This document shows positions 1 to 64,000 of a stretch of DNA of 64,000 nt, one piece after another. Made by a program: the position numbers and the translations under genes. The DNA lies in contig JBILLS010000001.1 of the NCBI GenBank assembly GCA_044375955.1, positions 108,912 to 172,911 of the forward strand. Reading direction: 5' to 3'. Within the stretch, counting starts at the first letter, position 1, and every line of letters starts with the position of its first letter. The notes beneath the pieces were generated by a model, which saw only the letters and a program-made list of their open reading frames with translations, did not search any database and was not told the origin of the DNA. This DNA is from Candidatus Nanopelagicales bacterium. GTDB taxonomy: Bacteria; Actinomycetota; Actinomycetes; S36-B12.

Positions 1-1
1 A

Positions 2-406
2 GTGAATCGGCTGCTCTGCTCGGTTGCAGCCGAAGCGCTCGTGGCCGGCGCGGTGTTTCCGGATCAGATCGTGATGCTGGGCGAACACCAACTTCTCGTT
101 CCCTACGTGGATCCGGGTCTGCCGTTGGCACGTGAGGTTCGCAGGGGTGTGCAACGGTTCAGCGATGAGCACAGTGAGGCACCCCGCGTCGTGTACCTGC
201 GCAACCACGGAGTGTTCGTGATGGCACCGTCGCCCGATCAGGCGCTGGCCATGACCGAGATGTGCGTGAAGGTGGCCAGCGTCGTGGAGGGTGCGCTCAG
301 CGTCGGGGGTCCCGTCTACCTCGATGAGGCTTCGGCACGACGCATTGAGGATCGACCCGACGAGCACTACCGCCGCCGGATGCTGGCGGGGACGGAGGAG
401 CGATGA
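2..406 (+). CDS. class II aldolase/adducin-domain protein, C-terminal part (5' end outside window)
   Basis: Frame is open to the window edge. The translation (VVYLRNHGVFVMAPSPDQALAMTEMCVK) resembles the C-terminal half of the class II aldolase/adducin fold. Its stop overlaps the next start (ATGA at 403-406). Confidence 0.6.
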   Translation: MNRLLCSVAAEALVAGAVFPDQIVMLGEHQLLVPYVDPGLPLAREVRRGVQRFSDEHSEAPRVVYLRNHGVFVMAPSPDQALAMTEMCVKVASVVEGALSVGGPVYLDEASARRIEDRPDEHYRRRMLAGTEER

Positions 407-1131
407 CGACACTCACGGGCAAGCGCGCGGTCATCACGGGGGCGAGTTCCGGCATTGGGAAGGCGTTCGCGCAGTCACTCGACGCTGCTGGAGTGCACTT
501 GGTCCTGGTCGGGCGCAGCGCCGAGCGACTTGAGGCTGCGAGCGCGAACCTTCAGCACCAGCCGGTCCTGATCGCGGGCGATGTCTCGGAGGCGGCTACG
601 GCCGAGCGGGCCGTCCAGGCGTGTCTCGACTCCTTCGGTGGCATGGACATCGTGCTGCCGAATGCGGGGCTCTACCTGCCGGACAAAGGGTGGGAGGTTC
701 CCACTGACCGAGTCCACCACATGGTCACGACCAATGTCGCCGGGGTGATGCACACCGTGCATGCGGCCCTACCCCACCTCCTGAAGCAGGGCACCGGCGA
801 CATCGTGGTCACCAGTTCGGTGTCCGGCCACCAGGCGATCTCCTGGGAGCCGGTGTATACCGCCACGAAGCACGCGGTGCAGGCCTTCGTGCACGCCACG
901 CGTCAGCAGATCGTGGGTTCGGGGGTGCGCCTGGGCGCGATCGCACCGGGCATCGTGCTCAATGAACTCTGGGGTGTCTCCGAGTCGGATTCCCGGATCG
1001 ACGAGCAGGTTGCGGCCCACGCGGGTATCCGCTCGGAAGACGTCGCGTCCGGCCTTCTCTTCATGCTCACGCAGCCGCGGCACGTGACGATTCGCGATCT
1101 CGTGATGCTGCCCACCGCACAACCGATCTAG
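403..1131 (+). CDS. short-chain dehydrogenase/reductase (SDR)
   Basis: 242 aa with the Rossmann motif TGASSGIG and catalytic YTATK (YxxxK). Translationally coupled to the upstream aldolase-like gene. Confidence 0.85.
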   Translation: MTTLTGKRAVITGASSGIGKAFAQSLDAAGVHLVLVGRSAERLEAASANLQHQPVLIAGDVSEAATAERAVQACLDSFGGMDIVLPNAGLYLPDKGWEVPTDRVHHMVTTNVAGVMHTVHAALPHLLKQGTGDIVVTSSVSGHQAISWEPVYTATKHAVQAFVHATRQQIVGSGVRLGAIAPGIVLNELWGVSESDSRIDEQVAAHAGIRSEDVASGLLFMLTQPRHVTIRDLVMLPTAQPI

Positions 1132-1148
1132 CAGCACACAAAGCAACT

Positions 1149-1182
1149 GGGGTGCAGCGGACCCGAGAATCCGCTGCACCCC
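1149..1182. terminator. bidirectional stem-loop between convergent genes
   Basis: Perfect 13-bp stem GGGGTGCAGCGGA / TCCGCTGCACCCC with an 8-nt loop, lying between the stops at 1131 (+) and 1201 (-). No U-tract, which is usual in high-GC actinobacteria. Confidence 0.55.
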
Positions 1183-1200
1183 AGTGCATGTGTCACATCC

Positions 1201-2181
1201 TTAGCACTTGGCGCGGTACTGAGCCGCCTTGCCTGCCTTGGTGTCGACATTGTTCTTCGTGAGAATGGTGAAGCCGGTCGTGATCTTCTTCTTGGTCGGC
1301 TGACCATTCAGCTTGGCAACGGCCTGCTGCACACCCTGCACACCGATGTCGTACGGCTGCTGAGCGATGAGCGCCTGGACGGTGCCATCCTTGAGAGCCT
1401 TCACCTGGTCGGGACCGGCGTCGAAGCCGATGACCACGATCTGGCCTTCCTTACCGGCCTGCTTGATAGCGGTGGCCACACCCTGTGCAGAGAACAGGTT
1501 GCTAGCGAAGACCGCCTTGATGTCGGGGTTCTTCGCGAGAGCCGCCGTCATCTTCTGGGCAGCAATGGCGGGCTCGTTCTCCGAGTACTCCTGGGAAACG
1601 AACGTGAACTTGCCACCGCTCGCCTTCACGGCATCCGAGAAGCCCTTGTCACGTGCGTCGGTGGTGCTGATGCCCGGGCGCACGCCCATCGCCATCACCT
1701 TGCCGCCGCCCGGAACGAGCTGCTCAACTGCCTTGAATGCCTGCTCGCCACCGGCGAGGTTGTTGGAGGAGATCTCCGACACCGCGAACTTCGGGTTGTT
1801 CACAGTGGTGTCCACGAGGACGATCTCGATGCCGGCCTTCTTGGCGGCCTCGAGCGGACGCTGCATCGCCTTGACGTCGTTCGGGGCGATCAGGATCGCG
1901 TCAGGCTTCTTGGCCACGACGGCCTCGAGGATCGGACGCTGGAGGGTGGCATCGAACTTCGCCGGGCCCTCGGTGGTGACCTTTGCGCCGAGCTTCTTGG
2001 CCTCGGCACGAACGCCACAGTCCATGGTGATGTAGAAGCCGTCGCCCTTCACACCCTGGATGAACACGATGTTCTCTCCGGCCGCATTCGCGACAGGAGC
2101 AACACCAAGCGACAGACCGGCGACAACTCCAACACCGAGAGCTGCAACAGCGGTCCGCTTGATCAGATTCTTGCTACCCAC
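1201..2181 (-). CDS. sugar ABC transporter substrate-binding protein (RbsB-like)
   Basis: 326 aa with an N-terminal signal peptide (cleavage around VANA/AGEN). The sequence looks like a type I periplasmic binding protein. It is the last gene of the ATPase-permease-SBP trio. Confidence 0.85.
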   Translation of the reverse strand: MGSKNLIKRTAVAALGVGVVAGLSLGVAPVANAAGENIVFIQGVKGDGFYITMDCGVRAEAKKLGAKVTTEGPAKFDATLQRPILEAVVAKKPDAILIAPNDVKAMQRPLEAAKKAGIEIVLVDTTVNNPKFAVSEISSNNLAGGEQAFKAVEQLVPGGGKVMAMGVRPGISTTDARDKGFSDAVKASGGKFTFVSQEYSENEPAIAAQKMTAALAKNPDIKAVFASNLFSAQGVATAIKQAGKEGQIVVIGFDAGPDQVKALKDGTVQALIAQQPYDIGVQGVQQAVAKLNGQPTKKKITTGFTILTKNNVDTKAGKAAQYRAKC

Positions 2182-2183
2182 CT

Positions 2184-3272
2184 TTAACCTTCTTTCTCTT
2201 TGCCCCGAAGGGTCAGCCCTCCAACTTGGAGGGGTTTGGACTTCTTTCCTGATCCCTTGAATGCACGTGCACGGCGTAGGCCGTCCAGGTACACAGCACC
2301 GATCAGGAACATTCCCACCACGACGCCCTGCCAGTAGGCCTGGACCCCGATGATGATGAACCCGGCCTGCAGCACCACGGGGATGAGCAGTCCGATTACC
2401 GTGCCAAAGATTGTACCGATGCCTCCGAAGAGGCTGGTACCGCCAATGACAACGCCTGCGATGACGGTCAAGGCCGTCATGGAGTTACCACCGATGGTGG
2501 TCTGCTGGAAGTACGCGACGCTGAGGATGCCAGCGATTCCCGCAGTGGTACCCGAGATGACGTACACCCAGATGAGTTGGCGATCGACGTTGATGCCGAC
2601 GCGCCGGCAGGCCTCCGGATTGGAGCCCACCGCATAGGTGTAGAGGCCGAAGCGGGTCTTATGCAAGAGGATCCCACCGAGCACGCAGATCGCTGCGGCG
2701 ATGACTGTCAGCGTGGGAACGTCGGCGAAGACATTGCCGAAGCCGACGGTGTCAACGAGCACGGTGGGGATCTCGTAGAGATCGATGCCGCCGGTGATCA
2801 CCTGCGCGAGACCGAGGGCCGCTCCCAGCGTGCCGAGGGTGACGATGAATGCCGGCACCTTCGCCTTGGCGACGAGGAGTCCGTTGATAAGACCCCACAC
2901 CGCGCCCGCGACGATCGAAGCGATGGTGCCTGCGATAGCCGCACCCCAACCCTCCGCGCCCATGGCACCCATGACTTGCGCACCGATCACACTGCTAAAG
3001 ACCAGCACCGATCCGATGGACAAATCGATGCCTGCCGTGATGATGACGAGGGTTGCGCCAACACCGAGAACCGCGAAGATCGAGGTGTTGAGGATGATGG
3101 ATCGCAAATTGAACGCGGTCGGGAACGCATCCGGTGCCATGATCGAGAAGATCACGCACAGAACGATGAGCACGATGACGATCTGCGCGGCCTGGACACG
3201 AGTGAGGCGTCTCCATAGAGACATCCGCGGTGTGTTCAGCAGTTCGTGCGCGAGGGCTGTCTGCGCGCTCAT
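2184..3272 (-). CDS. sugar ABC transporter permease (RbsC/AraH-type)
   Basis: 362 aa, strongly hydrophobic with about 10 TM segments. Its ATG overlaps the ATPase stop (3269-3272). Confidence 0.85.
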   Translation of the reverse strand: MSAQTALAHELLNTPRMSLWRRLTRVQAAQIVIVLIVLCVIFSIMAPDAFPTAFNLRSIILNTSIFAVLGVGATLVIITAGIDLSIGSVLVFSSVIGAQVMGAMGAEGWGAAIAGTIASIVAGAVWGLINGLLVAKAKVPAFIVTLGTLGAALGLAQVITGGIDLYEIPTVLVDTVGFGNVFADVPTLTVIAAAICVLGGILLHKTRFGLYTYAVGSNPEACRRVGINVDRQLIWVYVISGTTAGIAGILSVAYFQQTTIGGNSMTALTVIAGVVIGGTSLFGGIGTIFGTVIGLLIPVVLQAGFIIIGVQAYWQGVVVGMFLIGAVYLDGLRRARAFKGSGKKSKPLQVGGLTLRGKEKEG

Positions 3273-4024
3273 GCGACCTCCTCATCCAATGCGCCGGTCA
3301 TAGTCCCCACGAGTTCCTCGAGCGAAGTCTCGGATGTCTTGTAGACGGCGACGCGGCGACCGCGACGCATCACTTGAACACGATCGGAGACCTGCAACAC
3401 CTCGGGCATCGAGTGACTGATGAACACAACGCCGATGCCCCTGTCCCGTACCCGCTTGACCATGTCCAACACGTTCTTGGTCTGCACGACACCAAGGGCA
3501 GCCGTGGGCTCGTCGAGGAAGATGATCTCGTTCGCCCAGGACGCCGAACGTGCCACGGCGATGCTCTGCTTCTGTCCGCCGGACATGGATCCGACGGGCT
3601 CCGTCAGTGTCCGGACGGTGGCACCGAGATCGGTGAAGGCGCTGACCGAGCCCTCCTTCATCTGCTTGCGGTCCATGAATCCCAGGAGTCCAAGCAGACC
3701 CTTGCGCTTGACCTCTCGGCCCAGGTAGAGGTTGTTCACCGCATCGAGGTGCGGGCAGAGGGCGAGATCCTGGAACACGGTCTCGATGCCGAGGTTCCGC
3801 GCATCGGCCGGGTTCGAAAGCTTTACTTCCTTACCCTTGAAAAGGATCGTCCCACCCTCCGGCTGCTCCGTGCCGGAGAGGATCTTGACCATCGTGCTCT
3901 TGCCCGCGCCATTGTCACCGATCATCGCGGTGACCTCACCGGCCTCCACGGTGAAGTCGGCCTCGTCGAGCGCGACCACCTGCCCGTATGTGCGCACGAT
4001 CCCGCGCGCCTCAAGAATCGCCAT
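3269..4024 (-). CDS. sugar ABC transporter ATP-binding protein (single cassette)
   Basis: The longest ORF runs to 4255, but its first 77 codons are Arg/Ser-rich and overlap the upstream gene. I moved the start to ATG 4022-4024 (MAILEARGIV). Walker A GDNGAGKST, signature MSGGQKQ, Walker B IIFLDEPTAALG. Confidence 0.85.
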   Translation of the reverse strand: MAILEARGIVRTYGQVVALDEADFTVEAGEVTAMIGDNGAGKSTMVKILSGTEQPEGGTILFKGKEVKLSNPADARNLGIETVFQDLALCPHLDAVNNLYLGREVKRKGLLGLLGFMDRKQMKEGSVSAFTDLGATVRTLTEPVGSMSGGQKQSIAVARSASWANEIIFLDEPTAALGVVQTKNVLDMVKRVRDRGIGVVFISHSMPEVLQVSDRVQVMRRGRRVAVYKTSETSLEELVGTMTGALDEEVA

Positions 4025-4037
4025 GGATCTCTCCCTC

Positions 4038-4955
4038 CTACTGCCCGACCGTGAACCAGGGGCGGGCCCGTCCCGCAATCGCATCCCGACATGCCTGAAG
4101 TCGAGGACGCGCCACATCCTGCAGGAACCGATCCTGGTCCGCACCATCGAGTCCGATGGCCTCCTTCCAGACCGACCGTCCCGCGATGAATCCGGACGCT
4201 CCTCCCTCATCACAGGAGATCTTGAGCACGTCCGTAAAGGTGGCGAAGTCCACACCGGCGCTGAGAACCGCCCACGGGACGGTGACTGTGTCGGCGAGAC
4301 GCCGACACGCCTCCGCGCTGCCGGGGTACTCCAATTTGAGGAGATCGGGTTGGAGCTCGGTCAGCAGGGCCGCCGACTCGATGATGGCCGTAGCGCGCTG
4401 CTCGGGGGTCATCGACTCCGCGGGCGGCACCGGGTAGATGAGGTTCTCGATCACCGAGGGGATCCCCACGGCTCGGCAGTCCGCCACAACATCACGCACC
4501 ACCTGCAACGTCTCCTCGGTGAGGTCGGGTTCACCAGGCTTCGTGATGCGCGCCGGGTTCATCATGATCAGGAACTTCACGGCCTGACCGCCCATGTTCT
4601 TCACCCACGCCGCGTCCTGGTCCGCCTGACGTGAGGGACGGGGCTCGCCGTTGAACGAGCCGCGCTCGGCCGGCTCTGCCGCGACGAGCAAACCGCAGTT
4701 CGACGCAAGAGCACCAGCTTCGGTGACCGCAGGAACACCGAAGGTCGGATCGAGGAGGATGCCGGTGGCGTCGGGGGTAAGGGCTCCCGCCACCGCGACC
4801 TTCGCCTCACGCATCTGCGCATCGCTCGCATCCACGCCCACCGCCTTGAACATGCGGCGCAGGGTGTTGCGCTGGTCCATCGCAATGATCGCGAAGGTGC
4901 CGTCGGAATCAGCGATGGCAGATAGCGAGATCGCCGACGCGGTACCGGTACTCAT
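4038..4955 (-). CDS. class I aldolase-like TIM-barrel protein (LacD / YihT-like family)
   Basis: 305 aa with FAIIAMDQRNTL, AVKFLIMMNP and a candidate Schiff-base lysine in LLKLEYPG, as in tagatose-1,6-bisphosphate-type aldolases. The substrate cannot be determined from sequence. Confidence 0.65.
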   Translation of the reverse strand: MSTGTASAISLSAIADSDGTFAIIAMDQRNTLRRMFKAVGVDASDAQMREAKVAVAGALTPDATGILLDPTFGVPAVTEAGALASNCGLLVAAEPAERGSFNGEPRPSRQADQDAAWVKNMGGQAVKFLIMMNPARITKPGEPDLTEETLQVVRDVVADCRAVGIPSVIENLIYPVPPAESMTPEQRATAIIESAALLTELQPDLLKLEYPGSAEACRRLADTVTVPWAVLSAGVDFATFTDVLKISCDEGGASGFIAGRSVWKEAIGLDGADQDRFLQDVARPRLQACRDAIAGRARPWFTVGQ

Positions 4956-6337
4956 CAGATGAACTCCTTCATAGGTGTGGTGCGTGCATGGGCAAAATCG
5001 GGGTAGGTGAGTCCGACACCCGCAGCCTCGGCCGCGAATAGGCAGGCACCACGGGCACCGGGCTGGAGGTGCTCACTCACGCGAAGCCCGGGGAAGATGT
5101 GTGCCTTCCCGCGCGCGACACCCGGCACATGCGCCCATCCACCTGCGGCCACCGCGGTGGTGTACTCGCCCGCCACCGCGGTGATCGGGCGCACCAACGC
5201 GCGAGTCTCGGCAAGGACGTAGTCCATCGCAGCACACCAGACGTCTTCCGGACGGGTGTCATCGCGCAGCTGCACCGTGACCTCATTGGTCCAGTTACCC
5301 GGCTCGGACACGATGACGGTTCCGTTGGCCTTCCACGCAGGGGTCCACGCTTCGGAGATGCGGGCACGCTCCTCGTGCGTGTGCGCGCCGAGCATCGACA
5401 GCACGCGGCCCAGCACCAGTCCCGAGCGCGTTGCGCCCAGGATTGCCGTGCTGTCCGGAAGTACGTGACGGCCGGCGCTCAAGCCGGAGGCCACGAGTGA
5501 GGCGCGCTCGTTATTGGTGAGGGTCCGCGGAAGGGTTCGCAGGATGACGTCCGCTGTTCCGCAGGAGTCGTAGAGGTCGTCGCCACCGACGGCACCGGCA
5601 CCCACGGACCCGACCAGGTGATCGTGACCGGCGACGGTGACCTGCGCATTGCGCAGGATGGCAGGGGCATCTTCGTGCGCGCGACCGAAGGGGACGCCCG
5701 CCGAACGCATCTCCGGTACGAAAGTGGCGTCCGCGCCGATCATCGACAGGGTTCGTGACCACGGTGCGATGGAATCCTGATCGAGGAGGCCGGTGCGTGA
5801 TGCCAGGGAGGGTTCGGTGAAGATCGCACCGGTGAGGGCGTAGGCCACGTACTCGAGTGCGTTCACCCACCGCATACCCGGGGTGATGGTGAATCCATGG
5901 GTCGTGAGCCACAGCAATTTCGAAAATGAGCATTCAGCCTTGGCGGCCAACCCGGTGACAGACTGGAACTCGTCGCGGAACTCCTGAGGCAGTGCCGCGA
6001 ACTCTTGGGCACCGCGCTGGTCGTACCACGCCATCGCCGGGGTGACCGCTTTCCCGGCGGTGTCGACGATCACGCCGGTCTCGGCCATCCCGGTGATGCC
6101 GATCCCGAGTACCTCGACCGGGCTGGTGCACCTCTCGGCCGCCTGCGCCATCACCCGGACCGCGGCGTCGACGAATGCGCCGATCTCTGCGTGCACATTC
6201 CCGTTCTCTTCGACGATCCACGGGGTGGACTCGCCCGCCTGACCGCAGACGTTTCCCGCGAGGTCCATTGCGACCGCCTTAAAGGAGGTCGTCCCGAGGT
6301 CGATACCGACGAGGACGGGAGTGCGCGCTGTACTCAT
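4955..6337 (-). CDS. FGGY-family carbohydrate kinase
   Basis: 460 aa with the N-terminal GIDLGTTSFKAV actin-fold ATPase motif and an overall xylulokinase/glycerol-kinase-like layout. Confidence 0.85.
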   Translation of the reverse strand: MSTARTPVLVGIDLGTTSFKAVAMDLAGNVCGQAGESTPWIVEENGNVHAEIGAFVDAAVRVMAQAAERCTSPVEVLGIGITGMAETGVIVDTAGKAVTPAMAWYDQRGAQEFAALPQEFRDEFQSVTGLAAKAECSFSKLLWLTTHGFTITPGMRWVNALEYVAYALTGAIFTEPSLASRTGLLDQDSIAPWSRTLSMIGADATFVPEMRSAGVPFGRAHEDAPAILRNAQVTVAGHDHLVGSVGAGAVGGDDLYDSCGTADVILRTLPRTLTNNERASLVASGLSAGRHVLPDSTAILGATRSGLVLGRVLSMLGAHTHEERARISEAWTPAWKANGTVIVSEPGNWTNEVTVQLRDDTRPEDVWCAAMDYVLAETRALVRPITAVAGEYTTAVAAGGWAHVPGVARGKAHIFPGLRVSEHLQPGARGACLFAAEAAGVGLTYPDFAHARTTPMKEFI

Positions 6338-7350
6338 GCGCTCGCCTCCAGGTGTGCTGGGGTCATCTCGCCCGATCCCCGCTCGATCAAACGGAGAGGC
6401 ACGATCGTGTCACTTCCGTCGTCGGGGAGTCCTGCCATGCGCTCGGTGAGGCGATCCATCGCCGCGCTCGCCAGCATGGCGGGGTCATGATCGATAGACG
6501 TCACGGGAGGGGTGAGCACGTCCGCCGTGGCGAAGTCACCGAAGGAGATGAGCGCGATATCGGTGCGGCCGGAGGCGTGTAGTTGGCGCACCACACCCAG
6601 GGATGTCTCGGACCGGGAACTGAAGATCGCCGTCGGTGCGTGGGGGCCATTGATGAGGGTGGCGGTTGCCTCGAAGGCGTCGTGGGCGTCATGGCACCCA
6701 CTGGCCTCCAATCGATCCTCGATCGGGAGGCCCCGCTCACGGAGTGCGTCGTGATATCCCCGGTACCGCAGATTCGAAGTCCGGATCGTGAGGTCGTCGG
6801 TCACGATGGCGATGCGGCGATGGCCATGTTCTGCGAGGTGCAGGACTGCCGTCCTCGCCGCGCCCTGGTCGTCGACCCGCACCGCTCCCGAGTCCAGGCC
6901 ACGCGGATGGCGGTCGATGAATACGACCGGAGTGGGAATGCGCTTGAGGAAGGAGTAGTCGGCGAACTCCGGGGTCACGATCAACCCGGCCACGCGTCGA
7001 CCGATGAGACCCTCCACGATCTCGCGCTCCGTCTCAGCGGAGTGCGAGTTCGATGCGACAAGGAGCTTCACTCCCAAGTCCAGTGAACGCTTCTCGATCT
7101 CCTCGATCGCCTTAGCGAAGAACGGGTCACCGAGCGTGGGGACGACGATTCCGATGGTGTCGTCGACTCCGCGCCGAAGCGAACGTGCGGTGACGTCCAC
7201 CTGGTATCCGAGGGATTCGACAGCGTGCTCGACACGTCGGCGTGTGTCGGGCGACACGCGTTCATCACCATTCACGACACGTGAAGCGGTCTTCGTGCTG
7301 GTTCCGGCAACGAGCGCAACATCGCGCAGCCGCACGACTTTCCTATTCAC
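6334..7350 (-). CDS. LacI-family transcriptional regulator
   Basis: The longest ORF (to 7605) overlaps the upstream kinase gene. I moved the start to GTG 7348-7350, which overlaps the upstream stop as GTGA. The N-terminus VVRLRDVALVAGTSTKTASRVVNG is a LacI HTH, followed by a sugar-binding effector domain. Confidence 0.85.
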   Translation of the reverse strand: MNRKVVRLRDVALVAGTSTKTASRVVNGDERVSPDTRRRVEHAVESLGYQVDVTARSLRRGVDDTIGIVVPTLGDPFFAKAIEEIEKRSLDLGVKLLVASNSHSAETEREIVEGLIGRRVAGLIVTPEFADYSFLKRIPTPVVFIDRHPRGLDSGAVRVDDQGAARTAVLHLAEHGHRRIAIVTDDLTIRTSNLRYRGYHDALRERGLPIEDRLEASGCHDAHDAFEATATLINGPHAPTAIFSSRSETSLGVVRQLHASGRTDIALISFGDFATADVLTPPVTSIDHDPAMLASAAMDRLTERMAGLPDDGSDTIVPLRLIERGSGEMTPAHLEASA

Positions 7351-8306
7351 GATGCCACCCCTGTCGCGATGTCGGCGTCGGGGACGCGCGACAGAAGTTC
7401 GGAGTAGCGCGCGCGGACAACACCGCCGGCAAGCACCTGCTCGCATGATGCAGCCGCACTTGCGACACCCGAGCGCACGGCCTCGACGATGGCGGAGAGA
7501 TCTTCCTTCATCCCACTGTCCTGCCATGTGTACGCGAAACCCGCGACGAATGAGTCGCCCGCTCCCACCGTGCTCACGACCTCGACGCTCACGGCGGAGA
7601 CCCATGCGTGGGCATCCGCTGTCGCGATCGCCACACCCGCACTACCCGCGGTGACCAACGCGATCCGAGCACCACGCTCGACGAGTTGACGTGCAGCCCG
7701 ATCAGCGCGGCCACGGGCTTCGGTGTCGTCGAGTGAGTGGGAGTCCATGACGCGCGCATCCGTGAGACCCAGGCACGCCTCGGCCTCATCGAGGTTGGGG
7801 GTGATGACATCGGGTTTCGTGGCTAGAACGTTCTCCAGCCACTGCGGTGCGGTGTCGACGAGGACCCGGGCACCGCGCGCGTGGAGGCCGGCAACGAGTT
7901 CGACCAGAGCGGATGCGGCGAGGCCCGAGGGCAGGCTGCCCATGATCATCACCAGATCCCCGTCGTGCGCGGTGGTCACCACTCGCGAGACGACGTCGCG
8001 CCACTGCGCCGGATCCTCGAACGTGCCCGCTTCATTGATCACGGTCACCCGGTCGACGTCGCTTTCGAGCAGGATCGTCGCGGTCCGCACGCCACCGGCC
8101 ACCGGGATGATCTCCGCGGCGAGTTTCTCGGCGGCCAACAGGCCTTCGTAGGCGGCTCGGTCGCGCGTTCCGACCGGGAGGATCAGCAGTGCCTCCGCGC
8201 CGAGCGACCGGAGAGCCCGAACCACGTTGATGCCCTTGCCCCCGCACGTCAGTTCCGCACTCTGGGCACGGATGACCGCCCCGGGTGACACCCGGGGGAC
8301 GCGCAC
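7347..8306 (-). CDS. PfkB-family sugar-phosphate kinase (FruK/LacC-like)
   Basis: GGKGINV near the N-terminus and C-terminal GAGDSFVAGF. Coordinates begin at the first GTG. The conserved N-terminal strand lies upstream of any canonical start (see finding). Confidence 0.8.
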   Translation of the reverse strand: MRVPRVSPGAVIRAQSAELTCGGKGINVVRALRSLGAEALLILPVGTRDRAAYEGLLAAEKLAAEIIPVAGGVRTATILLESDVDRVTVINEAGTFEDPAQWRDVVSRVVTTAHDGDLVMIMGSLPSGLAASALVELVAGLHARGARVLVDTAPQWLENVLATKPDVITPNLDEAEACLGLTDARVMDSHSLDDTEARGRADRAARQLVERGARIALVTAGSAGVAIATADAHAWVSAVSVEVVSTVGAGDSFVAGFAYTWQDSGMKEDLSAIVEAVRSGVASAAASCEQVLAGGVVRARYSELLSRVPDADIATGVAS

Positions 8307-8366
8307 CGTCCGGTCGAAGACCGGGTTCGGGTTGAAGACGAGCAGGGCTATGGCTTTTCCCTTCTA

Positions 8367-8415
8367 GGTAATCGTTGTCACGAGCACAACGACACCTGGG
8401 TAATCGTTGTCACGG
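8367..8415. promoter_or_regulatory. two direct copies of a LacI-type operator candidate
   Basis: GGTAATCGTTGTCACG occurs twice, 32 nt apart, upstream of the pfkB-lacI operon. Read on the minus strand, TGACAACGATTACC approximates the LacI-family consensus TGnAAnCGnTTnCA. Coordinates are +/-1. Confidence 0.45.
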
Positions 8416-8450
8416 GACGTAGCGACGCTAGTGCGCTCGGTGACGTCTGT

Positions 8451-8978
8451 CTAGACCTCGGGTGAATTCGAGGTGGCCTCGAGAACCGCCTGGGCGAGCG
8501 TCTCCGTGGGGAGTGCCGCATCCAGGGCCAGGTGGGGGACCCCCGGCCGGGGCCCGGGTCCGCCCCGCGCCCCCTGGTCGCGGACGGCTCCCCTGGTCTG
8601 GATCCGGCGGGCACGCTCGTCCTCGTCGAGATCCAGCCAGACCAGGAGCCACCGAGGGCAGGGGTCGGCCCACCAAGCCCAGGAGTCGGCCCGGGCCGCG
8701 TACCGGGTGAACGGGGCGGACACGACGATCGGGGTCCCCCCGTTCTGAGCCAGGGTCTGCCGCAGCGCGTCATGCAGGGCCCGGTACCGCGAATCCTTGA
8801 CCGCCTCGAGGAGCTCCGCCTCACTCATCGCGGGATTCTTCGCCCTGGCTTCGTCGACCACAGCGGCACTGACGAGGTCGAAGTCGAGATGCACGCCCTT
8901 GAGTCGAGTGGCGAGAACATCGCCCAGGGTCGACTTGCCTGTTCCTGCAGAACCGGCGACGAAGACCACTGTGCCCAT
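8451..8978 (-). CDS. small P-loop kinase-like protein (AAA_33-like)
   Basis: 175 aa with Walker A GSAGTGKST at residues 9-17. Its size and layout match gluconate/shikimate-kinase-like NTPases. Confidence 0.7.
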   Translation of the reverse strand: MGTVVFVAGSAGTGKSTLGDVLATRLKGVHLDFDLVSAAVVDEARAKNPAMSEAELLEAVKDSRYRALHDALRQTLAQNGGTPIVVSAPFTRYAARADSWAWWADPCPRWLLVWLDLDEDERARRIQTRGAVRDQGARGGPGPRPGVPHLALDAALPTETLAQAVLEATSNSPEV

Positions 8979-9039
8979 GCGACAGTCTCCCTAGGACGAG
9001 TGGCCGTCATGCTAGAACGGAGGTCCTGAAGGGAGCGCG

Positions 9040-10131
9040 ATGCAGGTCATCCATGGTGAGGAATCAATCCCGGTCCGAAGTTCGACGACCACTGCCTGGG
9101 TCACTCTCCGCGGCGCGCATGTCGCGCCGGTCGAGTTCTCACTCGGTTCTCACACGGTGCAGCCCTACTCACTATCGCCGTGGTTGCCTTCAGAGCAGCA
9201 GGATCAGGACTCGCTGCTGCAGGTTCTGCGCGGGGATTTCTTCTGTCTACCCTTCGGCGCCCAGGCGGCCGGCCCTCCGCACGGTGTCATCGCAGGAAAC
9301 ACCTGGTCCGTCGTGGACGAGCAGCCCAACGCCGTCACGTTGCGCATCGCGGCGGAGGACATCGGAGCAACCGTGACCAAGACGGTCGAGGTGCGCGATG
9401 GTGACGCTTCCCTCTACCAAGAGTTCGTGGTCGAAGGCCTGTCCGGGATGTACAACTACGGGACCCACCCGATTCTGGACATGAGCGGGTATCCGACGGG
9501 GTCGGTCGAGTTGACCACTTCGCCGATCCGCTACGGCTCGGTGGCGCCCACGCTTTTCTCCGACCCTGCGCGGGGCGAACATCAGATCCTGGAGATCGGT
9601 GCCACATTCACGTCACTCGCATCAGTTCCGCGGGCTGACGGTCAGACGCTTGATCTGAGCCACCTTCCGACCCCACCCGGGCACGAAGACCTGGTGATGA
9701 TCGTTCCCGAGGCACGATCAGGACTGGCGTGGAGCGCACTCCGCTTCCCCGACCATGTGTGGTTCTCCCTTCGTCGGGTCGAGGACTTCCCCGCGACAGT
9801 TCTGTGGGTTTCCAACGGCGGCCGGTCTGCTGCGCCGTGGTCTAGTCGCCACACGGGTCGCCTCGGAATCGAGGACGTGTGCTCGTACTTCGCCGAGGGT
9901 CACGAGCCGTCGGTTGCCGCTCCCCTCGCGTCGCTGGGAATTCCCACGGCACGCGAGTTCCGTGCTGGAGAGAGCGTGCGGCTTCGAGTTGTGCAAGCGG
10001 TCGCCGCTCTGCCCGAGGGCTTCGGCAGGATCACCGAGATTCGCGATGTGCAGGGCTACGCCGTGATCGTGGACGACACTGGCCGCGAGATTCCCACCGC
10101 GACCAGTTGCGCGTACCTCAACGAGAAGTAG
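9040..10131 (+). CDS. hypothetical protein (possibly galactose-mutarotase-like fold)
   Basis: 363-aa ORF with an ATG start and no competing frame. There is only a weak by-eye resemblance to aldose-epimerase-like beta-sandwich proteins. Function unknown. Confidence 0.6.
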   Translation: MQVIHGEESIPVRSSTTTAWVTLRGAHVAPVEFSLGSHTVQPYSLSPWLPSEQQDQDSLLQVLRGDFFCLPFGAQAAGPPHGVIAGNTWSVVDEQPNAVTLRIAAEDIGATVTKTVEVRDGDASLYQEFVVEGLSGMYNYGTHPILDMSGYPTGSVELTTSPIRYGSVAPTLFSDPARGEHQILEIGATFTSLASVPRADGQTLDLSHLPTPPGHEDLVMIVPEARSGLAWSALRFPDHVWFSLRRVEDFPATVLWVSNGGRSAAPWSSRHTGRLGIEDVCSYFAEGHEPSVAAPLASLGIPTAREFRAGESVRLRVVQAVAALPEGFGRITEIRDVQGYAVIVDDTGREIPTATSCAYLNEK

Positions 10132-10133
10132 GC

Positions 10134-10568
10134 CTATCCCTCGATAGTCACGACGACGATGAAGCTCGACCCATCGGCGTTGGTGACCGTGACGTTCGCG
10201 GTTCCTGCGGACAGTGCCATCCCGCCCGGGTTGTAGGCGACCCCGCCCTCTTCCCTGCCGGGTGTGACCTCCACGACAGCCGGGTTGTCGGATTCGATGG
10301 TCGCCTTCAGCGGATCGTCGACCATGAACTCGAGCCCATCGCCGACGTTGGCGAGTGCCTCGGTCTGGTCGGGGACGATGACGATCGGCGCGAGCATCGA
10401 GAGGTTCTCGTCGGTGATCTCGATGCCATCGCCTTCCATGGTGTCGCCGACGGGAGTCGACTCACCGCCCGCGGCCGCCTGCTCCGCGCCGTCACCCCCG
10501 GACGAGCACCCTGCGACGAAGGTTGCCGCAAGTGTTGCGGCAGCGGCTAGGGCGATGATCCGACGCAT
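10134..10568 (-). CDS. lipoprotein with Ig-like (Big_2-type) C-terminal domain
   Basis: 144 aa. The signal peptide ends in the lipobox FVAG/C, and the C-terminal ~80 aa (ATIESDNPAVVEVTPG...ANVTVTNADGSS) look like a bacterial Ig-like domain. Confidence 0.7.
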   Translation of the reverse strand: MRRIIALAAAATLAATFVAGCSSGGDGAEQAAAGGESTPVGDTMEGDGIEITDENLSMLAPIVIVPDQTEALANVGDGLEFMVDDPLKATIESDNPAVVEVTPGREEGGVAYNPGGMALSAGTANVTVTNADGSSFIVVVTIEG

Positions 10569-10657
10569 GGGGGGGTCCTCTCGGTACGTGAGCTCTCACA
10601 CCTAGTCTGCCTTAGTCGAACTATTCGGCAAACACAGAGGGGACTTCGAGGATCCGC

Positions 10658-11878
10658 ATGTCCGGGAGCCAGCCCACCGCCCGCCGCCGATTGCCGGTCT
10701 TCATGCTGGAAAGTGCGAACCTCGCCTCCGGCCTCGGTAACGCCGTGGTGCTGGTGGCACTCCCCTGGCTAGTGCTCGAGATCACGGGGTCGCCCTCGTT
10801 CACGGGTGTCGTGGCTGCCGCGAGTGCGCTGCCGGCATTGGTGATGGCGCCTCTGGCGGGATGGCTGGTCGATCACGTGGGGCGCCGCGCGGTGAGTATC
10901 GGGTCAGACATCCTGTCCGCGCTCTCAGTCGCCGCGATCCCGGTGGTGGCGATCATCGGCGACCTCACGCCGACGATGATCCTGCTGCTCGCAGTGCTGG
11001 GCGCGGCGTTCGATCCGGCGGGGTATACCGCCCGCCGCACCCTGCTTGTCGACGCCGCACGTGCCGCTCAGATGGATCAGAACAGACTCAACGGGATCCA
11101 TGAGGGTGTGTTCGCCGTCGGGTTCGTCCTTGGTCCAGTGGTGGGTGCCGCCGCGATCACTGCGGTCGGCCCTACGAACGCGTTTTGGATTCCGTTCGGG
11201 CTTTTCCTTGTCGCCGCCCTCGCGATCACATGCATGCGCGTAACCGCCACGCGAGAGGAGGTCGATTCGTCGAGCACGGTCGGTTGGCGGGGGCTCACCC
11301 GTGGATTCGTAGTGCTGTCGAAGGATCGACTCCTGCTCACCATCACCATCGGGGTCCTTGTCCTCGCGGCGATCTACCTCCCGACGGAGGCGATCGTGCT
11401 ACCGACGTACTTCGAGGCGCGGGATGAACCCAGTTCCCTCGGGCTCGTGATTGCGGCGCTCTCAGCGGGGGCGATGATCGGCGCATTCCTCTACGGCTGG
11501 ATCAGTGCGCGCATGTCGACCAAGCGCCTACTGCAACTCATCATGATCGGAACAGCGGTGAGCATCCTTCCGATGGCGTTCCTACCCCCGCTTCCGATTC
11601 TCCTCGGAGCGGGATTCCTGCTTGGCTTCTTCTGGGGTCCATTCAATCCGCTGATGACGACGCTGGTGCAAGATCGCGTCCCCGCGGATGAGCAGGGTCG
11701 TGTGTTCGGGGTCCAACTCTCCGTGTTCTATGCGGCCCCACCGCTAGGAATGATCATCGTCGGCTACACGGTGGAGACTTGGGGTGTTGCCACGACGTAT
11801 CTCATTCTCGCCGGAACGCTGGCGATTACATCCATCGCGGTGCTGTTCGCGCGCTCGGTGCGTCAACTCCCCCCGTGA
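10658..11878 (+). CDS. MFS transporter
   Basis: 406 aa with about 12 TM helices and an MFS loop motif (PLAGWLVDHVGRR). The start could lie downstream. Confidence 0.8.
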   Translation: MSGSQPTARRRLPVFMLESANLASGLGNAVVLVALPWLVLEITGSPSFTGVVAAASALPALVMAPLAGWLVDHVGRRAVSIGSDILSALSVAAIPVVAIIGDLTPTMILLLAVLGAAFDPAGYTARRTLLVDAARAAQMDQNRLNGIHEGVFAVGFVLGPVVGAAAITAVGPTNAFWIPFGLFLVAALAITCMRVTATREEVDSSSTVGWRGLTRGFVVLSKDRLLLTITIGVLVLAAIYLPTEAIVLPTYFEARDEPSSLGLVIAALSAGAMIGAFLYGWISARMSTKRLLQLIMIGTAVSILPMAFLPPLPILLGAGFLLGFFWGPFNPLMTTLVQDRVPADEQGRVFGVQLSVFYAAPPLGMIIVGYTVETWGVATTYLILAGTLAITSIAVLFARSVRQLPP

Positions 11879-11919
11879 TCACACCGATCAACACAGGACC
11901 CGAGCCCTAGGCTTCCTCG

Positions 11920-13053
11920 ATGAATTCGCAACGGGAGGCCATGCCTGACCGGCTCCGCGCCCTCGCGTTGCTGGGAATCGTGGTTGTCAACGCACCGCTG
12001 CTTGGCATCGTTGGCAGCGAGGGGCTCTCTCAGGAGTCACTGACGGGCCCGATCAACACTTCGGCCGCCTTCCTGATGATTGCCCTCGCTCAGGGGAAGT
12101 TCTATCTCCTGTTCTCGTTTCTATTCGGCTATAGCGCCTCCTACATTCTCAAGGACAACACGCGCGCCAACAGGTTCCGCTTCAGCCGGAGGCTCCTCGT
12201 CCTCGCTGCAATCGGATTCGTGCATGCGGTCTTCTTCTTCATCGGAGACATCCTCATCAGCTACGCACTGCTCGGCTTCGGGCTCCTCGCGCTCTCCCGA
12301 CGCTCGGATCGAGCGCTCAAAGTCTGGATAGTGATCACGGCGACTGTCTCGGTCCTCCTGATCACAGCGTCTGTGTCACTGGTCGCACTGATCCCGGAAC
12401 CGAGTCCCGGCTTGACCTATCTGGACTCAGCGTTGGCGACTGGATCCTTCGTCGAGGCTGCCGGTGCGCGACTCCAGTCTCTTCCGACCGTGGTGATCTA
12501 CGTCCTGCTGACCCAGGGCGGGATGGCCTTCGCCGCATTCCTGCTGGGCCTGCTCGCTTCACGTCACCGATACCTGGCCGAACCGCTCACGCACTCGGCG
12601 CAATGGCGGCGGATGATGATCGTCGGCCTGTCTGTCGGACTTCCGCTCCAGGTGGTTGCGGCATGGCTGCAAGTCACCTCGATTAGCGCAGGATCGGTGT
12701 ACTCCGGAGCCGGCAGCTTGGGGTTGATTCTCGGTTTCTCGACGGCACCGGTGCTGGCTGCAGGCTATGTCGGTGCCTTGGGTTGGATCCTCAGTCGCAG
12801 GCCGGCTTTCCTCCGCACCCTCACTCCCGCAGGTCGGGCTTCACTCACGGTCTACATCGGCGAGTCCGTGCTGCTATCGCTGCTGTTCTGCGGCTACGGC
12901 CTGGGCTTCTACGGAGAGTGGGGCGCTTTCCCGGTCATGCTCGCGGCAGTCCTGTCGTGGGTTCTGCTGGTGCTGTTCGCTCGGCTGTGGCTCAATCGGT
13001 TCCCGCGCGGTCCACTGGAGGAAGTTGTCGCGCGTCTCACGCGACGTGGGTAA
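11920..13053 (+). CDS. DUF418/YeiB-family membrane protein
   Basis: 377 aa, polytopic. The N-terminus RLRALALLGIVVVNAPLLG is typical of the DUF418 family. Confidence 0.7.
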   Translation: MNSQREAMPDRLRALALLGIVVVNAPLLGIVGSEGLSQESLTGPINTSAAFLMIALAQGKFYLLFSFLFGYSASYILKDNTRANRFRFSRRLLVLAAIGFVHAVFFFIGDILISYALLGFGLLALSRRSDRALKVWIVITATVSVLLITASVSLVALIPEPSPGLTYLDSALATGSFVEAAGARLQSLPTVVIYVLLTQGGMAFAAFLLGLLASRHRYLAEPLTHSAQWRRMMIVGLSVGLPLQVVAAWLQVTSISAGSVYSGAGSLGLILGFSTAPVLAAGYVGALGWILSRRPAFLRTLTPAGRASLTVYIGESVLLSLLFCGYGLGFYGEWGAFPVMLAAVLSWVLLVLFARLWLNRFPRGPLEEVVARLTRRG

Positions 13054-13061
13054 CTCATGTT

Positions 13062-13125
13062 CTACGACTGCGCCATGTCCACGAAGCGTGAGTAGTGCCC
13101 CTGGAAGGAAACCGTGATGGTCGCG
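13062..13125 (-). pseudogene. orphan 3' fragment of dnaB (left direct repeat)
   Basis: In the dnaB frame the minus strand reads ATITVSFQGHYSRFVDMAQS-stop. The live DnaB C-terminus is ATITVAFQGHYSRFVDMAQS. It is 61/64 nt identical to 22645-22708, and no dnaB sequence lies upstream of it. Confidence 0.85.
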
Positions 13126-13211
13126 ATTCGTGTACAAGGGATCTTCAGAGCAATTGTCGAACTGACCAGCAGGCAGTGTCAGCATGAGCTTCTCATTGAA
13201 CTAGGTAGGCA

Positions 13212-14069
13212 CTAGGCCTTTTCAACGACTTGCCTTTGCAGACCCAGGCCTTGAATTCCCACCTCCATAACGTCACCTGGTGCCAAGTACCTTGGCGGCT
13301 TCTTCCCAAGACCAACCCCTGGCGGGGTGCCGGTGTTGATGAGGTCGCCGGGCTCAAGGACCATGAACTGACTGAGATACCAGACGAGGAAATTGACGGG
13401 GAAAATCATCGTCCTGGTCGAACCCTCCTGCATCCTTTCGCCATTGACATCAAGCCACATGTCGAGATCCTGAGCGTCGAGGATCTCATCGGGGGTAGCC
13501 AGCCATGGTCCACACGGGTTGAAGGAGTCGCATGACTTCCCCTTGACCCACTGACCTCCACGTTCAAGTTGAAATTCCCGTTCGGAAACGTCATTGACAA
13601 TCAGGTATCCCGCAATTGCGTCAGCCGCATCATCGGGAGAAGCGAGATAAGAGACACGTTGTCCTATCACGACGCCTAGCTCTACCTCCCAATCCGTCTT
13701 TCGTGAATTACGGGGGATGAACACCGGGTCATTGGGGCCTGCAATGGTGTTCGGAGCTTTATTGAAAATGATCGGTTCCGCAGGAATCGACATGTTTGAC
13801 TCAATCGCATGGTCCGAATAGTTGAGGCCAACACAAAGGATCTGATGTGGTCGAGATATTGGTGATCCGATTCTCTTTCCCGCTATCGATTGCTGAGGTC
13901 CCTGGTCGATTCTCCGCCGAATTGCCCTTTGCAGTTCCGGACTACCCAAATTGACGATTGCATCAGCATTGATATCGGGGACGATATCCGAGATATCGAC
14001 GAAGACCTCATCATTCACCATGACAGCAGGCGACTCGGCCCCGACCGGTCCAACTCGTGCGAATTTCAC
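13212..14069 (-). CDS. fumarylacetoacetate hydrolase (FAH)-family protein
   Basis: 285 aa with GLNYSDHAIES...PIIFNKAPNTIAGP...DWEVELGVVIG, typical of FAH-family 2-keto/2,4-diketo-acid hydrolases or hydratases. Confidence 0.85.
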   Translation of the reverse strand: MKFARVGPVGAESPAVMVNDEVFVDISDIVPDINADAIVNLGSPELQRAIRRRIDQGPQQSIAGKRIGSPISRPHQILCVGLNYSDHAIESNMSIPAEPIIFNKAPNTIAGPNDPVFIPRNSRKTDWEVELGVVIGQRVSYLASPDDAADAIAGYLIVNDVSEREFQLERGGQWVKGKSCDSFNPCGPWLATPDEILDAQDLDMWLDVNGERMQEGSTRTMIFPVNFLVWYLSQFMVLEPGDLINTGTPPGVGLGKKPPRYLAPGDVMEVGIQGLGLQRQVVEKA

Positions 14070-14989
14070 TCGTTCTCTCCTAAGTCGATCTTCTGTGAGG
14101 CTTCCCGTCGACTGACGTAATCGGGGAAACCGACCTTCAAGTTGACCATCACGGGCAATGGCGCACCCGGTACATGCACCTTGGAAACGTAGACCGCCCC
14201 GTCTTCCGCTCGCTTGCTCTGCTCGGGATTCGCGGTCGTTATTGCGAGGTGGTCAAGTTCGTCTCCAACGAAGCAGCAGGAGGTGACATGGGCGGCAGGC
14301 ACCTCGATCCTTTCCAAGGAATTCCCTCGGAGGTCAAAGCACACAAGCTGACCGCCGGACCAGAACGCAACCCACACACGACCCTTCACGTCCATTGCGC
14401 ATCCGTCAGGGAGTCCCGCTATATGCGAGAGGTCAACGATTCGGGGGGGCGAAGTGACTGTTCCCTCGTCCGGCGAGTAGTCATAGACGAAGAAGGCCCT
14501 TCGCAAGGTATCGATATGCACCATGGTGTGGCCATCAGCCGACCACACCAGGCCGTTGGAGATGCTCAGCCCGGACAAGATTTCGGTGGATCCGGCGCGA
14601 TCCACACGTAGCAAGGATCCGAAACCATCCTGATATTCGCGATGCGTAGTACCGAGGAACAGTCGACCTCGCGAGTCACATCCTCCGTCATTGAAGCGAA
14701 CGTTCACGTCCAAGGGGATATGCCTCACTGGCTCAATTTCAGGCAATATGCCCAAGGCGATCGACCTTTCAAGGGCCACAGCCTGTTGACCATCGGCGGT
14801 GGAGACAATGCAGCAGACCGATTGAAGGGTCTCAAAGGAACGCAGCTCCCGTGAGGCCCAATTGATCGAGAAGAGTTTTCGACTGTCGATGTCAGAAAAC
14901 CAGAGGATTCCACGCGGATCCCAATAGGGAGATTCCCCTAGGGAGCATCCAGCGTGGGCGACTAGTTCCGCCGTTGTCGTGGGGATCAT
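14066..14989 (-). CDS. SMP-30/gluconolactonase-family protein
   Basis: 307 aa. The N-terminal GESPYWDPRGILWFSDI and the repeated beta-propeller pattern fit this family. 4-nt overlaps on both sides. Confidence 0.8.
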   Translation of the reverse strand: MIPTTTAELVAHAGCSLGESPYWDPRGILWFSDIDSRKLFSINWASRELRSFETLQSVCCIVSTADGQQAVALERSIALGILPEIEPVRHIPLDVNVRFNDGGCDSRGRLFLGTTHREYQDGFGSLLRVDRAGSTEILSGLSISNGLVWSADGHTMVHIDTLRRAFFVYDYSPDEGTVTSPPRIVDLSHIAGLPDGCAMDVKGRVWVAFWSGGQLVCFDLRGNSLERIEVPAAHVTSCCFVGDELDHLAITTANPEQSKRAEDGAVYVSKVHVPGAPLPVMVNLKVGFPDYVSRREASQKIDLGENE

Positions 14990-15738
14990 CGTGCGGTCAT
15001 GCCGCCGTCGACAACCAGGGCGCTTCCAGTCACAAATGAGTTACGCACCAAGAAGACAACCGCGGCAGCAATTTCGTTCGGGTCACCGAGTCTTCCGAGT
15101 AATTGCCGTTCTTCCATCACTTTTCGCGCCTGCTCCGGCTGTGGGTTGTCAGCCAAGATTCCGTCGATCCAGCCAGTGAGTACCGTTCCTGGACAAACAG
15201 CGTTGACACGTATTCCATCCTTTGCATGATCGACTGCCATGGCTCGAGTAAGCGACACAACAGCACCCTTGGAAGCGCAATAGGCCGCGCGTGATTCAAG
15301 GCCGACGAGCGCGGCCACCGAGGCGATGTTGACGATTGATCCACCACCGCGACTGATCATGTGAGGGACCAGCAGCCGAGAAGTCTCGAATATGGCGTGG
15401 ATGTTTACGTCAAAGATTCGATGCCACTGTTCTCGGGTAGTCGCTACCACATTTGCGGCCACTGCTGTACCTGCATTATTCACGAGAACATCGATCGAAG
15501 TCCTGCCGAGCACCTCCGTTAGAGCTGCCTCAAGATTTGCGGCCTCAGCGACGTCCGCGGTAATTCCCTCGACCGCTACCCCCTCATCGTTGAGCGATGA
15601 GACAACCGTGGACAAGGTCTGGTCATCCCTATCGACGAGGACAAGATTCATCTTTTCCGAGGCAAGAGCGAAAGCGATCGAGCGCCCGATACCGCTCGCC
15701 GCACCGGTCACGAGTGCTGTTTTCTCCACGGCAGCCAC
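14986..15738 (-). CDS. SDR-family oxidoreductase
   Basis: 250 aa with TGAASGIG and YCASKGAV (YxxxK). Confidence 0.85.
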   Translation of the reverse strand: MAAVEKTALVTGAASGIGRSIAFALASEKMNLVLVDRDDQTLSTVVSSLNDEGVAVEGITADVAEAANLEAALTEVLGRTSIDVLVNNAGTAVAANVVATTREQWHRIFDVNIHAIFETSRLLVPHMISRGGGSIVNIASVAALVGLESRAAYCASKGAVVSLTRAMAVDHAKDGIRVNAVCPGTVLTGWIDGILADNPQPEQARKVMEERQLLGRLGDPNEIAAAVVFLVRNSFVTGSALVVDGGMTAR

Positions 15739-15740
15739 CC

Positions 15741-16109
15741 CTACTTCTGGGGAAGCCCAGAGACGTCAAAGTAGGCCCGCACTTCCTTGAAGCGGTCCCC
15801 TTCGAGCTTTATGACATTCACTCCTGATATCGGGTAGCGGACACCCTTCTCGTCGATCAGGACCGCAGACCACTCGACTACCGCGGTATCACCATCCCCG
15901 TAGTCCCCCACCACCTCGACCTCGAGACCTGGAAACTGCGCGGCCGATTCCTCGTAGTACCTCCGAACTTCATGGTGACCCACAAGGTCCCATCCTGGGG
16001 CAACGAAACGGGCATCGGGTTGGTAATGACGGAGCACTCCGTCTATGTCTCTCGCGCACTCACTTCTCCAGTACGACTCGGCGACTTCTCTTTGTCTTGA
16101 CACGTTCAT
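15741..16109 (-). CDS. SnoaL/NTF2-like small protein
   Basis: I moved the start to ATG 16107-16109 (MNVSRQREVAESYW). 122 aa with a SnoaL-like pattern (YYEESAAQFPGLEVEV...AVVEW). The longest ORF adds 24 unlikely codons. Confidence 0.6.
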   Translation of the reverse strand: MNVSRQREVAESYWRSECARDIDGVLRHYQPDARFVAPGWDLVGHHEVRRYYEESAAQFPGLEVEVVGDYGDGDTAVVEWSAVLIDEKGVRYPISGVNVIKLEGDRFKEVRAYFDVSGLPQK

Positions 16110-16147
16110 GCACCTCACAGTGGGTCGCGGAAATTGGAAATGGGAAT

Positions 16148-16179
16148 GGTGGGCGGAGGACACACATCCTCCGCCCACC
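16148..16179 (-). terminator. intra-operon stem-loop just after the SBP gene
   Basis: Perfect 13-bp stem GGTGGGCGGAGGA / TCCTCCGCCCACC with a 6-nt loop, 7 nt past the SBP stop. On the minus strand it is followed by the T-rich ATTCCCATTTCCAATTTCC. Confidence 0.6.
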
Positions 16180-16185
16180 ACGCGG

Positions 16186-17271
16186 CTAGAAAGCGCCGCC
16201 CGTTTCCTTTTGCTTGGTTATGTACTCGGCGATGTTGGTCTCATCGACCACATAGAGATCCGTGTACAACGGATCCGCAGGTGGAGTGCAGGTGTTGAGA
16301 TAGTCGACCATCGCCTGGACGCCGGTCTGGCCGAATCCCCACCATGAGTAGCCGACGAGCTCATTCGCATAGCCCTGATCGACGGCATTGAGCGCACCCT
16401 CCAGTGAATCGAGAGAATTCACGTATCCACCGTCAGCCACGAACTGCTTGAGGTTCGGCATTGAGGCGAGGTCAGCGAAGAACGGCCACATGCCGACAAA
16501 GAAGTACCCCTTGAGATCCGGCGTGGCATTGATCTTCGTTTCAACGATCTCGACTGCCTTCTGGACATCATCGAAATTCGGGTCCACCGAAACAATCTCC
16601 AGTTTCGAATTACTGGCAATACCCTCCTTGAAACCAGCAAGTCGTTGCTCGAGATTGAGGGCACCCGGTGTGCCCGTGAGAACGGCCACCTGACCACCAT
16701 CCGGCATCGCCTTCGCCATCAATTCGCCCGCCAACTTGCCTGCTGCGGTCTGGTCAATACCAATATTCGTCAGCCGCTTGGATGCCGGTGCGTCTGCATC
16801 CCAGGTCATGACCGGAATTCCCGCCTCGACAGCCCGGTCAATGCTCGGATCCAGCGCGGACGCGTCGTTCGCGCTGAGAATGATCCCATCGACACCTTTT
16901 GTCACGAGATCGTCGATGATCTGGCTCTGGGCAGCTGCATCCGTAGTCGCCGGACCTACCCATTCCACGGTGACGTTGCCAAGTTCGGCAGCCTTGTCCT
17001 CTGCACCCTGGCGAGTGATCTCGAATACAGGGTTGTTCAAGGCCTTCGGAACGAAAGCGATAGTGTAAGCATCCTTCGGGGTCGGGCAATTTGCATTGGC
17101 TTCGGCAGCGGGGCTTTGCGCCGCGGCCGTCTCCTCTGCAGTTTGGGCGTCTGAGGTTTCTGCGCTGTCAGTTGAGCCTCCACACGCGGCCAAGACCATG
17201 GCCCCGACAGCCAGCATCGTTACCGCGATGCTGGTCTGTCCCTTGATTCTCTTCATGTGCATCTTCTCCAT
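16186..17271 (-). CDS. sugar ABC transporter substrate-binding lipoprotein
   Basis: 361 aa. The signal peptide carries the lipobox LAA/C, followed by a low-complexity linker and a type I periplasmic binding fold. Confidence 0.85.
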   Translation of the reverse strand: MEKMHMKRIKGQTSIAVTMLAVGAMVLAACGGSTDSAETSDAQTAEETAAAQSPAAEANANCPTPKDAYTIAFVPKALNNPVFEITRQGAEDKAAELGNVTVEWVGPATTDAAAQSQIIDDLVTKGVDGIILSANDASALDPSIDRAVEAGIPVMTWDADAPASKRLTNIGIDQTAAGKLAGELMAKAMPDGGQVAVLTGTPGALNLEQRLAGFKEGIASNSKLEIVSVDPNFDDVQKAVEIVETKINATPDLKGYFFVGMWPFFADLASMPNLKQFVADGGYVNSLDSLEGALNAVDQGYANELVGYSWWGFGQTGVQAMVDYLNTCTPPADPLYTDLYVVDETNIAEYITKQKETGGAF

Positions 17272-17312
17272 TCCTTAGTTGACCTGCTGTCCACCAGCAG
17301 GACATTCGTGGG

Positions 17313-18308
17313 TTACTGGGTGCGACTTCGCCGTCGGAAGAGGTCAAACATCGCAGCGACCAATATGACGGCACCGATAAATGTCTGTTGCCAGTAGGTG
17401 GGAACAGACAGGAGCACCAGTGCGTTATTCACCAGTGAGATGAGCAATGCACCCAGGAGAACTCCGAGTGCGGTTCCTTTGCCGCCCGCAAGCGAGGCAC
17501 CACCGATGACCACCGCCGCGATAACGGTCAGTTCCATTCCAACACCTGCGTTCGGAACGGCAGAGCCGAGGCGCGCGGTGACCATGACACCGGCTAGACC
17601 CGCGAAGAGGCCACTGAAAATGAACGCGAGCAGAATTCGACGCTTCACCGGGACTCCGGAAAGTCCAGCAGCCACACGATTAGATCCCACCGCATACATG
17701 TCCCGTCCCAGTGCGGTCTTCGCCAAGACGATCCAGACGATGACGGCGAGGAACACCGCGATCCAGATGGGTATGGGTACCCCGAGAACCGGTGCAGTGC
17801 CGAGTTCAAGAAACCCTTCGGGCAGTCCTGACACCGCTTGACCCTGTTTGTATCCCAGTGTGATACCTCGGACCATTTGCAGAGTCGCTAACGTGACGAT
17901 GAAACTCGTGATTCCAATGTAGGCAACAACGACACCATTGAACGCTCCGACGGCCAGACCAATGAGTAGCCCGACGACGAATGCCCAAATCGGATTACCC
18001 CCCTCTGCCATGATCGAGGCGGTCACGATTCCGGCAAGTCCCATCGTTGAGCCCACCGACAGATCGATCCCGCCGACGATCACCACAAACAGTTGGCCGA
18101 GAGCAGCCATCGCAACGAAGGCCCAGTACAGACCGACAGAAGACAAATTCTTTCCGGTAAGGAATGCATCCGATGAAAGGCTAAGTACCACCATTGCCAC
18201 TGCGATCGCGGCAAGAAGCCTGAGATCGCTGAACTTGCCGAGATAGGCTGAGATCGAACGTCCGGTGCCACCCCAGGAACTCGTCTCAATCGACGAACTG
18301 CTGCTCAT
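17313..18308 (-). CDS. sugar ABC transporter permease
   Basis: 331 aa, RbsC-type polytopic protein. Its start overlaps the ATPase stop by 4 nt. Confidence 0.85.
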   Translation of the reverse strand: MSSSSSIETSSWGGTGRSISAYLGKFSDLRLLAAIAVAMVVLSLSSDAFLTGKNLSSVGLYWAFVAMAALGQLFVVIVGGIDLSVGSTMGLAGIVTASIMAEGGNPIWAFVVGLLIGLAVGAFNGVVVAYIGITSFIVTLATLQMVRGITLGYKQGQAVSGLPEGFLELGTAPVLGVPIPIWIAVFLAVIVWIVLAKTALGRDMYAVGSNRVAAGLSGVPVKRRILLAFIFSGLFAGLAGVMVTARLGSAVPNAGVGMELTVIAAVVIGGASLAGGKGTALGVLLGALLISLVNNALVLLSVPTYWQQTFIGAVILVAAMFDLFRRRSRTQ

Positions 18309-19816
18309 GCTGCCTGACCTCCTCTGATCTGGCTTTTCGGTGTCGCCAAGCGCATGACTTCGTCGGGCGAGATTCCGTGACTGCCGTCAAGTTGACCTTG
18401 GATGCGGCCCTCGGCAAAGACATAGACGCGGTGGGAAAGCGCGAGAACCTCTTCCAACTCACTCGAGATGAGAATCGTCGCTGTTCCACCCCTGGCCAGC
18501 TCAATGATCAGTTTGTGGATTTCGTCTTTAGCTCGCACATCGACTCCGCGAGTCGGCTCGTCCAAAATGAGAACCCGTGGCCGTGCCTCGATTGCACGGG
18601 CAAGAATTGATTTCTGTTGATTGCCGCCGCTCAACGTCTCAATGGGTTGAAGAAGACTCTGCAATCGAATATCGAACAATGATTTGGACTCATCAGACGC
18701 CCGACGCAGTTCTTTCGAGCTGAGAAGACCCCACTTGATGAACTGTGAGAGGTTTCCAACATGCAGGTTCTCGTGAACGGATAGGCCGGGAACTATGCCT
18801 TGGTGCTTTCTGTCCTCTGGTACGAGTGCAATTCCCGCCTTGCGGATGGCACTCATTGACCGACCCGAAACTCTTTGACCGTCGAGAACGACTTCCCCGC
18901 TCGTCAATGGATCCGCACCGATGATGGCAAGAGCTGCTTCACTTCGCCCAGATCCCACGAGTCCTGCGAGGCCGATGATCTCGCCATCGTGAACCGTCAT
19001 TGAGATGTCATGGACATTTCGTGTCGATACATCGCGCACTTGAAGGACCAGCGATTCTCCGGGCGCAGGTAGTTCCGTTCGATAGAGTCCAACCGGACGA
19101 TCCACCATGAGGTGGATTAGTTCGTCCTCCTCAACTTCCCCATCAAATGAGCCAACGATCCGCCCATCCCGCATCACGGTTATCTCGTCCGAGATGCGTA
19201 ATACCTCATTGAGACGGTGTGAGATAAAGGCAATTCCACGATCGCCTCTCCTTAGGGCTTCTATTTGACTGAGAATCACCTCACTCGCGTCACCTGACAG
19301 CGCTGCAGTGGGCTCATCGAAGATGATGAACCGCGCATTGAGTGCCAATGCTTTGGCAATTTCGACTAGGTACCCCTGAGCGACAGAGAGCTCGGCTACC
19401 GGGGAGGCAGGGTTGATATCCAGATCTACTGAGGCCAGTGCCTCGCTGACGAATTGTTTCCCGGCACGGCTTCCACGGATCCTCCATGGGGCTCCTCGGG
19501 GACGAGCGAGCATGATGTTGTCGGCGACGGACAACCCGGACACGAGGGCAAGCTCCTGATGGACCATGACGATCCCGAGATCGGTTGCATTCCGTGGGTT
19601 TGACAGCGTCACCTCCTCTCCATTGAGGACGAGGCGCCCCGTGCTAGGGGAGGTGACACCGGCCAATATGCGCATCAAGGTGCTCTTGCCTGCGCCGTTT
19701 TCCCCCACGATCGAATGAACCCTGCCGCCAGTCAAGGCCAAGGTCGCATCACTGAGGACTCGCACTCCGTCGTACGACTTGGAGACGTTCACCGCTCCAA
19801 ATGTCGGGTGAGTCAT
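18305..19816 (-). CDS. sugar ABC transporter ATP-binding protein (double cassette)
   Basis: 503 aa with two Walker A sites (GENGAGKST, GLVGSGRSE), a second-cassette signature LSGGNQQK, and Walker B motifs IFDEPTA and ILDEPTRG. Confidence 0.9.
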   Translation of the reverse strand: MTHPTFGAVNVSKSYDGVRVLSDATLALTGGRVHSIVGENGAGKSTLMRILAGVTSPSTGRLVLNGEEVTLSNPRNATDLGIVMVHQELALVSGLSVADNIMLARPRGAPWRIRGSRAGKQFVSEALASVDLDINPASPVAELSVAQGYLVEIAKALALNARFIIFDEPTAALSGDASEVILSQIEALRRGDRGIAFISHRLNEVLRISDEITVMRDGRIVGSFDGEVEEDELIHLMVDRPVGLYRTELPAPGESLVLQVRDVSTRNVHDISMTVHDGEIIGLAGLVGSGRSEAALAIIGADPLTSGEVVLDGQRVSGRSMSAIRKAGIALVPEDRKHQGIVPGLSVHENLHVGNLSQFIKWGLLSSKELRRASDESKSLFDIRLQSLLQPIETLSGGNQQKSILARAIEARPRVLILDEPTRGVDVRAKDEIHKLIIELARGGTATILISSELEEVLALSHRVYVFAEGRIQGQLDGSHGISPDEVMRLATPKSQIRGGQAA

Positions 19817-20568
19817 GAGACCCCCCGGAATCCGAGCCTTGTAGAAATCGTCGCAGCTGCACGAGTAACGGCTTCGAGGTAGTCGCCGTCCAGTTTGCGC
19901 AAGGGGTCCGCATCAATGACTGAGACAGATAGCGCAGCAACTAGTCGCCCGTCACGGTCAAAGAGAGGCGCAGCGAAGCACGTTACTCCGACGGTTGATT
20001 CTCCCCGATCAACGCAGTAGCCAGATTTCGCAGACTCTCGTACGACGGCAATCAGATCTTCCCGTGTTGCAAGCGTGTTTCCTGTGAGTCGAGGTAGCGC
20101 TTCCGTGGGATAAAGAGCGCGGATCTCATCATCTGTCAAACCCTGCATCAAGATCTTGCCGAGTGCCGTCGCATGAGCAGGGAGACGTTTGCCGACCGCG
20201 CTGACTAATCTGACCGGGCGCTCATTCTCTTCCTTGAGCACGTAGATCACATCGTCGCCGTCGAGGATGCCGACGTGAGCAATCTGCTTGACCTCCGCGA
20301 CTAAATTGCGCAAGGTCTCAGCTGCTGCACCCTCGATGGTCATGTTGTTTGACCATGTCGCGCCCACTTCAAATGCGCGAAGGCCAATCGAATACGCACC
20401 CCCCTGGCCTAGGGATAGGAATCCATGGTCGACGAGGACGCCAAGGAGTCCGTGAAGACTCGAGCGAGGCAAGACCAACTGGTCTCGGATCTCCTTCATG
20501 GAGACCGGCTGTTCCTTCGCGACGAAGGCCAGGATCTCCAGGACCCTATCGGCGGACTTGATTGTCAT
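19813..20568 (-). CDS. IclR-family transcriptional regulator
   Basis: 251 aa with an N-terminal wHTH (ADRVLEILAFVAKEQPVSMKEIRDQL) and a C-terminal IclR effector domain. Confidence 0.85.
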   Translation of the reverse strand: MTIKSADRVLEILAFVAKEQPVSMKEIRDQLVLPRSSLHGLLGVLVDHGFLSLGQGGAYSIGLRAFEVGATWSNNMTIEGAAAETLRNLVAEVKQIAHVGILDGDDVIYVLKEENERPVRLVSAVGKRLPAHATALGKILMQGLTDDEIRALYPTEALPRLTGNTLATREDLIAVVRESAKSGYCVDRGESTVGVTCFAAPLFDRDGRLVAALSVSVIDADPLRKLDGDYLEAVTRAAATISTRLGFRGVS

Positions 20569-21497
20569 TCGACTTTCTCCAATTCAGCGACGAGCACCTC
20601 GGCTGCTCTCCGGCGGAGCTTGATCAGAGACGCGGGGCTGTAGTAGGCCACATGAGGCGTTGCGACGACCCGAGGGTGGAGGGCCAGCTTTGACGCATTC
20701 CCGCTCTCCTGAACGAAAACATCAAGGCCGGCAGCTGCGATAGCCCCTGAATCCAGGGCGGTCACGAGGGCTTCTTCGTCAATAAGTGATCCTCGCGAAA
20801 CGTTCAAGAGAATGGCGCCCGGCTTTACGCGAGCGAACTCTCGCACACTCAAAAGAGAAGCGGAGCCGGGCTGCGCTGGAACGTGGAGTGAGATCACATC
20901 CGAGTTCAAGACTTCCTCGAAACTCACTGACTCGACACCGTGCTCATCCAGGACCGTGGAGTTGACATTCGGATCGTGGGCGCACACTCTGCAGCCAAAT
21001 GCCTGCAAGCGGCGAGCGACAGCTCGAGCAATCTGACCAAATCCGATCAGCCCAATGGTTTTCCCACCTAAGGGCTCAAGTGCGGGGAAATCATGAGGCG
21101 GCGGCCAGGCACCCTTCTTGATTGCCGAATCACATTCTCGGATGCTGCGAGTCAGCGCGAGCAATAGTGCTAGGCAATGGTCCGCAACCTCATCGATGCA
21201 GTAATCATTGATTCCACGTACAGCGACCTGGGCACGTTCAGCGGCATCTAGATCAATCGTGTCCAAGCCGACGCCGTAACGGACTACTGCCTTCAGAGAC
21301 GGCGACTCAGAAATTACAAGCTCAGATATCGGCGCGTATTGCACAAGAAGCCCGGCGCTGCCCTGCGCTGCATCGATGATCTCCTGTTCATTGTGGAGTT
21401 GTCGGATGTCGAGCGAGTATCCAAATTCACCAACGACACCGCGCTCTATGGAGCCATCGCCGAAGTCACAGTCTGTTATAAGAATCTTCTTAGTCAT
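20565..21497 (-). CDS. D-isomer-specific 2-hydroxyacid dehydrogenase family protein
   Basis: I moved the start to ATG 21495-21497 (MTKKILITD), an 8-nt overlap with the upstream stop. NAD motif GLIGFGQIARAV. Confidence 0.8.
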   Translation of the reverse strand: MTKKILITDCDFGDGSIERGVVGEFGYSLDIRQLHNEQEIIDAAQGSAGLLVQYAPISELVISESPSLKAVVRYGVGLDTIDLDAAERAQVAVRGINDYCIDEVADHCLALLLALTRSIRECDSAIKKGAWPPPHDFPALEPLGGKTIGLIGFGQIARAVARRLQAFGCRVCAHDPNVNSTVLDEHGVESVSFEEVLNSDVISLHVPAQPGSASLLSVREFARVKPGAILLNVSRGSLIDEEALVTALDSGAIAAAGLDVFVQESGNASKLALHPRVVATPHVAYYSPASLIKLRRRAAEVLVAELEKVE

Positions 21498-22530
21498 GCG
21501 CGACTCCGTTTGGCATGACGATGACCTTGCCCACGTCATTCGGATTCAGGCACGCCATACGAAAAGCTTCGGCAGTTCTCTCGAGGGGATACTGATGGGA
21601 TATCAGCAGGCTCGGCCTGACGCGACCCTCCGCTAGAAGGGTTAGTGCTTTGGGCCACACGCCCGGGCTTCCCAGAGAACCGATGACCGTTTGGTCACCC
21701 ACCACCAACGCATCAGTGTTGATGGGTACGGTCGGGAGTCCACACAGACCTACCAGCACGGCACGGCCACCATTGGACAGGTGGCCAAGCGCGTCTTGAA
21801 CCCCGCTCGCCGTGCCCGACGCTTCAAGGATCCGATCGAATCGGTGCTCACCGGGTTCGACTGGTGTTGCTCCGAGGTCACGCCCACGATTGCGGCGAGA
21901 CTCCGAAGGCTCTAGGAGAAACGGCCTGGCCCGACCCTCGGCGCGGAGAATCATGACTGCCAATAGACCGATAACGCCCGCTCCGACGATCAGAACCGAC
22001 TCCCGGTTGCCCACCTCGAGTCGTTCCACTGCACGCAGAGCCACCGCTAAAGGCTCTGTCAGGGCGGCGTCTTGAAGGTTCACACCTTTAGGAACTATGT
22101 GAGTGGCCTTCGCAGGAAAGATCATGCGCTCAGTCAGGGCCCCGTCAAGCTTCATGACGCCCGTCTCGAATCTCGCTGTGCACTGGTGATAGTTCGAGTC
22201 CCAGCAGCGCGGACACCGGCCGCATCCGATACTGCACTCCCCCACCACGACGTCACCAGGCGCTAATCCCGTCACCCCTGGTCCTACTTCGAGGATTCGT
22301 CCGACCCACTCGTGGCCCGGAACTAGAGGCAGCTTGGTAAGGCCTTGCCTGAGGTACACCATTGAGCCTTGAAGCAACTCTTGGTCAGTCGCACAAACCC
22401 CAACAATGAGTGGCTCGATGGCGACTTGGTTCTGAGGAGGGGCAAATGGCGAACGTTCAACAACCTCGAGGACGTCTGCCCCTCGGATCTCAACGGCCCT
22501 CAACCGTTCACATCCCTGAACACAATTCAT
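21490..22530 (-). CDS. zinc-dependent alcohol/polyol dehydrogenase (MDR family)
   Basis: 346 aa with GHEWVG, a structural-zinc Cys cluster (CGRCPRCWDSNYHQC) and NAD motif GAGVIGLL. A TTG start at 22503 is an alternative. Confidence 0.85.
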   Translation of the reverse strand: MNCVQGCERLRAVEIRGADVLEVVERSPFAPPQNQVAIEPLIVGVCATDQELLQGSMVYLRQGLTKLPLVPGHEWVGRILEVGPGVTGLAPGDVVVGECSIGCGRCPRCWDSNYHQCTARFETGVMKLDGALTERMIFPAKATHIVPKGVNLQDAALTEPLAVALRAVERLEVGNRESVLIVGAGVIGLLAVMILRAEGRARPFLLEPSESRRNRGRDLGATPVEPGEHRFDRILEASGTASGVQDALGHLSNGGRAVLVGLCGLPTVPINTDALVVGDQTVIGSLGSPGVWPKALTLLAEGRVRPSLLISHQYPLERTAEAFRMACLNPNDVGKVIVMPNGVAHD

Positions 22531-22570
22531 ACATGTAGACAGCCTATGGGCAAGGCTGGGGAAATCAAGG

Positions 22571-22606
22571 CGCGTTTCCGAATCGTTACGCGCTTCCGCA
22601 TCGTTG
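22571..22606. repeat. tandem 18-nt repeat in the island operon upstream region
   Basis: CGCGTTTCCGAATCGTTA followed directly by CGCGCTTCCGCATCGTTG (15/18 identical). It lies 41-76 nt upstream of the ADH start and 38 nt past the dnaB stop. Confidence 0.5.
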
Positions 22607-22644
22607 CCTCGAGCGCACCCGTGGCAGCGCGGGCATAAGCCCTG

Positions 22645-22708
22645 CTAGGACTGCGCCATGTCCACGAAGCGTGAGTAGTGACCCTGGAAGGCAACCGTGA
22701 TGGTCGCG
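22645..22708 (-). repeat. right direct repeat (3' end of the live dnaB)
   Basis: 61/64 identical to 13062-13125 and covers the last 20 codons plus stop of dnaB. Confidence 0.85.
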
Positions 22709-25062
22709 GTGGGTCCGTTGCGGTGCTTGGCGACGATGAAGTCAGCTTCACCGGCACGCGGTGACTCACGCTCGTAGAAATCTTCGCGGTGAAGGAGCAC
22801 AACCATGTCTGCGTCCTGCTCCAGTGAGTTGTGCACCGCGACGCCATCGGCGATGAAGTTGTGCGTTCCCAGCACCTCGGCGTCGAACACGTCCATCTCA
22901 CCGAGTGACTCGACACCTACGACTTCATCCCAGTAGACATCGTTCGTGGCGATCATCTCGAGCTCCTCGGATTCGAGGACGGTGGCCACCCGTTGCAGAC
23001 GCTGCCTGCTGGGCGCCGACTTCCAGAGCGTGCTGCCGCAGTACTGGGTTCCCAGTTTCGACTGGAACTCGCGATGGGTCATGCCCTTCTCACCGATGAT
23101 CTCGCGTACCTGATTCCACACGTCGACGGGAACCGTGTCACGCTTCGGATTCGAATCGATGTCCTCGAGGATGCGCAAGAGCCGACGCCCGGTTGTTCCA
23201 CGCGACCCGTACGCATTGATCCGACGAAGGAATACCTTCTGGTCGGCTGCTCCGGAGATATCCACGTGGTACCCATCTCGGAAACCGCTCTTGCGGGCGA
23301 CACGAATTCGCGTGTGGATCCCGAATCGAAGGAGCAGACGCGACACGCCATCGGCGAGAGCTCGGCTCGTCGACGCGTAGTAGATGCGCCCTCCGCGCTC
23401 GTGCGGCGAGATGAGGATCGATCCGTCTGTCGCCCAGAGATGACGCAGGAAGAGTGCGATCTGCTCCTTGGGCAACGAGAAGACCGGTTCCGGGATGGCG
23501 GTCACACTCACGGAGGTCGACTCATCGCAGAGCGATTGAGCAAGAACGATGACCCGCTCATCCGACCACTCGGTGACCCGGGTGGGGGCGGGGACGTGGC
23601 GCGGGATGGCGATCCGATCACCGGAATCCAACGCACCCAAGGACGTCCAACCATGGAAAGTCAGGAATGGGTGGTTGGCCGTGGCGTCGACGACCCGTCC
23701 GCTCGCCGTGCGGAGGCGGAAGACTTCCTTCCGACCCGTGGAGAACACATGGGTCAACGGACGAGACACGTAGCGCAGGGAATCATCGAGGGACCACACG
23801 GGGATATCGCGCTCTCCTGAGGCGAACAGTTCACCCATGGTTACTTCCGCACCGTTGTCGGCCCGTAGCACGCGTGTGGTGGCAGGAAGGCAACCCGACT
23901 CACGAAGGTCCGACAGCATCGGTCGCTTGTCTTGGCGCTGTTCCGGACCGCGGTTGAGCTGGCTGATCGCAATGACGGGCACGTCGAGTTCCTTCGCGAG
24001 CAGCTTCAACGAACGTGAGAATTCCGACACTTCCTGCTGACGACTCTCGACGCGCTTACCGCTCGTCATCAATTGCAGGTAGTCGACGACGACGAGTCGT
24101 AGATCGTGTCGCTGCTTCAGGCGCCGGCATTTCGCGCGAATCTCCATGAGAGTCAGGTTGGGTGAATCATCGATGAACAGGGGGGCGTCGTTGACCGTTC
24201 CCATCTTCTGGGCGAGCTTGGTCCAGTCGGTGTCGGTCATAGTGCCGGTGCGCATGTGATGCATGGACACCTGCGCTTCAGCGGCAAGCAAACGCATCAC
24301 GATCTCATTGCGACTCATCTCCAAGGAGAAGATCACGCTGGTGAGACCGTGCTTGATGGATGCCGCACGACAAATATCGATACCGAGCGTGCTTTTGCCA
24401 ATCGAAGGCCGTGCAGCCAGAATCACGAGTTGGCCCGGATGCAGACCGTTGGTGAGCGAATCCAGATCGGTGAATCCGGTGGGAACGCCGACCATCTCAC
24501 CGTCACGATTAGAGATCGCCTCGATCTCGGTGAGTGCCTCGTTCATCACGGCACTCAGCGGGAGGTAGTCGTCACTGTTCCTACGTTCCGTGACCTCGTA
24601 GACCTCGGCTTGCGCGCGATCGACGATGTCGTCGACCTCACCCGTTCCGCTATAGCCCATCTGCGTGATGCGCGTTCCGGCCTCGACGAGGCGGCGCAGG
24701 ATCGCCTGCTCGCGCACGATGCGTGCGTAGTAGTTGGCATTCGCGGCCGTGGGGACCATCGACACGAGTGTGTGGAGGTAACTGGCACCACCGATGCGTG
24801 AGATCTCCGCGCTCTTCGTGAGTTCGGCCGAGAGGGTCACCGCATCGGCGGGTTCCCCGCGCCCATAGAGATCGAGGATCGATCCGTAGATGACCTGGTG
24901 CGCCGGTCGATAGAAGTCCGTCTCGCGAATCACCTCGACGACGTCGGCGATCGCGTCTTTACTCAGCAACATCGCGCCGAGAACGGATTGCTCAGCAGCG
25001 ATGTCCTGGGGCGGGGTGCGATCGGCGGGCTGATCAGGAAGCGGCAATTCCGCGACGCTCAC
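22645..25062 (-). CDS. dnaB: replicative DNA helicase DnaB, intein-containing
   Basis: 805 aa with a GTG start preceded by GGGGAGGGA. Walker A ARPSIGKST. The RESG / S(L)EQDAD motif is split by a 355-aa insert. Confidence 0.95.
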   Translation of the reverse strand: MSVAELPLPDQPADRTPPQDIAAEQSVLGAMLLSKDAIADVVEVIRETDFYRPAHQVIYGSILDLYGRGEPADAVTLSAELTKSAEISRIGGASYLHTLVSMVPTAANANYYARIVREQAILRRLVEAGTRITQMGYSGTGEVDDIVDRAQAEVYEVTERRNSDDYLPLSAVMNEALTEIEAISNRDGEMVGVPTGFTDLDSLTNGLHPGQLVILAARPSIGKSTLGIDICRAASIKHGLTSVIFSLEMSRNEIVMRLLAAEAQVSMHHMRTGTMTDTDWTKLAQKMGTVNDAPLFIDDSPNLTLMEIRAKCRRLKQRHDLRLVVVDYLQLMTSGKRVESRQQEVSEFSRSLKLLAKELDVPVIAISQLNRGPEQRQDKRPMLSDLRESGCLPATTRVLRADNGAEVTMGELFASGERDIPVWSLDDSLRYVSRPLTHVFSTGRKEVFRLRTASGRVVDATANHPFLTFHGWTSLGALDSGDRIAIPRHVPAPTRVTEWSDERVIVLAQSLCDESTSVSVTAIPEPVFSLPKEQIALFLRHLWATDGSILISPHERGGRIYYASTSRALADGVSRLLLRFGIHTRIRVARKSGFRDGYHVDISGAADQKVFLRRINAYGSRGTTGRRLLRILEDIDSNPKRDTVPVDVWNQVREIIGEKGMTHREFQSKLGTQYCGSTLWKSAPSRQRLQRVATVLESEELEMIATNDVYWDEVVGVESLGEMDVFDAEVLGTHNFIADGVAVHNSLEQDADMVVLLHREDFYERESPRAGEADFIVAKHRNGPTATITVAFQGHYSRFVDMAQS
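22828..23892 (-). mobile_element. DnaB intein with LAGLIDADG-type endonuclease-like insert
   Basis: Covers aa 391-745. It begins with Cys after RESG, has block B TANHPF, and ends VAVHN followed by Ser. Internal motifs are FLRHLWATDGSI and FLRRINAYGSRG. Removing it restores the contiguous RESGSLEQDAD. Confidence 0.9.
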
Positions 25063-25130
25063 GACATCCCTCCCCGACGGCTCACCCCGTGTCTACACGG
25101 AGGGTCCGACGTTAGGGAGACGACGCACGC

Positions 25131-25290
25131 ATGTCCACGAGGCCTGTGGGCGCAGGTGTGGAGAGATTGGGGAGATCCCCAGGAACGTGTGGGGGATGCC
25201 TGGGGATCTCCTGGGGACAGTGAGCCCGTTTTGACCGAGGAATGCCGTGATCGTGAGGAGCGGGCTATCCCGAGGCTGTGGAGGAAAGAT
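25131..25290. promoter_or_regulatory. cluster of DnaA-box-like 9-mers upstream of dnaB
   Basis: ATGTCCACG (25131), TGTGGAGAG (25157), TGGGGAGATCCCCA (25168-25181), TGTGGGGGA (25188), TGGGGATCT (25201), TGGGGACAG (25212) and TGTGGAGGA (25277). All differ from TTGTCCACA by 2 or more positions. Confidence 0.3.
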
Positions 25291-25299
25291 TCTTTTCTG

Positions 25300-25605
25300 C
25301 TACGTCGACATCGTCGCGGCCTCGAGGGCCTCGAGCAAGACCGCGGCACCGAACAGCAGGGTGAGAAGGACACCGAGGGCAACACCCACGATGCCCAACC
25401 ACATCCCCCACTGCGCCATCGGTTTGTTCGTGGCCACACCTTCATTGGCCTTCCGGATACCGATGGCACCGAAGATGATCGCGAGTATCGAAGGAATGCC
25501 GAGGGTGCCCCATCCAAGTGCGAGACCGACGATGCCCAGCACTAGGGCGGCGATACCGAAACCATTCTGGGCGTCCGTCCGCCCCATCACCTGGCTCTGC
25601 GTCAT
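25300..25605 (-). CDS. DUF4190-like small membrane protein
   Basis: 101 aa with two or three TM helices (GFGIAALVLGIVGLALGW, ILAIIFGAIGI), typical of the DUF4190 family. Confidence 0.7.
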   Translation of the reverse strand: MTQSQVMGRTDAQNGFGIAALVLGIVGLALGWGTLGIPSILAIIFGAIGIRKANEGVATNKPMAQWGMWLGIVGVALGVLLTLLFGAAVLLEALEAATMST

Positions 25606-25692
25606 CGCTCACTCCTTCCGCGGTTGGTGTTCCGACGTTAGGTGAGCCGCATACCTCGACGTCGACGCGTCACTGGTCCGTGACCGGTCACA

Positions 25693-26226
25693 GTGTCGAG
25701 TGCGCACGGTCGCTACCCTGCCCCGGTGGCGTACCGCATCACCGCCGTGTGTCTAGGCAATATCTGCCGCTCCCCGATGGCCGAGGCGGTTATCCGTGAC
25801 CGTGTCGCGGCCGCCGGCCTCGACGACCTCGTCATCGTCGACTCGGCGGGCACCGGCGACTGGCACGTGGGTGGACCAGCAGACCCCCGGGCGCGCGCCA
25901 CCCTCGACGCTGCCTCCTACGCCCATAACCATCGCGCACGCCAGATCGATCCGACCTGGATCGCCGACATCGATCTGCTCCTCGCCATGGACTCGTCGAA
26001 CTACGCCAACCTCCAGGCGATGGTGGAGGCGTCCGGGGTCGACGTGGACCTGCGCATGTTCCGGAGCTTCGATCCGCAGCTGGCACACCTCGGCGAGCCC
26101 CATCCCGACCTCGATGTCCCCGATCCCTACTACGGATCACACGACGGATTCACCGAGGTCCTGGAAATGCTCGAGCGGGCAGCCGACGCGCTTGTCGTCG
26201 AACTGCCCGCTCGCGTGCAGTCGTAG
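25693..26226 (+). CDS. low-molecular-weight protein-tyrosine phosphatase
   Basis: Active site CLGNICRSP (CX5R-S) and a DPYYG loop. The start is uncertain, with GTG at 25693 or 25726. Confidence 0.85.
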   Translation: MSSAHGRYPAPVAYRITAVCLGNICRSPMAEAVIRDRVAAAGLDDLVIVDSAGTGDWHVGGPADPRARATLDAASYAHNHRARQIDPTWIADIDLLLAMDSSNYANLQAMVEASGVDVDLRMFRSFDPQLAHLGEPHPDLDVPDPYYGSHDGFTEVLEMLERAADALVVELPARVQS

Positions 26227-26229
26227 CCG

Positions 26230-26580
26230 CTACCCGACAGGGGCACCGAAGCGGTTGTCGCCCGCCGTTCCCTTGGACGCCATGAAAACGATGATGATGA
26301 TCCAACCGACGATCGGAATGAGTTGGATCAACACCCACCAGCCGCTCTTATCCGTGTCATGCAAGCGCCGGACCGTGACCGCCAAAGTGGGTAGGAACAG
26401 CGCCAACGCAAAGATGAGGAGCAGGACGTTGTTCGCTCCGATTGCACTGTCGATGAATGCGATGATGAACGTCGCAATGACGTAGACCAGGTAGTACCAC
26501 CAGAATTCTGGGCGGGACGCACGTCCCCTGAAGACCGCGTAATTCTTGAGAACCGTGGATACGGATTGACCGATAGACAT
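26230..26580 (-). CDS. DUF805-family membrane protein
   Basis: 116 aa with RASRPEFWWYYL and RRLHDTDKSGWW, the hallmarks of DUF805/YhaH-like proteins. Confidence 0.8.
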   Translation of the reverse strand: MSIGQSVSTVLKNYAVFRGRASRPEFWWYYLVYVIATFIIAFIDSAIGANNVLLLIFALALFLPTLAVTVRRLHDTDKSGWWVLIQLIPIVGWIIIIVFMASKGTAGDNRFGAPVG

Positions 26581-26663
26581 GAGGCTCCTCTCCTCCGCTG
26601 GATAGTGTCCTCCTCCCAGCTACCCCGCGGGGTGAAACACGCGGATCGATGCAAGGAAATTGT

Positions 26664-26691
26664 GGAGGGGCCGGCATAGGCCGACCCCTCC
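26664..26691 (-). terminator. stem-loop after rplI
   Basis: GGAGGGG-C-CGGC ATAG GCCG-A-CCCCTCC: 11 bp paired with one mismatch, 15 nt past the rplI stop. On the minus strand it is followed by ACAATTTCC. Confidence 0.5.
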
Positions 26692-26705
26692 GCACGCTGT
26701 TCGAC

Positions 26706-27152
26706 CTACTCGGCGACGACCTCGAAGGACACCGTGGCCACGACGTCGGGGTGCAGGGTGACCGTTGCCTTGTGGGCACCGACGGTCTTCACTGCACCCT
26801 TCAGTGTCACCTTGCGCTTGTCCACGAGCGGTCCGCCCGACGCCCGCACTGCGGTGGCGACATCGACGTTGGTCACGGAACCGAAGAGCTTGCCGGTGTC
26901 GCCCGCCTTCGCAGGCACACGCACAGCAAGGCCCTCGATCTGCGCCTTGACCTCGAGCGCGTGATCACGGTCGCGGATCTCGCGCTGCTTGCGTGCCCGC
27001 TTGATCTGCGTGACCTGCTTCTCGCCACCCCTCGTCCACGCGACAGCAAGTCCGCGGGGGAGAAGGAAGTTACGGCCGTAGCCGTCCTTGACCTCGACGA
27101 CGTCACCCGGATTGCCGAGGCCCGTTACTGATTCGGTGAGGATGAGTTTCAT
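26706..27152 (-). CDS. rplI: 50S ribosomal protein L9
   Basis: 148 aa. [36 protein letters not shown] is the canonical L9 N-terminus. Confidence 0.95.
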
Positions 27153-27161
27153 CGTCGCTCC

Positions 27162-27422
27162 CTACCGTGCGTTCGAGGTGTAGGGGAGCAGAGCCACTTC
27201 GCGGGCGTTCTTCACTGCCATCGCGACGTCGCGCTGATGGCGGGTGCAGTTGCCCGTGACGCGGCGAGCCCGGATCTTGCCGCGGTCGGAGATGTACTTG
27301 CGCAGCAAGTTCACGTCCTTGTAGTCGATCGGAGGAACACCCTCCTTGCAGAATGGGCAGGCCTTCGCCTTGACCATCCGCTTGTCTTCCCTTACGCGTT
27401 CGCGCTTGTTGTCGCGTCCCAT
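27162..27422 (-). CDS. rpsR: 30S ribosomal protein S18
   Basis: I moved the start to ATG 27420-27422, preceded by [34 protein letters not shown] is the S18 signature. Confidence 0.9.
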
Positions 27423-27448
27423 GAAGTTCTCCTGTTGGTAGGTGCTGT

Positions 27449-27925
27449 CTAGAAGGGGGGCTCGTCGAAGCCGCCCGCAGGCGGTGCCGAGGACCACGGA
27501 TCGTCGGCGGGTGCGGCTCCGCCGCCACCGTTGTCGCCGGAGAATCCACCACCGGACCGCTGCACGCGGTTGACCTTGGCGGTGGCATAGCGCAGGGCAG
27601 GACCGACATCGTCGACGTCGATCTCCATCACCGTGCGCTTCTCACCCTCGCGGGTCTCATAGCTGCGCTGCTTCAGGCGGCCGGTCACGATCACGCGGGT
27701 TCCCTTGGTCAGGGACTCGGCCACGTTCTCGGCGTACTGCCGCCACACGCTGCACCGCAGATATGTGGTGTCGCCGTCTTTCCACTCGTTCGTGGCCTTG
27801 TCCAGCACGCGGCTGCTCGAGGCGACGGTGAACGAGGCGACGGCCGCGCCACTCGGCGTGAACCGCAACTCCGGATCGTTGGTGAGGTTCCCCACCACGG
27901 TCACGGTGATGTCGCCGGCGGCCAT
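27449..27925 (-). CDS. ssb: single-stranded DNA-binding protein
   Basis: 158 aa with an OB-fold N-terminus, a Gly-rich linker and an acidic tail ending DEPPF. Confidence 0.95.
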
Positions 27926-28221
27926 CAGGCCTTCACCGGCTCAGGACGGGTCACCTTGGTGCGCATGACCGCTTCGTTGAGGTTGAGCTGGCGGTCCAAC
28001 TCGGCGACGGCTGCAGGGGTTGCAGTGACATCGAGCACCGCGTAGATGCCCTCGTTCCTGTGGTTGATCTCGTAGGCGAGCCGGCGACGTCCCCAGACGT
28101 CGACCTTGCGCACCTCGCCACCGTCGGCCTTCACCACGTTCAGGAAGGCCTCGAGGCTGGGGGCGATGGTCTTCTCCTCGAGATCTGGATCGAGGATCAC
28201 CATGACTTCGTAATGGCGCAC
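27925..28221 (-). CDS. rpsF: 30S ribosomal protein S6
   Basis: 98 aa with a GTG start preceded by AAGGAGGTG. The N-terminus [11 protein letters not shown] is the S6 N-terminus. TGATG overlap with ssb. Confidence 0.95.
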
Positions 28222-28227
28222 GAAACA

Positions 28228-28277
28228 CCCACCTCCTTTGGACTCAGCGGCCCCGGACCTATTCCGGAGCAGGAGGG
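28228..28277 (-). promoter_or_regulatory. candidate rpsF 5' leader structure (SD-sequestering helix)
   Basis: The minus-strand RNA is CCUCCU-GCUCCGGA-AUAGG-UCCGGGGC-CGCUGAGUCCAA-AGGAGG. An 8-bp inner hairpin is enclosed by a 6-bp helix that pairs an anti-SD with the rpsF SD. Confidence 0.4.
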
Positions 28278-28412
28278 CTACATGCGTGCCGCGAACGGCT
28301 CGGCAAGGTTACCGGCCTGATCCACAGGCGTGAAATCGAGTCTTGTCGGTCGGGGGCTCGGCGGTCAGGGTTCGAGGATGGTGACGGGGCCGACGAACGC
28401 GATCCCCGGTGG

Positions 28413-28432
28413 TTGGTACCGAAATTGGTACC
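28413..28432. promoter_or_regulatory. repeated TTGGTACC motif, candidate antitoxin operator
   Basis: TTGGTACC-GAAA-TTGGTACC ends 14 nt upstream of the RHH antitoxin ATG. Each unit contains the palindrome GGTACC. Confidence 0.4.
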
Positions 28433-28446
28433 ATTCTCCGGTGGCC

Positions 28447-28716
28447 ATGAACCTACGACTGCCCCAGGAGCTGGCCGAGTCGCTGCGGTCCCTCGCTGAG
28501 GAGACGGGTCGGTCCCAGCAGGAGCTCGCCCGCGAGGCGCTCGAGGAATACGTCCGTGACTATCGGCTTCGCGCTTACCCCAAGGAAATCCGGCACCTGA
28601 TTACCCCCGCTCGGAGCGAGACCCTCGATCCGGACCTGGTAGCGCGCATTCGGAGCATGGGCAGGTCCGCGTGGGAGGACGCCCACGTGTGGGACCGTGG
28701 CGGGGACTTCCGGTGA
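28447..28716 (+). CDS. vapB: ribbon-helix-helix (CopG-type) antitoxin
   Basis: I moved the start to ATG 28447. MNLRLPQELAESLRSLAEETGRSQQELAREALEEYV is an RHH motif. 89 aa, with a GTGA overlap onto the PIN gene. Confidence 0.8.
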   Translation: MNLRLPQELAESLRSLAEETGRSQQELAREALEEYVRDYRLRAYPKEIRHLITPARSETLDPDLVARIRSMGRSAWEDAHVWDRGGDFR

Positions 28717-29078
28717 TCACCTATGTCGATTCCAGTGCGGTGCTCGCCCGAGTCTTCGAGGAGGACCCACAGGTATCCCTCGAAGGCCACTCCACAGTCA
28801 CCTCAGAGTTGACCGTCGTCGAGGTAGCGCGGCGCATGCTCCACAAAGGCTTTCCCGGCGACCCGTGGATTGAAGTGAATGGTGCCCTTGCCAACATCGC
28901 GCTGCTCGCTATCGATCCGGTCATCATCGCGCAGGCTGCAACACTGCCCGTGCGCCATCTCAGATCACTGGATGCGCTCCACATTGCGAGCGCACTGAGC
29001 GCTCGCGTTGACCTCGTCGTCACACTCGACCGTCAGATGCAGCGTGCGTGCACGGAACTCGGTCTCGCCGTCGCATGA
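28713..29078 (+). CDS. vapC: PIN-domain toxin (VapC-like ribonuclease)
   Basis: GTG start at 28713 (VITYVDSS). 121 aa with acidic residues in the expected PIN positions (D in YVDSS, E in SELTVVE, D in SLDALHIA, D in TLDRQ). Confidence 0.8.
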   Translation: MITYVDSSAVLARVFEEDPQVSLEGHSTVTSELTVVEVARRMLHKGFPGDPWIEVNGALANIALLAIDPVIIAQAATLPVRHLRSLDALHIASALSARVDLVVTLDRQMQRACTELGLAVA

Positions 29079-29123
29079 CTTTCGTCCCTTGAATACGCCT
29101 GCCTGCGCTGCGACAGTGGCGGG

Positions 29124-30365
29124 ATGTATCAGGATCGCGCACACGCCGGCCGGGAACTCGCCCGGTCATTGACTGGCTACACCGACGCACTCGTTCTCGG
29201 TCTCGCACGTGGTGGCGTTCCCGTGGCCGCCGAGGTTGCACGTGCCCTACACGCACCGCTCGACGTCCTCGTCGTACGGAAACTCGGTGCATCGTGGAAT
29301 CCTGAGTTCGGATTCGGCGCCGCCGGTGAAGGTGGTGTCACCGCGGTCGACGACGATGTTCGCCAACGTGTCGGAGTCGACGACGCGACACTGCAACATC
29401 TGATCTCAGATGCTCAGCACGAGATCGATCGGCGCGTTGCCCGGTACCGACCCGGACGATCACTTCTCCCCGTCGAAGCCAGCACGGTGCTCGTCGTCGA
29501 TGACGGCCTCGCCACGGGATCCACGGCGATGGCCGCCGTGAAGGTGCTGCGGGCCCTCGGTGCAGGGCGCATCGTCGTCGCGGTTCCGGTGGGATCCCGT
29601 GATGCGATCGCACGCGTGCGTGCCGTCGCCGATGACGTCGTATGCGTCGAGACACCCGAGTGGTTCGAGGCCGTGGGGTCGCACTACGCCGACTTCGGTC
29701 AGACCACCGACGAGGAGGTTGTGGCGCTGCTGCACCAGAACTTCCCCCTGCCCGGCGAGCTCACCATCCCCCCGAACGCGCGCATGGTGGTTGCGTTCGC
29801 CCACGGCAGCGGCAGCAGCCGCCTCAGTCCGCGCAATAGGAAGGTGGCCGCCTCACTGAATTCGCGTGGACTCGGCACCTATCTCTTCGATCTGCTGACC
29901 GAGGACGAAGCCGCGGATCGGACGAACGTCTTCGACATCGGTTTGCTCGCCACCCGGGTGACCTGGGCCATCGACTGGTTGCGCCGTGAGCACCCGCATC
30001 TGGACATCGGGCTCTTCGGTGCGAGCACGGGGGCGGCGGCGGCACTGGTCGCGGCCAGTGAGCGACCCGCTGACGTCGCTGCTGTGGTGTCGCGCGGGGG
30101 TCGACCCGACCTCGCCGGCGATGCGCTCGCGCACGTGGTCGCTCCGACCCTGCTCATCGTGGGCGGTCGTGACTACGACGTGATCGGACTCAACTCCGAC
30201 GCGGCCCGGCAGATGACCTGCGAGCATCGGATCGAGATCGTTCCGGGCGCAACACACCTGTTCGAGGAACCGGGGTCCATGGACCACGTGTCCGACCTGG
30301 CCGCGGACTGGTTTCAGGCCCACATACCTGTCCGCCTACAGGCTGGTGCGGTCGAGTTGCGTTGA
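29124..30365 (+). CDS. phosphoribosyltransferase-domain / alpha-beta hydrolase (dienelactone hydrolase-like) fusion protein
   Basis: 413 aa. The N-terminal half has a PRTase fold (VLVVDDGLATGSTA PRPP loop). The C-terminal half is hydrolase-like (AFAHGSGSSR, LFGASTGAAAA, VPGATHLFEEPG). Confidence 0.8.
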   Translation: MYQDRAHAGRELARSLTGYTDALVLGLARGGVPVAAEVARALHAPLDVLVVRKLGASWNPEFGFGAAGEGGVTAVDDDVRQRVGVDDATLQHLISDAQHEIDRRVARYRPGRSLLPVEASTVLVVDDGLATGSTAMAAVKVLRALGAGRIVVAVPVGSRDAIARVRAVADDVVCVETPEWFEAVGSHYADFGQTTDEEVVALLHQNFPLPGELTIPPNARMVVAFAHGSGSSRLSPRNRKVAASLNSRGLGTYLFDLLTEDEAADRTNVFDIGLLATRVTWAIDWLRREHPHLDIGLFGASTGAAAALVAASERPADVAAVVSRGGRPDLAGDALAHVVAPTLLIVGGRDYDVIGLNSDAARQMTCEHRIEIVPGATHLFEEPGSMDHVSDLAADWFQAHIPVRLQAGAVELR

Positions 30366-33077
30366 GGGCGCTCCCTCACCCACCGTGTTCTCAGCGACGA
30401 CGGTGATCCAGACAAGCTGTCCGGATGTGAGACCGGTCAGGGTGCAGGACGTCTCAGGTGCTTTCGAGATACAGGTCTGAAGAACGCGACCATCGACCTT
30501 CTTGTCCGTCGCCCGGACGATGTAACGACGTATCGCGAAGCCACCATCCGCACTCGGGGGAATCCATGATGCGAGCAGGGCACCCGGCTGCTGCGTCACG
30601 CGGAAGTCACGCGGCGCGCCAGGGGGGGATGGCAGGGGTTCCACCATCACTCGCGCGAGAACCCGGCTCCTGCCTGCTTCGTTGATCGCCACCGCATCGA
30701 TCCAATAGGGCTCGTAGTTGGCAAGATCTGCGAGCTCACAGGTGCCGATGCTGTCGCGATTTCCCAGCACAACGGAGCAGGTGGAGGCGACTTTGCCGGC
30801 CTTCTCTTTGGTCCAGGCGCGAAACCGCAGGGTCACTTCGACTGCACCCCCGTCGGTCGCCGGGAGGAATGCTTCGGCAGTGACATGGTCGTCACCGGGG
30901 TGCACCACGAATCCACGGGGCTCACTCGGCGGACCACCAGACATCGGGACGCCGATCGGAGTCGACGCGACAGTGCTGAAGGTGTTCGCACTCGTGACGG
31001 TGACGTCGTACGTCGCCGATGGCTTCAGGCCCGTGATGTCGCAGGTGAACCGATAGGACCACGGATCCACGCCCCTCGGGACCTGAGGTTCGAAGATGGT
31101 GCACCTCGCGCTCTGCGACGTCACTCGGTCCTTGGCCACGGCCTCGAAGATCTGGACCGGCACCCCCTGATCGTCCGCAGGACGAAGCCAACTCACGGTC
31201 AGGACTCGACCGCTCGGACTCGCGGCCACCGCCCGGGGAGCACCGGGTGCACCAGGCACGAAAACCTGGGCGCGCGGGGATGACGCCGCACTGCTTCCTG
31301 CCGTGGTTGTCGCCACGACACTGATGTAGGCATACCCGTCGAGGCCGGTGATCAGACACGTATCGCCCGTCGCCGTGCACGTGCCCAGGGTTTGCGTCCC
31401 GGTGGGCGTCGCGTATGCGGTGGCCGTGTAACGGGTGATCGCGTAGCCCCCATCCGAGGGTGGAGTCTGCCAGCGGACACGCACCCCACTTCCCTCTAGC
31501 ACCGCCGTCACTGTGCGCGGAGCGTCCGGTGCCGCTGCAGTGAACACCCGGACGCGCGGCGACGAGGCGGGACTAACGAAGCGTGAGTTCGTCGCGGTGA
31601 CATCTACGAAATAGGCAGACCCATTCGGCAGTGGTCCGAGATTGCATCGAAGGGATGAGAGAGGGTTCGGTTCACATGTGGTGATCGGATCCCCACCTTC
31701 CGCATCCCGGTAGGCACGGACCACGTAGCGCTGGATCGCCGAACCACCCGTGTCGGCAGGCGCACGCCAACTCACCGCGGCGAATCCGTTTCCTGCGGTG
31801 GCCGCGACTTCGCGCGGCGCGCTCGGCGCGCCCAGCCGGCTCACCGACACGAAGCTGGACGCAGGTCCGTCCCCGCTGCTCGCCGTTGCGAAAACGGACA
31901 CGTAGTACGTGGTGCCATTGTCGAGGCCGGTGATCGTGCAGCCAAGGCCAGTTCCTGTACACGAGCCGATCACAGCAGCGGAGCTGGTCGCCGAGGCCCG
32001 GATTTGAGCCGTGTAGGAGGTGACGCTGGTCGCATCGGTCGCGGGAGCTTGCCACTCAACACTCACCGAGCCATCACCGCGCGTGGCCGTGACCGATCGG
32101 GGTGCGCTGGGGCTTCCACCGGGTGTCGCCGCGATCCGATCCGACGACGCCCCATCACCGGCAGTGTTCGTCGCATACACGGCCACGTAGTACGTGGTTC
32201 CGTTGGTGAGCGGCTTTATCTGACACGACGTGCCCGTGGTCTCGCAGAAATCGATGACGGACCCTCCTGACGCAGCACTCCACGCCTGTGCGCGATAGCC
32301 CGTGATCGCACTACCTCCGTTCGACGACGGCGCACTCCAGCGCGCGGTGATGGACGTATCCGCCACCGTGGTGCTGACGCTGGTGGGTGCGGTAGGAACG
32401 CCTGCACTCGTCGTTCCTGCGACTCGCGAGGAGTCCGAGTTAGCTCCGGCAGGAGCAGATACCTGCACCGCCACCCAGTACTGCGTGTTTCCATTCAGGC
32501 TCCCGATCGCACAGGACGTTGATGACGTCGTGCAGGAACTCACGACAGTCCCACCTGTCTCCGCGCTGTACGCGGTCGCGATGTAGGCGGTCGCACCGCT
32601 CGCGGCGGTCCAACTCGCCGTGAGAGTGGATGCGGTAGGGCTGCCGACGGTTACACCGGCGGGGGGTGGGATCGCGGTTGTCGACGTCGCAACACGGGGG
32701 GAGGATGCCGGACCCGTTCCACTGGCATTGCGAGCGGTTACCGAGACCCAGTACCGGGTGTTGGTGCGCAGCGACTCGATGTAGCACCAATTGAACGATG
32801 AGATCGTGCAGGATCCGGCGGTAGCACCGCCAGACTCCGCATCGAATGCGGTCGCGGTGTATCCCAAGATGCCGGTTTCGGGAACTCCGGTCCAATCGAC
32901 CCTCAGCGAGGTAGTGCTCCACGGTTCCGCCCTCACGGAGGTAGGAGCTGGAGGGACGCTGGCGTGCGCTGCGGGAACCACGAGGAAGGGAAGGGTCAGA
33001 CCGGCAGCGAGGATGCTCGCCCATGCCCGCCCGTTCACCGGTGCCTCCCTGAAACACGTGATTGCGTCTGCCACCAT
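30336..33077 (-). CDS. secreted protein with nine tandem fibronectin type III modules
   Basis: 913 aa. The signal peptide ends PAAHA/SV. Nine ~95-aa FN3 units follow (P..P..V....S..V.W..P...G..I..Y), each with a Cys pair. No LPXTG motif or TM anchor. Confidence 0.85.
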   Translation of the reverse strand: MVADAITCFREAPVNGRAWASILAAGLTLPFLVVPAAHASVPPAPTSVRAEPWSTTSLRVDWTGVPETGILGYTATAFDAESGGATAGSCTISSFNWCYIESLRTNTRYWVSVTARNASGTGPASSPRVATSTTAIPPPAGVTVGSPTASTLTASWTAASGATAYIATAYSAETGGTVVSSCTTSSTSCAIGSLNGNTQYWVAVQVSAPAGANSDSSRVAGTTSAGVPTAPTSVSTTVADTSITARWSAPSSNGGSAITGYRAQAWSAASGGSVIDFCETTGTSCQIKPLTNGTTYYVAVYATNTAGDGASSDRIAATPGGSPSAPRSVTATRGDGSVSVEWQAPATDATSVTSYTAQIRASATSSAAVIGSCTGTGLGCTITGLDNGTTYYVSVFATASSGDGPASSFVSVSRLGAPSAPREVAATAGNGFAAVSWRAPADTGGSAIQRYVVRAYRDAEGGDPITTCEPNPLSSLRCNLGPLPNGSAYFVDVTATNSRFVSPASSPRVRVFTAAAPDAPRTVTAVLEGSGVRVRWQTPPSDGGYAITRYTATAYATPTGTQTLGTCTATGDTCLITGLDGYAYISVVATTTAGSSAASSPRAQVFVPGAPGAPRAVAASPSGRVLTVSWLRPADDQGVPVQIFEAVAKDRVTSQSARCTIFEPQVPRGVDPWSYRFTCDITGLKPSATYDVTVTSANTFSTVASTPIGVPMSGGPPSEPRGFVVHPGDDHVTAEAFLPATDGGAVEVTLRFRAWTKEKAGKVASTCSVVLGNRDSIGTCELADLANYEPYWIDAVAINEAGRSRVLARVMVEPLPSPPGAPRDFRVTQQPGALLASWIPPSADGGFAIRRYIVRATDKKVDGRVLQTCISKAPETSCTLTGLTSGQLVWITVVAENTVGEGAPSTQLDRTSL

Positions 33078-33171
33078 AGATGGCTTTGGTTACGGCCACC
33101 TATGCCGTGTGTGGCTGTGACGGCAATGACCGTGGAACAGTTCCATGCTCGTCGCTGCGTAGTGTGACTCC

Positions 33172-33957
33172 GTGCGGATCGCGACCTGGAACGTCAATTC
33201 GGTCACCGCACGTCTCGAGCGGATCCTCGAGTGGTTGGAATCCGCGCAACCGGATGTCGTCGCCCTGCAGGAACTGAAGTGCACCTCCGATGCGTTCCCG
33301 TCGCTGCCGATCGAAGGCCTGGGCTACGAGTGCGCGACCCTGGGGACCGGGCGGTGGAATGGGGTGGCGATCCTGTCCCGGGTGGGACTCTCCGATGTCA
33401 CCCTCGGCCTGACCGGGCAACCCGATTTCGAGGGCGAGGCCGAGCCGCGCGCAATCGGTGCCACCTGCGACGGGGTTCGGATCTGGAGTCTCTACGTCCC
33501 GAACGGGCGCGAGCCCGGCCACGCGCACTACGACTACAAGCTTGCGTGGCTGTCGACACTGAAGACCACCGCCTCGACGGATATGGCGGCGCATCCGGAT
33601 CTTCCCTTCGCGTTGATCGGTGATTTCAACATCGCACCGAGGGATACCGACGTCTGGGACATCTCCCTGTTCGCGGAGTCGACGCACGTGACACCCGCGG
33701 AGCGCGCCGCACTCGCCGACGTCGAGTCGGTCGGCTTGCAGGAAGTGATGCCGCGTGCACTGAAGGGCGAGCCCTTCACATTCTGGGACTACCGGAATGG
33801 TGCATTCCACCGCGGGTGGGGGATGCGCATCGACCTGGTGCTCGCCAACGATGCGTTCCGCTCGTCGGTACGCGATGCGTACGTGGATCGCGAGGCCCGC
33901 AAGGGCAAAGGTGCATCCGACCATGCGCCCGTCGTCGTCGACCTGGACCTGCCATGA
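33172..33957 (+). CDS. xthA: exodeoxyribonuclease III
   Basis: 261 aa with a GTG start. MRIATWNVNS...DVVALQELKC and C-terminal SDHAPVVVDL are the EEP-family ExoIII motifs. Confidence 0.9.
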   Translation: MRIATWNVNSVTARLERILEWLESAQPDVVALQELKCTSDAFPSLPIEGLGYECATLGTGRWNGVAILSRVGLSDVTLGLTGQPDFEGEAEPRAIGATCDGVRIWSLYVPNGREPGHAHYDYKLAWLSTLKTTASTDMAAHPDLPFALIGDFNIAPRDTDVWDISLFAESTHVTPAERAALADVESVGLQEVMPRALKGEPFTFWDYRNGAFHRGWGMRIDLVLANDAFRSSVRDAYVDREARKGKGASDHAPVVVDLDLP

Positions 33958-35108
33958 CGCTGACCGTGCGGGCGATCAGTGCCGAGCAGCACGCGGCGTG
34001 GGTTGCGCAGCAACTATCCGTCTCCTTCCTTCAGGTGCCGGAGTGGGGTCGGGTCAAGGTGGGGTGGCGACCGCAGTCCGTCGGCTGGTTCGACGGAGAC
34101 ACCCTCGTGGCGGCGGCACTGGTCCTGCACCGACCCATTCCGCGCGTACCGCGTCGTTCCCTCGCCTACATCCCCGAAGGTCCGCCCATCGATTGGACGG
34201 GAACGGACCAGCCGCGCTACCGCCTCGACGATTGGGTGGCACCGCTTCTCCGTCACTGCAAGGACTCCGGCGCCTTCCAGGTGAAGATGGGTCCACCCGT
34301 GGCCCTACGCCGCTGGGATGACGAGACCGTCAAGTCCGCGCTCGCGGATGCGGCGCACGCGCAGTGGCCGCGCAGCCTCGGTGAGGTCCTCGCAACCTGG
34401 CACTCCGGTCCAGGTACCCGAGTCGTCGAGTATTTGCGCGCCCACGGATGGCGGCAGGAACCGTCGACGGGTGCGGGCTTCGGCGACGTACAACCGCGCT
34501 ACGTCTTCCAACTCCCCCTGGCCGGTCGCTCCCTCGACGACGTGTGGGCAGGGTTCAACCAGCAGTGGCGCCGCAATATCCGCAAGGCCGAGAAGGCCGA
34601 AGTCGTGACGTCCCTGGGAACCCGGGACGATCTCCCCTCGTTCCACGCCGTCTACACGGAGACCGCGCGACGCGATCACTTCACACCGCGCGGACTCGAG
34701 TACTTCCAGCGGCTCTGGGATTCCTTCCACAATCCAGCCCGGAACTACTCGGAGTTGTCCCTGCACTGCGCGCGCATCCACGACCGTCTCGTCGCAGCCT
34801 CGCTGATGATCCGCATCGGAGACCACGCCTGGTACACCTACGGGGCATCCACGGGCGCCGATCGCGAGGCACGACCCTCGAATGCCCTCCAGTGGCACAT
34901 GGTCACCCACGCGCACTCGACCGGCTGCTCCATCTACGACATGCGCGGCATCTCCGACACCCTCGATCCGCAGAACCACCTCATCGGGCTCGTCCAGTTC
35001 AAGGTGGGCAGTGGTGGCTACGCCCAGGAATACGCCGGGGAATGGGACTTCCGGCTGCGCTCCGGGTGGGCACGCGCGTACGAGCTCTATCAAAAGCGGC
35101 GCGGTTGA
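33954..35108 (+). CDS. FemAB-family peptidoglycan bridge-formation aminoacyltransferase (FemX-like)
   Basis: I moved the start to ATG 33954 (ATGA overlap with xthA). 384 aa with FLQVPEWGRVK and later GNALQWHMV-type FemAB features. The longest ORF adds 46 Arg-rich codons. Confidence 0.75.
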   Translation: MTLTVRAISAEQHAAWVAQQLSVSFLQVPEWGRVKVGWRPQSVGWFDGDTLVAAALVLHRPIPRVPRRSLAYIPEGPPIDWTGTDQPRYRLDDWVAPLLRHCKDSGAFQVKMGPPVALRRWDDETVKSALADAAHAQWPRSLGEVLATWHSGPGTRVVEYLRAHGWRQEPSTGAGFGDVQPRYVFQLPLAGRSLDDVWAGFNQQWRRNIRKAEKAEVVTSLGTRDDLPSFHAVYTETARRDHFTPRGLEYFQRLWDSFHNPARNYSELSLHCARIHDRLVAASLMIRIGDHAWYTYGASTGADREARPSNALQWHMVTHAHSTGCSIYDMRGISDTLDPQNHLIGLVQFKVGSGGYAQEYAGEWDFRLRSGWARAYELYQKRRG

Positions 35109-35144
35109 CACCCGTGATGCACCCGAGGGGATAGAAAGAGTCCG

Positions 35145-36311
35145 ATGTCCTTCACCCTGCGCATTGACGCACCCCGCTGGCGCCTGCACACCCAGCAGGT
35201 GTGGGCCGCGCTGCGCACCTCCAGTGGTGGAATGCCGGTTCCGGTGATCAAGGGCAGCGGATACGGACTCGGGATGACGGTGCTCGCGCATGAGGCCGCG
35301 CGCCTGGAGGCCGACACGATCGCCGTCGGGACGGTCTTCGAGGTCGACGCCGTCGTGGATGCGTGCGCGGCAGATGTGATCGTGCTGGAACCCTTCGAAC
35401 CCCGGGATGAGGTCGCCTCGCGACGGTGGTGGCGCGTCGGCGAGCAGGTGCACGCCGGGCGGGTGATCCGTACCGTCGCCACATCGGAGGCCCTGCGGGC
35501 ACTCTGCGAGGGACCGGGGTCAGCACGAGTGATCCTCGAGGTCACATCGTCGATGCACCGTTTCGGCATGAGCGAGGCGGAGTTGCTCTCGGTTCTGCAC
35601 GATCAGGAGATCCGCTCCGCGATGCAGCGTGGTCGGGTCGTGGTCGAGGGCATCTCGATCCATCTCCCCCTCGCCCCACCCGCCGACGACATCCCACCGC
35701 GCGGTGTGCTCGCTGGTTCGGCGAAGGCCCGCGAGGTGATGCGTTGGGCCGGTCTGTGGCAGGCGGAGACCGCCGTGTGGTCGGGATACAACTCCCCCGC
35801 CACGACAGTGTGGGCGTCGCACCTCGAGGACACCGACTGCTCGCTCATCGCATCATCGCTGGACGAGGCGACCCTGCGCGTGCGCACGGGCACGCGCCTG
35901 TGGCTCGGTGACCGTGGCGCGATGCGCGCATCGGGCACCGTGCTCGCCGTCCATCCGCTACCCGAGGGAACCCATGTCGGCTACCGGCAGCGCGTGGGAC
36001 CGAAGAACGCCACCCTCGTCGTGGTCTCGGGCGGCACCGCGCACGGCATCGGCCTCAGCGCACCGTCACCGGCAGCGAATCTGCGGCAGCGGGTGCGCAG
36101 TGCCGGGATCGGGGCACTCGATGCCGCCGGCAGGGCACTGTCCCCCTTCCGTTGGCAAGGCAAACAGCGGTGGTTCGCCGAGCCCCCGCATCAGCACCAT
36201 TCGATGCTCTGGCTGCCACCGGAATGCGTGGTTCCGACGATCGGCGATCAACTCGAGGCAGAAGTCCGCTTCACCACATCCACCTTCGACGAGGTGGAAC
36301 TCGCGACCTGA
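35145..36311 (+). CDS. alanine racemase-like (fold-type III PLP) protein
   Basis: 388 aa. PVIKGSGYGLG aligns by eye with the Alr PLP-lysine motif VVKANAYGHG. The C-terminal beta domain is present, but the Alr catalytic Tyr position appears to be substituted. Confidence 0.65.
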   Translation: MSFTLRIDAPRWRLHTQQVWAALRTSSGGMPVPVIKGSGYGLGMTVLAHEAARLEADTIAVGTVFEVDAVVDACAADVIVLEPFEPRDEVASRRWWRVGEQVHAGRVIRTVATSEALRALCEGPGSARVILEVTSSMHRFGMSEAELLSVLHDQEIRSAMQRGRVVVEGISIHLPLAPPADDIPPRGVLAGSAKAREVMRWAGLWQAETAVWSGYNSPATTVWASHLEDTDCSLIASSLDEATLRVRTGTRLWLGDRGAMRASGTVLAVHPLPEGTHVGYRQRVGPKNATLVVVSGGTAHGIGLSAPSPAANLRQRVRSAGIGALDAAGRALSPFRWQGKQRWFAEPPHQHHSMLWLPPECVVPTIGDQLEAEVRFTTSTFDEVELAT

Positions 36312-37603
36312 GTCGGTTCGTACAGGTCCCGGATGATCAGGATCGCGTACCAGACGGTCACCCCGACGTGGATGAACGTGGCGAGTGCATACCAGCCTCC
36401 ATCGAGGCCCTTCGCTCCCTCGACCCCGTAGGCGGCGAGCAGCCACCAGATCGCAGCGAAGTAGATCACTTCCCCGGTCTGCCAGATGAGGAAGTCGCGC
36501 CATCGCGGGCGCGCGAGTGCCGCGAACGGCACCAGCCACAGCACATACTGCGGTGAGTAGACCTTGCTGGTGATCACGAAGGCGGCCAGGACAAGGAACG
36601 CCAGCGCGAAAACCGTGGGCGTGCGCGGTGCGGTGAGTGCGATGTAGGCCACGAAGCACAGCAGGGCCAGGAAGGTCACCGCGCTGACCGCATTGATCGC
36701 CTCATCGGGAATACGAGGAAGACCCCATTCCGTCACGGCGTACCAGACCGATCCGAAGTCCACCCCGCGCGCCCTGTTGAACGAGTAGAAGTGCCACCAC
36801 CCCTCGAAGTTCGCGATGGCGAACGGGAGGTTCACGAGGATCCAGGTGATCGCGGTCGCACCGATGAGGGTCAGCGTGGGTCGGAAGGAACGTGTCCGGA
36901 TAGCGAGGAGGACGAACACTGCTACGAGGACGAGCGGATAGAACTTCGATGCGATCGCGAGACCCAGGAAGACGCCGGCGGCTACTGGTCGTTCGCGCAC
37001 CCAGGCGAGGAACGCGAGCGCCGTAAGGGCGATGGGGATCAGATCCCAATTGATCGTGGCACCGAGGACCACGGTGGGCGCCACCGCGATCATCGCCGCA
37101 TCCCATGCGCGATGGCGCACCGCCAGTGCCGATGCGATCACCGTGATCAGCAGGAACGGTGTCAACAGGATCACGTTGACGTCGAAGAATGCGCGCGTCA
37201 CATCGTTGGAGTAGAGAACCGGTGCGATCGCGGTCGTGATGAGTGCAGCGACCCACATGAACATCCCGGTCAGAACTGGATACTCGAGTGGTGTGCCTCC
37301 TACGGGGATCTGCACATAGGGGATCAGCCCGTCGGCGAATCCCCGGATTCCGTAGAGCGCCGGGATATCGGAGTAGCAGAGATGCTCGTACCGGTCGGGG
37401 GAGAGCCAGTTCGTTGTGACGCAACTGAGGTCGAGTAGGTACCCGACCATGTAACCCGCCGTGGCGAGCACGACGAGTGTCGAGATCGTGGGCCAGGGAC
37501 CGGGAAGGGTGCGCGCCAGGCGACCCCATGGCCCGCCGAGGATCTCCGAGCCATTCCTGACGACGGGGTCCGTGCGCGAAGGGATCATCGCGCCTCCCAT
37601 CAC
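36248..37603 (-). CDS. polytopic membrane protein, Rv0051-like (GT-C/DUF2029-type glycosyltransferase candidate)
   Basis: 451 aa with more than 10 TM segments. It lies directly downstream of ponA (ATGA overlap), as the equivalent gene does in mycobacteria. Its 3' end overlaps the convergent gene by 64 nt. Confidence 0.7.
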   Translation of the reverse strand: MMGGAMIPSRTDPVVRNGSEILGGPWGRLARTLPGPWPTISTLVVLATAGYMVGYLLDLSCVTTNWLSPDRYEHLCYSDIPALYGIRGFADGLIPYVQIPVGGTPLEYPVLTGMFMWVAALITTAIAPVLYSNDVTRAFFDVNVILLTPFLLITVIASALAVRHRAWDAAMIAVAPTVVLGATINWDLIPIALTALAFLAWVRERPVAAGVFLGLAIASKFYPLVLVAVFVLLAIRTRSFRPTLTLIGATAITWILVNLPFAIANFEGWWHFYSFNRARGVDFGSVWYAVTEWGLPRIPDEAINAVSAVTFLALLCFVAYIALTAPRTPTVFALAFLVLAAFVITSKVYSPQYVLWLVPFAALARPRWRDFLIWQTGEVIYFAAIWWLLAAYGVEGAKGLDGGWYALATFIHVGVTVWYAILIIRDLYEPTQVASSTSSKVDVVKRTSASS

Positions 37604-39873
37604 CGTGCGTTCTTCTTCTTCCCGGATCGCCCATCATCCTGGGGGTCGAAGGTGGTGTCCTGCGGGGCGGCGTCGATGACCGGCTCCTCCGGAGCCGGTA
37701 TCTCCTCGGGGGGTGCCTCGTCGACCATGCCGTCGGGGCCGAATTCGGTCACGACGTCGGGGATGGGGCACCCGAGGGGGACCTCCTGCATGTCCGGGGC
37801 GAGCACGGCTGGGCAATCGGGTTCGCGCAGTACGTCATCCGGGGGTGCGGTGAAGGGCTCCTCGGGGAGGCCCTTGAGGGCACCGTTCATGAACGCGGTC
37901 CAGATTGCGGCGGGGAAGGAACCGCCGGTCACGGTGCGCAGGCCGCCCGTACCCGACAGGGACACGGGCGTGCCGTCGACCTCCTTGGCCATGAGCACCG
38001 CCGCCGCGAGTTGCGGTGTGTAGCCGACGAACCACGCGGACTTGTTGCCGTCCGTCGTTCCCGTCTTGCCTGCGGCGGGACGCCCGAGTTCCCGCGCGGC
38101 GAAACCGGTGCCGTTGTTGACCGTGCGGTTGAGTGCGAACGTCACCGTGTCGGCGACCTCCTCCGGGAACGCGCGGTCGGGTGCGGGTTGGTACTCCCAC
38201 AACACACCCTCATTCGGGCCCATGACACGGCGGATGACGGTCGTCGGTGCGGTGACACCGCGCGCCGCGAAGGTCGCGTACGCGTTGGCCATGTCGACCG
38301 CCGACGGTGACGCGGTTCCCAGGACGAACGTGAGATCGAGGTTGTCCAGGTTGAGTCCCGGCGTGGACTTCGGAATACCCGCGCGCAGGGCCGCACGCGC
38401 CACCTTCTTCACACCGAGACTCGACTCCATCTCGACGTAGGCCGAGTTGATCGACTTCTCCGTCGCCTCCAGCAGTGTCACGCTGCCGTAGGACTTGTTG
38501 TCGTAGTTGTTGAGTGTGTAGCCCTGCACGGTGATCGGGGAATCACCGGACCACACCGACTTCAACGGCACCTTCTCGTCGATCGCAGCCGCGAGCGCAA
38601 ATGGTTTGAATGTCGATCCCGCCTGCGCGAATTGCTTGGTCGCGTTGTTGATCTGATCGGTGATGAAGTCCTTGCCGCCGTACATCGCCACGATCTCGCC
38701 CGTCCCCGGCCGCACCGCCGCAAGACCGATACGCAGGCCCTTGGTATTCGACGTCGGACCCTGGGTGCGCACGGCGCGCTCCGCGGAACGTTGCGCACGG
38801 CGCTCGATCGTCGTCACGATCCGCAGGCCACCACTTTGGATCTGCTCGTCATCGAATCCCAAGGCCTTCAACTGTTCCTGGACCGCGGTGAGGATGTACC
38901 CGGTCTGACCGCCGAGCCTGTTGCCGCTCTGGGAAGCCGCGATCTCGGGGAACTGTGCGGCATCGCGCTGCTCGTCGGTGATCCAGCCTTCGTCGCGCAT
39001 CCCATCCATCACATAGGCCCAGCGTCCCTGCAATCCGGTCAAGTTCTCCTCCGGTGAGAGACCACCCGGTGACTTCAACAACGCTGCGAGCACAGCGCTC
39101 TGCTCGACAGTGAGCTGACCTGCGGGAATGCGGAAGTACGCCATCGACGCGGCCTGGATGCCCTCGGCGTCGCGGCCGAAGAAGCTGGTGTTGAGGTAGT
39201 TCTCCAGGATCGTGTCCTTGGAGACGATGGTCTCGAGTTTGAACGCGAGTAGGGCTTCCTTGATTTTGCGCTGCCAGCTGCGTTCCTGGGTCAGATACGC
39301 ATTCTTCGCGTACTGCTGCGTGATCGTCGAACCACCTTGCGTGGAGTCGGTGAAGGTGTTGTTCAGCGCCGCACGCACGATGCCCAGCGGTGAGATACCA
39401 CCGTGGTCGTAGAAGCCGCGATCCTCCGCGGCGAGCACCGCCTGCTGGGTATGCAGGGGGACCTCGGCGAGCGGAATGCTCTGCCGTGTGGTGTCGGTGA
39501 GTCGACCGATCTCCTGCTTCCCCCCGGCGTAGTAGACGACGGTCGCCTGGCTGGTGACGACATCGCTGGGGTTCGGGATCTCGGTACGCGCCACCAGGAA
39601 GGCGAACGCGGCGAAACCCTGGGATCCGACCAGCACCCCGACCAGGAGAAGACCGCGCACCCATGCGCGACGTCGGGGGCGGGTCGGACGGGCCGCACCC
39701 TCGGGCGGGTGCGGGGGTCTGCGGGTCGGTCGCTGCGGTCGGCGACCACCCTGGGCACCGCGCGAGGGTCCCCGTGGCGGGCCGGGCGGGGATCCTGCCG
39801 GGCGGCGGGGCCGGTTGGAGGCGCGGGAGTCCGAGGAGCGCCCCGATGGGGGTCGTCTGGCCTCGTATGTCAC
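37600..39873 (-). CDS. ponA: bifunctional class A penicillin-binding protein (transglycosylase/transpeptidase)
   Basis: GT51 motifs AAEDRGFYDHGG and GGSTITQQY. Transpeptidase motifs STFK, SINS and KTGTT. I chose GTG 39871-39873 (GAGGTG 5 nt upstream); the longest TTG start is at 39885. Confidence 0.9.
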   Translation of the reverse strand: MTYEARRPPSGRSSDSRASNRPRRPAGSPPGPPRGPSRGAQGGRRPQRPTRRPPHPPEGAARPTRPRRRAWVRGLLLVGVLVGSQGFAAFAFLVARTEIPNPSDVVTSQATVVYYAGGKQEIGRLTDTTRQSIPLAEVPLHTQQAVLAAEDRGFYDHGGISPLGIVRAALNNTFTDSTQGGSTITQQYAKNAYLTQERSWQRKIKEALLAFKLETIVSKDTILENYLNTSFFGRDAEGIQAASMAYFRIPAGQLTVEQSAVLAALLKSPGGLSPEENLTGLQGRWAYVMDGMRDEGWITDEQRDAAQFPEIAASQSGNRLGGQTGYILTAVQEQLKALGFDDEQIQSGGLRIVTTIERRAQRSAERAVRTQGPTSNTKGLRIGLAAVRPGTGEIVAMYGGKDFITDQINNATKQFAQAGSTFKPFALAAAIDEKVPLKSVWSGDSPITVQGYTLNNYDNKSYGSVTLLEATEKSINSAYVEMESSLGVKKVARAALRAGIPKSTPGLNLDNLDLTFVLGTASPSAVDMANAYATFAARGVTAPTTVIRRVMGPNEGVLWEYQPAPDRAFPEEVADTVTFALNRTVNNGTGFAARELGRPAAGKTGTTDGNKSAWFVGYTPQLAAAVLMAKEVDGTPVSLSGTGGLRTVTGGSFPAAIWTAFMNGALKGLPEEPFTAPPDDVLREPDCPAVLAPDMQEVPLGCPIPDVVTEFGPDGMVDEAPPEEIPAPEEPVIDAAPQDTTFDPQDDGRSGKKKNAR

Positions 39874-39951
39874 GGCGCACCTCAATGGGGAAGAAGGACC
39901 GCCCCAAGTGCATCAGAAATCACACCCGTCACGTGGACGGCACGCCGGTGG

Positions 39952-40446
39952 TCAGTCGGTCGGGGGCCTCCGGGGGACCCCGTCGCCCAGGGCGTACCGA
40001 CGGATCATGAAATTCCACTCACAGCGCTGGCAGACCTCCACCACATAGACCGTGAACTCCCCGTACTGGCTGGACATGGCCACCAGCTCCTCCGCCGTGC
40101 GGATCCGCCCGGCGTAGGGCCCGAGGGCATCCCCATAGACATAGGAGAGGTGGACCAGGTCCTCGCGCTTGCACGCCGGGCATCGGTCGCCGCTGGGTTC
40201 GCCGTGGTGGCGGGCGGCGCGCAGGAGATACGGGTCGGCCTCGCAGTAATTGGATGTGAGCGCGCCACCGGTATGCAGATCGCGGAGTGCGGCCCGACGT
40301 TGCAATGCGTAGTCCACGCGTGCCCGCGGCCGGGTGGGGTCGTCGACGGGTTCGGCGGGGGGTAGGGGTCCACGCGCGCGCGCCGGTGTCGACGACTCAC
40401 CGCGGGCGAGGGTGCCGCGCAGTGTGTTGTGCCGGGGTGCAGCCAT
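39952..40446 (-). CDS. DUF5318-family protein
   Basis: I moved the start to ATG 40444-40446. The Cys-rich core (CPACKREDLVHLSYVYGD...VVEVCQRCEWNF) is typical of the conserved actinobacterial gene next to ponA. Confidence 0.7.
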   Translation of the reverse strand: MAAPRHNTLRGTLARGESSTPARARGPLPPAEPVDDPTRPRARVDYALQRRAALRDLHTGGALTSNYCEADPYLLRAARHHGEPSGDRCPACKREDLVHLSYVYGDALGPYAGRIRTAEELVAMSSQYGEFTVYVVEVCQRCEWNFMIRRYALGDGVPRRPPTD

Positions 40447-40488
40447 GGTCTGGGGAGTGTACGTCGGATTCGGCACTAGCGTCGCGTC

Positions 40489-41775
40489 ATGGGCGAGCAC
40501 CGGGGTCACCTGCGCGCAATCCTGCGCGGACGCGACTTCCGACTCCTCTACTCCACGCGGGTCACCGGGCAGTTCGGCGACGGGCTCCTGCAATCCGCGC
40601 TCGCCACCTTCGTGTTGTTCTCACCGGAACGCGCGCCCACGGCCGCCACCGTTGCCGCCTCCTTCGCGATCCTGCTGCTGCCCTACTCGGTCATCGGTCC
40701 CTTCGCGGGCGTGTTGTTGGACCGATGGAGTCGTCGTCAGGTTCTCGTGCGCGCCAACATCCTCAAGGGGCTACTGGTGGTCCCGGTGATCGCCGCATTC
40801 CTCGCCGCGAACGACGGTCCGCTGCTAGGGGTCTTCGTGCTCCTGGTGCTCGGTGTCGGCCGTTTCATCCTGGCCGGGCTCTCGGCATCGCTTCCACACG
40901 TGGTCGACGAACGCAACCTGGTCACCGCGAACGCATTCACCCCGACGTCGGGCACCATCGCCGCGGCTATCGGCGGTGTGGTCGGGGTAGGTATCCGGGC
41001 GCTGGCGGGCGGAGGTGATGGTGGTGGCGTGGTGGTGCTCGTCACCGCCCTCGGCTGCTACCTAGCTGCGTCTTTCATTGCGCTCCGGATCGGGGTCCGA
41101 CGTCTGGGACCCGATGGGTCCCGGCCTCCGGACACGGTCGCAGGCGTTGTCCGCGGACTCCGCGACGGGGCGCGCGAACTGCTGCGCCAGGCCCCCGCAT
41201 CCCACGGCATCGGCCTGGTGATGGCCCATCGATTCGAGTTCGGCGCGCTCACGGTGGCGGCACTGTTGTTCTTACGCAACACGTACACCACCGACGTCGA
41301 TCAGGCACTCGTGCTCTTCGGTGTGGTGACGGGAGCTGCGGCCGTCGGTGCCTTCATGGGCGCGGTCATCACCCCCCGGATGGTGCGGCGGATCGGCTAC
41401 CGCACCTGGCCGAGCATCATCGCCGCGCAGTCTGCGGTCATCGGCGTTCCCCTGGTGATCCTCGCGGGTGCATTCACCAACCTCGCACTGCTGCTCGCCG
41501 GAGCTGTGTCGATCGGCATCGCGGGTCAGTCGGTCAAAGTGTCGGCGGACACACTCGTGCAGGAGACCATTGCCGATGATTTCCGCGGCCGCGTGTTCGC
41601 GCTCTTCGACATGACGAACAACATCGGACTGGTGGCGGGAGTAACGGTCGTGGCGTTCCTCGCACCCGCGAGCGGAATAGCACCCGTCCTCTACGCGGGG
41701 GTTGCCGCGTTACTGCTCCTGGTCATCGCCTGGTACGCCGGCTCGGCAAAGCGGTGGAAACTCCCCCGGCCCTGA
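40489..41775 (+). CDS. MFS transporter
   Basis: 428 aa with about 12 TM helices and the MFS loop GVLLDRWSRRQVL. Confidence 0.8.
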   Translation: MGEHRGHLRAILRGRDFRLLYSTRVTGQFGDGLLQSALATFVLFSPERAPTAATVAASFAILLLPYSVIGPFAGVLLDRWSRRQVLVRANILKGLLVVPVIAAFLAANDGPLLGVFVLLVLGVGRFILAGLSASLPHVVDERNLVTANAFTPTSGTIAAAIGGVVGVGIRALAGGGDGGGVVVLVTALGCYLAASFIALRIGVRRLGPDGSRPPDTVAGVVRGLRDGARELLRQAPASHGIGLVMAHRFEFGALTVAALLFLRNTYTTDVDQALVLFGVVTGAAAVGAFMGAVITPRMVRRIGYRTWPSIIAAQSAVIGVPLVILAGAFTNLALLLAGAVSIGIAGQSVKVSADTLVQETIADDFRGRVFALFDMTNNIGLVAGVTVVAFLAPASGIAPVLYAGVAALLLLVIAWYAGSAKRWKLPRP

Positions 41776-41797
41776 AGCCCACCCCTATGCTCGACCC

Positions 41798-43045
41798 GTG
41801 GTGACCGGAGCTTCCGCGCAGTATGAGACGAGTCCCGTGGCACGGAAGAAGTGGCGGGGGCGTTCGATCGTCTCCCTTCTCCTCTTCGTTCTCGCCACCC
41901 TGCTGACCCCGCTTGCGGTCGTCGGCCACTGGGGTCACACGACCATCACCGACACCGAGGCGTACTTGGAGACCGTCGGTCCGCTGGCCGCGGACCCCGA
42001 GGTTCAAGCCGCGATCGGTGCGGTGGTCACCGACGCCGTCATCCAGCAGGTCGATGCCAAGGAGCTCGTCGGCGGGTTCCTCACCGACCTGCTCCCCAAT
42101 GACCAGCTCGCCGAGGCACTCGCCGGTCCCTTGAGTTCGGGTGTCAATCAGGTGATCGCGGGGGCCGTGGAGCGGTTCCTCACCAGTGATGCCTTCCAGA
42201 CCGCATGGTTCGCACTCAACACCGCTGCGCAGCGCAGCCTGATCGCCGCCCTCGAGGGCGATCCCGAGGGTGTGGTGCAGATCCAGGGACCCGATGTGGT
42301 CCTCGATATCAGCAGCCTGCTCGAGGTCGTTCAGAAGGCGCTGGTCGATCAAGGCATCGATGTCGCCGCGAAGGTGACGGTCCCCGAGGTCGACAAGCAG
42401 ATCGTGGTGATGAGCTCACCGGCATTCGAGCAGTTGCGGACCATCTGGGCATTCACGAATCCGCTGCTCAGCTTCATCCTGCTCTTGGTGGCACTCCTCT
42501 TCACGGTGTCGGTGCTGCTGGCCACCCGCCGAGCACGTACCACCGTGGCCGTCGGCGTCGTCGTCTTCGTCCTCGGTATGGCACTGCAACTGAGTCTCGC
42601 GTGGGCAGAGTCGCAGTTCACGAATGCCTTCTCCGGGACGATCTTCGAAGCCGCGTCGATCGTGTTCTTCCAGTCTTTCCTCACCAACCTGCTCGAGGGT
42701 CTGGTGAGCATGATCCTGCTCGGCGTGATCCTGGTGATCGTCGGCTGGTTCGCAGGACGCACCGACAGTGCGTTGCGGACGCGTGCCGCGCTCGTCCGGG
42801 GATACGCGGATATGGCGTCGCGCCTTCCCGCGTGGGCGTCGACCATCGGGCGTCCGATGCGCGACTACGCACCCTTCGTGCGATGGGGGATCCTGTTCCT
42901 CTGGGTGATCGCGGTCTTCACCGCGGCTGGCTTCCACTTCGAGTCGACCCTCGGCTGGACCGCATTGTTCCTCGGGCTGCTCACCATCGCCGAGATCCTG
43001 ATGTACACGCCGGACGATCGTGTGTTGGAGATCCGCCAGAGTTAA
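41798..43045 (+). CDS. hypothetical integral membrane protein
   Basis: I chose GTG 41798, just after the upstream stop. The protein has an N-terminal TM, a ~220-aa extracytoplasmic region and then 4-5 TM helices. No recognisable motif. Confidence 0.6.
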   Translation: MVTGASAQYETSPVARKKWRGRSIVSLLLFVLATLLTPLAVVGHWGHTTITDTEAYLETVGPLAADPEVQAAIGAVVTDAVIQQVDAKELVGGFLTDLLPNDQLAEALAGPLSSGVNQVIAGAVERFLTSDAFQTAWFALNTAAQRSLIAALEGDPEGVVQIQGPDVVLDISSLLEVVQKALVDQGIDVAAKVTVPEVDKQIVVMSSPAFEQLRTIWAFTNPLLSFILLLVALLFTVSVLLATRRARTTVAVGVVVFVLGMALQLSLAWAESQFTNAFSGTIFEAASIVFFQSFLTNLLEGLVSMILLGVILVIVGWFAGRTDSALRTRAALVRGYADMASRLPAWASTIGRPMRDYAPFVRWGILFLWVIAVFTAAGFHFESTLGWTALFLGLLTIAEILMYTPDDRVLEIRQS

Positions 43046-44517
43046 GGGCGTCCGGCCCACCAGGCCCGCAGGGCCTCCTCCGCGGAGGCAGCATCCATCG
43101 GTCCCCGATCCAGGCGAAGGTTCAAGAGGAACTGGTACGCCTCACCGACCTCACGGCCCGGTGGGATGTCGAGGATCCGCATGATTGCCGTGCCGTCGAG
43201 GTCCGGTCGGATCGCGGCCAACTCCTCCTCGGCAGCCAATCGGGTGATCCGATCCTCGAGGTGCTCGTAGGCACGCTGGAGGGCCATGGCGCGCTTGCGG
43301 TTACGCGTGGTGCAGTCCGCGCGGGTGAGCTTGTGGAGCCGCACCAGGTTGTCCCCGGCATCGCGCACATAACGGCGTACTGCCGAATCGGTCCACTCCC
43401 CCGTGCCATACCCATGGAAGCGCAGATGGAGTTCGACGAGCTGTGCGACGTCATCGATGTTGTCGTTCGAGAACCGCATTGCCTTCATCCGTTTGCGTGT
43501 CATGCGTGCTCCCACCACTTCATGGTGGTGGAAGGACACGCCTCCGTCGGCTTCGAACTTGCGGGTCTTGGGTTTCCCGATGTCGTGGAGGAGTGCTGCC
43601 AGGCGAAGGACGAGATCGGGCTGTGATGGTGGCTCGTGCGCATTCTCCAAGACGATCGCCTGCTCGAGGACGGTCAGGGTGTGCTCGTAGACGTCCTTGT
43701 GGTGATGGTGCTCATCCGCCTCGAGTTGGAGCAGGGGGAGTTCCGGCAGCACGTACTCACATAGGCCGGTGTCCACCATCAACTGTAGTCCGCGACGCGG
43801 GTGGGCGGACATGATCAACTTCACGAACTCATCGCGCACTCGCTCCGCGCTCACGATCTCGATGCGTGCCGCCATCGCGGTCATAGCCTGGATCACATCG
43901 GGCGCGACATCGAAGTCCAACTGCGCGGAGAATCGCGCAGCCCGCAACATGCGTAGCGGATCGTCGTCGAAGGACTGCTCTGCGGTTTTCGGCGTGCGCA
44001 GGACGCGACGTTCGAGATCACCCTGACCATCGAATAGGTCGACCAATTCCCAGCTGGGAAGTCGTACCGCCATCGCATTGACGGTGAAGTCGCGTCGACC
44101 GAGGTCCCCGTCGAGGGAGTCACCGAACTCGACCTCGGGTTTACGCGAGTCGGGTTCATAGGTCTCGGTGCGATAGGTGGTGATCTCCATCTCGATACCC
44201 CGGACTCGCGCGCCCACGGTGCCGAAGCGCATACCCACATCCCATACGGCATCGGCCCATCCGGTGAGCACGTGGACGATCTGTTCGGGGCTCGCATCGG
44301 TGGTGAAATCGAGGTCGGCGACCGGCCGCCCGATGAGGGCGTCGCGCACGGGTCCCCCCACGAGGCTGACCTGGAACCCCGATGCCGTGAACAGTGCCCC
44401 CATCCGCTCCAACACGTCGGCGTACGGGGCCAGTGCCGTCGCTAGGCGGCGCGCAATGGCGGGATCGAGTGCGGGGGACACACCACGGAAGGCTAGTGCG
44501 CGGGCGCCTATCCTCAC
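43042..44517 (-). CDS. cca: CCA tRNA nucleotidyltransferase (PcnA-type, HD domain)
   Basis: [20 protein letters not shown] polymerase-beta motif and an HD region (LLHDIGKP). I chose GTG 44515-44517; the longer ORF overlaps the divergent NUDIX gene. Confidence 0.85.
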
Positions 44518-44520
44518 GGT

Positions 44521-44949
44521 ATGGCCAAACGCAGCGTGGAGGAGACCTCCGCGGGTGGTTTGGTCCTCGACGAGAGTCGCCGTGGGGCCCTGATCGGGCG
44601 TCAGGATCGACGCGGGCGCATGGTGTGGTCGCTGCCGAAGGGCCATATCGAGGCGGGTGAGACACCCGAGGCCGCGGCAATCCGCGAGATCCAGGAAGAG
44701 ACGGGTATCTCCGGGTCGATCGTCGCCCCCCTCGGTGTCATCGACTTCTGGTTCATGGCCGAGAACCGCCGCGTCCACAAGACGGTGCACCACTTCCTTT
44801 TGCAGGCGGTCGGCGGTGAACTCTCGTCGGATGATGCCGAGGTGGACAGTGTCGAGTGGGTGCCCCTCGAGGACATGTCGACGCGGCTGGCATACGCCGA
44901 CGAGCGCCGACTGATGGACCGCGTCCAGGAACTGCTGGCGGACTCTTGA
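44521..44949 (+). CDS. NUDIX hydrolase (MutT4-like)
   Basis: 142 aa with Nudix box [22 protein letters not shown]. Confidence 0.85.
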
Positions 44950-44951
44950 GA

Positions 44952-47090
44952 GTGCGCGCGTTCGCGTCGGTGGTCGCGGCCGTCATCGCGTCCACTGTCC
45001 TGGGTACCGCACCGGCGCATGCGGTCACCGATTCACCCGTGCCGATCCAAATCGAACGGCTCTCGCCGCTCGTCCCGAGCCCGGACGAACAGCTGCGCAT
45101 CAGCGGGCGCGTGCTGAACACAACCCTCGGGGCCTTTCGCGATGTCCAAGCGCGGTTGCGCATCTCCACCGGACCGCTCACCGACCGTGGTCAGGTCACC
45201 GAGGTCGCTGCGGCCCCGTTCGCACCCACCGACGAACCCGCAGGTCAGATCCTGGATTCGACGCGCGTCGAGGTCACATCCCAACTCGAGAGCGGTGCCC
45301 AGGCAGTATTCGAGTTCACCCTGGACTTCGCATCACTCCCACTTCCCGACGATGGGGTCTACGTCCTCGCGGTAGAGCTCATCGGGGTCGATGCGGAGAG
45401 TGGGGGTGCCGAGCAGGTCCTCGGCATCGAGCGGACCTTCCTCCCCTGGTTCCCCGATCCGAAGGCGATCACACCCGTCGACGTCGTTTGGCTATGGCCG
45501 CTTGCGGATTGGCCAGCGCGGGAGGCGACGGGTGTCCTGCTCGATGACAGCACGCCGGAGGAGATCAGTCCCGGCGGCCGGCTCGATCGCCTGCTTGCGA
45601 TCGGCACCCGGTACCCGCGCATGGTGAGTTGGGTCGCCGATCCCGCACTGCTCCGCACCGTGCAGGAGATGGCGGGTGGCTACGAGGTGCAGCGCAGCAC
45701 CGGTGTCATCGCCGGGGATAAGTCCGCCGAGGCTGCGCGATGGCTCGAGGTTCTCACCGAAACGTTGCGCTCGGCACGCAGCGCTGCCGAGCCCGATTCC
45801 CCACTCCCGGTCCGCGTGCTCCCGTACGCCGATGTGGATGCGGTTGCCCTCACCCGTGCGGGTATGCAGACGGATGTCGTTCGTGCCGTGACCCGCGGTG
45901 CACCGACGGCAACCGCCGTTCTCGGTGCACCCGTGTCGGGGTCGATCGCATGGCTCCCCTTCGGCCGCGTCGATGACGCGACCGCCGCGACACTGGTGTC
46001 CGCGGGAGTCGAGGCATTGGTGCTGGGTGGATTCGCGATGCCGACTGTCGATGGTTCGCCGGACACCGGGCGGGCCCGGATGGCGACGAGTGTCGGCAAC
46101 ACGGAGGTGCTCCTGCTCGATCCGGCAGTGAGTACCACCCTGATGCTGCCTCAGCAGTCGCGCAGCCAGTCGGTTGCAGTGCGTCAGCGATTCCTGGCCC
46201 AGACGGCGATGGTGGCCCAGGAGTTCGGTGATGCGCCAACACGCACCGTGATCGCCGGTCCGCGCACACCGATCTGGGACCCGTCGGAGGCGACGATGCT
46301 CGGTCTCCTTCGGGCGACCATGCGCGCACCGTGGATGCGACCGCAGACACTGGCCACCCTGTTCGACGAGGGGACCGCCGGTGCTCCACGCACCATGGCG
46401 GGCTACGGACAGAAGGCGCGCGCGGCCGAACTACCCGCGAGTTATCTGCGCCGCGTGCAGCGGGCCACCGAGCAGCTCGCGACGTTGACCGCGATCCTGA
46501 ACAACCCGGCGGGCATCACGGATGCCTACGCGTCGGCCCTGCTGCGCGCGGAGTCGGCCGCCTGGCGTTCGGATCTTTCCACCGGACGCGCGCTCCTCGA
46601 CTCCATCAGCTCCCAACTGCGTGAGCAGACCGGGCTCGTGCGCGTGCTATCCGAAGGAACCGTCACCTTCTCCGGAGACACGGGCCGAGTTCCCGTCACC
46701 ATCGCCAATGACCTCGACCGCGACGTCACCGTCGGGGTGGAACTCGTCGCGTCACCGAGCCCACGCTTGGAGTCGGACCCGGTTCAAGGCATCGTGATCG
46801 CACCCGGGAAGAAGGTGAGCGTCGAGATCGATGCGCGTGTCATCGGTGGGCGTTCCCTGCCGGTCCGAGTCCAACTGCTCACGCCCGACGGACAGGCCTA
46901 CGGCTCACCCGCCACCATCGAGCTCGCCTCCACCGCGTATGCGCGCGCGGCATCCTGGGTGGTGATCGTCGCCTTCGTCGCCATTGCAGTCTTCGTACTC
47001 GTGGGGATCATCCGTCGCATCCGACGTGTGCGCCGGGGACATACCGCCCTCAGTTCCGGCAGCCCTGCACGCCCATCTGACACGGTGTGA
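44952..47090 (+). CDS. secreted/membrane-anchored conserved actinobacterial protein (DUF6049-like, Rv3909 position)
   Basis: I chose GTG 44952. The signal peptide ends APAHA/VT and there is a C-terminal TM (WVVIVAFVAIAVFVLVGII). The position between the NUDIX gene and murJ is conserved. Confidence 0.7.
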   Translation: MRAFASVVAAVIASTVLGTAPAHAVTDSPVPIQIERLSPLVPSPDEQLRISGRVLNTTLGAFRDVQARLRISTGPLTDRGQVTEVAAAPFAPTDEPAGQILDSTRVEVTSQLESGAQAVFEFTLDFASLPLPDDGVYVLAVELIGVDAESGGAEQVLGIERTFLPWFPDPKAITPVDVVWLWPLADWPAREATGVLLDDSTPEEISPGGRLDRLLAIGTRYPRMVSWVADPALLRTVQEMAGGYEVQRSTGVIAGDKSAEAARWLEVLTETLRSARSAAEPDSPLPVRVLPYADVDAVALTRAGMQTDVVRAVTRGAPTATAVLGAPVSGSIAWLPFGRVDDATAATLVSAGVEALVLGGFAMPTVDGSPDTGRARMATSVGNTEVLLLDPAVSTTLMLPQQSRSQSVAVRQRFLAQTAMVAQEFGDAPTRTVIAGPRTPIWDPSEATMLGLLRATMRAPWMRPQTLATLFDEGTAGAPRTMAGYGQKARAAELPASYLRRVQRATEQLATLTAILNNPAGITDAYASALLRAESAAWRSDLSTGRALLDSISSQLREQTGLVRVLSEGTVTFSGDTGRVPVTIANDLDRDVTVGVELVASPSPRLESDPVQGIVIAPGKKVSVEIDARVIGGRSLPVRVQLLTPDGQAYGSPATIELASTAYARAASWVVIVAFVAIAVFVLVGIIRRIRRVRRGHTALSSGSPARPSDTV

Positions 47091-48799
47091 CCATGGCCTC
47101 GTCCACGCGCGCCCTGATCGCACCCAGTGCGGTGATGGCGACGGGCACGATCACCTCGCGCGTGACGGGAATCGCGCGCGATATCGCGATGGCCGCGGCG
47201 CTGGGCTTCTATCTGGTCTCCGACGCCTTCAGTCTGGGCAACTCACTCCCGACGATCCTCTACATCCTCATCGTGGGAGGTGCACTCAACGCGGTCTTCA
47301 TCCCGCAGTTGGTGCGACGCATGCGCGAGGACGCGGACCAGGGCAAGGCCTACGCCGACGCACTCCTCACCGTGGCCGCGACGATCCTGCTGATTCTCTC
47401 TGTGGTTGCCGTGATCGCGGCCCCGTGGATCGTCGACCTGTACACACCTGCGGACTACCCGCAGGCCGAGTACGAGCTCGCGGTGGCTTTCGCACGGCTG
47501 TGCCTGCCGCAGATCTTCTTCTACGGCCTGTACTCGATGCTAAGTCAGGTGCTCAACGCCCGCGGGCGCTTCGGTGCCCCGATGTTCGCACCGATCGCGA
47601 ACAACGTGATCGCGATCGCGACGTTCCTGCTGTTCCTCGCCGTCGCGGGTACGTCCGCGGCCGCCGACGGCGCGCTGACCACTGACCAGGTGCTCATCCT
47701 CGGGATCGGTACGACCCTCGGTGTGGTGCTGCAGGCGTTGATCCTGATCCCACTTCTCTCCCGCGCGGGCTACCTCTGGCGGCCGAGTTTCGCCTGGCGT
47801 GAGCAGGGTCTCGGGCACGCAGCGCGCCTCGCGGCGTGGACGGTGGGTTTGGTGCTCGTGAACCAGATCGCCTACCTGGTCATCACCCGGTTCGCCACGC
47901 AGGCGAACGTCGACGCGAGTGCGGCGGGAGTGGTGGCTGCGGGTCTCACCACCTACCAGAAGGCGCACCTGGTGTTCATGCTGCCGCACAGTGTCATCAC
48001 CGTGTCCGTGGTGACCGCACTGCTTCCGGCGTTGTCGCGTGTGGCGCATGCCGGACGCATGCGTCAGGTCGGTGCGGATGTCTCCGGTGCGATGCGCCTG
48101 GTCACGGCGGCGATCACACCGGTGGCCGCGATCCTCGCGGTCACCGGTCCAGGGATCGCGATCCTGCTCTTCGGGTATGGCGCGGCCACCACGGATCAGG
48201 CCGCGCAGATGGGCCAGATCGTCTCGATCTTCATGCTCGGTCTGATCCCGTTCACACTCTTCTACGTCCTGCTGCGCGGGTTCTATGCGCTTGAAGACAC
48301 ACGTACACCCTTCGTGATCACGGTGGTCTTCTCCGCCCTGTGGTTGGTCGTGGTCAACGCCCTCTTCGCATCGCAACCGCCCGGTGGCGGTCAGATCGCG
48401 GTCATCGCGTTCGGGTACGTCCTCTCCTACTGGGTGGCACTCGCCCTCGCCTGGATCTGGTTGGCGGCGAGGTTGCGTCGGCGCGCAACCGCCGACGACG
48501 TCGCGCCGGGCATGCGGTCACCCGCAACCCTCTGGTCGCTTGCGCGACTCACTATCGCCGGGGTAATCGCCTTCCTCGTCATGTCGCTCACCCGCGCCAC
48601 CATGCTCGATCTCCTCGGCCTCGACTCGACATCCGATCGGCTCGGCATCGCCCTCAGCGTCGTCGTGGTGGCGGCACTGGGCGCGCTCACCTATGTGCTC
48701 GCCGCCTGGCTGTTGCGTTGTCGCGAGGTCGGTCAAGCCTGGTCATTGCTTCGCCGTGCCCTGAAACGTGGGAACTCTGCTGCCAAGGTGGGGTCATGA
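47087..48799 (+). CDS. murJ: lipid II flippase MurJ (MviN)
   Basis: 570 aa with 14 TM segments. The N-terminus GTITSRVTGIARDIAMAAALG is typical of MurJ. Confidence 0.9.
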   Translation: MTMASSTRALIAPSAVMATGTITSRVTGIARDIAMAAALGFYLVSDAFSLGNSLPTILYILIVGGALNAVFIPQLVRRMREDADQGKAYADALLTVAATILLILSVVAVIAAPWIVDLYTPADYPQAEYELAVAFARLCLPQIFFYGLYSMLSQVLNARGRFGAPMFAPIANNVIAIATFLLFLAVAGTSAAADGALTTDQVLILGIGTTLGVVLQALILIPLLSRAGYLWRPSFAWREQGLGHAARLAAWTVGLVLVNQIAYLVITRFATQANVDASAAGVVAAGLTTYQKAHLVFMLPHSVITVSVVTALLPALSRVAHAGRMRQVGADVSGAMRLVTAAITPVAAILAVTGPGIAILLFGYGAATTDQAAQMGQIVSIFMLGLIPFTLFYVLLRGFYALEDTRTPFVITVVFSALWLVVVNALFASQPPGGGQIAVIAFGYVLSYWVALALAWIWLAARLRRRATADDVAPGMRSPATLWSLARLTIAGVIAFLVMSLTRATMLDLLGLDSTSDRLGIALSVVVVAALGALTYVLAAWLLRCREVGQAWSLLRRALKRGNSAAKVGS

Positions 48800-50373
48800 G
48801 CGTGGGTGCACGGATCGGTCGCTTCCGATTGGTGGAACGCATCAGCGTGCGCAAGCCCCCGGCCAGTGACAGCGCCTTCCGCAGCTACCCCGTGGAGTCA
48901 TGGCTCGGTCATGACGAGAAGCTCGATAGACCGGTCTCCATTCGTCTGCTGCGCACCGATGATGCGCGTATCGCGAGCGTCCTCGGGGCCGCCCGTGCTG
49001 CCGCGCTCGTGGACGATCCGCGCTTGATGCGTGTGCTCGATGTGATCCCGATGGACGCTGAGTCATCGGAAGCTCCACGCACCGCGATCATCAGCGAGTG
49101 GGCGGAGGGTCAATCACTCGTGGACCACCTGGAGACCTCCGGTCCCGCGACGGCGGCCGCCGCCCTGATGGTGGTCGGTGACGTGGCGAGCGCCCTCGCC
49201 CTCGCCCTCGATCAGGGTGTCCCGCACGGGCGTCTCAGTCCGACGACGGTATTCCTCACCGAGGGTGGTGAGGTGCGCGTGCGCGGCCTCGCGGTCGACG
49301 CGGCGCTCTTCGGACCACTCGACTCGGATAGCCGCAGTGGGCGGGTGGTGAACGACGACGTCGACGGTCTCGGGTCACTTCTCTACGCGTTGGTCACCGG
49401 CTACTGGCCGGACCCTTCGGTGGATCCCGCGGAGGTGGGCATTCCGCTCGCGCCTCTGACCGGACGATCCGTCCCTCTGCCGTCGCGGGTGCGCGCGCAG
49501 GTCCCCCGCCCCATCGACGAGGTGGTGGGTCGCTCCGTGCTGTCGATTTCGCGACCGCGCGGATCCATTCGGATCGCCGACGCGAGTGGGTTCGCGACTG
49601 CTGCCACGGCGGCACTCGATCGCCTGACGCCGCTCGTTCCCACGTCGCTGCGCATTGCGCGACCGCAGGTGACCACCGGACGCCGCATCACGCGCACGGT
49701 CGGCATCCTCGCGGCGGTGGGGATCGTGATCCTGACATTCGCCGCGGGTATGACCCTGCTCACCGCCGGCAGTGGGAACGCGGAGGAGATCGCCGCCGCA
49801 ACAGAGGCGACGGATCTACTCACGAGTGAGGCGGTGCCGTTCACCGAGGAGTTCGCATTCAGCGCGGCCCAGGTTCCCGTATCGATCCTGTCGGTGCGCT
49901 CCTACGACCCATTCTCCGACGATGACGAGAACGGCAAGCCGGACAAGCGCAAGGGTCGCGAGAACGAGGAGAGCGCTCTGCTGGCCATCGATGTCGATCC
50001 CGCAACGGAGTGGGTGACCGAGACCTACGCCACCGCGGATGCTGACGGTAAAGGTGGCGTCGGTCTCATCATCGATCTCGGACAACCGATGAACATAAGT
50101 GCGGTCACACTCAACCTGCGCGGTTACGGAACCGATGTCCAGGTGAAGGTCGCCGACGAGATCCAGAAGGAACCCGACCTCTGGACACCCTTCGTCGACG
50201 TCGAGAAGGTCGGACCCGAGATCGAACTGCGATCCCCGCGACCCGTGCGCGGTCAATACGTGCTCGTGTGGCTCGACTCTCTTCCGAGTGAACCCGGTGG
50301 TACCGGCCGTTACACGGGCGGCATCGGACAGATCCAAGTGTTCGCGACTCCGGATGAGGAACCTGCTGCCTGA
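48796..50373 (+). CDS. membrane pseudokinase with extracellular carbohydrate-binding-like domain
   Basis: I moved the start to ATG 48796 (ATGA overlap with murJ). The kinase-like fold lacks GxGxxG, the VAIK Lys (VSIRLL) and HRD/DFG (HGRLSP, RGL). A single TM is followed by a C-terminal beta-rich domain. Confidence 0.75.
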   Translation: MSVGARIGRFRLVERISVRKPPASDSAFRSYPVESWLGHDEKLDRPVSIRLLRTDDARIASVLGAARAAALVDDPRLMRVLDVIPMDAESSEAPRTAIISEWAEGQSLVDHLETSGPATAAAALMVVGDVASALALALDQGVPHGRLSPTTVFLTEGGEVRVRGLAVDAALFGPLDSDSRSGRVVNDDVDGLGSLLYALVTGYWPDPSVDPAEVGIPLAPLTGRSVPLPSRVRAQVPRPIDEVVGRSVLSISRPRGSIRIADASGFATAATAALDRLTPLVPTSLRIARPQVTTGRRITRTVGILAAVGIVILTFAAGMTLLTAGSGNAEEIAAATEATDLLTSEAVPFTEEFAFSAAQVPVSILSVRSYDPFSDDDENGKPDKRKGRENEESALLAIDVDPATEWVTETYATADADGKGGVGLIIDLGQPMNISAVTLNLRGYGTDVQVKVADEIQKEPDLWTPFVDVEKVGPEIELRSPRPVRGQYVLVWLDSLPSEPGGTGRYTGGIGQIQVFATPDEEPAA

Positions 50374-50396
50374 TTCGCGCCGATAGGCTCCCCGAT

Positions 50397-51008
50397 ATGC
50401 CGAGTGGGGATACGCGTACCGACGCGGAACTCCTCTCCGCGCACGTCGATGGCGATCCGCATGCGTTCGGTGAACTCGTCTCCCGTCACCGTGATCGACT
50501 CTGGGCTGTTGCGCTGCGGACGACCGGCGATCCCGAGGAGGCGGCGGATGCAGTGCAGGATGCATTGATCTCCGCGTTCCGTCGAGCATCCTCCTTCCGC
50601 GGTGAATCCGCGGTCACCACCTGGCTGCACCGGATCGTGGTGAACGCGAGTTTGGACCGCCTGCGTCGTCGCTCCGTCCGGCACGCGGGCCCGATCCCCG
50701 ACGACGAGGTGGGGGTGAGCGCCCCGGTCGTCGGAAACAACCACGATGCGCTCGAGACCGCCGAGCTGCGCTGGGAGATCACCCGGGCCCTGGCCGAGCT
50801 CCCCGAGGCCCAGCGGGAAGCGGTCTACCTGGTCGATGTCGAGGGGTACTCGATCGAGGAGGCCGCAGCGATGCTGGACTGCCCGACGGGCACGGTGAAG
50901 AGCCGGTGCTCGCGGGGTCGGGCCAAGTTGGCTGAAACTCTCGGATTTTTACGGAACCCGAACATGGATTCCCCCGTCACACGTCCGGAAGGGGGTGGGA
51001 ATGGCTGA
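50397..51008 (+). CDS. sigM: ECF RNA polymerase sigma factor (SigM position)
   Basis: 203 aa with region 2 (DAVQDALISAF...TWLHRIVVN) and region 4 (YSIEEAAAMLDCPTGTVKSRCSRGR). It sits upstream of trxBA, as in mycobacteria. Confidence 0.8.
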   Translation: MPSGDTRTDAELLSAHVDGDPHAFGELVSRHRDRLWAVALRTTGDPEEAADAVQDALISAFRRASSFRGESAVTTWLHRIVVNASLDRLRRRSVRHAGPIPDDEVGVSAPVVGNNHDALETAELRWEITRALAELPEAQREAVYLVDVEGYSIEEAAAMLDCPTGTVKSRCSRGRAKLAETLGFLRNPNMDSPVTRPEGGGNG

Positions 51009-51765
51009 CGAACTGGATCCCCAGCTGGATCCCGAGGTCGAGACTCGCCTGCGCGAGGCCCTGAGCCGACTGCGCCCGGATAACGATCCCGCACCCACCC
51101 CACCGATGCCCCCGGCCGTGTGGGCGCGGATGGAGCGTGCGGTCGCCCATGAATCGGGGCTGCGCACCGGCACGGTGGTGGAGTTGGCTCCACGTCGGCG
51201 GATGTTGAAGTGGGCCGGACCCCTGGTCGCGGTGAGTGCCGTGGTGCTCGGTGTCGTGGTGATGACGAACCTGCCCGGCCAGCAACCGGACGTCGTGGCC
51301 GACGCAGAGACCGCGATGGCGGCCGCGGAGCCGAAAGCCGTGCTCCAGGCGGGATTCGTGCCGCCGGCGATGACCGTGGTCGATTCCGCGGAGAACTTCA
51401 CACCCACCTCGCTGCGCGCCGGAGTGACGGCGGTCCTGGAGAAGCTGGGCGTGCGATCCATGGGCGACATGCAGAGGATGGCCACCGCCTCCGCGGCACC
51501 CGAAGTCGACGAGACCACCCTGCGTGAGTGCGTGACGGAGTTGACCCAGTCCCCCACGTCGCAGGCATTGATCGTGATCCGGGCCACCTATGACGGCGCT
51601 GCGGCAGGTGTGGTCGTGATCCCGGCGGTGATGATGGGCGACATCAGCACGGTGGACATCTCGCAGATCTCCGACCCGACCCTGCACATCTTCGTCGTCG
51701 GTCCGCAGTGCGGGGCACAGCCCACTCAGGTCATCTCGCACGTTCTGCACGCCATCGGCGATTAA
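51001..51765 (+). CDS. candidate membrane anti-sigma factor
   Basis: ATG 51001 overlaps the sigma-factor stop. The protein has a cytoplasmic N-terminus, one TM (WAGPLVAVSAVVLGVVVM) and an extracytoplasmic domain. The call rests on position. Confidence 0.6.
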   Translation: MADELDPQLDPEVETRLREALSRLRPDNDPAPTPPMPPAVWARMERAVAHESGLRTGTVVELAPRRRMLKWAGPLVAVSAVVLGVVVMTNLPGQQPDVVADAETAMAAAEPKAVLQAGFVPPAMTVVDSAENFTPTSLRAGVTAVLEKLGVRSMGDMQRMATASAAPEVDETTLRECVTELTQSPTSQALIVIRATYDGAAAGVVVIPAVMMGDISTVDISQISDPTLHIFVVGPQCGAQPTQVISHVLHAIGD

Positions 51766-51795
51766 CCCGTTCTCACTAGACTCGGGCGAAGCCGG

Positions 51796-51817
51796 AATAT
51801 ACCCCCTGGGGTATATT
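51796..51817. promoter_or_regulatory. perfect AT-rich 10-bp inverted repeat upstream of trxB
   Basis: AATATACCCC-CT-GGGGTATATT lies 27 nt upstream of the trxB GTG and 31 nt past the upstream stop. The left arm overlaps a GGAAT pentamer. Confidence 0.45.
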
Positions 51818-51843
51818 GATATCCCACCGAGGCAAGGACGAAC

Positions 51844-52770
51844 GTGAGCGACATCCGGAACGTGATCATCATCGGATCCGGCCCAGCCGGGTACACCGCC
51901 GCCGTCTACACCGCGCGCGCGCAGCTCGCACCGCTCGTCTTCGAGGGCTCCGTCACCGCGGGTGGTGCACTCATGAACACCACGGAGGTGGAGAACTTCC
52001 CCGGGTTCAGCGAGGGCATCATGGGTCCGCAACTCATGGAGCAGATGCGGGCGCAAGCCGTGCGCTTCGGTGCGGAGATCCTCACCGACGACGTCGTGAG
52101 TGTGGATCTCTCTGGTGAGATCAAGAGCGTGACCGATGGATCAGGCACCACCTACCGGGCGCGCAGCGTCATCCTCGCAATGGGATCCGGCTATCGCGAA
52201 CTGGGGCTCCCGAACGAGAAGCGGCTCTCCGGGCACGGTGTCTCGTGGTGCGCGACCTGCGACGGATTCTTCTTCCGTGGTCAGGACATCGCCGTCGTCG
52301 GAGGCGGTGACTCCGCGGCCGAGGAGGCCACGTTCCTCACCCGCTTCGCCAACACGGTTTATCTGATCCACCGCCGCGAGGAGTTGCGTGCGAGCAAGAT
52401 CATGGCCGAGCGTGTGTTGAGCAACGAGAAGATCGTGCCGGTCTGGAACTCCGAGGTCGTGGATGTCCTGGGCGACGCCAAGGTCAGCGGGATCACTCTG
52501 CGCAACACGGTGACCGGTGAGACGAGCGACCTCGCCGTGACCGGGTTGTTCATCGCGATCGGCCACGACCCGCGCAATGAGTTGGTCACCGGCCTCATCG
52601 ACCTCGACGCCGAGGGCTACGTCGTGGTCGACTCCCCGTCGACCCGGACGTCGATCCCGGGTGTGTTCGCGTGCGGTGACCTCGTCGACCACACGTACCG
52701 CCAGGCGATCACCGCGGCCGGCACCGGCTGTTCCGCCGCCCTGGACGCCGAACGCTTCCTCTCCCACTAG
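51844..52770 (+). CDS. trxB: thioredoxin-disulfide reductase
   Basis: 308 aa with FAD motif [10 protein letters not shown] and redox-active CATCDG. Confidence 0.95.
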
Positions 52771-52807
52771 GGCCGCGTAGGCTCATAACCGACCAGAAGG
52801 AGTTGCC

Positions 52808-53128
52808 ATGGGTGCCACCCACACAGTGACCGATGCCAGTTTTTCCGCCGATGTGTTGAACAGCACCAAGCCCGTGCTGGTCGACTTCTGGGCCGAGTGG
52901 TGCGGGCCCTGCAAGATGGTTGCTCCGATCCTCGAGGAGATCGCAGCGGGTACAGAGAACCTGGTGATCGCCAAGTTGAACGTCGATGAGAACCCGCAGA
53001 CCGCGGCCTCGTACGGCATCACCTCGATCCCGACGATGAGCGTGTTCCAGGGGGGCCAGATCGTGAAGACGATCATTGGCGCCAAGCCCAAGGCCGCGCT
53101 GATGGCGGATCTGCAGCCGTACCTGTAG
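52808..53128 (+). CDS. trxA: thioredoxin
   Basis: 106 aa with the WCGPC active site. Confidence 0.95.
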   Translation: MGATHTVTDASFSADVLNSTKPVLVDFWAEWCGPCKMVAPILEEIAAGTENLVIAKLNVDENPQTAASYGITSIPTMSVFQGGQIVKTIIGAKPKAALMADLQPYL

Positions 53129-54168
53129 TGATGCTCCGCCTTGGCTCCACCGGGGCGGCCGTCGCGGAGGTGCGCGCGCGGCTCGCGCACCTGGGACTCG
53201 TGACAGATAACGCCGCAGACCCGCAGGTCTTCGACGAGGAACTCGACCGTGCCGTGCGCACGTTCCAACAGGAACGCGGGATCGGGGTCGACGGCATCGT
53301 CGGACCGGTGACATTCCGCAGACTCGACGAGGCCCGCTGGCAACTCGGTGATCGTGTTCTCTCGTTCATCCCTGGCCGCATGATGACCGGGGACGACGTC
53401 GTGCAACTGCAGCGTCGGCTGAGTGAACTCGGATTCGATTCGGGTCGCGTGGACGGAATCTTCGGAAGGGCCACCGACCGCGCACTCCGTGAGTTCCAGG
53501 CGAGTGTCGGGGTCAACCCCGATGGCACCTGCGGGCCCGACACCTTTCGCGCCTTCGACCGACTCATCCGCACGGTCAGTGGCGGTGATGCCCGCGCACT
53601 GCGTGGTCACCTGACGGTGGCCGCCCTGCAAACCGGCGTCGCGGACAAGGTCGTGGTCATCGACGCCGCCGGCGACGTCGATGCGGATTTGTGTCACGCG
53701 TTCGCGGTACGCATCGAAGGACGGCTTGCCGCCCTTGGAACGCAGGCGATCCTCAGCGGTCGCCCCGACGGAGTGAACCCGACCGAGGCACAGCGCGCGG
53801 AGTTCGCCAACAGTGTCGGTGCTGACATCGTGGTCACGCTGCATGTCGATACCAGTGACAGCCCGGAACCGAATGGGATCGCCACGTTCTACTACGGCCA
53901 TCCCGGGGGCGGAGTCCACTCGCACTCCGGGCGCATGCTCGCGGAGTTCCTGCACGATGAGTTGACCCACCGCACCGATCGACTCGACTGCGGAGTGCAC
54001 CCGCGCACCTGGGATCTCCTGCGCCTGACCCGGATGCCCGCGGTGCGGGTCGAGTTGGGCTACGTCTCCAACGAATCCGATGCGCAGCGGTTACGCAGCG
54101 CTGGATTCCAGGATGCGGTTGCAGAGGGTGTCGCCGCAGCGATCACGCGAGTGTGTTCACCCCGCTAG
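53128..54168 (+). CDS. cwlM: N-acetylmuramoyl-L-alanine amidase family protein (CwlM-like)
   Basis: Two peptidoglycan-binding repeats (GIGVDGIVGPVT, GRVDGIFGRATD) precede an Amidase_3 domain. The start is GTG 53128 or ATG 53131. Confidence 0.85.
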   Translation: MMLRLGSTGAAVAEVRARLAHLGLVTDNAADPQVFDEELDRAVRTFQQERGIGVDGIVGPVTFRRLDEARWQLGDRVLSFIPGRMMTGDDVVQLQRRLSELGFDSGRVDGIFGRATDRALREFQASVGVNPDGTCGPDTFRAFDRLIRTVSGGDARALRGHLTVAALQTGVADKVVVIDAAGDVDADLCHAFAVRIEGRLAALGTQAILSGRPDGVNPTEAQRAEFANSVGADIVVTLHVDTSDSPEPNGIATFYYGHPGGGVHSHSGRMLAEFLHDELTHRTDRLDCGVHPRTWDLLRLTRMPAVRVELGYVSNESDAQRLRSAGFQDAVAEGVAAAITRVCSPR

Positions 54169-54179
54169 ACGGGGTGAAC
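54155..54179 (+). terminator. stem-loop spanning the cwlM stop
   Basis: Perfect 10-bp stem GTTCACCCCG / CGGGGTGAAC with a 5-nt loop that contains the TAG stop. No U-tract. Confidence 0.4.
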
Positions 54180-54266
54180 CGTGAGACCCGGAATGCCGTG
54201 GATTTCGGCGCCTGGCGGTGATGCAGCACAATTCCTCCTGCGGTTGCTGAGATGTAGGGAGGTGCC

Positions 54267-55559
54267 ATGGCCGGATCCCGGCTCGACCCGTGGGTCGAGC
54301 ACTACGCGGTGCGCGCCCGTGGCATGACGGCCTCGGAGATCCGTGCGCTGTTCTCGGTGGCCAGCCGCCCCGAGGTCGTGTCCCTTGCCGGAGGCATGCC
54401 CTACGTCTCCGCCCTCGACATGGATTCCCTAGCGGACACGGTTGCCTCGGTGATCCGCGAGTCCGGTGCGCAGGCGCTGCAGTACGGATCGGGCCAGGGT
54501 GATGTCACCCTCCGCGAGCAGATCCTCGAGGTCACGGGTGAAGTGGGGGTGCGGGCGCACCCGGACGACATCATCGTCACCACCGGATCGCAGATGGCCC
54601 TGGATCTGGTGACACGTGTGTTCTGTGATCCCGGTGACGTGGTGTTGGTCGAATCACCGTCCTATGTCGGTGCCCTGGGTGTGTTCCGCGCATACCAGTG
54701 CGATGTCCGTCACGTCGATATGGATGACAACGGTCTCGATCCGGTGGCGCTGCAGCAGGCGATCGATGATGTGCGCGCTCAGGGGAAGCGGATCAAGTTC
54801 GTCTACACGATCCCCTCGTTCCATAATCCGGCCGGCCTCTCGCAGGATCAGAAGCGGCGTGAACAGATCCTCGCCGTCGCACAGAACAACGGGATCCTGC
54901 TGCTCGAGGACGATCCCTACGGCCTACTCGGCTTCGAAGGTGTTGCACCGCAAGCGATTCGAGCGCTCGATGATCAGGGTGTTGTGTATCTAGGGAGCTT
55001 CTCCAAGACCATCGCATCGGGTCTGCGTGTGGGCTGGGCGGTGGCACCGCATGGTGTGCGGGAGAAGCTGGTCCTCGCAGCGGAAGCAGCAACGCTGTGT
55101 CCATCGAACTACGCCCAACTCACCGTCAGTCAGTACCTCGCCACCCAACCGTGGCGGCAACAGATCAAGGTCTTCCAGGAGATCTACCGCGAGCGGCGCG
55201 ACGCGTTGTTGGAGTCGATGCAGGCGATGATGCCGGAGGGCACTCGGTGGACCATTCCCGCCGGTGGTTTCTACTCCTGGGTCACGCTGCCCGATGGACT
55301 CGATGCCACGAGCATGCTGCCGCGCGCGGTCGCGGCACTCGTCGCCTACGTGCCTGGGACCGGCTTCTTCATCGACGGGCAGGGGCGGCAGAACCTGCGC
55401 CTGTCGTACTGCTACCCGGAGCCGGACCGCATCCGCGAGGGTGTGCGCCGTCTCGCCGGCGTCATCGAGACCGAACTCGACCTCGCCCGCACCTTCGGTA
55501 CGGCGGAGTCGCTGCACCAACCCACGGGTGAGTCCACACCGGCACCGGATCTGGCCTGA
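54267..55559 (+). CDS. PLP-dependent aminotransferase (class I/II, ARO8/LysN-like)
   Basis: 430 aa with the PLP-lysine motif SFSKTIASGLRVGW and the overall fold-type I aminotransferase pattern. Confidence 0.8.
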   Translation: MAGSRLDPWVEHYAVRARGMTASEIRALFSVASRPEVVSLAGGMPYVSALDMDSLADTVASVIRESGAQALQYGSGQGDVTLREQILEVTGEVGVRAHPDDIIVTTGSQMALDLVTRVFCDPGDVVLVESPSYVGALGVFRAYQCDVRHVDMDDNGLDPVALQQAIDDVRAQGKRIKFVYTIPSFHNPAGLSQDQKRREQILAVAQNNGILLLEDDPYGLLGFEGVAPQAIRALDDQGVVYLGSFSKTIASGLRVGWAVAPHGVREKLVLAAEAATLCPSNYAQLTVSQYLATQPWRQQIKVFQEIYRERRDALLESMQAMMPEGTRWTIPAGGFYSWVTLPDGLDATSMLPRAVAALVAYVPGTGFFIDGQGRQNLRLSYCYPEPDRIREGVRRLAGVIETELDLARTFGTAESLHQPTGESTPAPDLA

Positions 55560-56488
55560 TGCGCGTTCTCGTCCTGGCCGGTGGCCTGTCCCCGGAACGC
55601 GATGTGTCGCTGCGATCAGGACGCCGCGTCGCCGAATCTCTGCGCCTGGCGCGCCCGGAGTGGGAGATCGCCGAGGCCGACGTCGACGCCACGCTGCTCG
55701 ACACCCTCACCAGCCACCCGCCCGACGCGGTGGTCCCACTCCTGCACGGTGCCGCCGGTGAGGATGGGTCGCTGCGTGATCTGCTCGATGCCCTCGGTAT
55801 CGCCTATCTCGGTGCCGACGGTTCCGGTGGTCGCATGGCCTTCGACAAGCCGGTCGCGAGCACCCTGATCCGCGCATCGGGAATCGATGTCCCCGCCTTC
55901 CTGGTCCTACCCCAGACCACCTTCCGGGAACTCGGCGCCGCACGCGTGATGTCCGCCATCGGTGCGCACATCGGTTTCCCTCTCGTGGTGAAGCCGACCC
56001 GCGGTGGCAGTGCACTGGGAGTCGCGATCGTGCACGCCGAGAGCGAGCTTCCCGCCGCACTCGTCGGTGCCTTCTCCTACGCGGACACCGCGATGGTGCA
56101 GGCGTATGTGGGCGGTACCGAGATCGCCGCCGGAGTCATCGACATCGACGGTGCGCCCACCGCACTCCCGCTGGTCGAGATCGTCCCCGATGGCGCGCTC
56201 TACGACTACACCGCCCGCTACACGGCGGGCACGACGGAGTTCTTCTGTCCAGCCCGGGTTGAGGACTCGATCACGGCCCGGGTCCACGAGGTCGCCCTGC
56301 GCGCGCACGCTCTGCTCGGTCTTCGCCATATCTCCCGGACCGACGTGATCGTCGATGAGGCGGGGCGAGTCTGGTACCTGGAGACCAATGCAGCACCGGG
56401 AATGACGGAGACCTCACTCATGCCCCAGGCGCTGAGCGCTGCAGGTCTCGATGCAGGCGAAACCCTCGCCCGCATCCTGGCGTCCTAG
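55559..56488 (+). CDS. D-alanine--D-alanine ligase family ATP-grasp protein
   Basis: 309 aa with MRVLVLAGGLSPERDVSLRSG, GEDGSLRDLLDALGI and C-terminal ETNAAPGMTETSL, which parallel the DdlB motifs. TGATG coupling to the aminotransferase. Confidence 0.8.
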   Translation: MRVLVLAGGLSPERDVSLRSGRRVAESLRLARPEWEIAEADVDATLLDTLTSHPPDAVVPLLHGAAGEDGSLRDLLDALGIAYLGADGSGGRMAFDKPVASTLIRASGIDVPAFLVLPQTTFRELGAARVMSAIGAHIGFPLVVKPTRGGSALGVAIVHAESELPAALVGAFSYADTAMVQAYVGGTEIAAGVIDIDGAPTALPLVEIVPDGALYDYTARYTAGTTEFFCPARVEDSITARVHEVALRAHALLGLRHISRTDVIVDEAGRVWYLETNAAPGMTETSLMPQALSAAGLDAGETLARILAS

Positions 56489-57408
56489 TCGATCAGGTCG
56501 ACGATCCGGCGTAGATCCTCGATATCGGCGCACTCGATCACGAGCTGACCACGTGAGGTCGATGTCGCGAAACCCGTTGCGCTGCAACGAGTATCCAGGG
56601 CATCACCGGTGCGCGACGTCAACTCGTCGACCACCTCGCCGACCTTCGCCTCGCGCTGCTTGCGTCGCCGCTCCTTCTTTTCGCGCACGTTTCCGTCGGC
56701 TTCACCGAGGATGATCAACTCCTCGACGCTGCGCACACTCAATCCCTCGGCGACGATGCGCGCCGCCAGGTTCTCCATCGCCGCCTCGTTATCGAGGGAG
56801 AGCAGGGCACGTGCGTGGCCCGCGCTCAAGACGCCCGCCGCCACGCGGTTCTGCACGGAGGGTGGAAGCTTCAACAGCCGCAACGTGTTCGAGATCTGTG
56901 GGCGTGAGCGTCCGATGCGTGCGGCCAACTCCTCCTGGGTGCAACCGAAGTCACTGAGCATCTGCGAATACGCCGCCGCCTCTTCCAGGGCATTGAGATT
57001 CGATCGATGCAGGTTCTCCAGGAGTGCATCGCGCAGCATGACCGCGTCGTCGGTGTGACGCACGAGTGCAGGGATGGTGTCCCAGCCCGCCTCGATCGCC
57101 GCGCGTAGTCGTCGCTCACCGGCGACCAGCTCATAGCCGTCGTCCCGCGGCCGCACCACGATCGGTTGGAGGAGACCCACCTCACGTAGGGAGAACACGA
57201 GTTCCGCGAGGTCCTCCGTGTCGAAGACGCGGCGCGGCTGCTGCGGATTCGGTGACACACGCGCGATCGCGATCTCCGCGTACCCGACCGCCGGTTGCGT
57301 CGCCGGCTCCACCGGCGTGGTCACCGAGCGTGTGACTGGTGCAGGTGTCGCCGTGGGTTCGGTCGGGATGAGTGCCCCGAGGCCCTTACCGAGTCCCTTC
57401 TTCGCCAT
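56485..57408 (-). CDS. parB: chromosome partitioning protein ParB
   Basis: 307 aa with the ParB box PNPQQPRR...LLQPIVVR...YELVAGERRLRAA and an HTH domain. Confidence 0.95.
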   Translation of the reverse strand: MAKKGLGKGLGALIPTEPTATPAPVTRSVTTPVEPATQPAVGYAEIAIARVSPNPQQPRRVFDTEDLAELVFSLREVGLLQPIVVRPRDDGYELVAGERRLRAAIEAGWDTIPALVRHTDDAVMLRDALLENLHRSNLNALEEAAAYSQMLSDFGCTQEELAARIGRSRPQISNTLRLLKLPPSVQNRVAAGVLSAGHARALLSLDNEAAMENLAARIVAEGLSVRSVEELIILGEADGNVREKKERRRKQREAKVGEVVDELTSRTGDALDTRCSATGFATSTSRGQLVIECADIEDLRRIVDLID

Positions 57409-57416
57409 CGCTCCTC

Positions 57417-58184
57417 CTAATGTCCGACCAGTGCGAATTGCTCGGCGGCCTCGCGGTAGGCGACCGCACCGGACGAGGACGGGTCGTAGGTGAGGATCGT
57501 CTGTCCATGGCTTGGCGCCTCCGACAGACGCACCGACCTCGGGATGATCGTGGTGAGCACGCGGGCGCCGAAGTGGGTGCGCACCTCCTCGGCGACCTGC
57601 CCGGCGAGCCGGGTGCGCCCGTCATACATCGTGAGGATGATCGCTCCGACACCAAGGTCCGGATTAAGGTGACTTTTCACCATATCTACCGTTTTGAGTA
57701 GTTGAGAGAGCCCTTCCAGGGCGTAGTACTCGCACTGGATGGGCAGCAGCACCTCGCGGGCACCCACCAGGGCGTTGAGGGTGAGGAGGCCGAGGCTGGG
57801 TGGGCAGTCGATGAAGACGTAGTCGTACTCTCGATCGAGGTCCTCCAGTGCGGACCGCAGGGCGAACTCGCGCCGCTCCTGAGCGACCATCTCGATCTCT
57901 GCACCCGCCAGATCGACATCGGCAGGGGCGCAATCCAGCCCGGGCACATCCGGGCACGGGAGGATCACATCCTCCAGCTCGGCCTCCCCGATCATCACCT
58001 CGTACATTCCCGGGGACTCCGACTCCCGGTCGTATCCCAGGGCGGTCGACGCATTCCCCTGGGGGTCTAGGTCGATCACTAGGACGCGGGTTGTCTCCGA
58101 GGCGAGGGAGGCGGCCATGTTCACCGCGGTCGTGGTTTTGCCGACCCCGCCCTTCTGGTTGGCCACCGCGATGATCCGGGTCAT
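57417..58184 (-). CDS. parA: chromosome partitioning ATPase ParA/Soj
   Basis: Deviant Walker A NQKGGVGKTTT. I chose ATG 58182-58184 because a non-coding-looking repeat begins at 58199. The longest (GTG) start is at 58217. Confidence 0.9.
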   Translation of the reverse strand: MTRIIAVANQKGGVGKTTTAVNMAASLASETTRVLVIDLDPQGNASTALGYDRESESPGMYEVMIGEAELEDVILPCPDVPGLDCAPADVDLAGAEIEMVAQERREFALRSALEDLDREYDYVFIDCPPSLGLLTLNALVGAREVLLPIQCEYYALEGLSQLLKTVDMVKSHLNPDLGVGAIILTMYDGRTRLAGQVAEEVRTHFGARVLTTIIPRSVRLSEAPSHGQTILTYDPSSSGAVAYREAAEQFALVGH

Positions 58185-58198
58185 GGGCGCTCGCCGGT

Positions 58199-58291
58199 CG
58201 GCCAGCCCAGGCCGCACGGGCGACCTGCGGGGGTGTGTGTTTCACGGGAAACGCCCGGCCAGCCCAGGCCTGAAGGCCGAGTTGCGGGGGT
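58199..58291. repeat. two 36-nt homologous segments spaced 57 nt apart, upstream of parA
   Basis: CGGCCAGCCCAGGCC-N12-TGCGGGGGT occurs at 58199-58234 and again at 58256-58291. The parS-like site lies between them. Confidence 0.6.
58238..58253. promoter_or_regulatory. parS-like site
   Basis: TGTTTCACGGGAAACG against the consensus TGTTTCACGTGAAACA (2 mismatches), in the rsmG-parA intergenic region. Confidence 0.65.
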
Positions 58292-58317
58292 CCTAGCCGA
58301 GGGGGTGTTCATCGCGG

Positions 58318-58944
58318 TCATTGTGCCGCAGGGACCACCACGACGGTAGTCGGTGGGTCCACCACCCCGGCCCCGCACACGACCACCCGTGCCTGGGACA
58401 GACCAGAGGCCTCGATCTCCTCCTGGGCCGAGGCCCCCTTGAGGGCGAGCAGCACCCCTCCGGGGGCGAGTAGCGGCAGGGTCCAGGAGGCGAGCTTGGT
58501 CAGTGGAGCGACGGCCCGGGCGGTCGCGACCCCGACCGGGACCCACCCCGTGCGGACCAGGTCCTCGGCCCTGCCCCGCTCCACCCGCACCCGGACCTCG
58601 AGGTCCAGGACCTCGAGGGCCTCGGTCAGGAAGGTGGCCCGGCGCAGCAGGGGCTCGACCAGGATGCACTGAATGTCGGGTCGGGCAATCGCCCAGACCA
58701 GGCCGGGGAGCCCGGCCCCGGATCCGACGTCGGCCACGGTCGTGCCCTCCGGGATGAGTCCCAGGCTGGGGTCGGCCACCACGGCACAGTTCAGGATGTG
58801 TCGGTCCCAGAGGCGCTCGGCCTCACGTGGGCCGATCAGGCCACGGTCGATTCCGGGGCCGGCAAGGAGGTCGTGGTAGGCCTCCAGCCCCTGCCGGGCG
58901 GGCTCGAGCCACCCGGGCAGTGTGGGGGTTTCCCGTGAAACCAC
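58318..58944 (-). CDS. rsmG: 16S rRNA (guanine527-N7)-methyltransferase RsmG
   Basis: SAM motif [13 protein letters not shown] chose GTG 58942-58944, 1 nt after the jag stop. The longest ORF start (58986) would overlap jag by 41 nt. Confidence 0.9.
58927..58942. promoter_or_regulatory. parS-like site at the rsmG 5' end
   Basis: GGTTTCCCGTGAAACC, whose core GTTTCCCGTGAAAC has 1 mismatch to GTTTCACGTGAAAC. It encodes the VSRET peptide of RsmG. Confidence 0.65.
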
Positions 58945-58945
58945 G

Positions 58946-59422
58946 CTAGGGGAGCCGCACCACGATGCGCCGGTTGGGTTCCTCACCCTCGGATTCGCTC
59001 ACCAGTCCGGCAGCGGTGACCACGTCGTGCACCACCTTGCGCTCGAACGGGTTCATCGGCTCGAGCTTCAGGGGGGCCGCCGTCCGCTGGACCTCGGCCA
59101 CCGCGGCCGCGGCGACCTCCTCGAGGGCGACACGCTTGGCTGCACGGAAACCCGCGATATCCAACATGAGTCGCGAGCGCTCCCCGGTCTCCCGTGAGGC
59201 GGCCAGGCGGGTCAACTCCTGCAGGGCGTCGAGAACCTCGCCGTCCTGCCCCACCAGGTCCTTCAGGTCCCCGGGGTTGACCTCCAGCACGGAGACCATG
59301 GCCCGGTCCCCCTCGACGTCGATGTCGATATCCCCGTCGAGGTCGGCGATGTCGAGGAGTCCCTCGAGATAGTCCGCGGCGGCGTCGCCCTCGCGATCGA
59401 GCAGCGTCTGTTCCTCACTCAT
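58946..59422 (-). CDS. jag: Jag/KhpB-type RNA-binding protein (KH + R3H domains)
   Basis: I moved the start to ATG 59420-59422 ([13 protein letters not shown]). The C-terminal R3H region is [10 protein letters not shown]...PNRRIVV. The longest ORF adds 52 Arg-rich codons that overlap yidC. Confidence 0.85.
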
Positions 59423-59435
59423 GATGCTCCTAGGC

Positions 59436-60383
59436 CTACTTCTTGCGTCGTTTGCTGCGGGGTTGCCGCTTCGGCTGCACCCGTGCTTGGTTTTCCGACG
59501 GAGTGTCGGGAAGTTCCTCGGGGACCTCGCCCTTCCGCACAGCCTTCTTCTTGGCCTTCTCCGCCTTACGCGCCTCAAAGGCGTCGAAGGCGGGGGTTCC
59601 CGGCTGTGGGTTGTTGCGGATCACATAGAACTGCTGGCCCATCGTCCAGATGTTCGTGGTGAACCAGTAGATGAGAACACCGATCGGGAAATTGATGCCA
59701 CCCACCGCGAAGACCACCGGGAAGATGTAGAGCAGGATCTTCTGCTGCCGCACCATCGGGTTGTCCGGTGCCGTGTTCTTCACGATCAGCTGACGCTGCG
59801 TGATGAACGTCGTCGCCGACATCGCAATGATCAGGAAGATTGCGAGGACGCGGGTTGCAATCGGGTTCGGGGTTTCATCGGCCAGCCACAGCGTTCCGTA
59901 CAACGGCACACCGAAGATCTGCGCGTCGTGCGCGAGTGGCAGCAGGTCCGCGTAGTCGGCCCATGCGAACACCCCGGGGGCTACGTACTCCTTGTTGTCC
60001 GGTGAGTACATCGCCACGCCCTGCAGCACTGTGAACAGGGCGAAAAAGATCGGTGCCTGCAGAAGAATCGGCAGGCAGGACGCGAGCGGATTCGTGCCCG
60101 TCTCCTTGTAGAGCTTCATCATTTCCTGGCTCTGCCGCTCGCGGTCACCCGCGTACTTCTTCTGGATCTCCTTCATCTTCGGTTGGATGATCTGGAGACC
60201 GCGCTGCGCCTTGATCTGCTTGACGAAAAGCGGAATCAGCAGAATGCGGATCACGACGACGAGACCCATGATCGACAGCGTCCACGACCAGCCACTCGCC
60301 GGATCCATCACGACGCTGAACAGCGAGTGGAACTGCACGAGAATCCAGCTCACGGCGATCTTCAGCCAGTCGAGGATGAACAT
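59436..60383 (-). CDS. yidC: membrane protein insertase YidC
   Basis: 315 aa with 5 TM segments and a basic C-terminal tail (KRQPRSKRRKK), in the conserved position. Confidence 0.9.
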   Translation of the reverse strand: MFILDWLKIAVSWILVQFHSLFSVVMDPASGWSWTLSIMGLVVVIRILLIPLFVKQIKAQRGLQIIQPKMKEIQKKYAGDRERQSQEMMKLYKETGTNPLASCLPILLQAPIFFALFTVLQGVAMYSPDNKEYVAPGVFAWADYADLLPLAHDAQIFGVPLYGTLWLADETPNPIATRVLAIFLIIAMSATTFITQRQLIVKNTAPDNPMVRQQKILLYIFPVVFAVGGINFPIGVLIYWFTTNIWTMGQQFYVIRNNPQPGTPAFDAFEARKAEKAKKKAVRKGEVPEELPDTPSENQARVQPKRQPRSKRRKK

Positions 60384-60397
60384 GTGCTCCGTCCGAG

Positions 60398-60709
60398 TTA
60401 GCGGGGTCGTCCGTCGGGATACACGTCAGGACGCCACTTGCCAGGTGACGGTACCGGGTCCAATCCCCCACCGTTCCAGGGGTTGCACCGCAGTAGTCGC
60501 CAGACGGCCAAGGCTAGGCCCTTGGCGGATCCATGCCGACGGATGGATGTGAGGGCGTAGGTCGAGCAACTCGGGTGGAACCTGCACGTGGGCGGCATCA
60601 CCGGGGAGATCACCAGTTGGTAGGCGCGGATCGGGACGATGAGGACCCACATCAGGACCCAGCCGATGCTGTGGTCCCAGACCCACAGCAGGCCGCGGCC
60701 GACCTTCAT
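60398..60709 (-). CDS. yidD: membrane protein insertion efficiency factor YidD
   Basis: Contains CRFHPSCSTYALTSIRRHG and RCNPW, the YidD signature. ATGA overlap with rnpA. Confidence 0.85.
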   Translation of the reverse strand: MKVGRGLLWVWDHSIGWVLMWVLIVPIRAYQLVISPVMPPTCRFHPSCSTYALTSIRRHGSAKGLALAVWRLLRCNPWNGGGLDPVPSPGKWRPDVYPDGRPR

Positions 60710-61047
60710 GACCAGACAGCCCGCACCGCGGCGAAGGCAGCGCGGACGTCGTCCGCGAGCGACGGGGAACTCGCCGCACCGGGGAGGCCACGCACCACCC
60801 AGAGCGAGCCGTCGGGGAGTTCTGCCACGAGGTGGGAGACCGCTCCACGGATCCTGCGGGACACCGCATGCCGCTGCACCGAGTTCCCCACGTTCCGTCC
60901 GACCGCGAGCCCGATACGTGCGGGCCCGGTGGCGCCAGCAGGGCGGTATCCGCTCACGACGACACAGCCGCGGGAGCGCCGGGTCCCGGCGCGGGTGGTG
61001 GTGGTGAAGTCCTTGGCCGCACGAAGGCGGTTTGATGCCGGCAACAT
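60706..61047 (-). CDS. rnpA: ribonuclease P protein component
   Basis: 113 aa, basic, with the LPASNRLR start and VGNSVQRHAVSRRIR (RNR-like motif). It lies between rpmH and yidD. Confidence 0.9.
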   Translation of the reverse strand: MLPASNRLRAAKDFTTTTRAGTRRSRGCVVVSGYRPAGATGPARIGLAVGRNVGNSVQRHAVSRRIRGAVSHLVAELPDGSLWVVRGLPGAASSPSLADDVRAAFAAVRAVWS

Positions 61048-61058
61048 GCCGGCACCTC

Positions 61059-61193
61059 TCAGGCCGACAGCCGAGCGCGGCCCTTGCTGCGGCGCGCAGC
61101 GAGAATGGCGCGTCCGGCCCGGGTCTGCATGCGCGCCCGGAAGCCGTGCGTCTTGGCGCGACGACGGTTGTTGGGCTGGAAGGTGCGCTTCAT
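61059..61193 (-). CDS. rpmH: 50S ribosomal protein L34
   Basis: I moved the start to ATG 61191-61193. The product [44 protein letters not shown] (44 aa) is canonical L34. Confidence 0.95.
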
Positions 61194-61324
61194 GGCAGGA
61201 CTCCTGGACGTCTGGGGGAGAGAGCCTGGAAAGGGTACGGGGCCGCGGCCACGGGGGTCAAACGGGCCCCAGGGTGCGCCCGCCGCCCTCGGGCGGACCT
61301 TCCAGATAAATCGGACACGGGCTT

Positions 61325-61391
61325 GTGTCCACAGGTGATCGGCAGATAGGTTTGCCCTCTGCTCCACATCTGTGGATAACGGTGTGGACAA
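61325..61391. promoter_or_regulatory. DnaA boxes in the dnaA promoter region
   Basis: GTGTCCACA (61325-61333, 1 mismatch), TGTGGATAA (61371-61379, reverse complement of TTATCCACA) and TGTGGACAA (61383-61391, reverse complement of TTGTCCACA). Confidence 0.7.
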
Positions 61392-61421
61392 GTTCCGGAC
61401 AACACAGGAGGCTGCCCTGCC

Positions 61422-62834
61422 ATGACCACTGCGCCTGACTTCGCGGACGTCTGGACCCGGGCCATCTCGGACCTGTCGGAGACCTCCCTCACCGCGCAGC
61501 AGCGCGCCTTCGTGACCCTCACCTCCCCTCTCGGCCTCGTCGGGGACACCGCCCTGGTCGCCGCACCGAATGAGTTCACCAAGGACGTCCTCGAGACCCG
61601 GCTGCGGCCACTCGTGGTCAATGCGATCTCCGAACTCCTCGGTCAGCCGGTGCGCCTTGCGGTCACGGTCGATCCGTCCCTGGCTCGTGCACTCGACGAC
61701 GAGACCGACGAGGTAGCGGACGCCACCTACGCGGAAGAGGCGGTCGTCGAGGAGCCGGTGCGCCCTGGAACGGGATCCCCGAGCACGCGCGATGTCGATG
61801 GTCGACTAAACGACAAGTACGTATTCGACACGTTCGTGATCGGCTCATCGAACCGGTTCGCGCATGCGGCGGCGGTCGCCGTGGCCGAGCAGCCGGCGCG
61901 CGCCTACAACCCGCTGTTCATCTACGGTGGATCCGGGTTGGGTAAGACCCACCTGTTGCACGCGATCGGCCACTACACGCGCACGCTCTACAAAGGCACG
62001 CACGTCCGCTACATCAGCTCCGAGGAATTCACCAATGAATTCATCAACTCGATCCGCGACGACAAGGCAGCGAACTTCCAGCGCCGTTACCGTGACATCG
62101 ACGTTTTGCTCGTGGACGACATCCAGTTCCTGAGTGGAAAAGTCCAGACGCAGGAAGAGTTTTTCCATACCTTCAACACCCTGCACAACGCCAATAAGCA
62201 GATCGTCATCACATCCGATCTGCCGCCTAAGCAGTTGCAGGACTTCGAGGATCGGATGCGCTCCCGGTTCGAGTGGGGCCTGATCACCGACGTGCAGCCG
62301 CCGGACCTCGAGACCCGTATCGCCATCCTTCGGAAGAAGACCGTGCAGGAGCGTCTCGTGGCACCCCCGGAGGTTCTGGAGTACATCGCGTCGAAGATCG
62401 CGACGAATATTCGAGAACTCGAAGGTGCCCTCATCCGTGTGACGGCATTCGCCTCCCTCAACCGTCAGCCCGTCGACCTCGCGATCACCGAGGCGGTGCT
62501 CAAGGACCTCCTGCCGAACGAGGCTGGACCAGAGATCACCGCGGCGCAGATCATGGCTGCGACCGCGCAGTACTTCGGTGTGACGGTGGACGACCTGTGC
62601 GGATCGAGCCGATCGCGGGTGCTGGTGACCGCGCGGCAGATCGCCATGTACCTGTGCCGGGAGTTGACCGATCTCTCACTTCCGAAGATCGGACAGGCTT
62701 TCGGTGGTCGTGATCACACGACGGTGATGCACGCCGACCGCAAGATCCGGCAGTTGATGGCCGAGCGCCGCAGTCTGTTCAACCAGGTCACCGACCTGAC
62801 CAGTCGGATCAAGTCGCAGCCGCGACCGCTCTAA
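61422..62834 (+). CDS. dnaA: chromosomal replication initiator DnaA
   Basis: 470 aa with AAA+ Walker [12 protein letters not shown] and a C-terminal DNA-binding domain ([12 protein letters not shown]). Confidence 0.97.
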
Positions 62835-63314
62835 CGACACATCGGTATCACCCGTGCACTCCATCCCCATCTTGTCCCCAGTTGTGCATACACTTTGTGG
62901 ATATACCTGGGGATAAGTGCCCCTTTGGGGCCCGTTCTAAGCCGTTTCGTCCTATTTTCATCCGCTGTTTCCACGGTTGGGGAAACTCTGTGGACAAGAT
63001 CGATGCAGATTCGTCATCCGAGGGTGCCGCTGGGGATCACGCCTGGTCCGCCCGTGGATCATTTCGCTCGGTCGTGGGCCGCTGGGGAGAACCGGGTCGG
63101 TCATACACACCGGCTCCACAATCCATCCCCAGCCGAATTCGGGTCGATCAAGCGTGGATCGCTCGATATCCCCAGAACCCACAGCACCTATGACGACGAT
63201 GAGAGATATACAGGAAGGAAATAACAACAACCTTCACCGCATGCGGTGTGGATCGAGGACTGCCCAGAGTCACAGATCCCTTGTAATGTCTGACCCCTAT
63301 CGCTGGGAGGCGCT
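62835..63314. other. oriC (dnaA-dnaN intergenic origin)
   Basis: A 480-nt non-coding gap with a perfect box TGTGGACAA (62989-62997). One-mismatch boxes are TTGTCCCCA (62872), TGTGGATAT (62896) and TGGGGATAA (62908), and more than 8 weaker TCCACA/TCCCCA cores follow. An AT-rich stretch lies at 63201-63232. Confidence 0.8.
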
Positions 63315-64000
63315 GTGAAGATCCGCATCGAGCGTGACGTGCTCGCGGATGCTGTGTCCTGGGCCGCCCGCACCCTTCCCTCACGTCCATCCCTCCCCGT
63401 CCTGGCCGGTGTTGTCCTCACCGCCGAGGGGTCGAAGGTGACGCTGAGCAGCTTCGACTACGAAGTGTCGGCACGTGTCGAGGTCGAGGCGGTCGTGGAG
63501 GAACCCGGAACATCTCTGGTCTCCGGGCGCCTGTTGTCCGACATCGCGAAGTCGCTGCCACTGAAGCCTGTTGTCATTGCGTCCGAGGGATCACGGGTGT
63601 CGATCTCCTGTGAACGGTCGTCGTTCACACTTCCTACACTGCCCTTCGAGGACTATCCGCAACTTCCATCGATGCCCGAGGCAAGTGGCACCGTCGATGC
63701 GAACACGTTCGCGACCGCTGTCGCTCAGGTCGCGATCGCGGCAGGTCGCGATGACACGCTGCCCACACTCACCGGCATCCGGATGGAGTTCGACGGAGCG
63801 ACGATCACGCTCGCTGCAACAGATCGCTATCGGTTGGCTGTACGCGAGTTCACATGGAAACCGAATTCCTCGTCACTCGATACAGCCGCACTTGTGCCAG
63901 CGCGCAATCTCTCCGACACCGCGAAGTCCCTGGTTGCCGGAGACGACGTCATCATTGCGCTCGGTCCCAGTGGTGAGCGTCTCATTGGTTTCGAGGGCAA
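63315..64000 (+). CDS. dnaN: DNA polymerase III beta sliding clamp, N-terminal part (runs off window)
   Basis: GTG 63315 is preceded by GGGAGG. VKIRIERDVLADAVSWAARTLP matches the DnaN N-terminus, and the frame stays open to position 64000. Confidence 0.9.
   Translation, partial: MKIRIERDVLADAVSWAARTLPSRPSLPVLAGVVLTAEGSKVTLSSFDYEVSARVEVEAVVEEPGTSLVSGRLLSDIAKSLPLKPVVIASEGSRVSISCERSSFTLPTLPFEDYPQLPSMPEASGTVDANTFATAVAQVAIAAGRDDTLPTLTGIRMEFDGATITLAATDRYRLAVREFTWKPNSSSLDTAALVPARNLSDTAKSLVAGDDVIIALGPSGERLIGFEG

Follow-up and report, generated by a model that had tools for sequence, protein, structure and literature searches.

Borders of the island in occupied and empty alleles

The locus described here raises the question of how a block of ten metabolic genes came to lie directly behind dnaB, enclosed by two copies of the 3′ end of this gene. 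The window denotes the whole stretch of DNA that was analysed, 64 kb in length. It contains two direct repeat copies of 64 nt at 13062–13125 and 22645–22708, which are identical at 61 of 64 positions, have a start-to-start spacing of 9583 nt and enclose 9,519 bp; recomputation returned the figures given in the preliminary description. The right copy consists of the stop codon, the last 20 codons and one further nucleotide of dnaB, an intact minus-strand gene encoding 805 aa (22645–25062) that forms the right flank of the island, and the coordinates agree with its description as the functional end of this gene. The left copy, likewise in minus-strand orientation, is an orphan dnaB end (stop codon and 20 codons) separated by an 8-nt spacer (13054–13061) from the stop codon of the convergent gene of the left flank, which encodes a DUF418 membrane protein (11920–13053, plus strand; Pfam PF04235), again as described before. 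A check for a dispersed repeat, allowing up to three mismatches, returned only these two copies in the window, with 0 expected from shuffled sequences.

The empty site that had been predicted was found. Five contigs encoding the identical DUF418 protein, which is thus common to occupied and empty contigs, show the order DUF418, 8 nt, dnaB, the two genes being convergent with their stop codons 8 nt apart. The flanks of these metagenome contigs are 99.4–99.7% identical to the window; they match it up to 13125, where the alignment stops exactly, and pick up again in dnaB, placing the left junction of the island at 13125/13126. Three congeners (L096, L097/L098 and L100) are also empty at the site and have in common the tail-to-tail arrangement of DUF418 and dnaB with a spacer of 5–8 nt. 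At the level of sequence, these comparisons establish an insertion polymorphism with exact borders.

The same alleles demonstrate that the two repeat copies differ in origin, because positions 37 and 4 sort them differently. The orphan is identical to the dnaB end of the empty alleles at 63 of 64 positions and shares with the conspecific empty alleles a derived C at position 37, where the functional copy carries the ancestral A; a G at position 4 is unique to the functional copy. Accordingly sorted, the orphan is what remains of the resident dnaB end, and the functional end is of a foreign allele type. Within the 73 nt left of the island four fixed differences from the empty alleles were found (13053, 13059, 13060 and 13109), three of them (13053, 13059 and 13060) in the DUF418 stop codon and the 8-nt spacer.

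Gene content and composition of the island

As the preliminary description had noted, the ten ORFs are tightly packed on the minus strand; they occupy 13212–22530, neighbours overlapping by 4 nt or lying no more than 42 nt apart. The operon begins with a gene for a zinc-dependent alcohol/polyol dehydrogenase (ADH; 21490–22530; PF08240, PF16912, PF00107), followed by a D-isomer-specific 2-hydroxyacid dehydrogenase (20565–21539; PF02826, PF00389), which likely starts near 21497 since public gene calls give 310 aa, and an IclR-family transcriptional regulator (19813–20568; PF01614, PF09339). A sugar ABC transporter is encoded by an ATPase gene with two ABC domains (18305–19816; PF00005 twice), the nearest non-self homologue being 73% identical, a permease gene (17313–18308; PF02653) and a gene for a CUT2-type substrate-binding lipoprotein (16186–17271; PF13407), which is weakly RhaS-like with a TIGR02637 match under the cut-off of that model. 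The following SnoaL-like (NTF2-fold) small protein (15741–16181; PF12680) probably has its true start within the ORF, because public gene calls give 80 or 122 aa in conspecific occupied contigs and 120–121 aa in homologous operons. The operon ends with a short-chain dehydrogenase/reductase (14986–15738; PF13561, PF00106), a lactonase of the SMP-30/gluconolactonase type (14066–14989; PF08450, 7.6e-59) and an enzyme of the fumarylacetoacetate hydrolase (FAH) family (13212–14069; PF01557, 1.3e-69), which resembles 2,4-didehydro-3-deoxy-L-rhamnonate hydrolase (NF053535, 349 bits, below the equivalog cut-off of 500). With its ABC importer, IclR regulator, three dehydrogenases, lactonase, SnoaL-like protein and FAH-family hydrolase, the gene set is reminiscent of oxidative, non-phosphorylative pathways for deoxy-hexoses or sugar acids, with no recognisable dehydratase among the ten genes.

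In the island, profile matches revealed no gene for a recombinase, transposase, relaxase or excisionase, and in the 20 other large ORFs of the window no mobility gene; the window also contains no tRNA and no Rfam match. Non-coding DNA at the ends of the island amounts to 86 nt and 114 nt only. The left end (13126–13211), downstream of the FAH gene, has no homology to the empty alleles and contains no DUF418 remnant; the right one (22531–22644) separates the dnaB stop codon from the operon. The G+C content is 56.9% in the island compared to 65.4% in the rest of the window, and GC3 is 0.57–0.67 in island genes compared to 0.72–0.79 in flanking genes. The compositional step proposed earlier is therefore real, but smaller than the hand-counted 45–55% against 72%. 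The lowest G+C values of 2-kb intervals (0.554–0.579) fall within or straddle the island, and two boundary-straddling intervals (0.587 and 0.610) overlap values found elsewhere, e.g., 0.600 at 62–64 kb. The island is best read as a non-mobile operon for the catabolism of a sugar or sugar acid, acquired horizontally.

The diverged tract extends from the island into the dnaB intein

The dnaB gene of the window, on the minus strand throughout, is composed of an N-extein of 390 codons (23893–25062), an intein of 355 aa with a LAGLIDADG homing-endonuclease domain (22828–23892; PF14890, PF14528) and a C-extein of 60 codons and the stop codon (22645–22827). The C-extein carries 11 synonymous differences from the conspecific empty alleles. 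Compared to the empty allele L007, the N-extein differs only in its last 7 nt (four differences, including one Ser codon switch); the initial 1,162 nt of dnaB are free of differences, and the next 2.2 kb hold one only. All 15 differences from the empty alleles are synonymous and lie within spliced-CDS positions 1163–1349. The tract that diverged from the empty alleles thus comprises the full 183 nt of C-extein, the intein and 7 nt at the end of the N-extein, and the alignments demonstrate that it is contiguous from intein to island.

Intein and island occur together in five of five occupied contigs, and an intein-less dnaB and an empty site in five of five others, i.e., their co-occurrence is consistent in 10/10 contigs. 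This full linkage is expected under any history because just 183 nt separate the two large insertions. Both are equally low in diversity among the occupied contigs (island 0.086%, intein 0.067%), two to three times below the flanks (0.17–0.26%). The intein is missing from the five sampled conspecific empty-site alleles, and the congener L096 carries the intein at an empty site, showing that intein and island are separable. Moreover, the codons around the intein insertion site are common to intein-plus alleles of two species.

A second version of the island at the same site

The lineage L091 is the only other one found with the island at the dnaB site. Its operon, 71% identical at the nucleotide level, lies between the dnaB stop codon and DUF418, so that the dnaB-operon arrangement exists in a second lineage. 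The spacer between dnaB and the operon is homologous to that of the window; the ADH-proximal ~90 nt of the 114-nt region are conserved and presumably represent the promoter/operator of the operon. The left side differs: L091 has no orphan repeat, its junction lies inside the DUF418 stop region and removes the DUF418 stop codon, and the 86-nt left end of the window is not alignable with its L091 equivalent. More distant operon homologues are found at unrelated loci without a dnaB fragment. Between congeners, dnaB contains 5–7 identical runs of at least 25 nt compared to 0–2 in DUF418, which makes dnaB the better homologous anchor. A one-sided homologous anchor predicts one constant and one variable junction, as observed with the window and L091.

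A proposed import anchored in dnaB

We propose, with moderate confidence, that intein, dnaB end and operon were imported as one foreign block, with the conserved dnaB acting as homologous anchor and an illegitimate join at the far side. The donor would have belonged to a related lineage that already had the operon immediately behind dnaB. The incoming DNA, running from the intein over the C-extein into the operon, would have recombined homologously inside the resident dnaB, and its far end, 86 nt past the last operon gene, would have become attached, by an illegitimate join, at the point 64 nt ahead of the resident dnaB stop codon. The complete dnaB end of the donor would keep the essential gene intact, and the last 64 nt of the resident gene would be stranded beside DUF418 as a dead orphan, giving rise to the apparent direct repeat. 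We infer that intein, C-extein and operon came in through a single event and that the join on the left is illegitimate, and likewise the direction and mode of DNA transfer.

The suggested mechanism is homology-facilitated illegitimate recombination (HFIR), an established route for foreign DNA known from naturally transformable bacteria and from E. coli conjugation (PMC3240628). Similar to HFIR, the locus would combine one homologous crossover in a conserved anchor with one non-homologous join, the recipient would lose the stretch in between (here 119 nt of resident C-extein) to the incoming DNA, and SNPs of donor type extend from the anchor into the foreign part. It differs in being deduced from natural haplotypes, in the large insert of about 10.8 kb, in the anchor, an essential gene that depended on an intact 3′ end from the incoming DNA, and in an anchor point that coincides with the intein insertion site. 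HFIR was also put forward for Rhs, CDI and T6SS effector loci, where a new 3′ end and new downstream genes are brought in and the old end is displaced downstream as a non-functional orphan (PMC5361080 and references therein). There the ends are distinct toxin tips and the displacement itself is adaptive, whereas here the two ends specify an identical peptide, with the metabolic operon between them as payload. HFIR is rare in experiments (PMC5361080), which counts against the preferred reading.

Further points qualify the proposed import. Homing may have brought in the intein and the codons next to it separately, since these codons are shared across two species and L096 has the intein with an empty site. 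Homing with co-conversion of flanks is known (PMC2790892, PMC2330249), also for inteins of haloarchaeal MCM helicases (PMC10643990). As in these systems, a LAGLIDADG intein in a replicative helicase is polymorphic within a population, and the insertion site is flanked on either side by clustered synonymous differences, which move with the intein across species. However, known co-conversion tracts consist of flanking homologous sequence, whereas the tract here would be continuous with 9.5 kb of non-homologous cargo, for which homing alone is insufficient. In addition, the four fixed differences left of the island, which a very recent in-situ event does not predict, hint that introgression from a sister lineage may have brought in the occupied haplotype as a whole, together with the orphan; the founding event would then be older.

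Site-specific integration and other alternatives

The preliminary description had interpreted the repeats as the scar of site-specific integration. This holds insofar as comparison with conspecific and congeneric genomes shows the block to be inserted, its composition is foreign, and its incoming 3′ end keeps dnaB intact while the resident end is orphaned. An integrase-mediated event with dnaB as attB is not borne out, considering the missing recombinase, the divergence past the repeat, the L091 junction and the homologues without dnaB. Nevertheless, an att-flanked element would likewise show a direct repeat regenerating the gene end, and the main rival to dnaB-anchored import, which we consider unlikely but worth weighing, is an integrase supplied in trans. 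The island would then be a cargo-only integrative element, like a cis-mobilizable element, with an attP holding a 64-nt mimic of the dnaB 3′ end on which a helper-encoded recombinase acts at dnaB, and the intein and remaining C-extein differences would stem from an independent homing event, made plausible by the flanking codons that move with the intein. Integrative elements such as the SGI1-type islands at trmE target and regenerate the 3′ end of a protein gene (PMC8409611), cis-mobilizable elements are recombinase-less derivatives of integrative elements (PMC5704250), and reviews and databases of IME, ICE and CIME provide precedents for recombinase-less att-flanked elements (PMC5704250, PMC6323972). 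The island shares with them the classical layout, i.e., border direct repeats of which the island-side copy restores a complete target gene, an exact empty site and a G+C content below that of the host, and two diverged versions occupy the same site in two lineages. In contrast to them, neither island version contains integrase, excisionase, relaxase or oriT-type genes, no recombinase was found in the rest of the window or in ~20 related loci at the site, and the 86-nt and 114-nt ends are too short for a decayed integrase. No helper element is known for the dnaB site, and no paper describing dnaB as attachment site surfaced, as judged from titles and abstracts. The second occurrence in L091 is without the left repeat, operon homologues elsewhere carry no dnaB fragment, the foreign tract exceeds the repeat, and two events are needed where one suffices.

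The same product without any integrase would result from a Campbell-type integration by RecA, in which a circularised fragment of ~64 nt of dnaB end and the operon recombined by a single crossover in the resident dnaB end, duplicating the 64-nt homology, and the intein arrived separately. Stretches of 64 nt exceed the usual minimal length for RecA recombination. We nonetheless regard this route as improbable, since it needs an illegitimate circularisation followed by a rare crossover within 64 nt at roughly 97% identity, requires another event for the 9 further differences upstream of the repeat and the intein, and leaves the missing duplication in L091 unaccounted for. Finally, that the island is ancestral and the empty sites are secondary deletions is largely refuted and highly improbable: precise deletion between the 64-nt direct repeats is possible and a second lineage has the island at the same site, but a deletion would leave in place the intein and, upstream of the repeat, the C-extein of window type, while all five empty alleles are without intein and with 9 other differences there, three congeners share the tail-to-tail layout with its 5–8 nt spacer, and the orphan (63/64) is far too well preserved to date back to the 29% divergence of the two island versions.

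As a summary, the operon most likely entered by recombination anchored in dnaB, without a dedicated integrase, and the contigs compared indicate that the presence or absence of this island varies within one population of an uncultured, high-G+C actinobacterium.

Repeats, Borders and Composition of the Island

Between 11 and 25 kb a single long family of direct repeats was detected, with copies at 13062-13125 and 22645-22708 that are 64 nt long each, 61/64 identical and 9,583 nt apart from start to start. The repeat search thereby confirmed the preliminary description, in which these repeats were said to enclose 9,519 bp, and the positions of genes and Pfam domains agree with its assignment of both copies. 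The right copy (22645-22708, minus strand) consists of the stop codon and the final 20 codons of an intact dnaB (22645-25062, minus strand, 805 aa; Pfam DnaB, DnaB_C, Intein_splicing and LAGLIDADG_3), and the left copy is an orphan beginning 8 nt past the stop codon of the DUF418 gene (11920-13053), which is convergent with dnaB and forms the left flank. With up to three mismatches allowed, the 64-mer has two sites only in the 64-kb window and none in shuffled sequences, which dispels for the window the earlier concern that it might be a multi-copy dispersed repeat.

The enclosed sequence contains ten ORFs, all on the minus strand as first read, which fill positions 13212-22530 with 4-nt overlaps or short gaps and leave non-coding ends of 86 nt on the left (13126-13211) and 114 nt on the right (22531-22644). 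The lower G+C content proposed from hand counts is real, although the computed step is smaller than those counts had indicated (56.9% in the island vs. 65.4% in the remainder of the window); GC3 is 0.57-0.67 in the island genes compared to 0.72-0.79 in neighboring genes. The gene content of the window is that of a core chromosome on the dnaA side, including dnaA, yidC, murJ, a class A PBP and the rpsF-ssb-rpsR-rplI cluster, and the island is located about 40 kb from the dnaA end, the presumed origin region. No tRNA, tmRNA, Rfam family or structured RNA was found in the window, and a target of this type at the site was therefore rejected.

Predicted Function of the Cargo Genes

Counting outwards from dnaB, Pfam and NCBIfam assign the genes to a Zn-dependent polyol/alcohol dehydrogenase (first), a D-2-hydroxyacid dehydrogenase (second), an IclR regulator (third), the ATPase, permease and binding protein of a CUT2-type sugar ABC importer (fourth to sixth), a SnoaL-like protein (seventh), an SDR (eighth), an SMP-30/gluconolactonase-type lactonase (SGL; ninth) and, outermost, an FAH-family hydrolase (tenth). 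The best NCBIfam match of the latter is 2,4-didehydro-3-deoxy-L-rhamnonate hydrolase (NF053535) with 349 bits at a cut-off of 500. A non-phosphorylative pathway of the L-rhamnose/L-fucose type comprises a sugar dehydrogenase, a lactonase, an acid-sugar dehydratase, a keto-deoxy-acid dehydrogenase and a diketo-acid hydrolase. Of these enzymes the island encodes dehydrogenases, the SGL lactonase and, at the sub-threshold score, the FAH-family hydrolase; an acid-sugar dehydratase is not recognizable among its genes, and an enolase-family gene is found near the operon homolog at the more distant locus L092. Judged by its gene families, the island is a putative self-contained cassette for uptake, regulation and oxidation, resembling non-phosphorylative deoxy-hexose or sugar-acid routes apart from the dehydratase.

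Occupied and Empty Sites in the Population

Conspecific metagenome contigs were collected by an exact look-up of the DUF418 protein. Five of them carry the island between dnaB and DUF418 (L001-L003, L006 and L008; 99.7-99.995% identical to the window), and in the other five DUF418 is followed by dnaB after 8 nt (L004, L005, L007, L009 and L010). The alignment of these empty contigs to the window stops exactly at 13125, where the left repeat borders on the island, and resumes in dnaB; this is the empty site that had been predicted, and the converse expectation of an island present in all relatives was not borne out. The site is also empty in the congeners L096, L097/L098 and L100 (DUF418 80-86% identical), and the empty state of three congeneric species shows that it is ancestral. 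L096 was the one locus obtained in a scan of metagenome contigs. The contig L102, which a reading of the gene table had suggested to be empty, is occupied.

An assembly artifact was rejected, since independent assemblies from JGI, ENA and Logan show the same junctions and since the empty contigs carry 15 linked SNPs and no intein. Sample JGI 3300044615 contains both haplotypes, and ENA ERZ27272066 is among the samples with one or the other. In all ten informative contigs the island and the DnaB intein go together: both are present in 5/5 occupied contigs, an intein-less dnaB accompanies the empty site in 5/5 empty contigs, and neither an intein-plus/empty nor an island-plus/intein-minus haplotype of the species occurs among them. 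Among occupied contigs, diversity is 0.086% in the island and 0.067% in the intein, two to three times lower than in the flanks. At 13053-13061, i.e., the DUF418 stop codon and the 8-nt spacer, occupied contigs read TAA CTCATGTT and empty contigs TAG CTCATCCT or TAG TTCATCCT, a difference fixed 5 vs. 5, even though the 64-nt orphan beside it matches the empty alleles at 63/64 positions.

Two further features of this population were observed. The alignment of L003 to the window falls into two blocks omitting about 70 nt (~7532-7601) at the boundary of an FGGY kinase and a LacI regulator, for which public gene calls give 437 or 460 aa (FGGY) and 338 or 333 aa (LacI); this is a second, small indel polymorphism. 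Moreover, the gene calls of several population contigs include an RHH-PIN toxin-antitoxin pair beyond rpsF as seen from dnaB (L005 12171-12802, L101 403-1034, L102 5985-6616), placed between rpsF and a phosphoribosyltransferase-family gene (window 29124-30365).

Origin of the Repeat Copies and the Diverged dnaB Tract

The three mismatches between the repeat copies were polarized against five other lineages. At repeat position 4 a G is unique to the functional copy, all other sequences having C; at position 37 a derived C is common to the orphan and the conspecific empty alleles, the functional copy and all outgroups having A; and at position 48 an A is private to the orphan. The orphan is thus the leftover of a resident dnaB end of the empty type. 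The functional dnaB end stems from another allele and probably arrived together with the island, so that the target end was replaced rather than simply duplicated.

This is extended by the comparison of the complete genes. The intein (22828-23892, minus strand, 355 aa; PF14890 and PF14528, i.e., LAGLIDADG_3) lies 183 nt from the island border and has the features of its class, starting with C, ending with HN before S and being inserted in frame at a conserved site. Two LAGLIDADG-type motifs, LAQSLCDES and LWATDGS, can be read from the sequence, both with an acidic residue. Empty alleles encode an intein-less DnaB of 450 aa with an extein protein sequence identical to that of the 805-aa form. 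Upon in silico removal of the intein, the window dnaB differs from that of the empty contig L007 at 15 positions, all synonymous and all within 1163-1349 of the spliced CDS: four in the final 7 nt of the N-extein, where a serine codon is switched (AGC/TCG), and 11 in the C-extein, the window type of which is marked by 22648G, 22810T and 22813G, among others. Elsewhere there are no differences in the first 1,162 nt of dnaB and one in the next 2.2 kb. As the differences lead on from dnaB into the intein and the operon, the tract distinguishing the haplotypes is continuous from about 23899 to 13126 and comprises the N-extein tip, intein, C-extein and operon. The C-exteins of occupied and empty alleles are 94% identical compared to 89-91% for other species of the genus, suggesting a distinct but related lineage as source of the functional end.

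Among the congeners the intein is distributed sporadically, being present in L096 and missing from L097 and L100. The codons at the insertion site (slash; window 22807-22827 and 23893-23899) are GAG TCG GGT/TCN CTN GAG CAG in intein-plus alleles of two species, GAA AGC GGT/TCT TTG GAG CAA in the alleles without intein from this population and L100, and mixed in the intein-less L097 (GAA TCG GGA/TCG TTG GAA CAA). This tracking of intein presence may reflect either co-conversion in homing or target-site immunity; the flanking codons shared by intein-plus alleles of two species suggest that homing with co-conversion has happened in the genus. Further close DnaB relatives differ in length, with 877-879 aa in P0242-P0244 (91-96% identical over the aligned part) and 1141-1297 aa in P0246, P0268, P0269 and others (~80-84% identical). 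These lengths suggest a differently sized intein or two inteins and, as far as length can tell, point to a high intein turnover in the replicative helicase of this clade.

The Operon in Other Lineages

The island ATPase has no relative above 73% identity in the protein collection, and one scan of species-representative genomes returned only relatives of at most 45% identity and no donor. The 73% match stems from L091, a 9.6-kb Logan contig with the same ten genes in the same order and an operon G+C of 58.8%. Its first 56 nt are the end of a dnaB gene, and it terminates in a DUF418 3' end, showing that the same intergenic site is occupied in a second lineage. The dnaB-to-operon spacers of both versions can be aligned, so that dnaB and the operon were adjacent before the two versions diverged by 29%; an operon identity of 71% excludes the L091 lineage as donor. 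On the left, L091 has another junction and no orphan copy: at 9463-9525 the DUF418 frame lacks its native stop codon and spacer and runs ten codons into island-side sequence by the FAH gene. The regions downstream of FAH in the window and L091 do not align, with no significant homology, and in a six-frame comparison with 120 DUF418 C-termini the 86-nt island end scored no better as a donor DUF418 remnant than shuffled sequences.

More distant relatives of the operon (66-68% identity) are found at unrelated loci (L092-L095 and L105-L108), at which neither a dnaB fragment nor a recombinase was detected. In L092 (14095-18990; operon 66% identical) the lactonase gene is truncated and followed by IS110-family, Transposase_mut (IS256-like) and rve-type transposase genes, suggesting that in this lineage the cassette was disrupted by, or is associated with, IS elements.

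Absence of Mobility Genes

Prophages, ICEs, IMEs and integrase-driven genomic islands encode a tyrosine or serine recombinase, usually beside one att site. The Pfam and NCBIfam scans of the ten island ORFs yielded metabolic, transport and regulatory families only and no recombinase, transposase, relaxase, excisionase or phage gene. The island does have the direct repeats expected of attL/attR, of which empty sites hold one copy and L091 a repeat on one side only; it looks att-flanked, but does not encode the recombinase that defines such elements. The lack of a recombinase in both versions, the continuation of the tract past the repeat and the single repeat with a different junction in L091 argue against self-encoded site-specific integration. 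From the integration scar of the preliminary description, the insertion with a regenerated dnaB end is thus retained, and site-specific integration at an att site is not supported. Its remark that dnaB was unfamiliar as an attachment site agrees with a combined literature search, whose titles and abstracts surfaced no such report, and nothing in the present data shows dnaB to be one.

Other element types were rejected as well. A transposon or IS composite does not agree with the lack of a transposase and of terminal inverted repeats, nor with a duplication of 64 nt that belongs to a gene. The island has no megablast match in PLSDB. Phage matches to the dnaB end are dnaB homologs only, and the degenerate repeat core has two matches in IMG/VR, both of them full-length dnaB genes and no helper element.

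Mechanism of Acquisition

Our preferred reading, held with about even confidence, is a homology-anchored import by homology-facilitated illegitimate recombination (HFIR), which is treated as an established process (PMC3240628) and was proposed as the origin of orphaned 3' ends at T6SS and Rhs loci (PMC5361080). Incoming DNA from a lineage with the operon behind dnaB would recombine homologously inside dnaB, and its far end would be attached by an illegitimate joint. This joint would lie 64 nt ahead of the resident dnaB stop codon in the window, leaving the orphan, and at the DUF418 stop codon in L091. Both types of junction have a candidate in the sequence. The homologous one is represented by the synonymous differences contiguous with the intein and the island, beyond which the flank is identical to L007, and the non-homologous one by the abrupt end of homology to the empty alleles at 13125/13126; of the resident C-extein the last 64 nt are retained, and the 119 nt from the intein site to the orphan have been lost. 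A constant dnaB-operon junction combined with a variable left junction is the expectation for a one-sided homologous anchor. For this dnaB would be better suited than DUF418; comparison of congeners gives 5-7 identical runs of 25 nt or more for dnaB and 0-2 for DUF418. The donor-type dnaB-operon arrangement is seen in L091, and no closer relative was found in the protein collection or the species-representative genomes. Four fixed differences (13053, 13059, 13060 and 13109) hint that the whole occupied haplotype was perhaps introgressed later from a sister lineage in which the founding event occurred.

An integrase acting in trans, with the intein homing separately, would match the arrangement of the repeats and the fact that the site was used more than once. 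The nine further differences and the intein immediately upstream of the right repeat could then be ascribed to the separate homing, which has precedent in the genus; L096 has an intein without the island. We nevertheless regard it as unlikely, since two events are required, L091 is short of one repeat, and a helper or recombinase was seen nowhere; the sample of about 20 related loci contains no helper element with an integrase at dnaB, although absence from so small a sample is not proof. No circular junction occurs in the assembled contigs of the fetched loci.

It is also conceivable, at a rather low probability, that the LAGLIDADG endonuclease of the DnaB intein started the acquisition and that a single homing-type event carried in the non-homologous operon of 9.5 kb. 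The endonuclease would cut a resident dnaB without intein at the insertion site. Homologous repair from a foreign intein-plus dnaB would restore the N-extein side, and the C-extein side would be resected as far as 64 nt before the stop codon and then attached by end joining to the distal end of the donor fragment. Homing endonucleases mobilize flanking DNA (PMC2790892, PMC2330249), and no more than 7 nt separate the intein insertion site from the start of the replaced resident segment. As subsequent recombination within the population would sharpen tract borders likewise, the sharp border is not proof of such an event.

RecA-mediated Campbell integration of a circularized fragment would require two rare steps and a separate intein event and is very improbable. 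That the island is ancestral and the empty sites arose by deletion between the repeats deserves hardly any credence and was rejected, given intein-less and differently marked empty alleles, empty congeners and a young orphan.

Implications

The locus behaves like an HFIR product and like the orphan-forming displacements in toxin loci; it resembles an att-flanked island, but without an encoded recombinase. We classify it as a strain-variable metabolic island that was probably gained by homology-anchored recombination, of which the link to a helicase intein is unusual and testable. The duplication of a gene end around a foreign block, usually taken as an att scar, may arise without an integrase via a one-sided anchor in an essential gene, which calls for caution in automated island and attB calling. 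If an integrase were involved, dnaB would be an attachment site without prior description in the titles and abstracts of the literature search. The occupied and empty haplotypes together with the second lineage provide a clean natural example of the spread of a complete nutrient-uptake and catabolic operon in uncultured actinobacteria. Finally, since the island is tightly linked, physically and in the population, to a polymorphic DnaB intein, it can be tested whether breaks by homing endonucleases promote the uptake of neighboring cargo; if the homing-initiated event were true, the intein would be a vehicle for the horizontal transfer of adjacent cargo genes in bacteria.

Follow-up and report, generated by a model that had tools for sequence, protein, structure and literature searches.

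How does an operon-sized block of foreign genes come to lie directly behind an essential gene, between two copies of the end of that gene, when no recombinase accompanies it? This question is raised by the dnaB locus of a Candidatus Nanopelagicales bacterium, which was analysed in a stretch of 64,000 nucleotides (64 kb, hereafter the window). The window dnaB (805 aa, 22645-25062, minus strand; Pfam DnaB and DnaB_C) is followed by a 9.5-kb block (13126-22644), on the far side of which the last 64 nt of dnaB appear once more. A first-pass annotation of the letters had assigned the two copies to two dnaB alleles, had seen no recombinase between them, and had left three routes for the block: mobilisation in trans, decay of a larger whole, or entry by homologous recombination anchored on dnaB. 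The block is an integrase-less, cargo-only genomic island behind dnaB, of a fairly ordinary kind that is well documented here. The features of the locus are listed in Table 1, and the evidence on the two alleles, on mobility genes and on the origin of the repeat is summarized below.

Table 1. Features of the dnaB locus, in window coordinates
Feature	Position	Strand	Remarks
DUF418 membrane-protein gene, left core flank	11920..13053	+	Pfam DUF418, 3.4e-32; convergent with dnaB
8-nt spacer, DUF418 stop to orphan dnaB stop	13054..13061		alignments, SNP matrix
Orphan dnaB tail, left direct repeat	13062..13125	-	last 20 sense codons + TAG + 1 nt
Non-coding left island end, 86 bp	13126..13211		no ORF with family match; orphan joint at 13125/13126
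FAA-hydrolase family gene	13212..14069	-	Pfam 1.3e-69
SMP-30/gluconolactonase-like lactonase gene	14066..14989	-	Pfam SGL, 7.6e-59
Short-chain dehydrogenase gene	14986..15738	-	Pfam adh_short_C2, 1.3e-58
SnoaL-like small protein gene	15741..16181	-	Pfam SnoaL_2, 4.4e-15
Sugar ABC transporter substrate-binding protein gene	16186..17271	-	Pfam Peripla_BP_4, 5e-56
Sugar ABC transporter permease gene	17313..18308	-	Pfam BPD_transp_2, 3.8e-46
Sugar ABC transporter ATPase gene, two ABC domains	18305..19816	-	Pfam ABC_tran, 8.1e-48
IclR-family regulator gene	19813..20568	-	Pfam IclR_C, 5.5e-40
D-2-hydroxyacid dehydrogenase gene	20565..21539	-	Pfam 2-Hacid_dh_C, 2.5e-52
Zn-dependent (sugar/polyol) dehydrogenase gene	21490..22530	-	Pfam ADH_N, 1e-20; first gene of the predicted operon, adjoins dnaB
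Non-coding right island end, 114 bp	22531..22644		begins directly after dnaB stop codon
Functional dnaB 3' end, right direct repeat	22645..22708	-	61/64 identical to 13062-13125
DnaB C-extein, 60 codons + stop	22645..22827	-	divergent allele versus island-free strains
DnaB intein, 355 aa	22828..23892	-	Pfam Intein_splicing + LAGLIDADG_3; site RESG/SLEQD
DnaB N-extein, 390 codons, right core flank	23893..25062	-	shares polymorphisms with island-free strains

The two copies of the dnaB end

The segments 13062-13125 and 22645-22708 are direct repeats with 61 of 64 positions identical. The similarity breaks off sharply at both ends, and the outer end of the repeat is exactly the dnaB stop codon (CTA on the plus strand). 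The 32-nt core shared by the two copies occurs exactly twice in the window, versus 0 occurrences in 100 shuffles. Three codons differ between dnaB and the orphan copy in the dnaB frame, namely GCC/TCC (Ala/Ser), GGT/GGG (Gly), and TCC/TCG (Ser). The orphan keeps this frame and the TAG stop. The first-pass description of the repeat was borne out in full. No dnaB reading frame lies upstream of the orphan tail, where stops break the frame. Both copies are invariant across all carriers, that is, the island-bearing contigs that were compared.

The silence of two of the three differences had been taken as a sign of purifying selection on two dnaB genes. It is not proof of selection, because 23% of random substitutions in the dnaB tail are synonymous, and at least two silent changes out of three are then obtained with P = 0.14. 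The case for two alleles is carried by the comparison with other strains described below.

Gene content and source of the island

Ten co-oriented genes lie between the repeats, all of them metabolic, transport or regulatory by Pfam and NCBIfam. They are read as one predicted operon for the uptake and oxidative breakdown of a sugar, and we infer that the substrate is probably of the 6-deoxyhexose/aldonolactone type. The best named match of the FAA-hydrolase gene is 2,4-didehydro-3-deoxy-L-rhamnonate hydrolase (NCBIfam NF053535, 349 bits, under the cut-off of 500), and that of the substrate-binding protein is the rhamnose-binding RhaS (NCBIfam TIGR02637, 1.1e-31, under the curated cut-off). No consensus promoter or terminator was found in 22531-22644. 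The base composition of the island is foreign: its GC content is 56.9%, and GC3 is 57-67% compared with 75-82% in host genes.

The best matches of the substrate-binding protein in species-representative genomes reach 59-66% and belong to Alpha- and Gammaproteobacteria with a partly syntenic operon, the value of 66% being found in Alphaproteobacteria. In a large protein database relatives are graded from 88% down to 71%. One of them, in the contig L107 (83%), has the same ten-gene order, but there the neighbours are an AsnC regulator and a gene for pyruvate dehydrogenase E1, not dnaB. Another, in the contig L108, belongs to a low-GC operon (54.6%) adjoining DNA of 65.9% GC. Both contexts show about 70% nucleotide identity to the island and have different neighbours. 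To judge from such gene orders, the operon evidently moves as a unit among lineages. Plasmid matches to the island stay below 40%, no close copy was found in the species-representative genomes, and no recent donor was found there, in the protein database or among the plasmids. The suggestion that the block is a decayed remnant is disfavoured, as it consists of exactly one predicted operon with ends of 86 and 114 bp and no backbone, and as the ten-gene order recurs in L107.

Island-bearing and island-free contigs of the species

Metagenome contigs of the same species, retrieved from public assemblies by look-up of the DUF418 and DUF4190 proteins, served as natural controls. The island is borne by L001/L109, L002, L003, L006, L008, L111, L112, L117 and L113, of which L001/L109 is 99.995% identical to the window and L113 breaks in the dnaB tail. 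The 805-aa intein-containing form of dnaB is found in the window, L001/L109, L111, L112, L117 and L113. From gene calls, L112 had been taken for an intein-plus, island-free contig; alignment showed that it is island-bearing. Six contigs are island-free (L004, L005, L007/L114, L009, L010 and L110) and consist at this place of dnaB, 8 nt and the convergent DUF418 gene. Their dnaB is intein-less, with 450 aa where complete (L004, L005, L007 and L110), and the partial dnaB of L009 and L010 is colinear across the intein site. Similarity of the window to the island-free contigs ends exactly at 13125. The island is thus optional within the species. A dnaB-DUF418 junction of this kind, with DUF418 8 nt from the stop codon, is also found in the sister species (L072-L075, about 85% nucleotide identity) and in GCA_041443045.1, a related MAG, and the island insertion is therefore derived.

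A SNP matrix of all contigs showed which sites are fixed between the two classes: 13053, 13059, 13060 and 13109 on the left, 11 C-extein sites on the right, and the intein and the island themselves. Outward from the structural differences, the fixed SNPs cease within about 45 bp on the left and 31 bp on the right, where the fixed block reaches as far as the intein junction. Further out, polymorphisms are common to both classes (e.g., 11602, 12591, 24211 and 24535). Over 8783-12590 and 23900-27227, the island-free L007 matches the window at every position, and only the block between sets the two apart. Because the fixed differences are confined to 13053-23892 and the polymorphisms outside are shared, the two forms are structural alleles in a recombining population, and ordinary homologous recombination of the host exchanges them through the core genes on either side. 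A single exchange that crosses over within DUF418 and within the N-extein of dnaB interconverts L007-like and window-like genomes, in one direction or the other. The same confinement makes homologous recombination anchored on dnaB the best fit among the routes offered by the first-pass annotation. Among carriers, island diversity is 0.08-0.14%, compared with 0.2-0.3% in the flanks. No sign of excision via the repeats was seen in these contigs: the island-free tails are not simple recombinants of the two copies in a flank of the island type, and at every fixed site their flanks show the other state.

The spacer 13054-13061 and the stop-codon base 13053 hold three of the four left-side fixed SNPs. 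Three of these 9 nt beside the orphan (13053-13061) differ from every sampled island-free contig, and the resident chromosome of the founding event therefore lies outside the sampled forms. The dnaB locus is about 38 kb from dnaA/dnaN and therefore near the replication origin. No tRNA gene was found in the 64-kb window.

The C-extein, the intein and the orphan tail

The first residue of the DnaB intein is Cys, its last two are His-Asn, and the next residue of DnaB is Ser; the intein contains a LAGLIDADG endonuclease domain. All island-bearing contigs that reach dnaB carry this intein, none of the island-free contigs of the species does, and a mixed intein/island class was not seen among the approximately 11 contigs that span the site. 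In the sister species, the intein is present (93% aa identity) and the island is absent.

Between the intein and the stop codon, the C-extein (183 nt) differs from that of the island-free strains by 11 synonymous and no replacement changes, located between 22648 and 22825. Five of the 11 (22810, 22813, 22816, 22824 and 22825) lie within 18 nt of the intein insertion point, and the two silent differences of the functional tail (22648 and 22681) are the last two of this contiguous tract. The C-extein protein is identical in all three lineages (window, island-free and sister species). With the one sister species for which DNA was available as outgroup, the window allele has 3 changes of its own, the island-free allele 7 and the sister species 13, which means that in the C-extein the distance between the two alleles is about two thirds of that between the two species. 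In other parts of the sequence, strain differences are 0.03-1.3%.

The orphan tail is 63/64 identical to the island-free dnaB tail. At plus-strand repeat positions 4, 37 and 48, the states are C,C,C in the island-free allele, C,C,A in the orphan, G,A,C in the functional copy, and C,A,C in the sister species. At the second of these sites (13098 in the orphan), the orphan and the island-free allele thus share a derived C, and the functional copy and the sister species have A. The sole change unique to the orphan is the replacement (Ala to Ser), as expected once selection on a copy ends. The orphan/spacer split comes out younger than the C-extein split, although not significantly so (P = 0.10).

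On these alignments, the repeat copies are two dnaB alleles, because the functional copy belongs to the 11-site C-extein tract and the orphan is one base from the island-free allele. The first-pass view that two alleles are involved is therefore retained on other grounds than the ratio of silent changes. What needs correcting is the label of the orphan tail as the different allele: relative to the island-free strains, the more foreign copy is the functional one, and the orphan is resident-like.

Search for recombinases and mobility genes

The absence of a recombinase between the repeats was confirmed for the ten genes (Pfam and NCBIfam) and extended to the window. No integrase, transposase, relaxase or excisionase was found in the gene calls with precomputed Pfam matches from window position 1920 to the end; these are housekeeping and metabolic genes only, ending with parAB, rnpA, rpmH, dnaA and dnaN. 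The first-pass annotation had proposed a six-frame profile search. In the alternative reading frames of 13040-22730, read from stop to stop with a minimum length of 50 aa, none of the 94 segments (7,180 aa in total) had a Pfam match at E<=0.1. The tyrosine or serine recombinase of its own that marks a prophage, an ICE, an IME or an actinomycete integrative element, usually beside one attachment site, is thus absent. Direct repeats that rebuild the 3' end of a target gene are present, and dnaB is intact. Retention of attL and attR without integration or transfer genes, as in a CIME, is a matter of structural compatibility only, and an att function of the repeats is putative.

No related integrase-bearing element at the same attachment site was found in viral contigs, in phage and plasmid records or in the literature, and no report of the dnaB 3' end as an attachment site was found in the literature. 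A circular or tandem form of the island would link its right end through the tail to its left end. This joint had 0 metagenome matches, but a known orphan junction used as control also had 0; the collection therefore lacks these samples, and the absence of the joint carries no weight. The core 32-mer had no match in viral contigs. The back-translated DnaB C-terminus located 25 loci there, 24 of which are full or contig-truncated dnaB coding sequences ending in the DnaB tail. No second tail copy was present at any of these loci, and the ORFs sampled in ten of them included no integrase beside dnaB, only DNA methylases or proteins of no family. In one viral contig (L079), the dnaB tail lies at the contig end and is followed by genes without families; no second tail copy was found there. 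Among phage and plasmid records, all matches of the 64-mer (80-89% identity) are ordinary dnaB genes, carried on plasmids from Streptomyces and Nocardiopsis, which indicates that the tail is conserved at the DNA level and provides no evidence of an attP.

Two further kinds of element were considered and rejected. A transposon or insertion sequence was rejected because no terminal inverted repeats pair the island ends; there is also no transposase, and the duplication is 64 bp long. Elements integrated at dif by XerCD have a dif-like 28-bp site at their junctions and lie in the terminus region. The present locus is near the origin, and the 64-mer, on direct reading, lacks the AT-rich central motif of the dif type.

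Origin of the repeat

The favoured reading, which is held tentatively and at a little short of an even chance, is that the 64-nt segment is the stranded last piece of the resident dnaB, the scar of a dnaB-anchored displacement. A related lineage would have supplied DNA with the 3' part of dnaB in another allele and the operon directly behind it, and this DNA would have recombined with the resident chromosome with dnaB as the homologous anchor. At its far end, an illegitimate joint would have been made 64 nt ahead of the stop codon of the resident gene. The dnaB end that came in would thereby have become the working one, and the resident tail would have been pushed downstream as an orphan, which would later have gained one replacement change (Ala to Ser), with only silent differences in the working copy. 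Displacement needs only one arbitrary joint, at 13125/13126, and this accounts for a repeat that ends exactly at the stop codon. It also accounts for the unbroken divergent tract from the intein through the C-extein and the functional tail into the island, for the resemblance of the orphan to the island-free (resident) allele, and for a cargo-only block of one operon without an element backbone. Donor-type sequence does run unbroken from the anchor through the new 3' end into foreign DNA. As for the displaced resident allele, the orphan is 63/64 identical to the island-free allele, but its assignment to that allele depends on one informative site (13098), and three of the nine adjacent nucleotides differ. 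A donor with the operon directly after dnaB and without an orphan tail was not found in species-representative genomes, the protein database or plasmids. It counts against displacement that integrase-mediated insertion has the same classical signature, here a 64-bp repeat of a conserved gene's 3' end. As a precedent, displacement has been described to leave orphaned 3' ends at Rhs, CdiA and type VI loci, for which homology-facilitated illegitimate recombination is the proposed mechanism; the displacement at dnaB would be akin to it. Where the rate of this process has been measured, it falls orders of magnitude below that of homologous recombination (PMC5361080).

That signature, a direct repeat of a conserved gene's 3' end around a block of foreign composition, is what recommends att-type integration, the main rival, which is possible but doubtful: a circular element with an attP mimicking the last 64 nt of dnaB would have entered by a single crossover that restored dnaB. 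The three variable sites fit one crossover between repeat positions 5 and 36 without any later mutation if the host tail had the states of the sister species and the incoming tail had G,C,A at plus-strand positions 4, 37 and 48, but a freely chosen attP leaves this fit little power. Such a model would place a tyrosine integrase elsewhere in the genome or on a helper, or treat it as lost, and would make the island CIME-like and open to excision in trans. Mobilisation in trans, one of the first-pass routes, is neither supported nor contradicted by the present data. Elements with attL and attR but without integration genes are a recognised class (PMC6323972). The island, its alternative frames and the 64-kb window are nevertheless free of an integrase, the block is one predicted operon without backbone remnants, and the outside searches (core tail absent from viral contigs, only ordinary dnaB genes among phage and plasmid matches, no integrase beside dnaB in the ten viral loci sampled, no literature report of the dnaB 3' end as a site) are all unfavourable. 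Att-type integration also predicts neither the divergent tract through the whole C-extein nor a repeat end at the stop codon. Local duplication followed by drift is improbable. In this case, an illegitimate insertion, for example in the repair of a staggered break, would have doubled the last 64 nt of dnaB, and mutations would have followed. Counted from the sister species, a single silent change falls on the functional copy and two changes, including the only replacement, on the unconstrained orphan, which agrees with such a history. The 8-nt spacer between the convergent genes would also act as a filter: with two essential or conserved gene ends so close together, an insertion would persist only if it restored a gene end by duplication. 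However, the orphan change at 13098 matches the island-free allele in both site and base, for which the chance is estimated at about 1% with two random changes per 64 nt, and the repeat divergence of 4.7% is about 30 times the island diversity of 0.08-0.14%. Both repeat ends would be insertion joints, so that their coincidence with the stop codon is unexplained. Terminal inverted repeats are lacking, and 64 bp is far above the target duplications made by transposases.

The intein offers a different route, by which its LAGLIDADG endonuclease would cut the intein-less, island-free dnaB and gap repair from an island-bearing template would copy the intein, the C-extein and the island 183 nt away, so that the intein would serve to drive the island. 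This intein-driven co-transfer is regarded as very unlikely. Features of homing with co-conversion are in place, namely an endonuclease domain, intein-less alleles and linked markers, and homing itself is putative. Intein and island are fully associated in the approximately 11 site-spanning contigs, the fixed block ends on its right side at the intein junction, and the intein has canonical splicing residues and an endonuclease domain. The crowding of five of the 11 synonymous differences into the 18 nt next to the insertion point is as expected if intein-less alleles escape cutting. The association is expected anyway for two insertions only 183 bp apart, however, and the sister species has the intein without the island. 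Endonuclease activity is putative, and gap repair would have to degrade past the tail and then copy 9.6 kb. Co-transfer would in any case account for the spread of the island and not for the origin of the repeat.

Relation to known systems and significance

Displacement anchored on dnaB resembles the C-terminal displacement of Rhs, CdiA and type VI effector-immunity arrays, in which a conserved 5' part serves as the anchor, as dnaB does here, and in which a new 3' end and the genes downstream of it are incoming and the old 3' end, of the other allele, is orphaned (PMC5361080). Unlike these polymorphic toxins, dnaB encodes an essential housekeeping helicase, and both of its ends encode the same functional protein sequence, so that function is unchanged. 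The cargo is a metabolic operon, and there is a single orphan of only 64 nt in place of an array. With CIMEs and other integrase-less islands, the locus shares direct repeats that include a gene 3' end, a foreign block, and the absence of integration and transfer genes (PMC6323972). It differs from CIMEs in that no cognate element or integrase was found in the collections searched, no backbone remnants are present, and a divergent allele extends beyond the repeat. Strain-variable islands at recombination hot spots, which come and go through homologous recombination of the core genes beside them, show the same presence/absence polymorphism, shared flank polymorphisms and sharply bounded linked block, but are usually without a duplicated gene end, whereas the dnaB end is duplicated here and a 183-nt coding stretch between intein and island has kept about 6% synonymous divergence. 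Other DnaB inteins with a homing endonuclease likewise have the RESG/S site, coexisting alleles with and without the intein, and synonymous divergence next to the insertion point. In contrast to intein co-conversion, the divergent tract here is one-sided and runs into a 9.5-kb island, and homing at this locus is putative.

The locus provides a natural example of an operon-sized island that lies directly behind an essential gene without a mobility gene, is kept as one of two structural alleles and moves by recombination of the host, with the duplicated gene end as the scar of the founding event. For annotation, the lesson is that a direct repeat of a gene's 3' end alone is no evidence for an integrase-driven element. 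The 183-nt stretch of about 6% purely synonymous divergence, amid a homogenised genome, is a marker for dating and tracing such events. If co-transfer were true, selfish inteins would be tied to the spread of adaptive cargo, and the spread of an integrase-less island would be due to a selfish element that resides in an essential gene.

Intein polymorphism and divergence within dnaB

The dnaB gene in the window carries a canonical intein (Table), and this intein was found to be polymorphic within the species: the dnaB genes of the island-free contigs lack it and, where complete, encode 450 aa. The two dnaB alleles differ at 11 synonymous sites, five of which (22810, 22813, 22816, 22824, and 22825) are located at most 18 nt from the intein insertion point, and this clustering could be the mark of a homing site escaping cutting. 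The C-extein, which is enclosed by the intein and the island, diverges by ~6% between the island-bearing and island-free haplotype classes, synonymously throughout, whereas polymorphisms of the adjacent N-extein and flanks are common to both classes. The C-extein is a small, deeply divergent pocket, caused by suppressed recombination between the two insertions.

Features of the window surrounding the sugar-catabolism island
Feature	Window position	Description
Second sugar-utilisation cluster	1-10600	ABC importer, DeoC aldolase, FGGY kinase, LacI regulator, PfkB kinase
C-extein	22645-22827	183 nt
DnaB intein	22828-23892	355 aa; LAGLIDADG domain; inserted between RESG and SLEQD
RHH antitoxin/PIN toxin pair	~28380-29080	Small; between rpsF and phosphoribosyltransferase gene
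Fibronectin-type-III repeat protein gene	30336-33077	~900 aa; strain-variable
Replication-origin region	56485-62834	parB, parA, rsmG, KH/R3H-domain gene (jag-like), yidC, yidD, rnpA, rpmH, dnaA
dnaA	61422-62834	

Other variable regions and chromosomal position

At its far end, the window reaches into the replication-origin region, which places the island ~38 kb from dnaA. The region of the second sugar cluster, in which an AAA_18 gene and two further genes matching no family are also located, may be a further variable insertion, because different genes (leuS, degV, and comEA/comEC) follow the MFS gene in its place in the related MAG GCA_041443045.1. This MAG also lacks the fibronectin-type-III repeat protein gene, as does contig L118, in which window 30314-33157 is missing, and shorter versions of the gene were detected in contigs L112, L115, and L116. 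No direct repeat was found flanking this gene. The called lengths of the RHH and PIN proteins also differ among contigs (112/129 aa vs 89/121 aa).

Related loci on other contigs

The pattern scan of metagenome contigs missed sequence that is present in the JGI contigs obtained by the protein-based look-up (e.g., the island-bearing contigs L002 and L003), so the metagenome-contig collection and the look-up differ in the samples covered. A viral-labelled contig (L079, 1-4343; IMGVR_UViG_3300046499_000674) terminates within a dnaB tail; 7 nt past the dnaB stop, a small ORF rich in Cys begins, followed by a 388-aa ORF that matches no family and by an HTH protein. This contig may represent an element inserted directly after dnaB of another actinobacterium, or merely a phage with its own dnaB. 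A related operon, whose binding protein is 87% identical, was found on another contig (L108, 1-8725); in it, an additional FAD-oxidase gene separates the lactonase gene from the hydrolase gene. The operon has a GC content of 54.6% and is followed by DNA of 65.9% GC; it looks like an island in its host as well.
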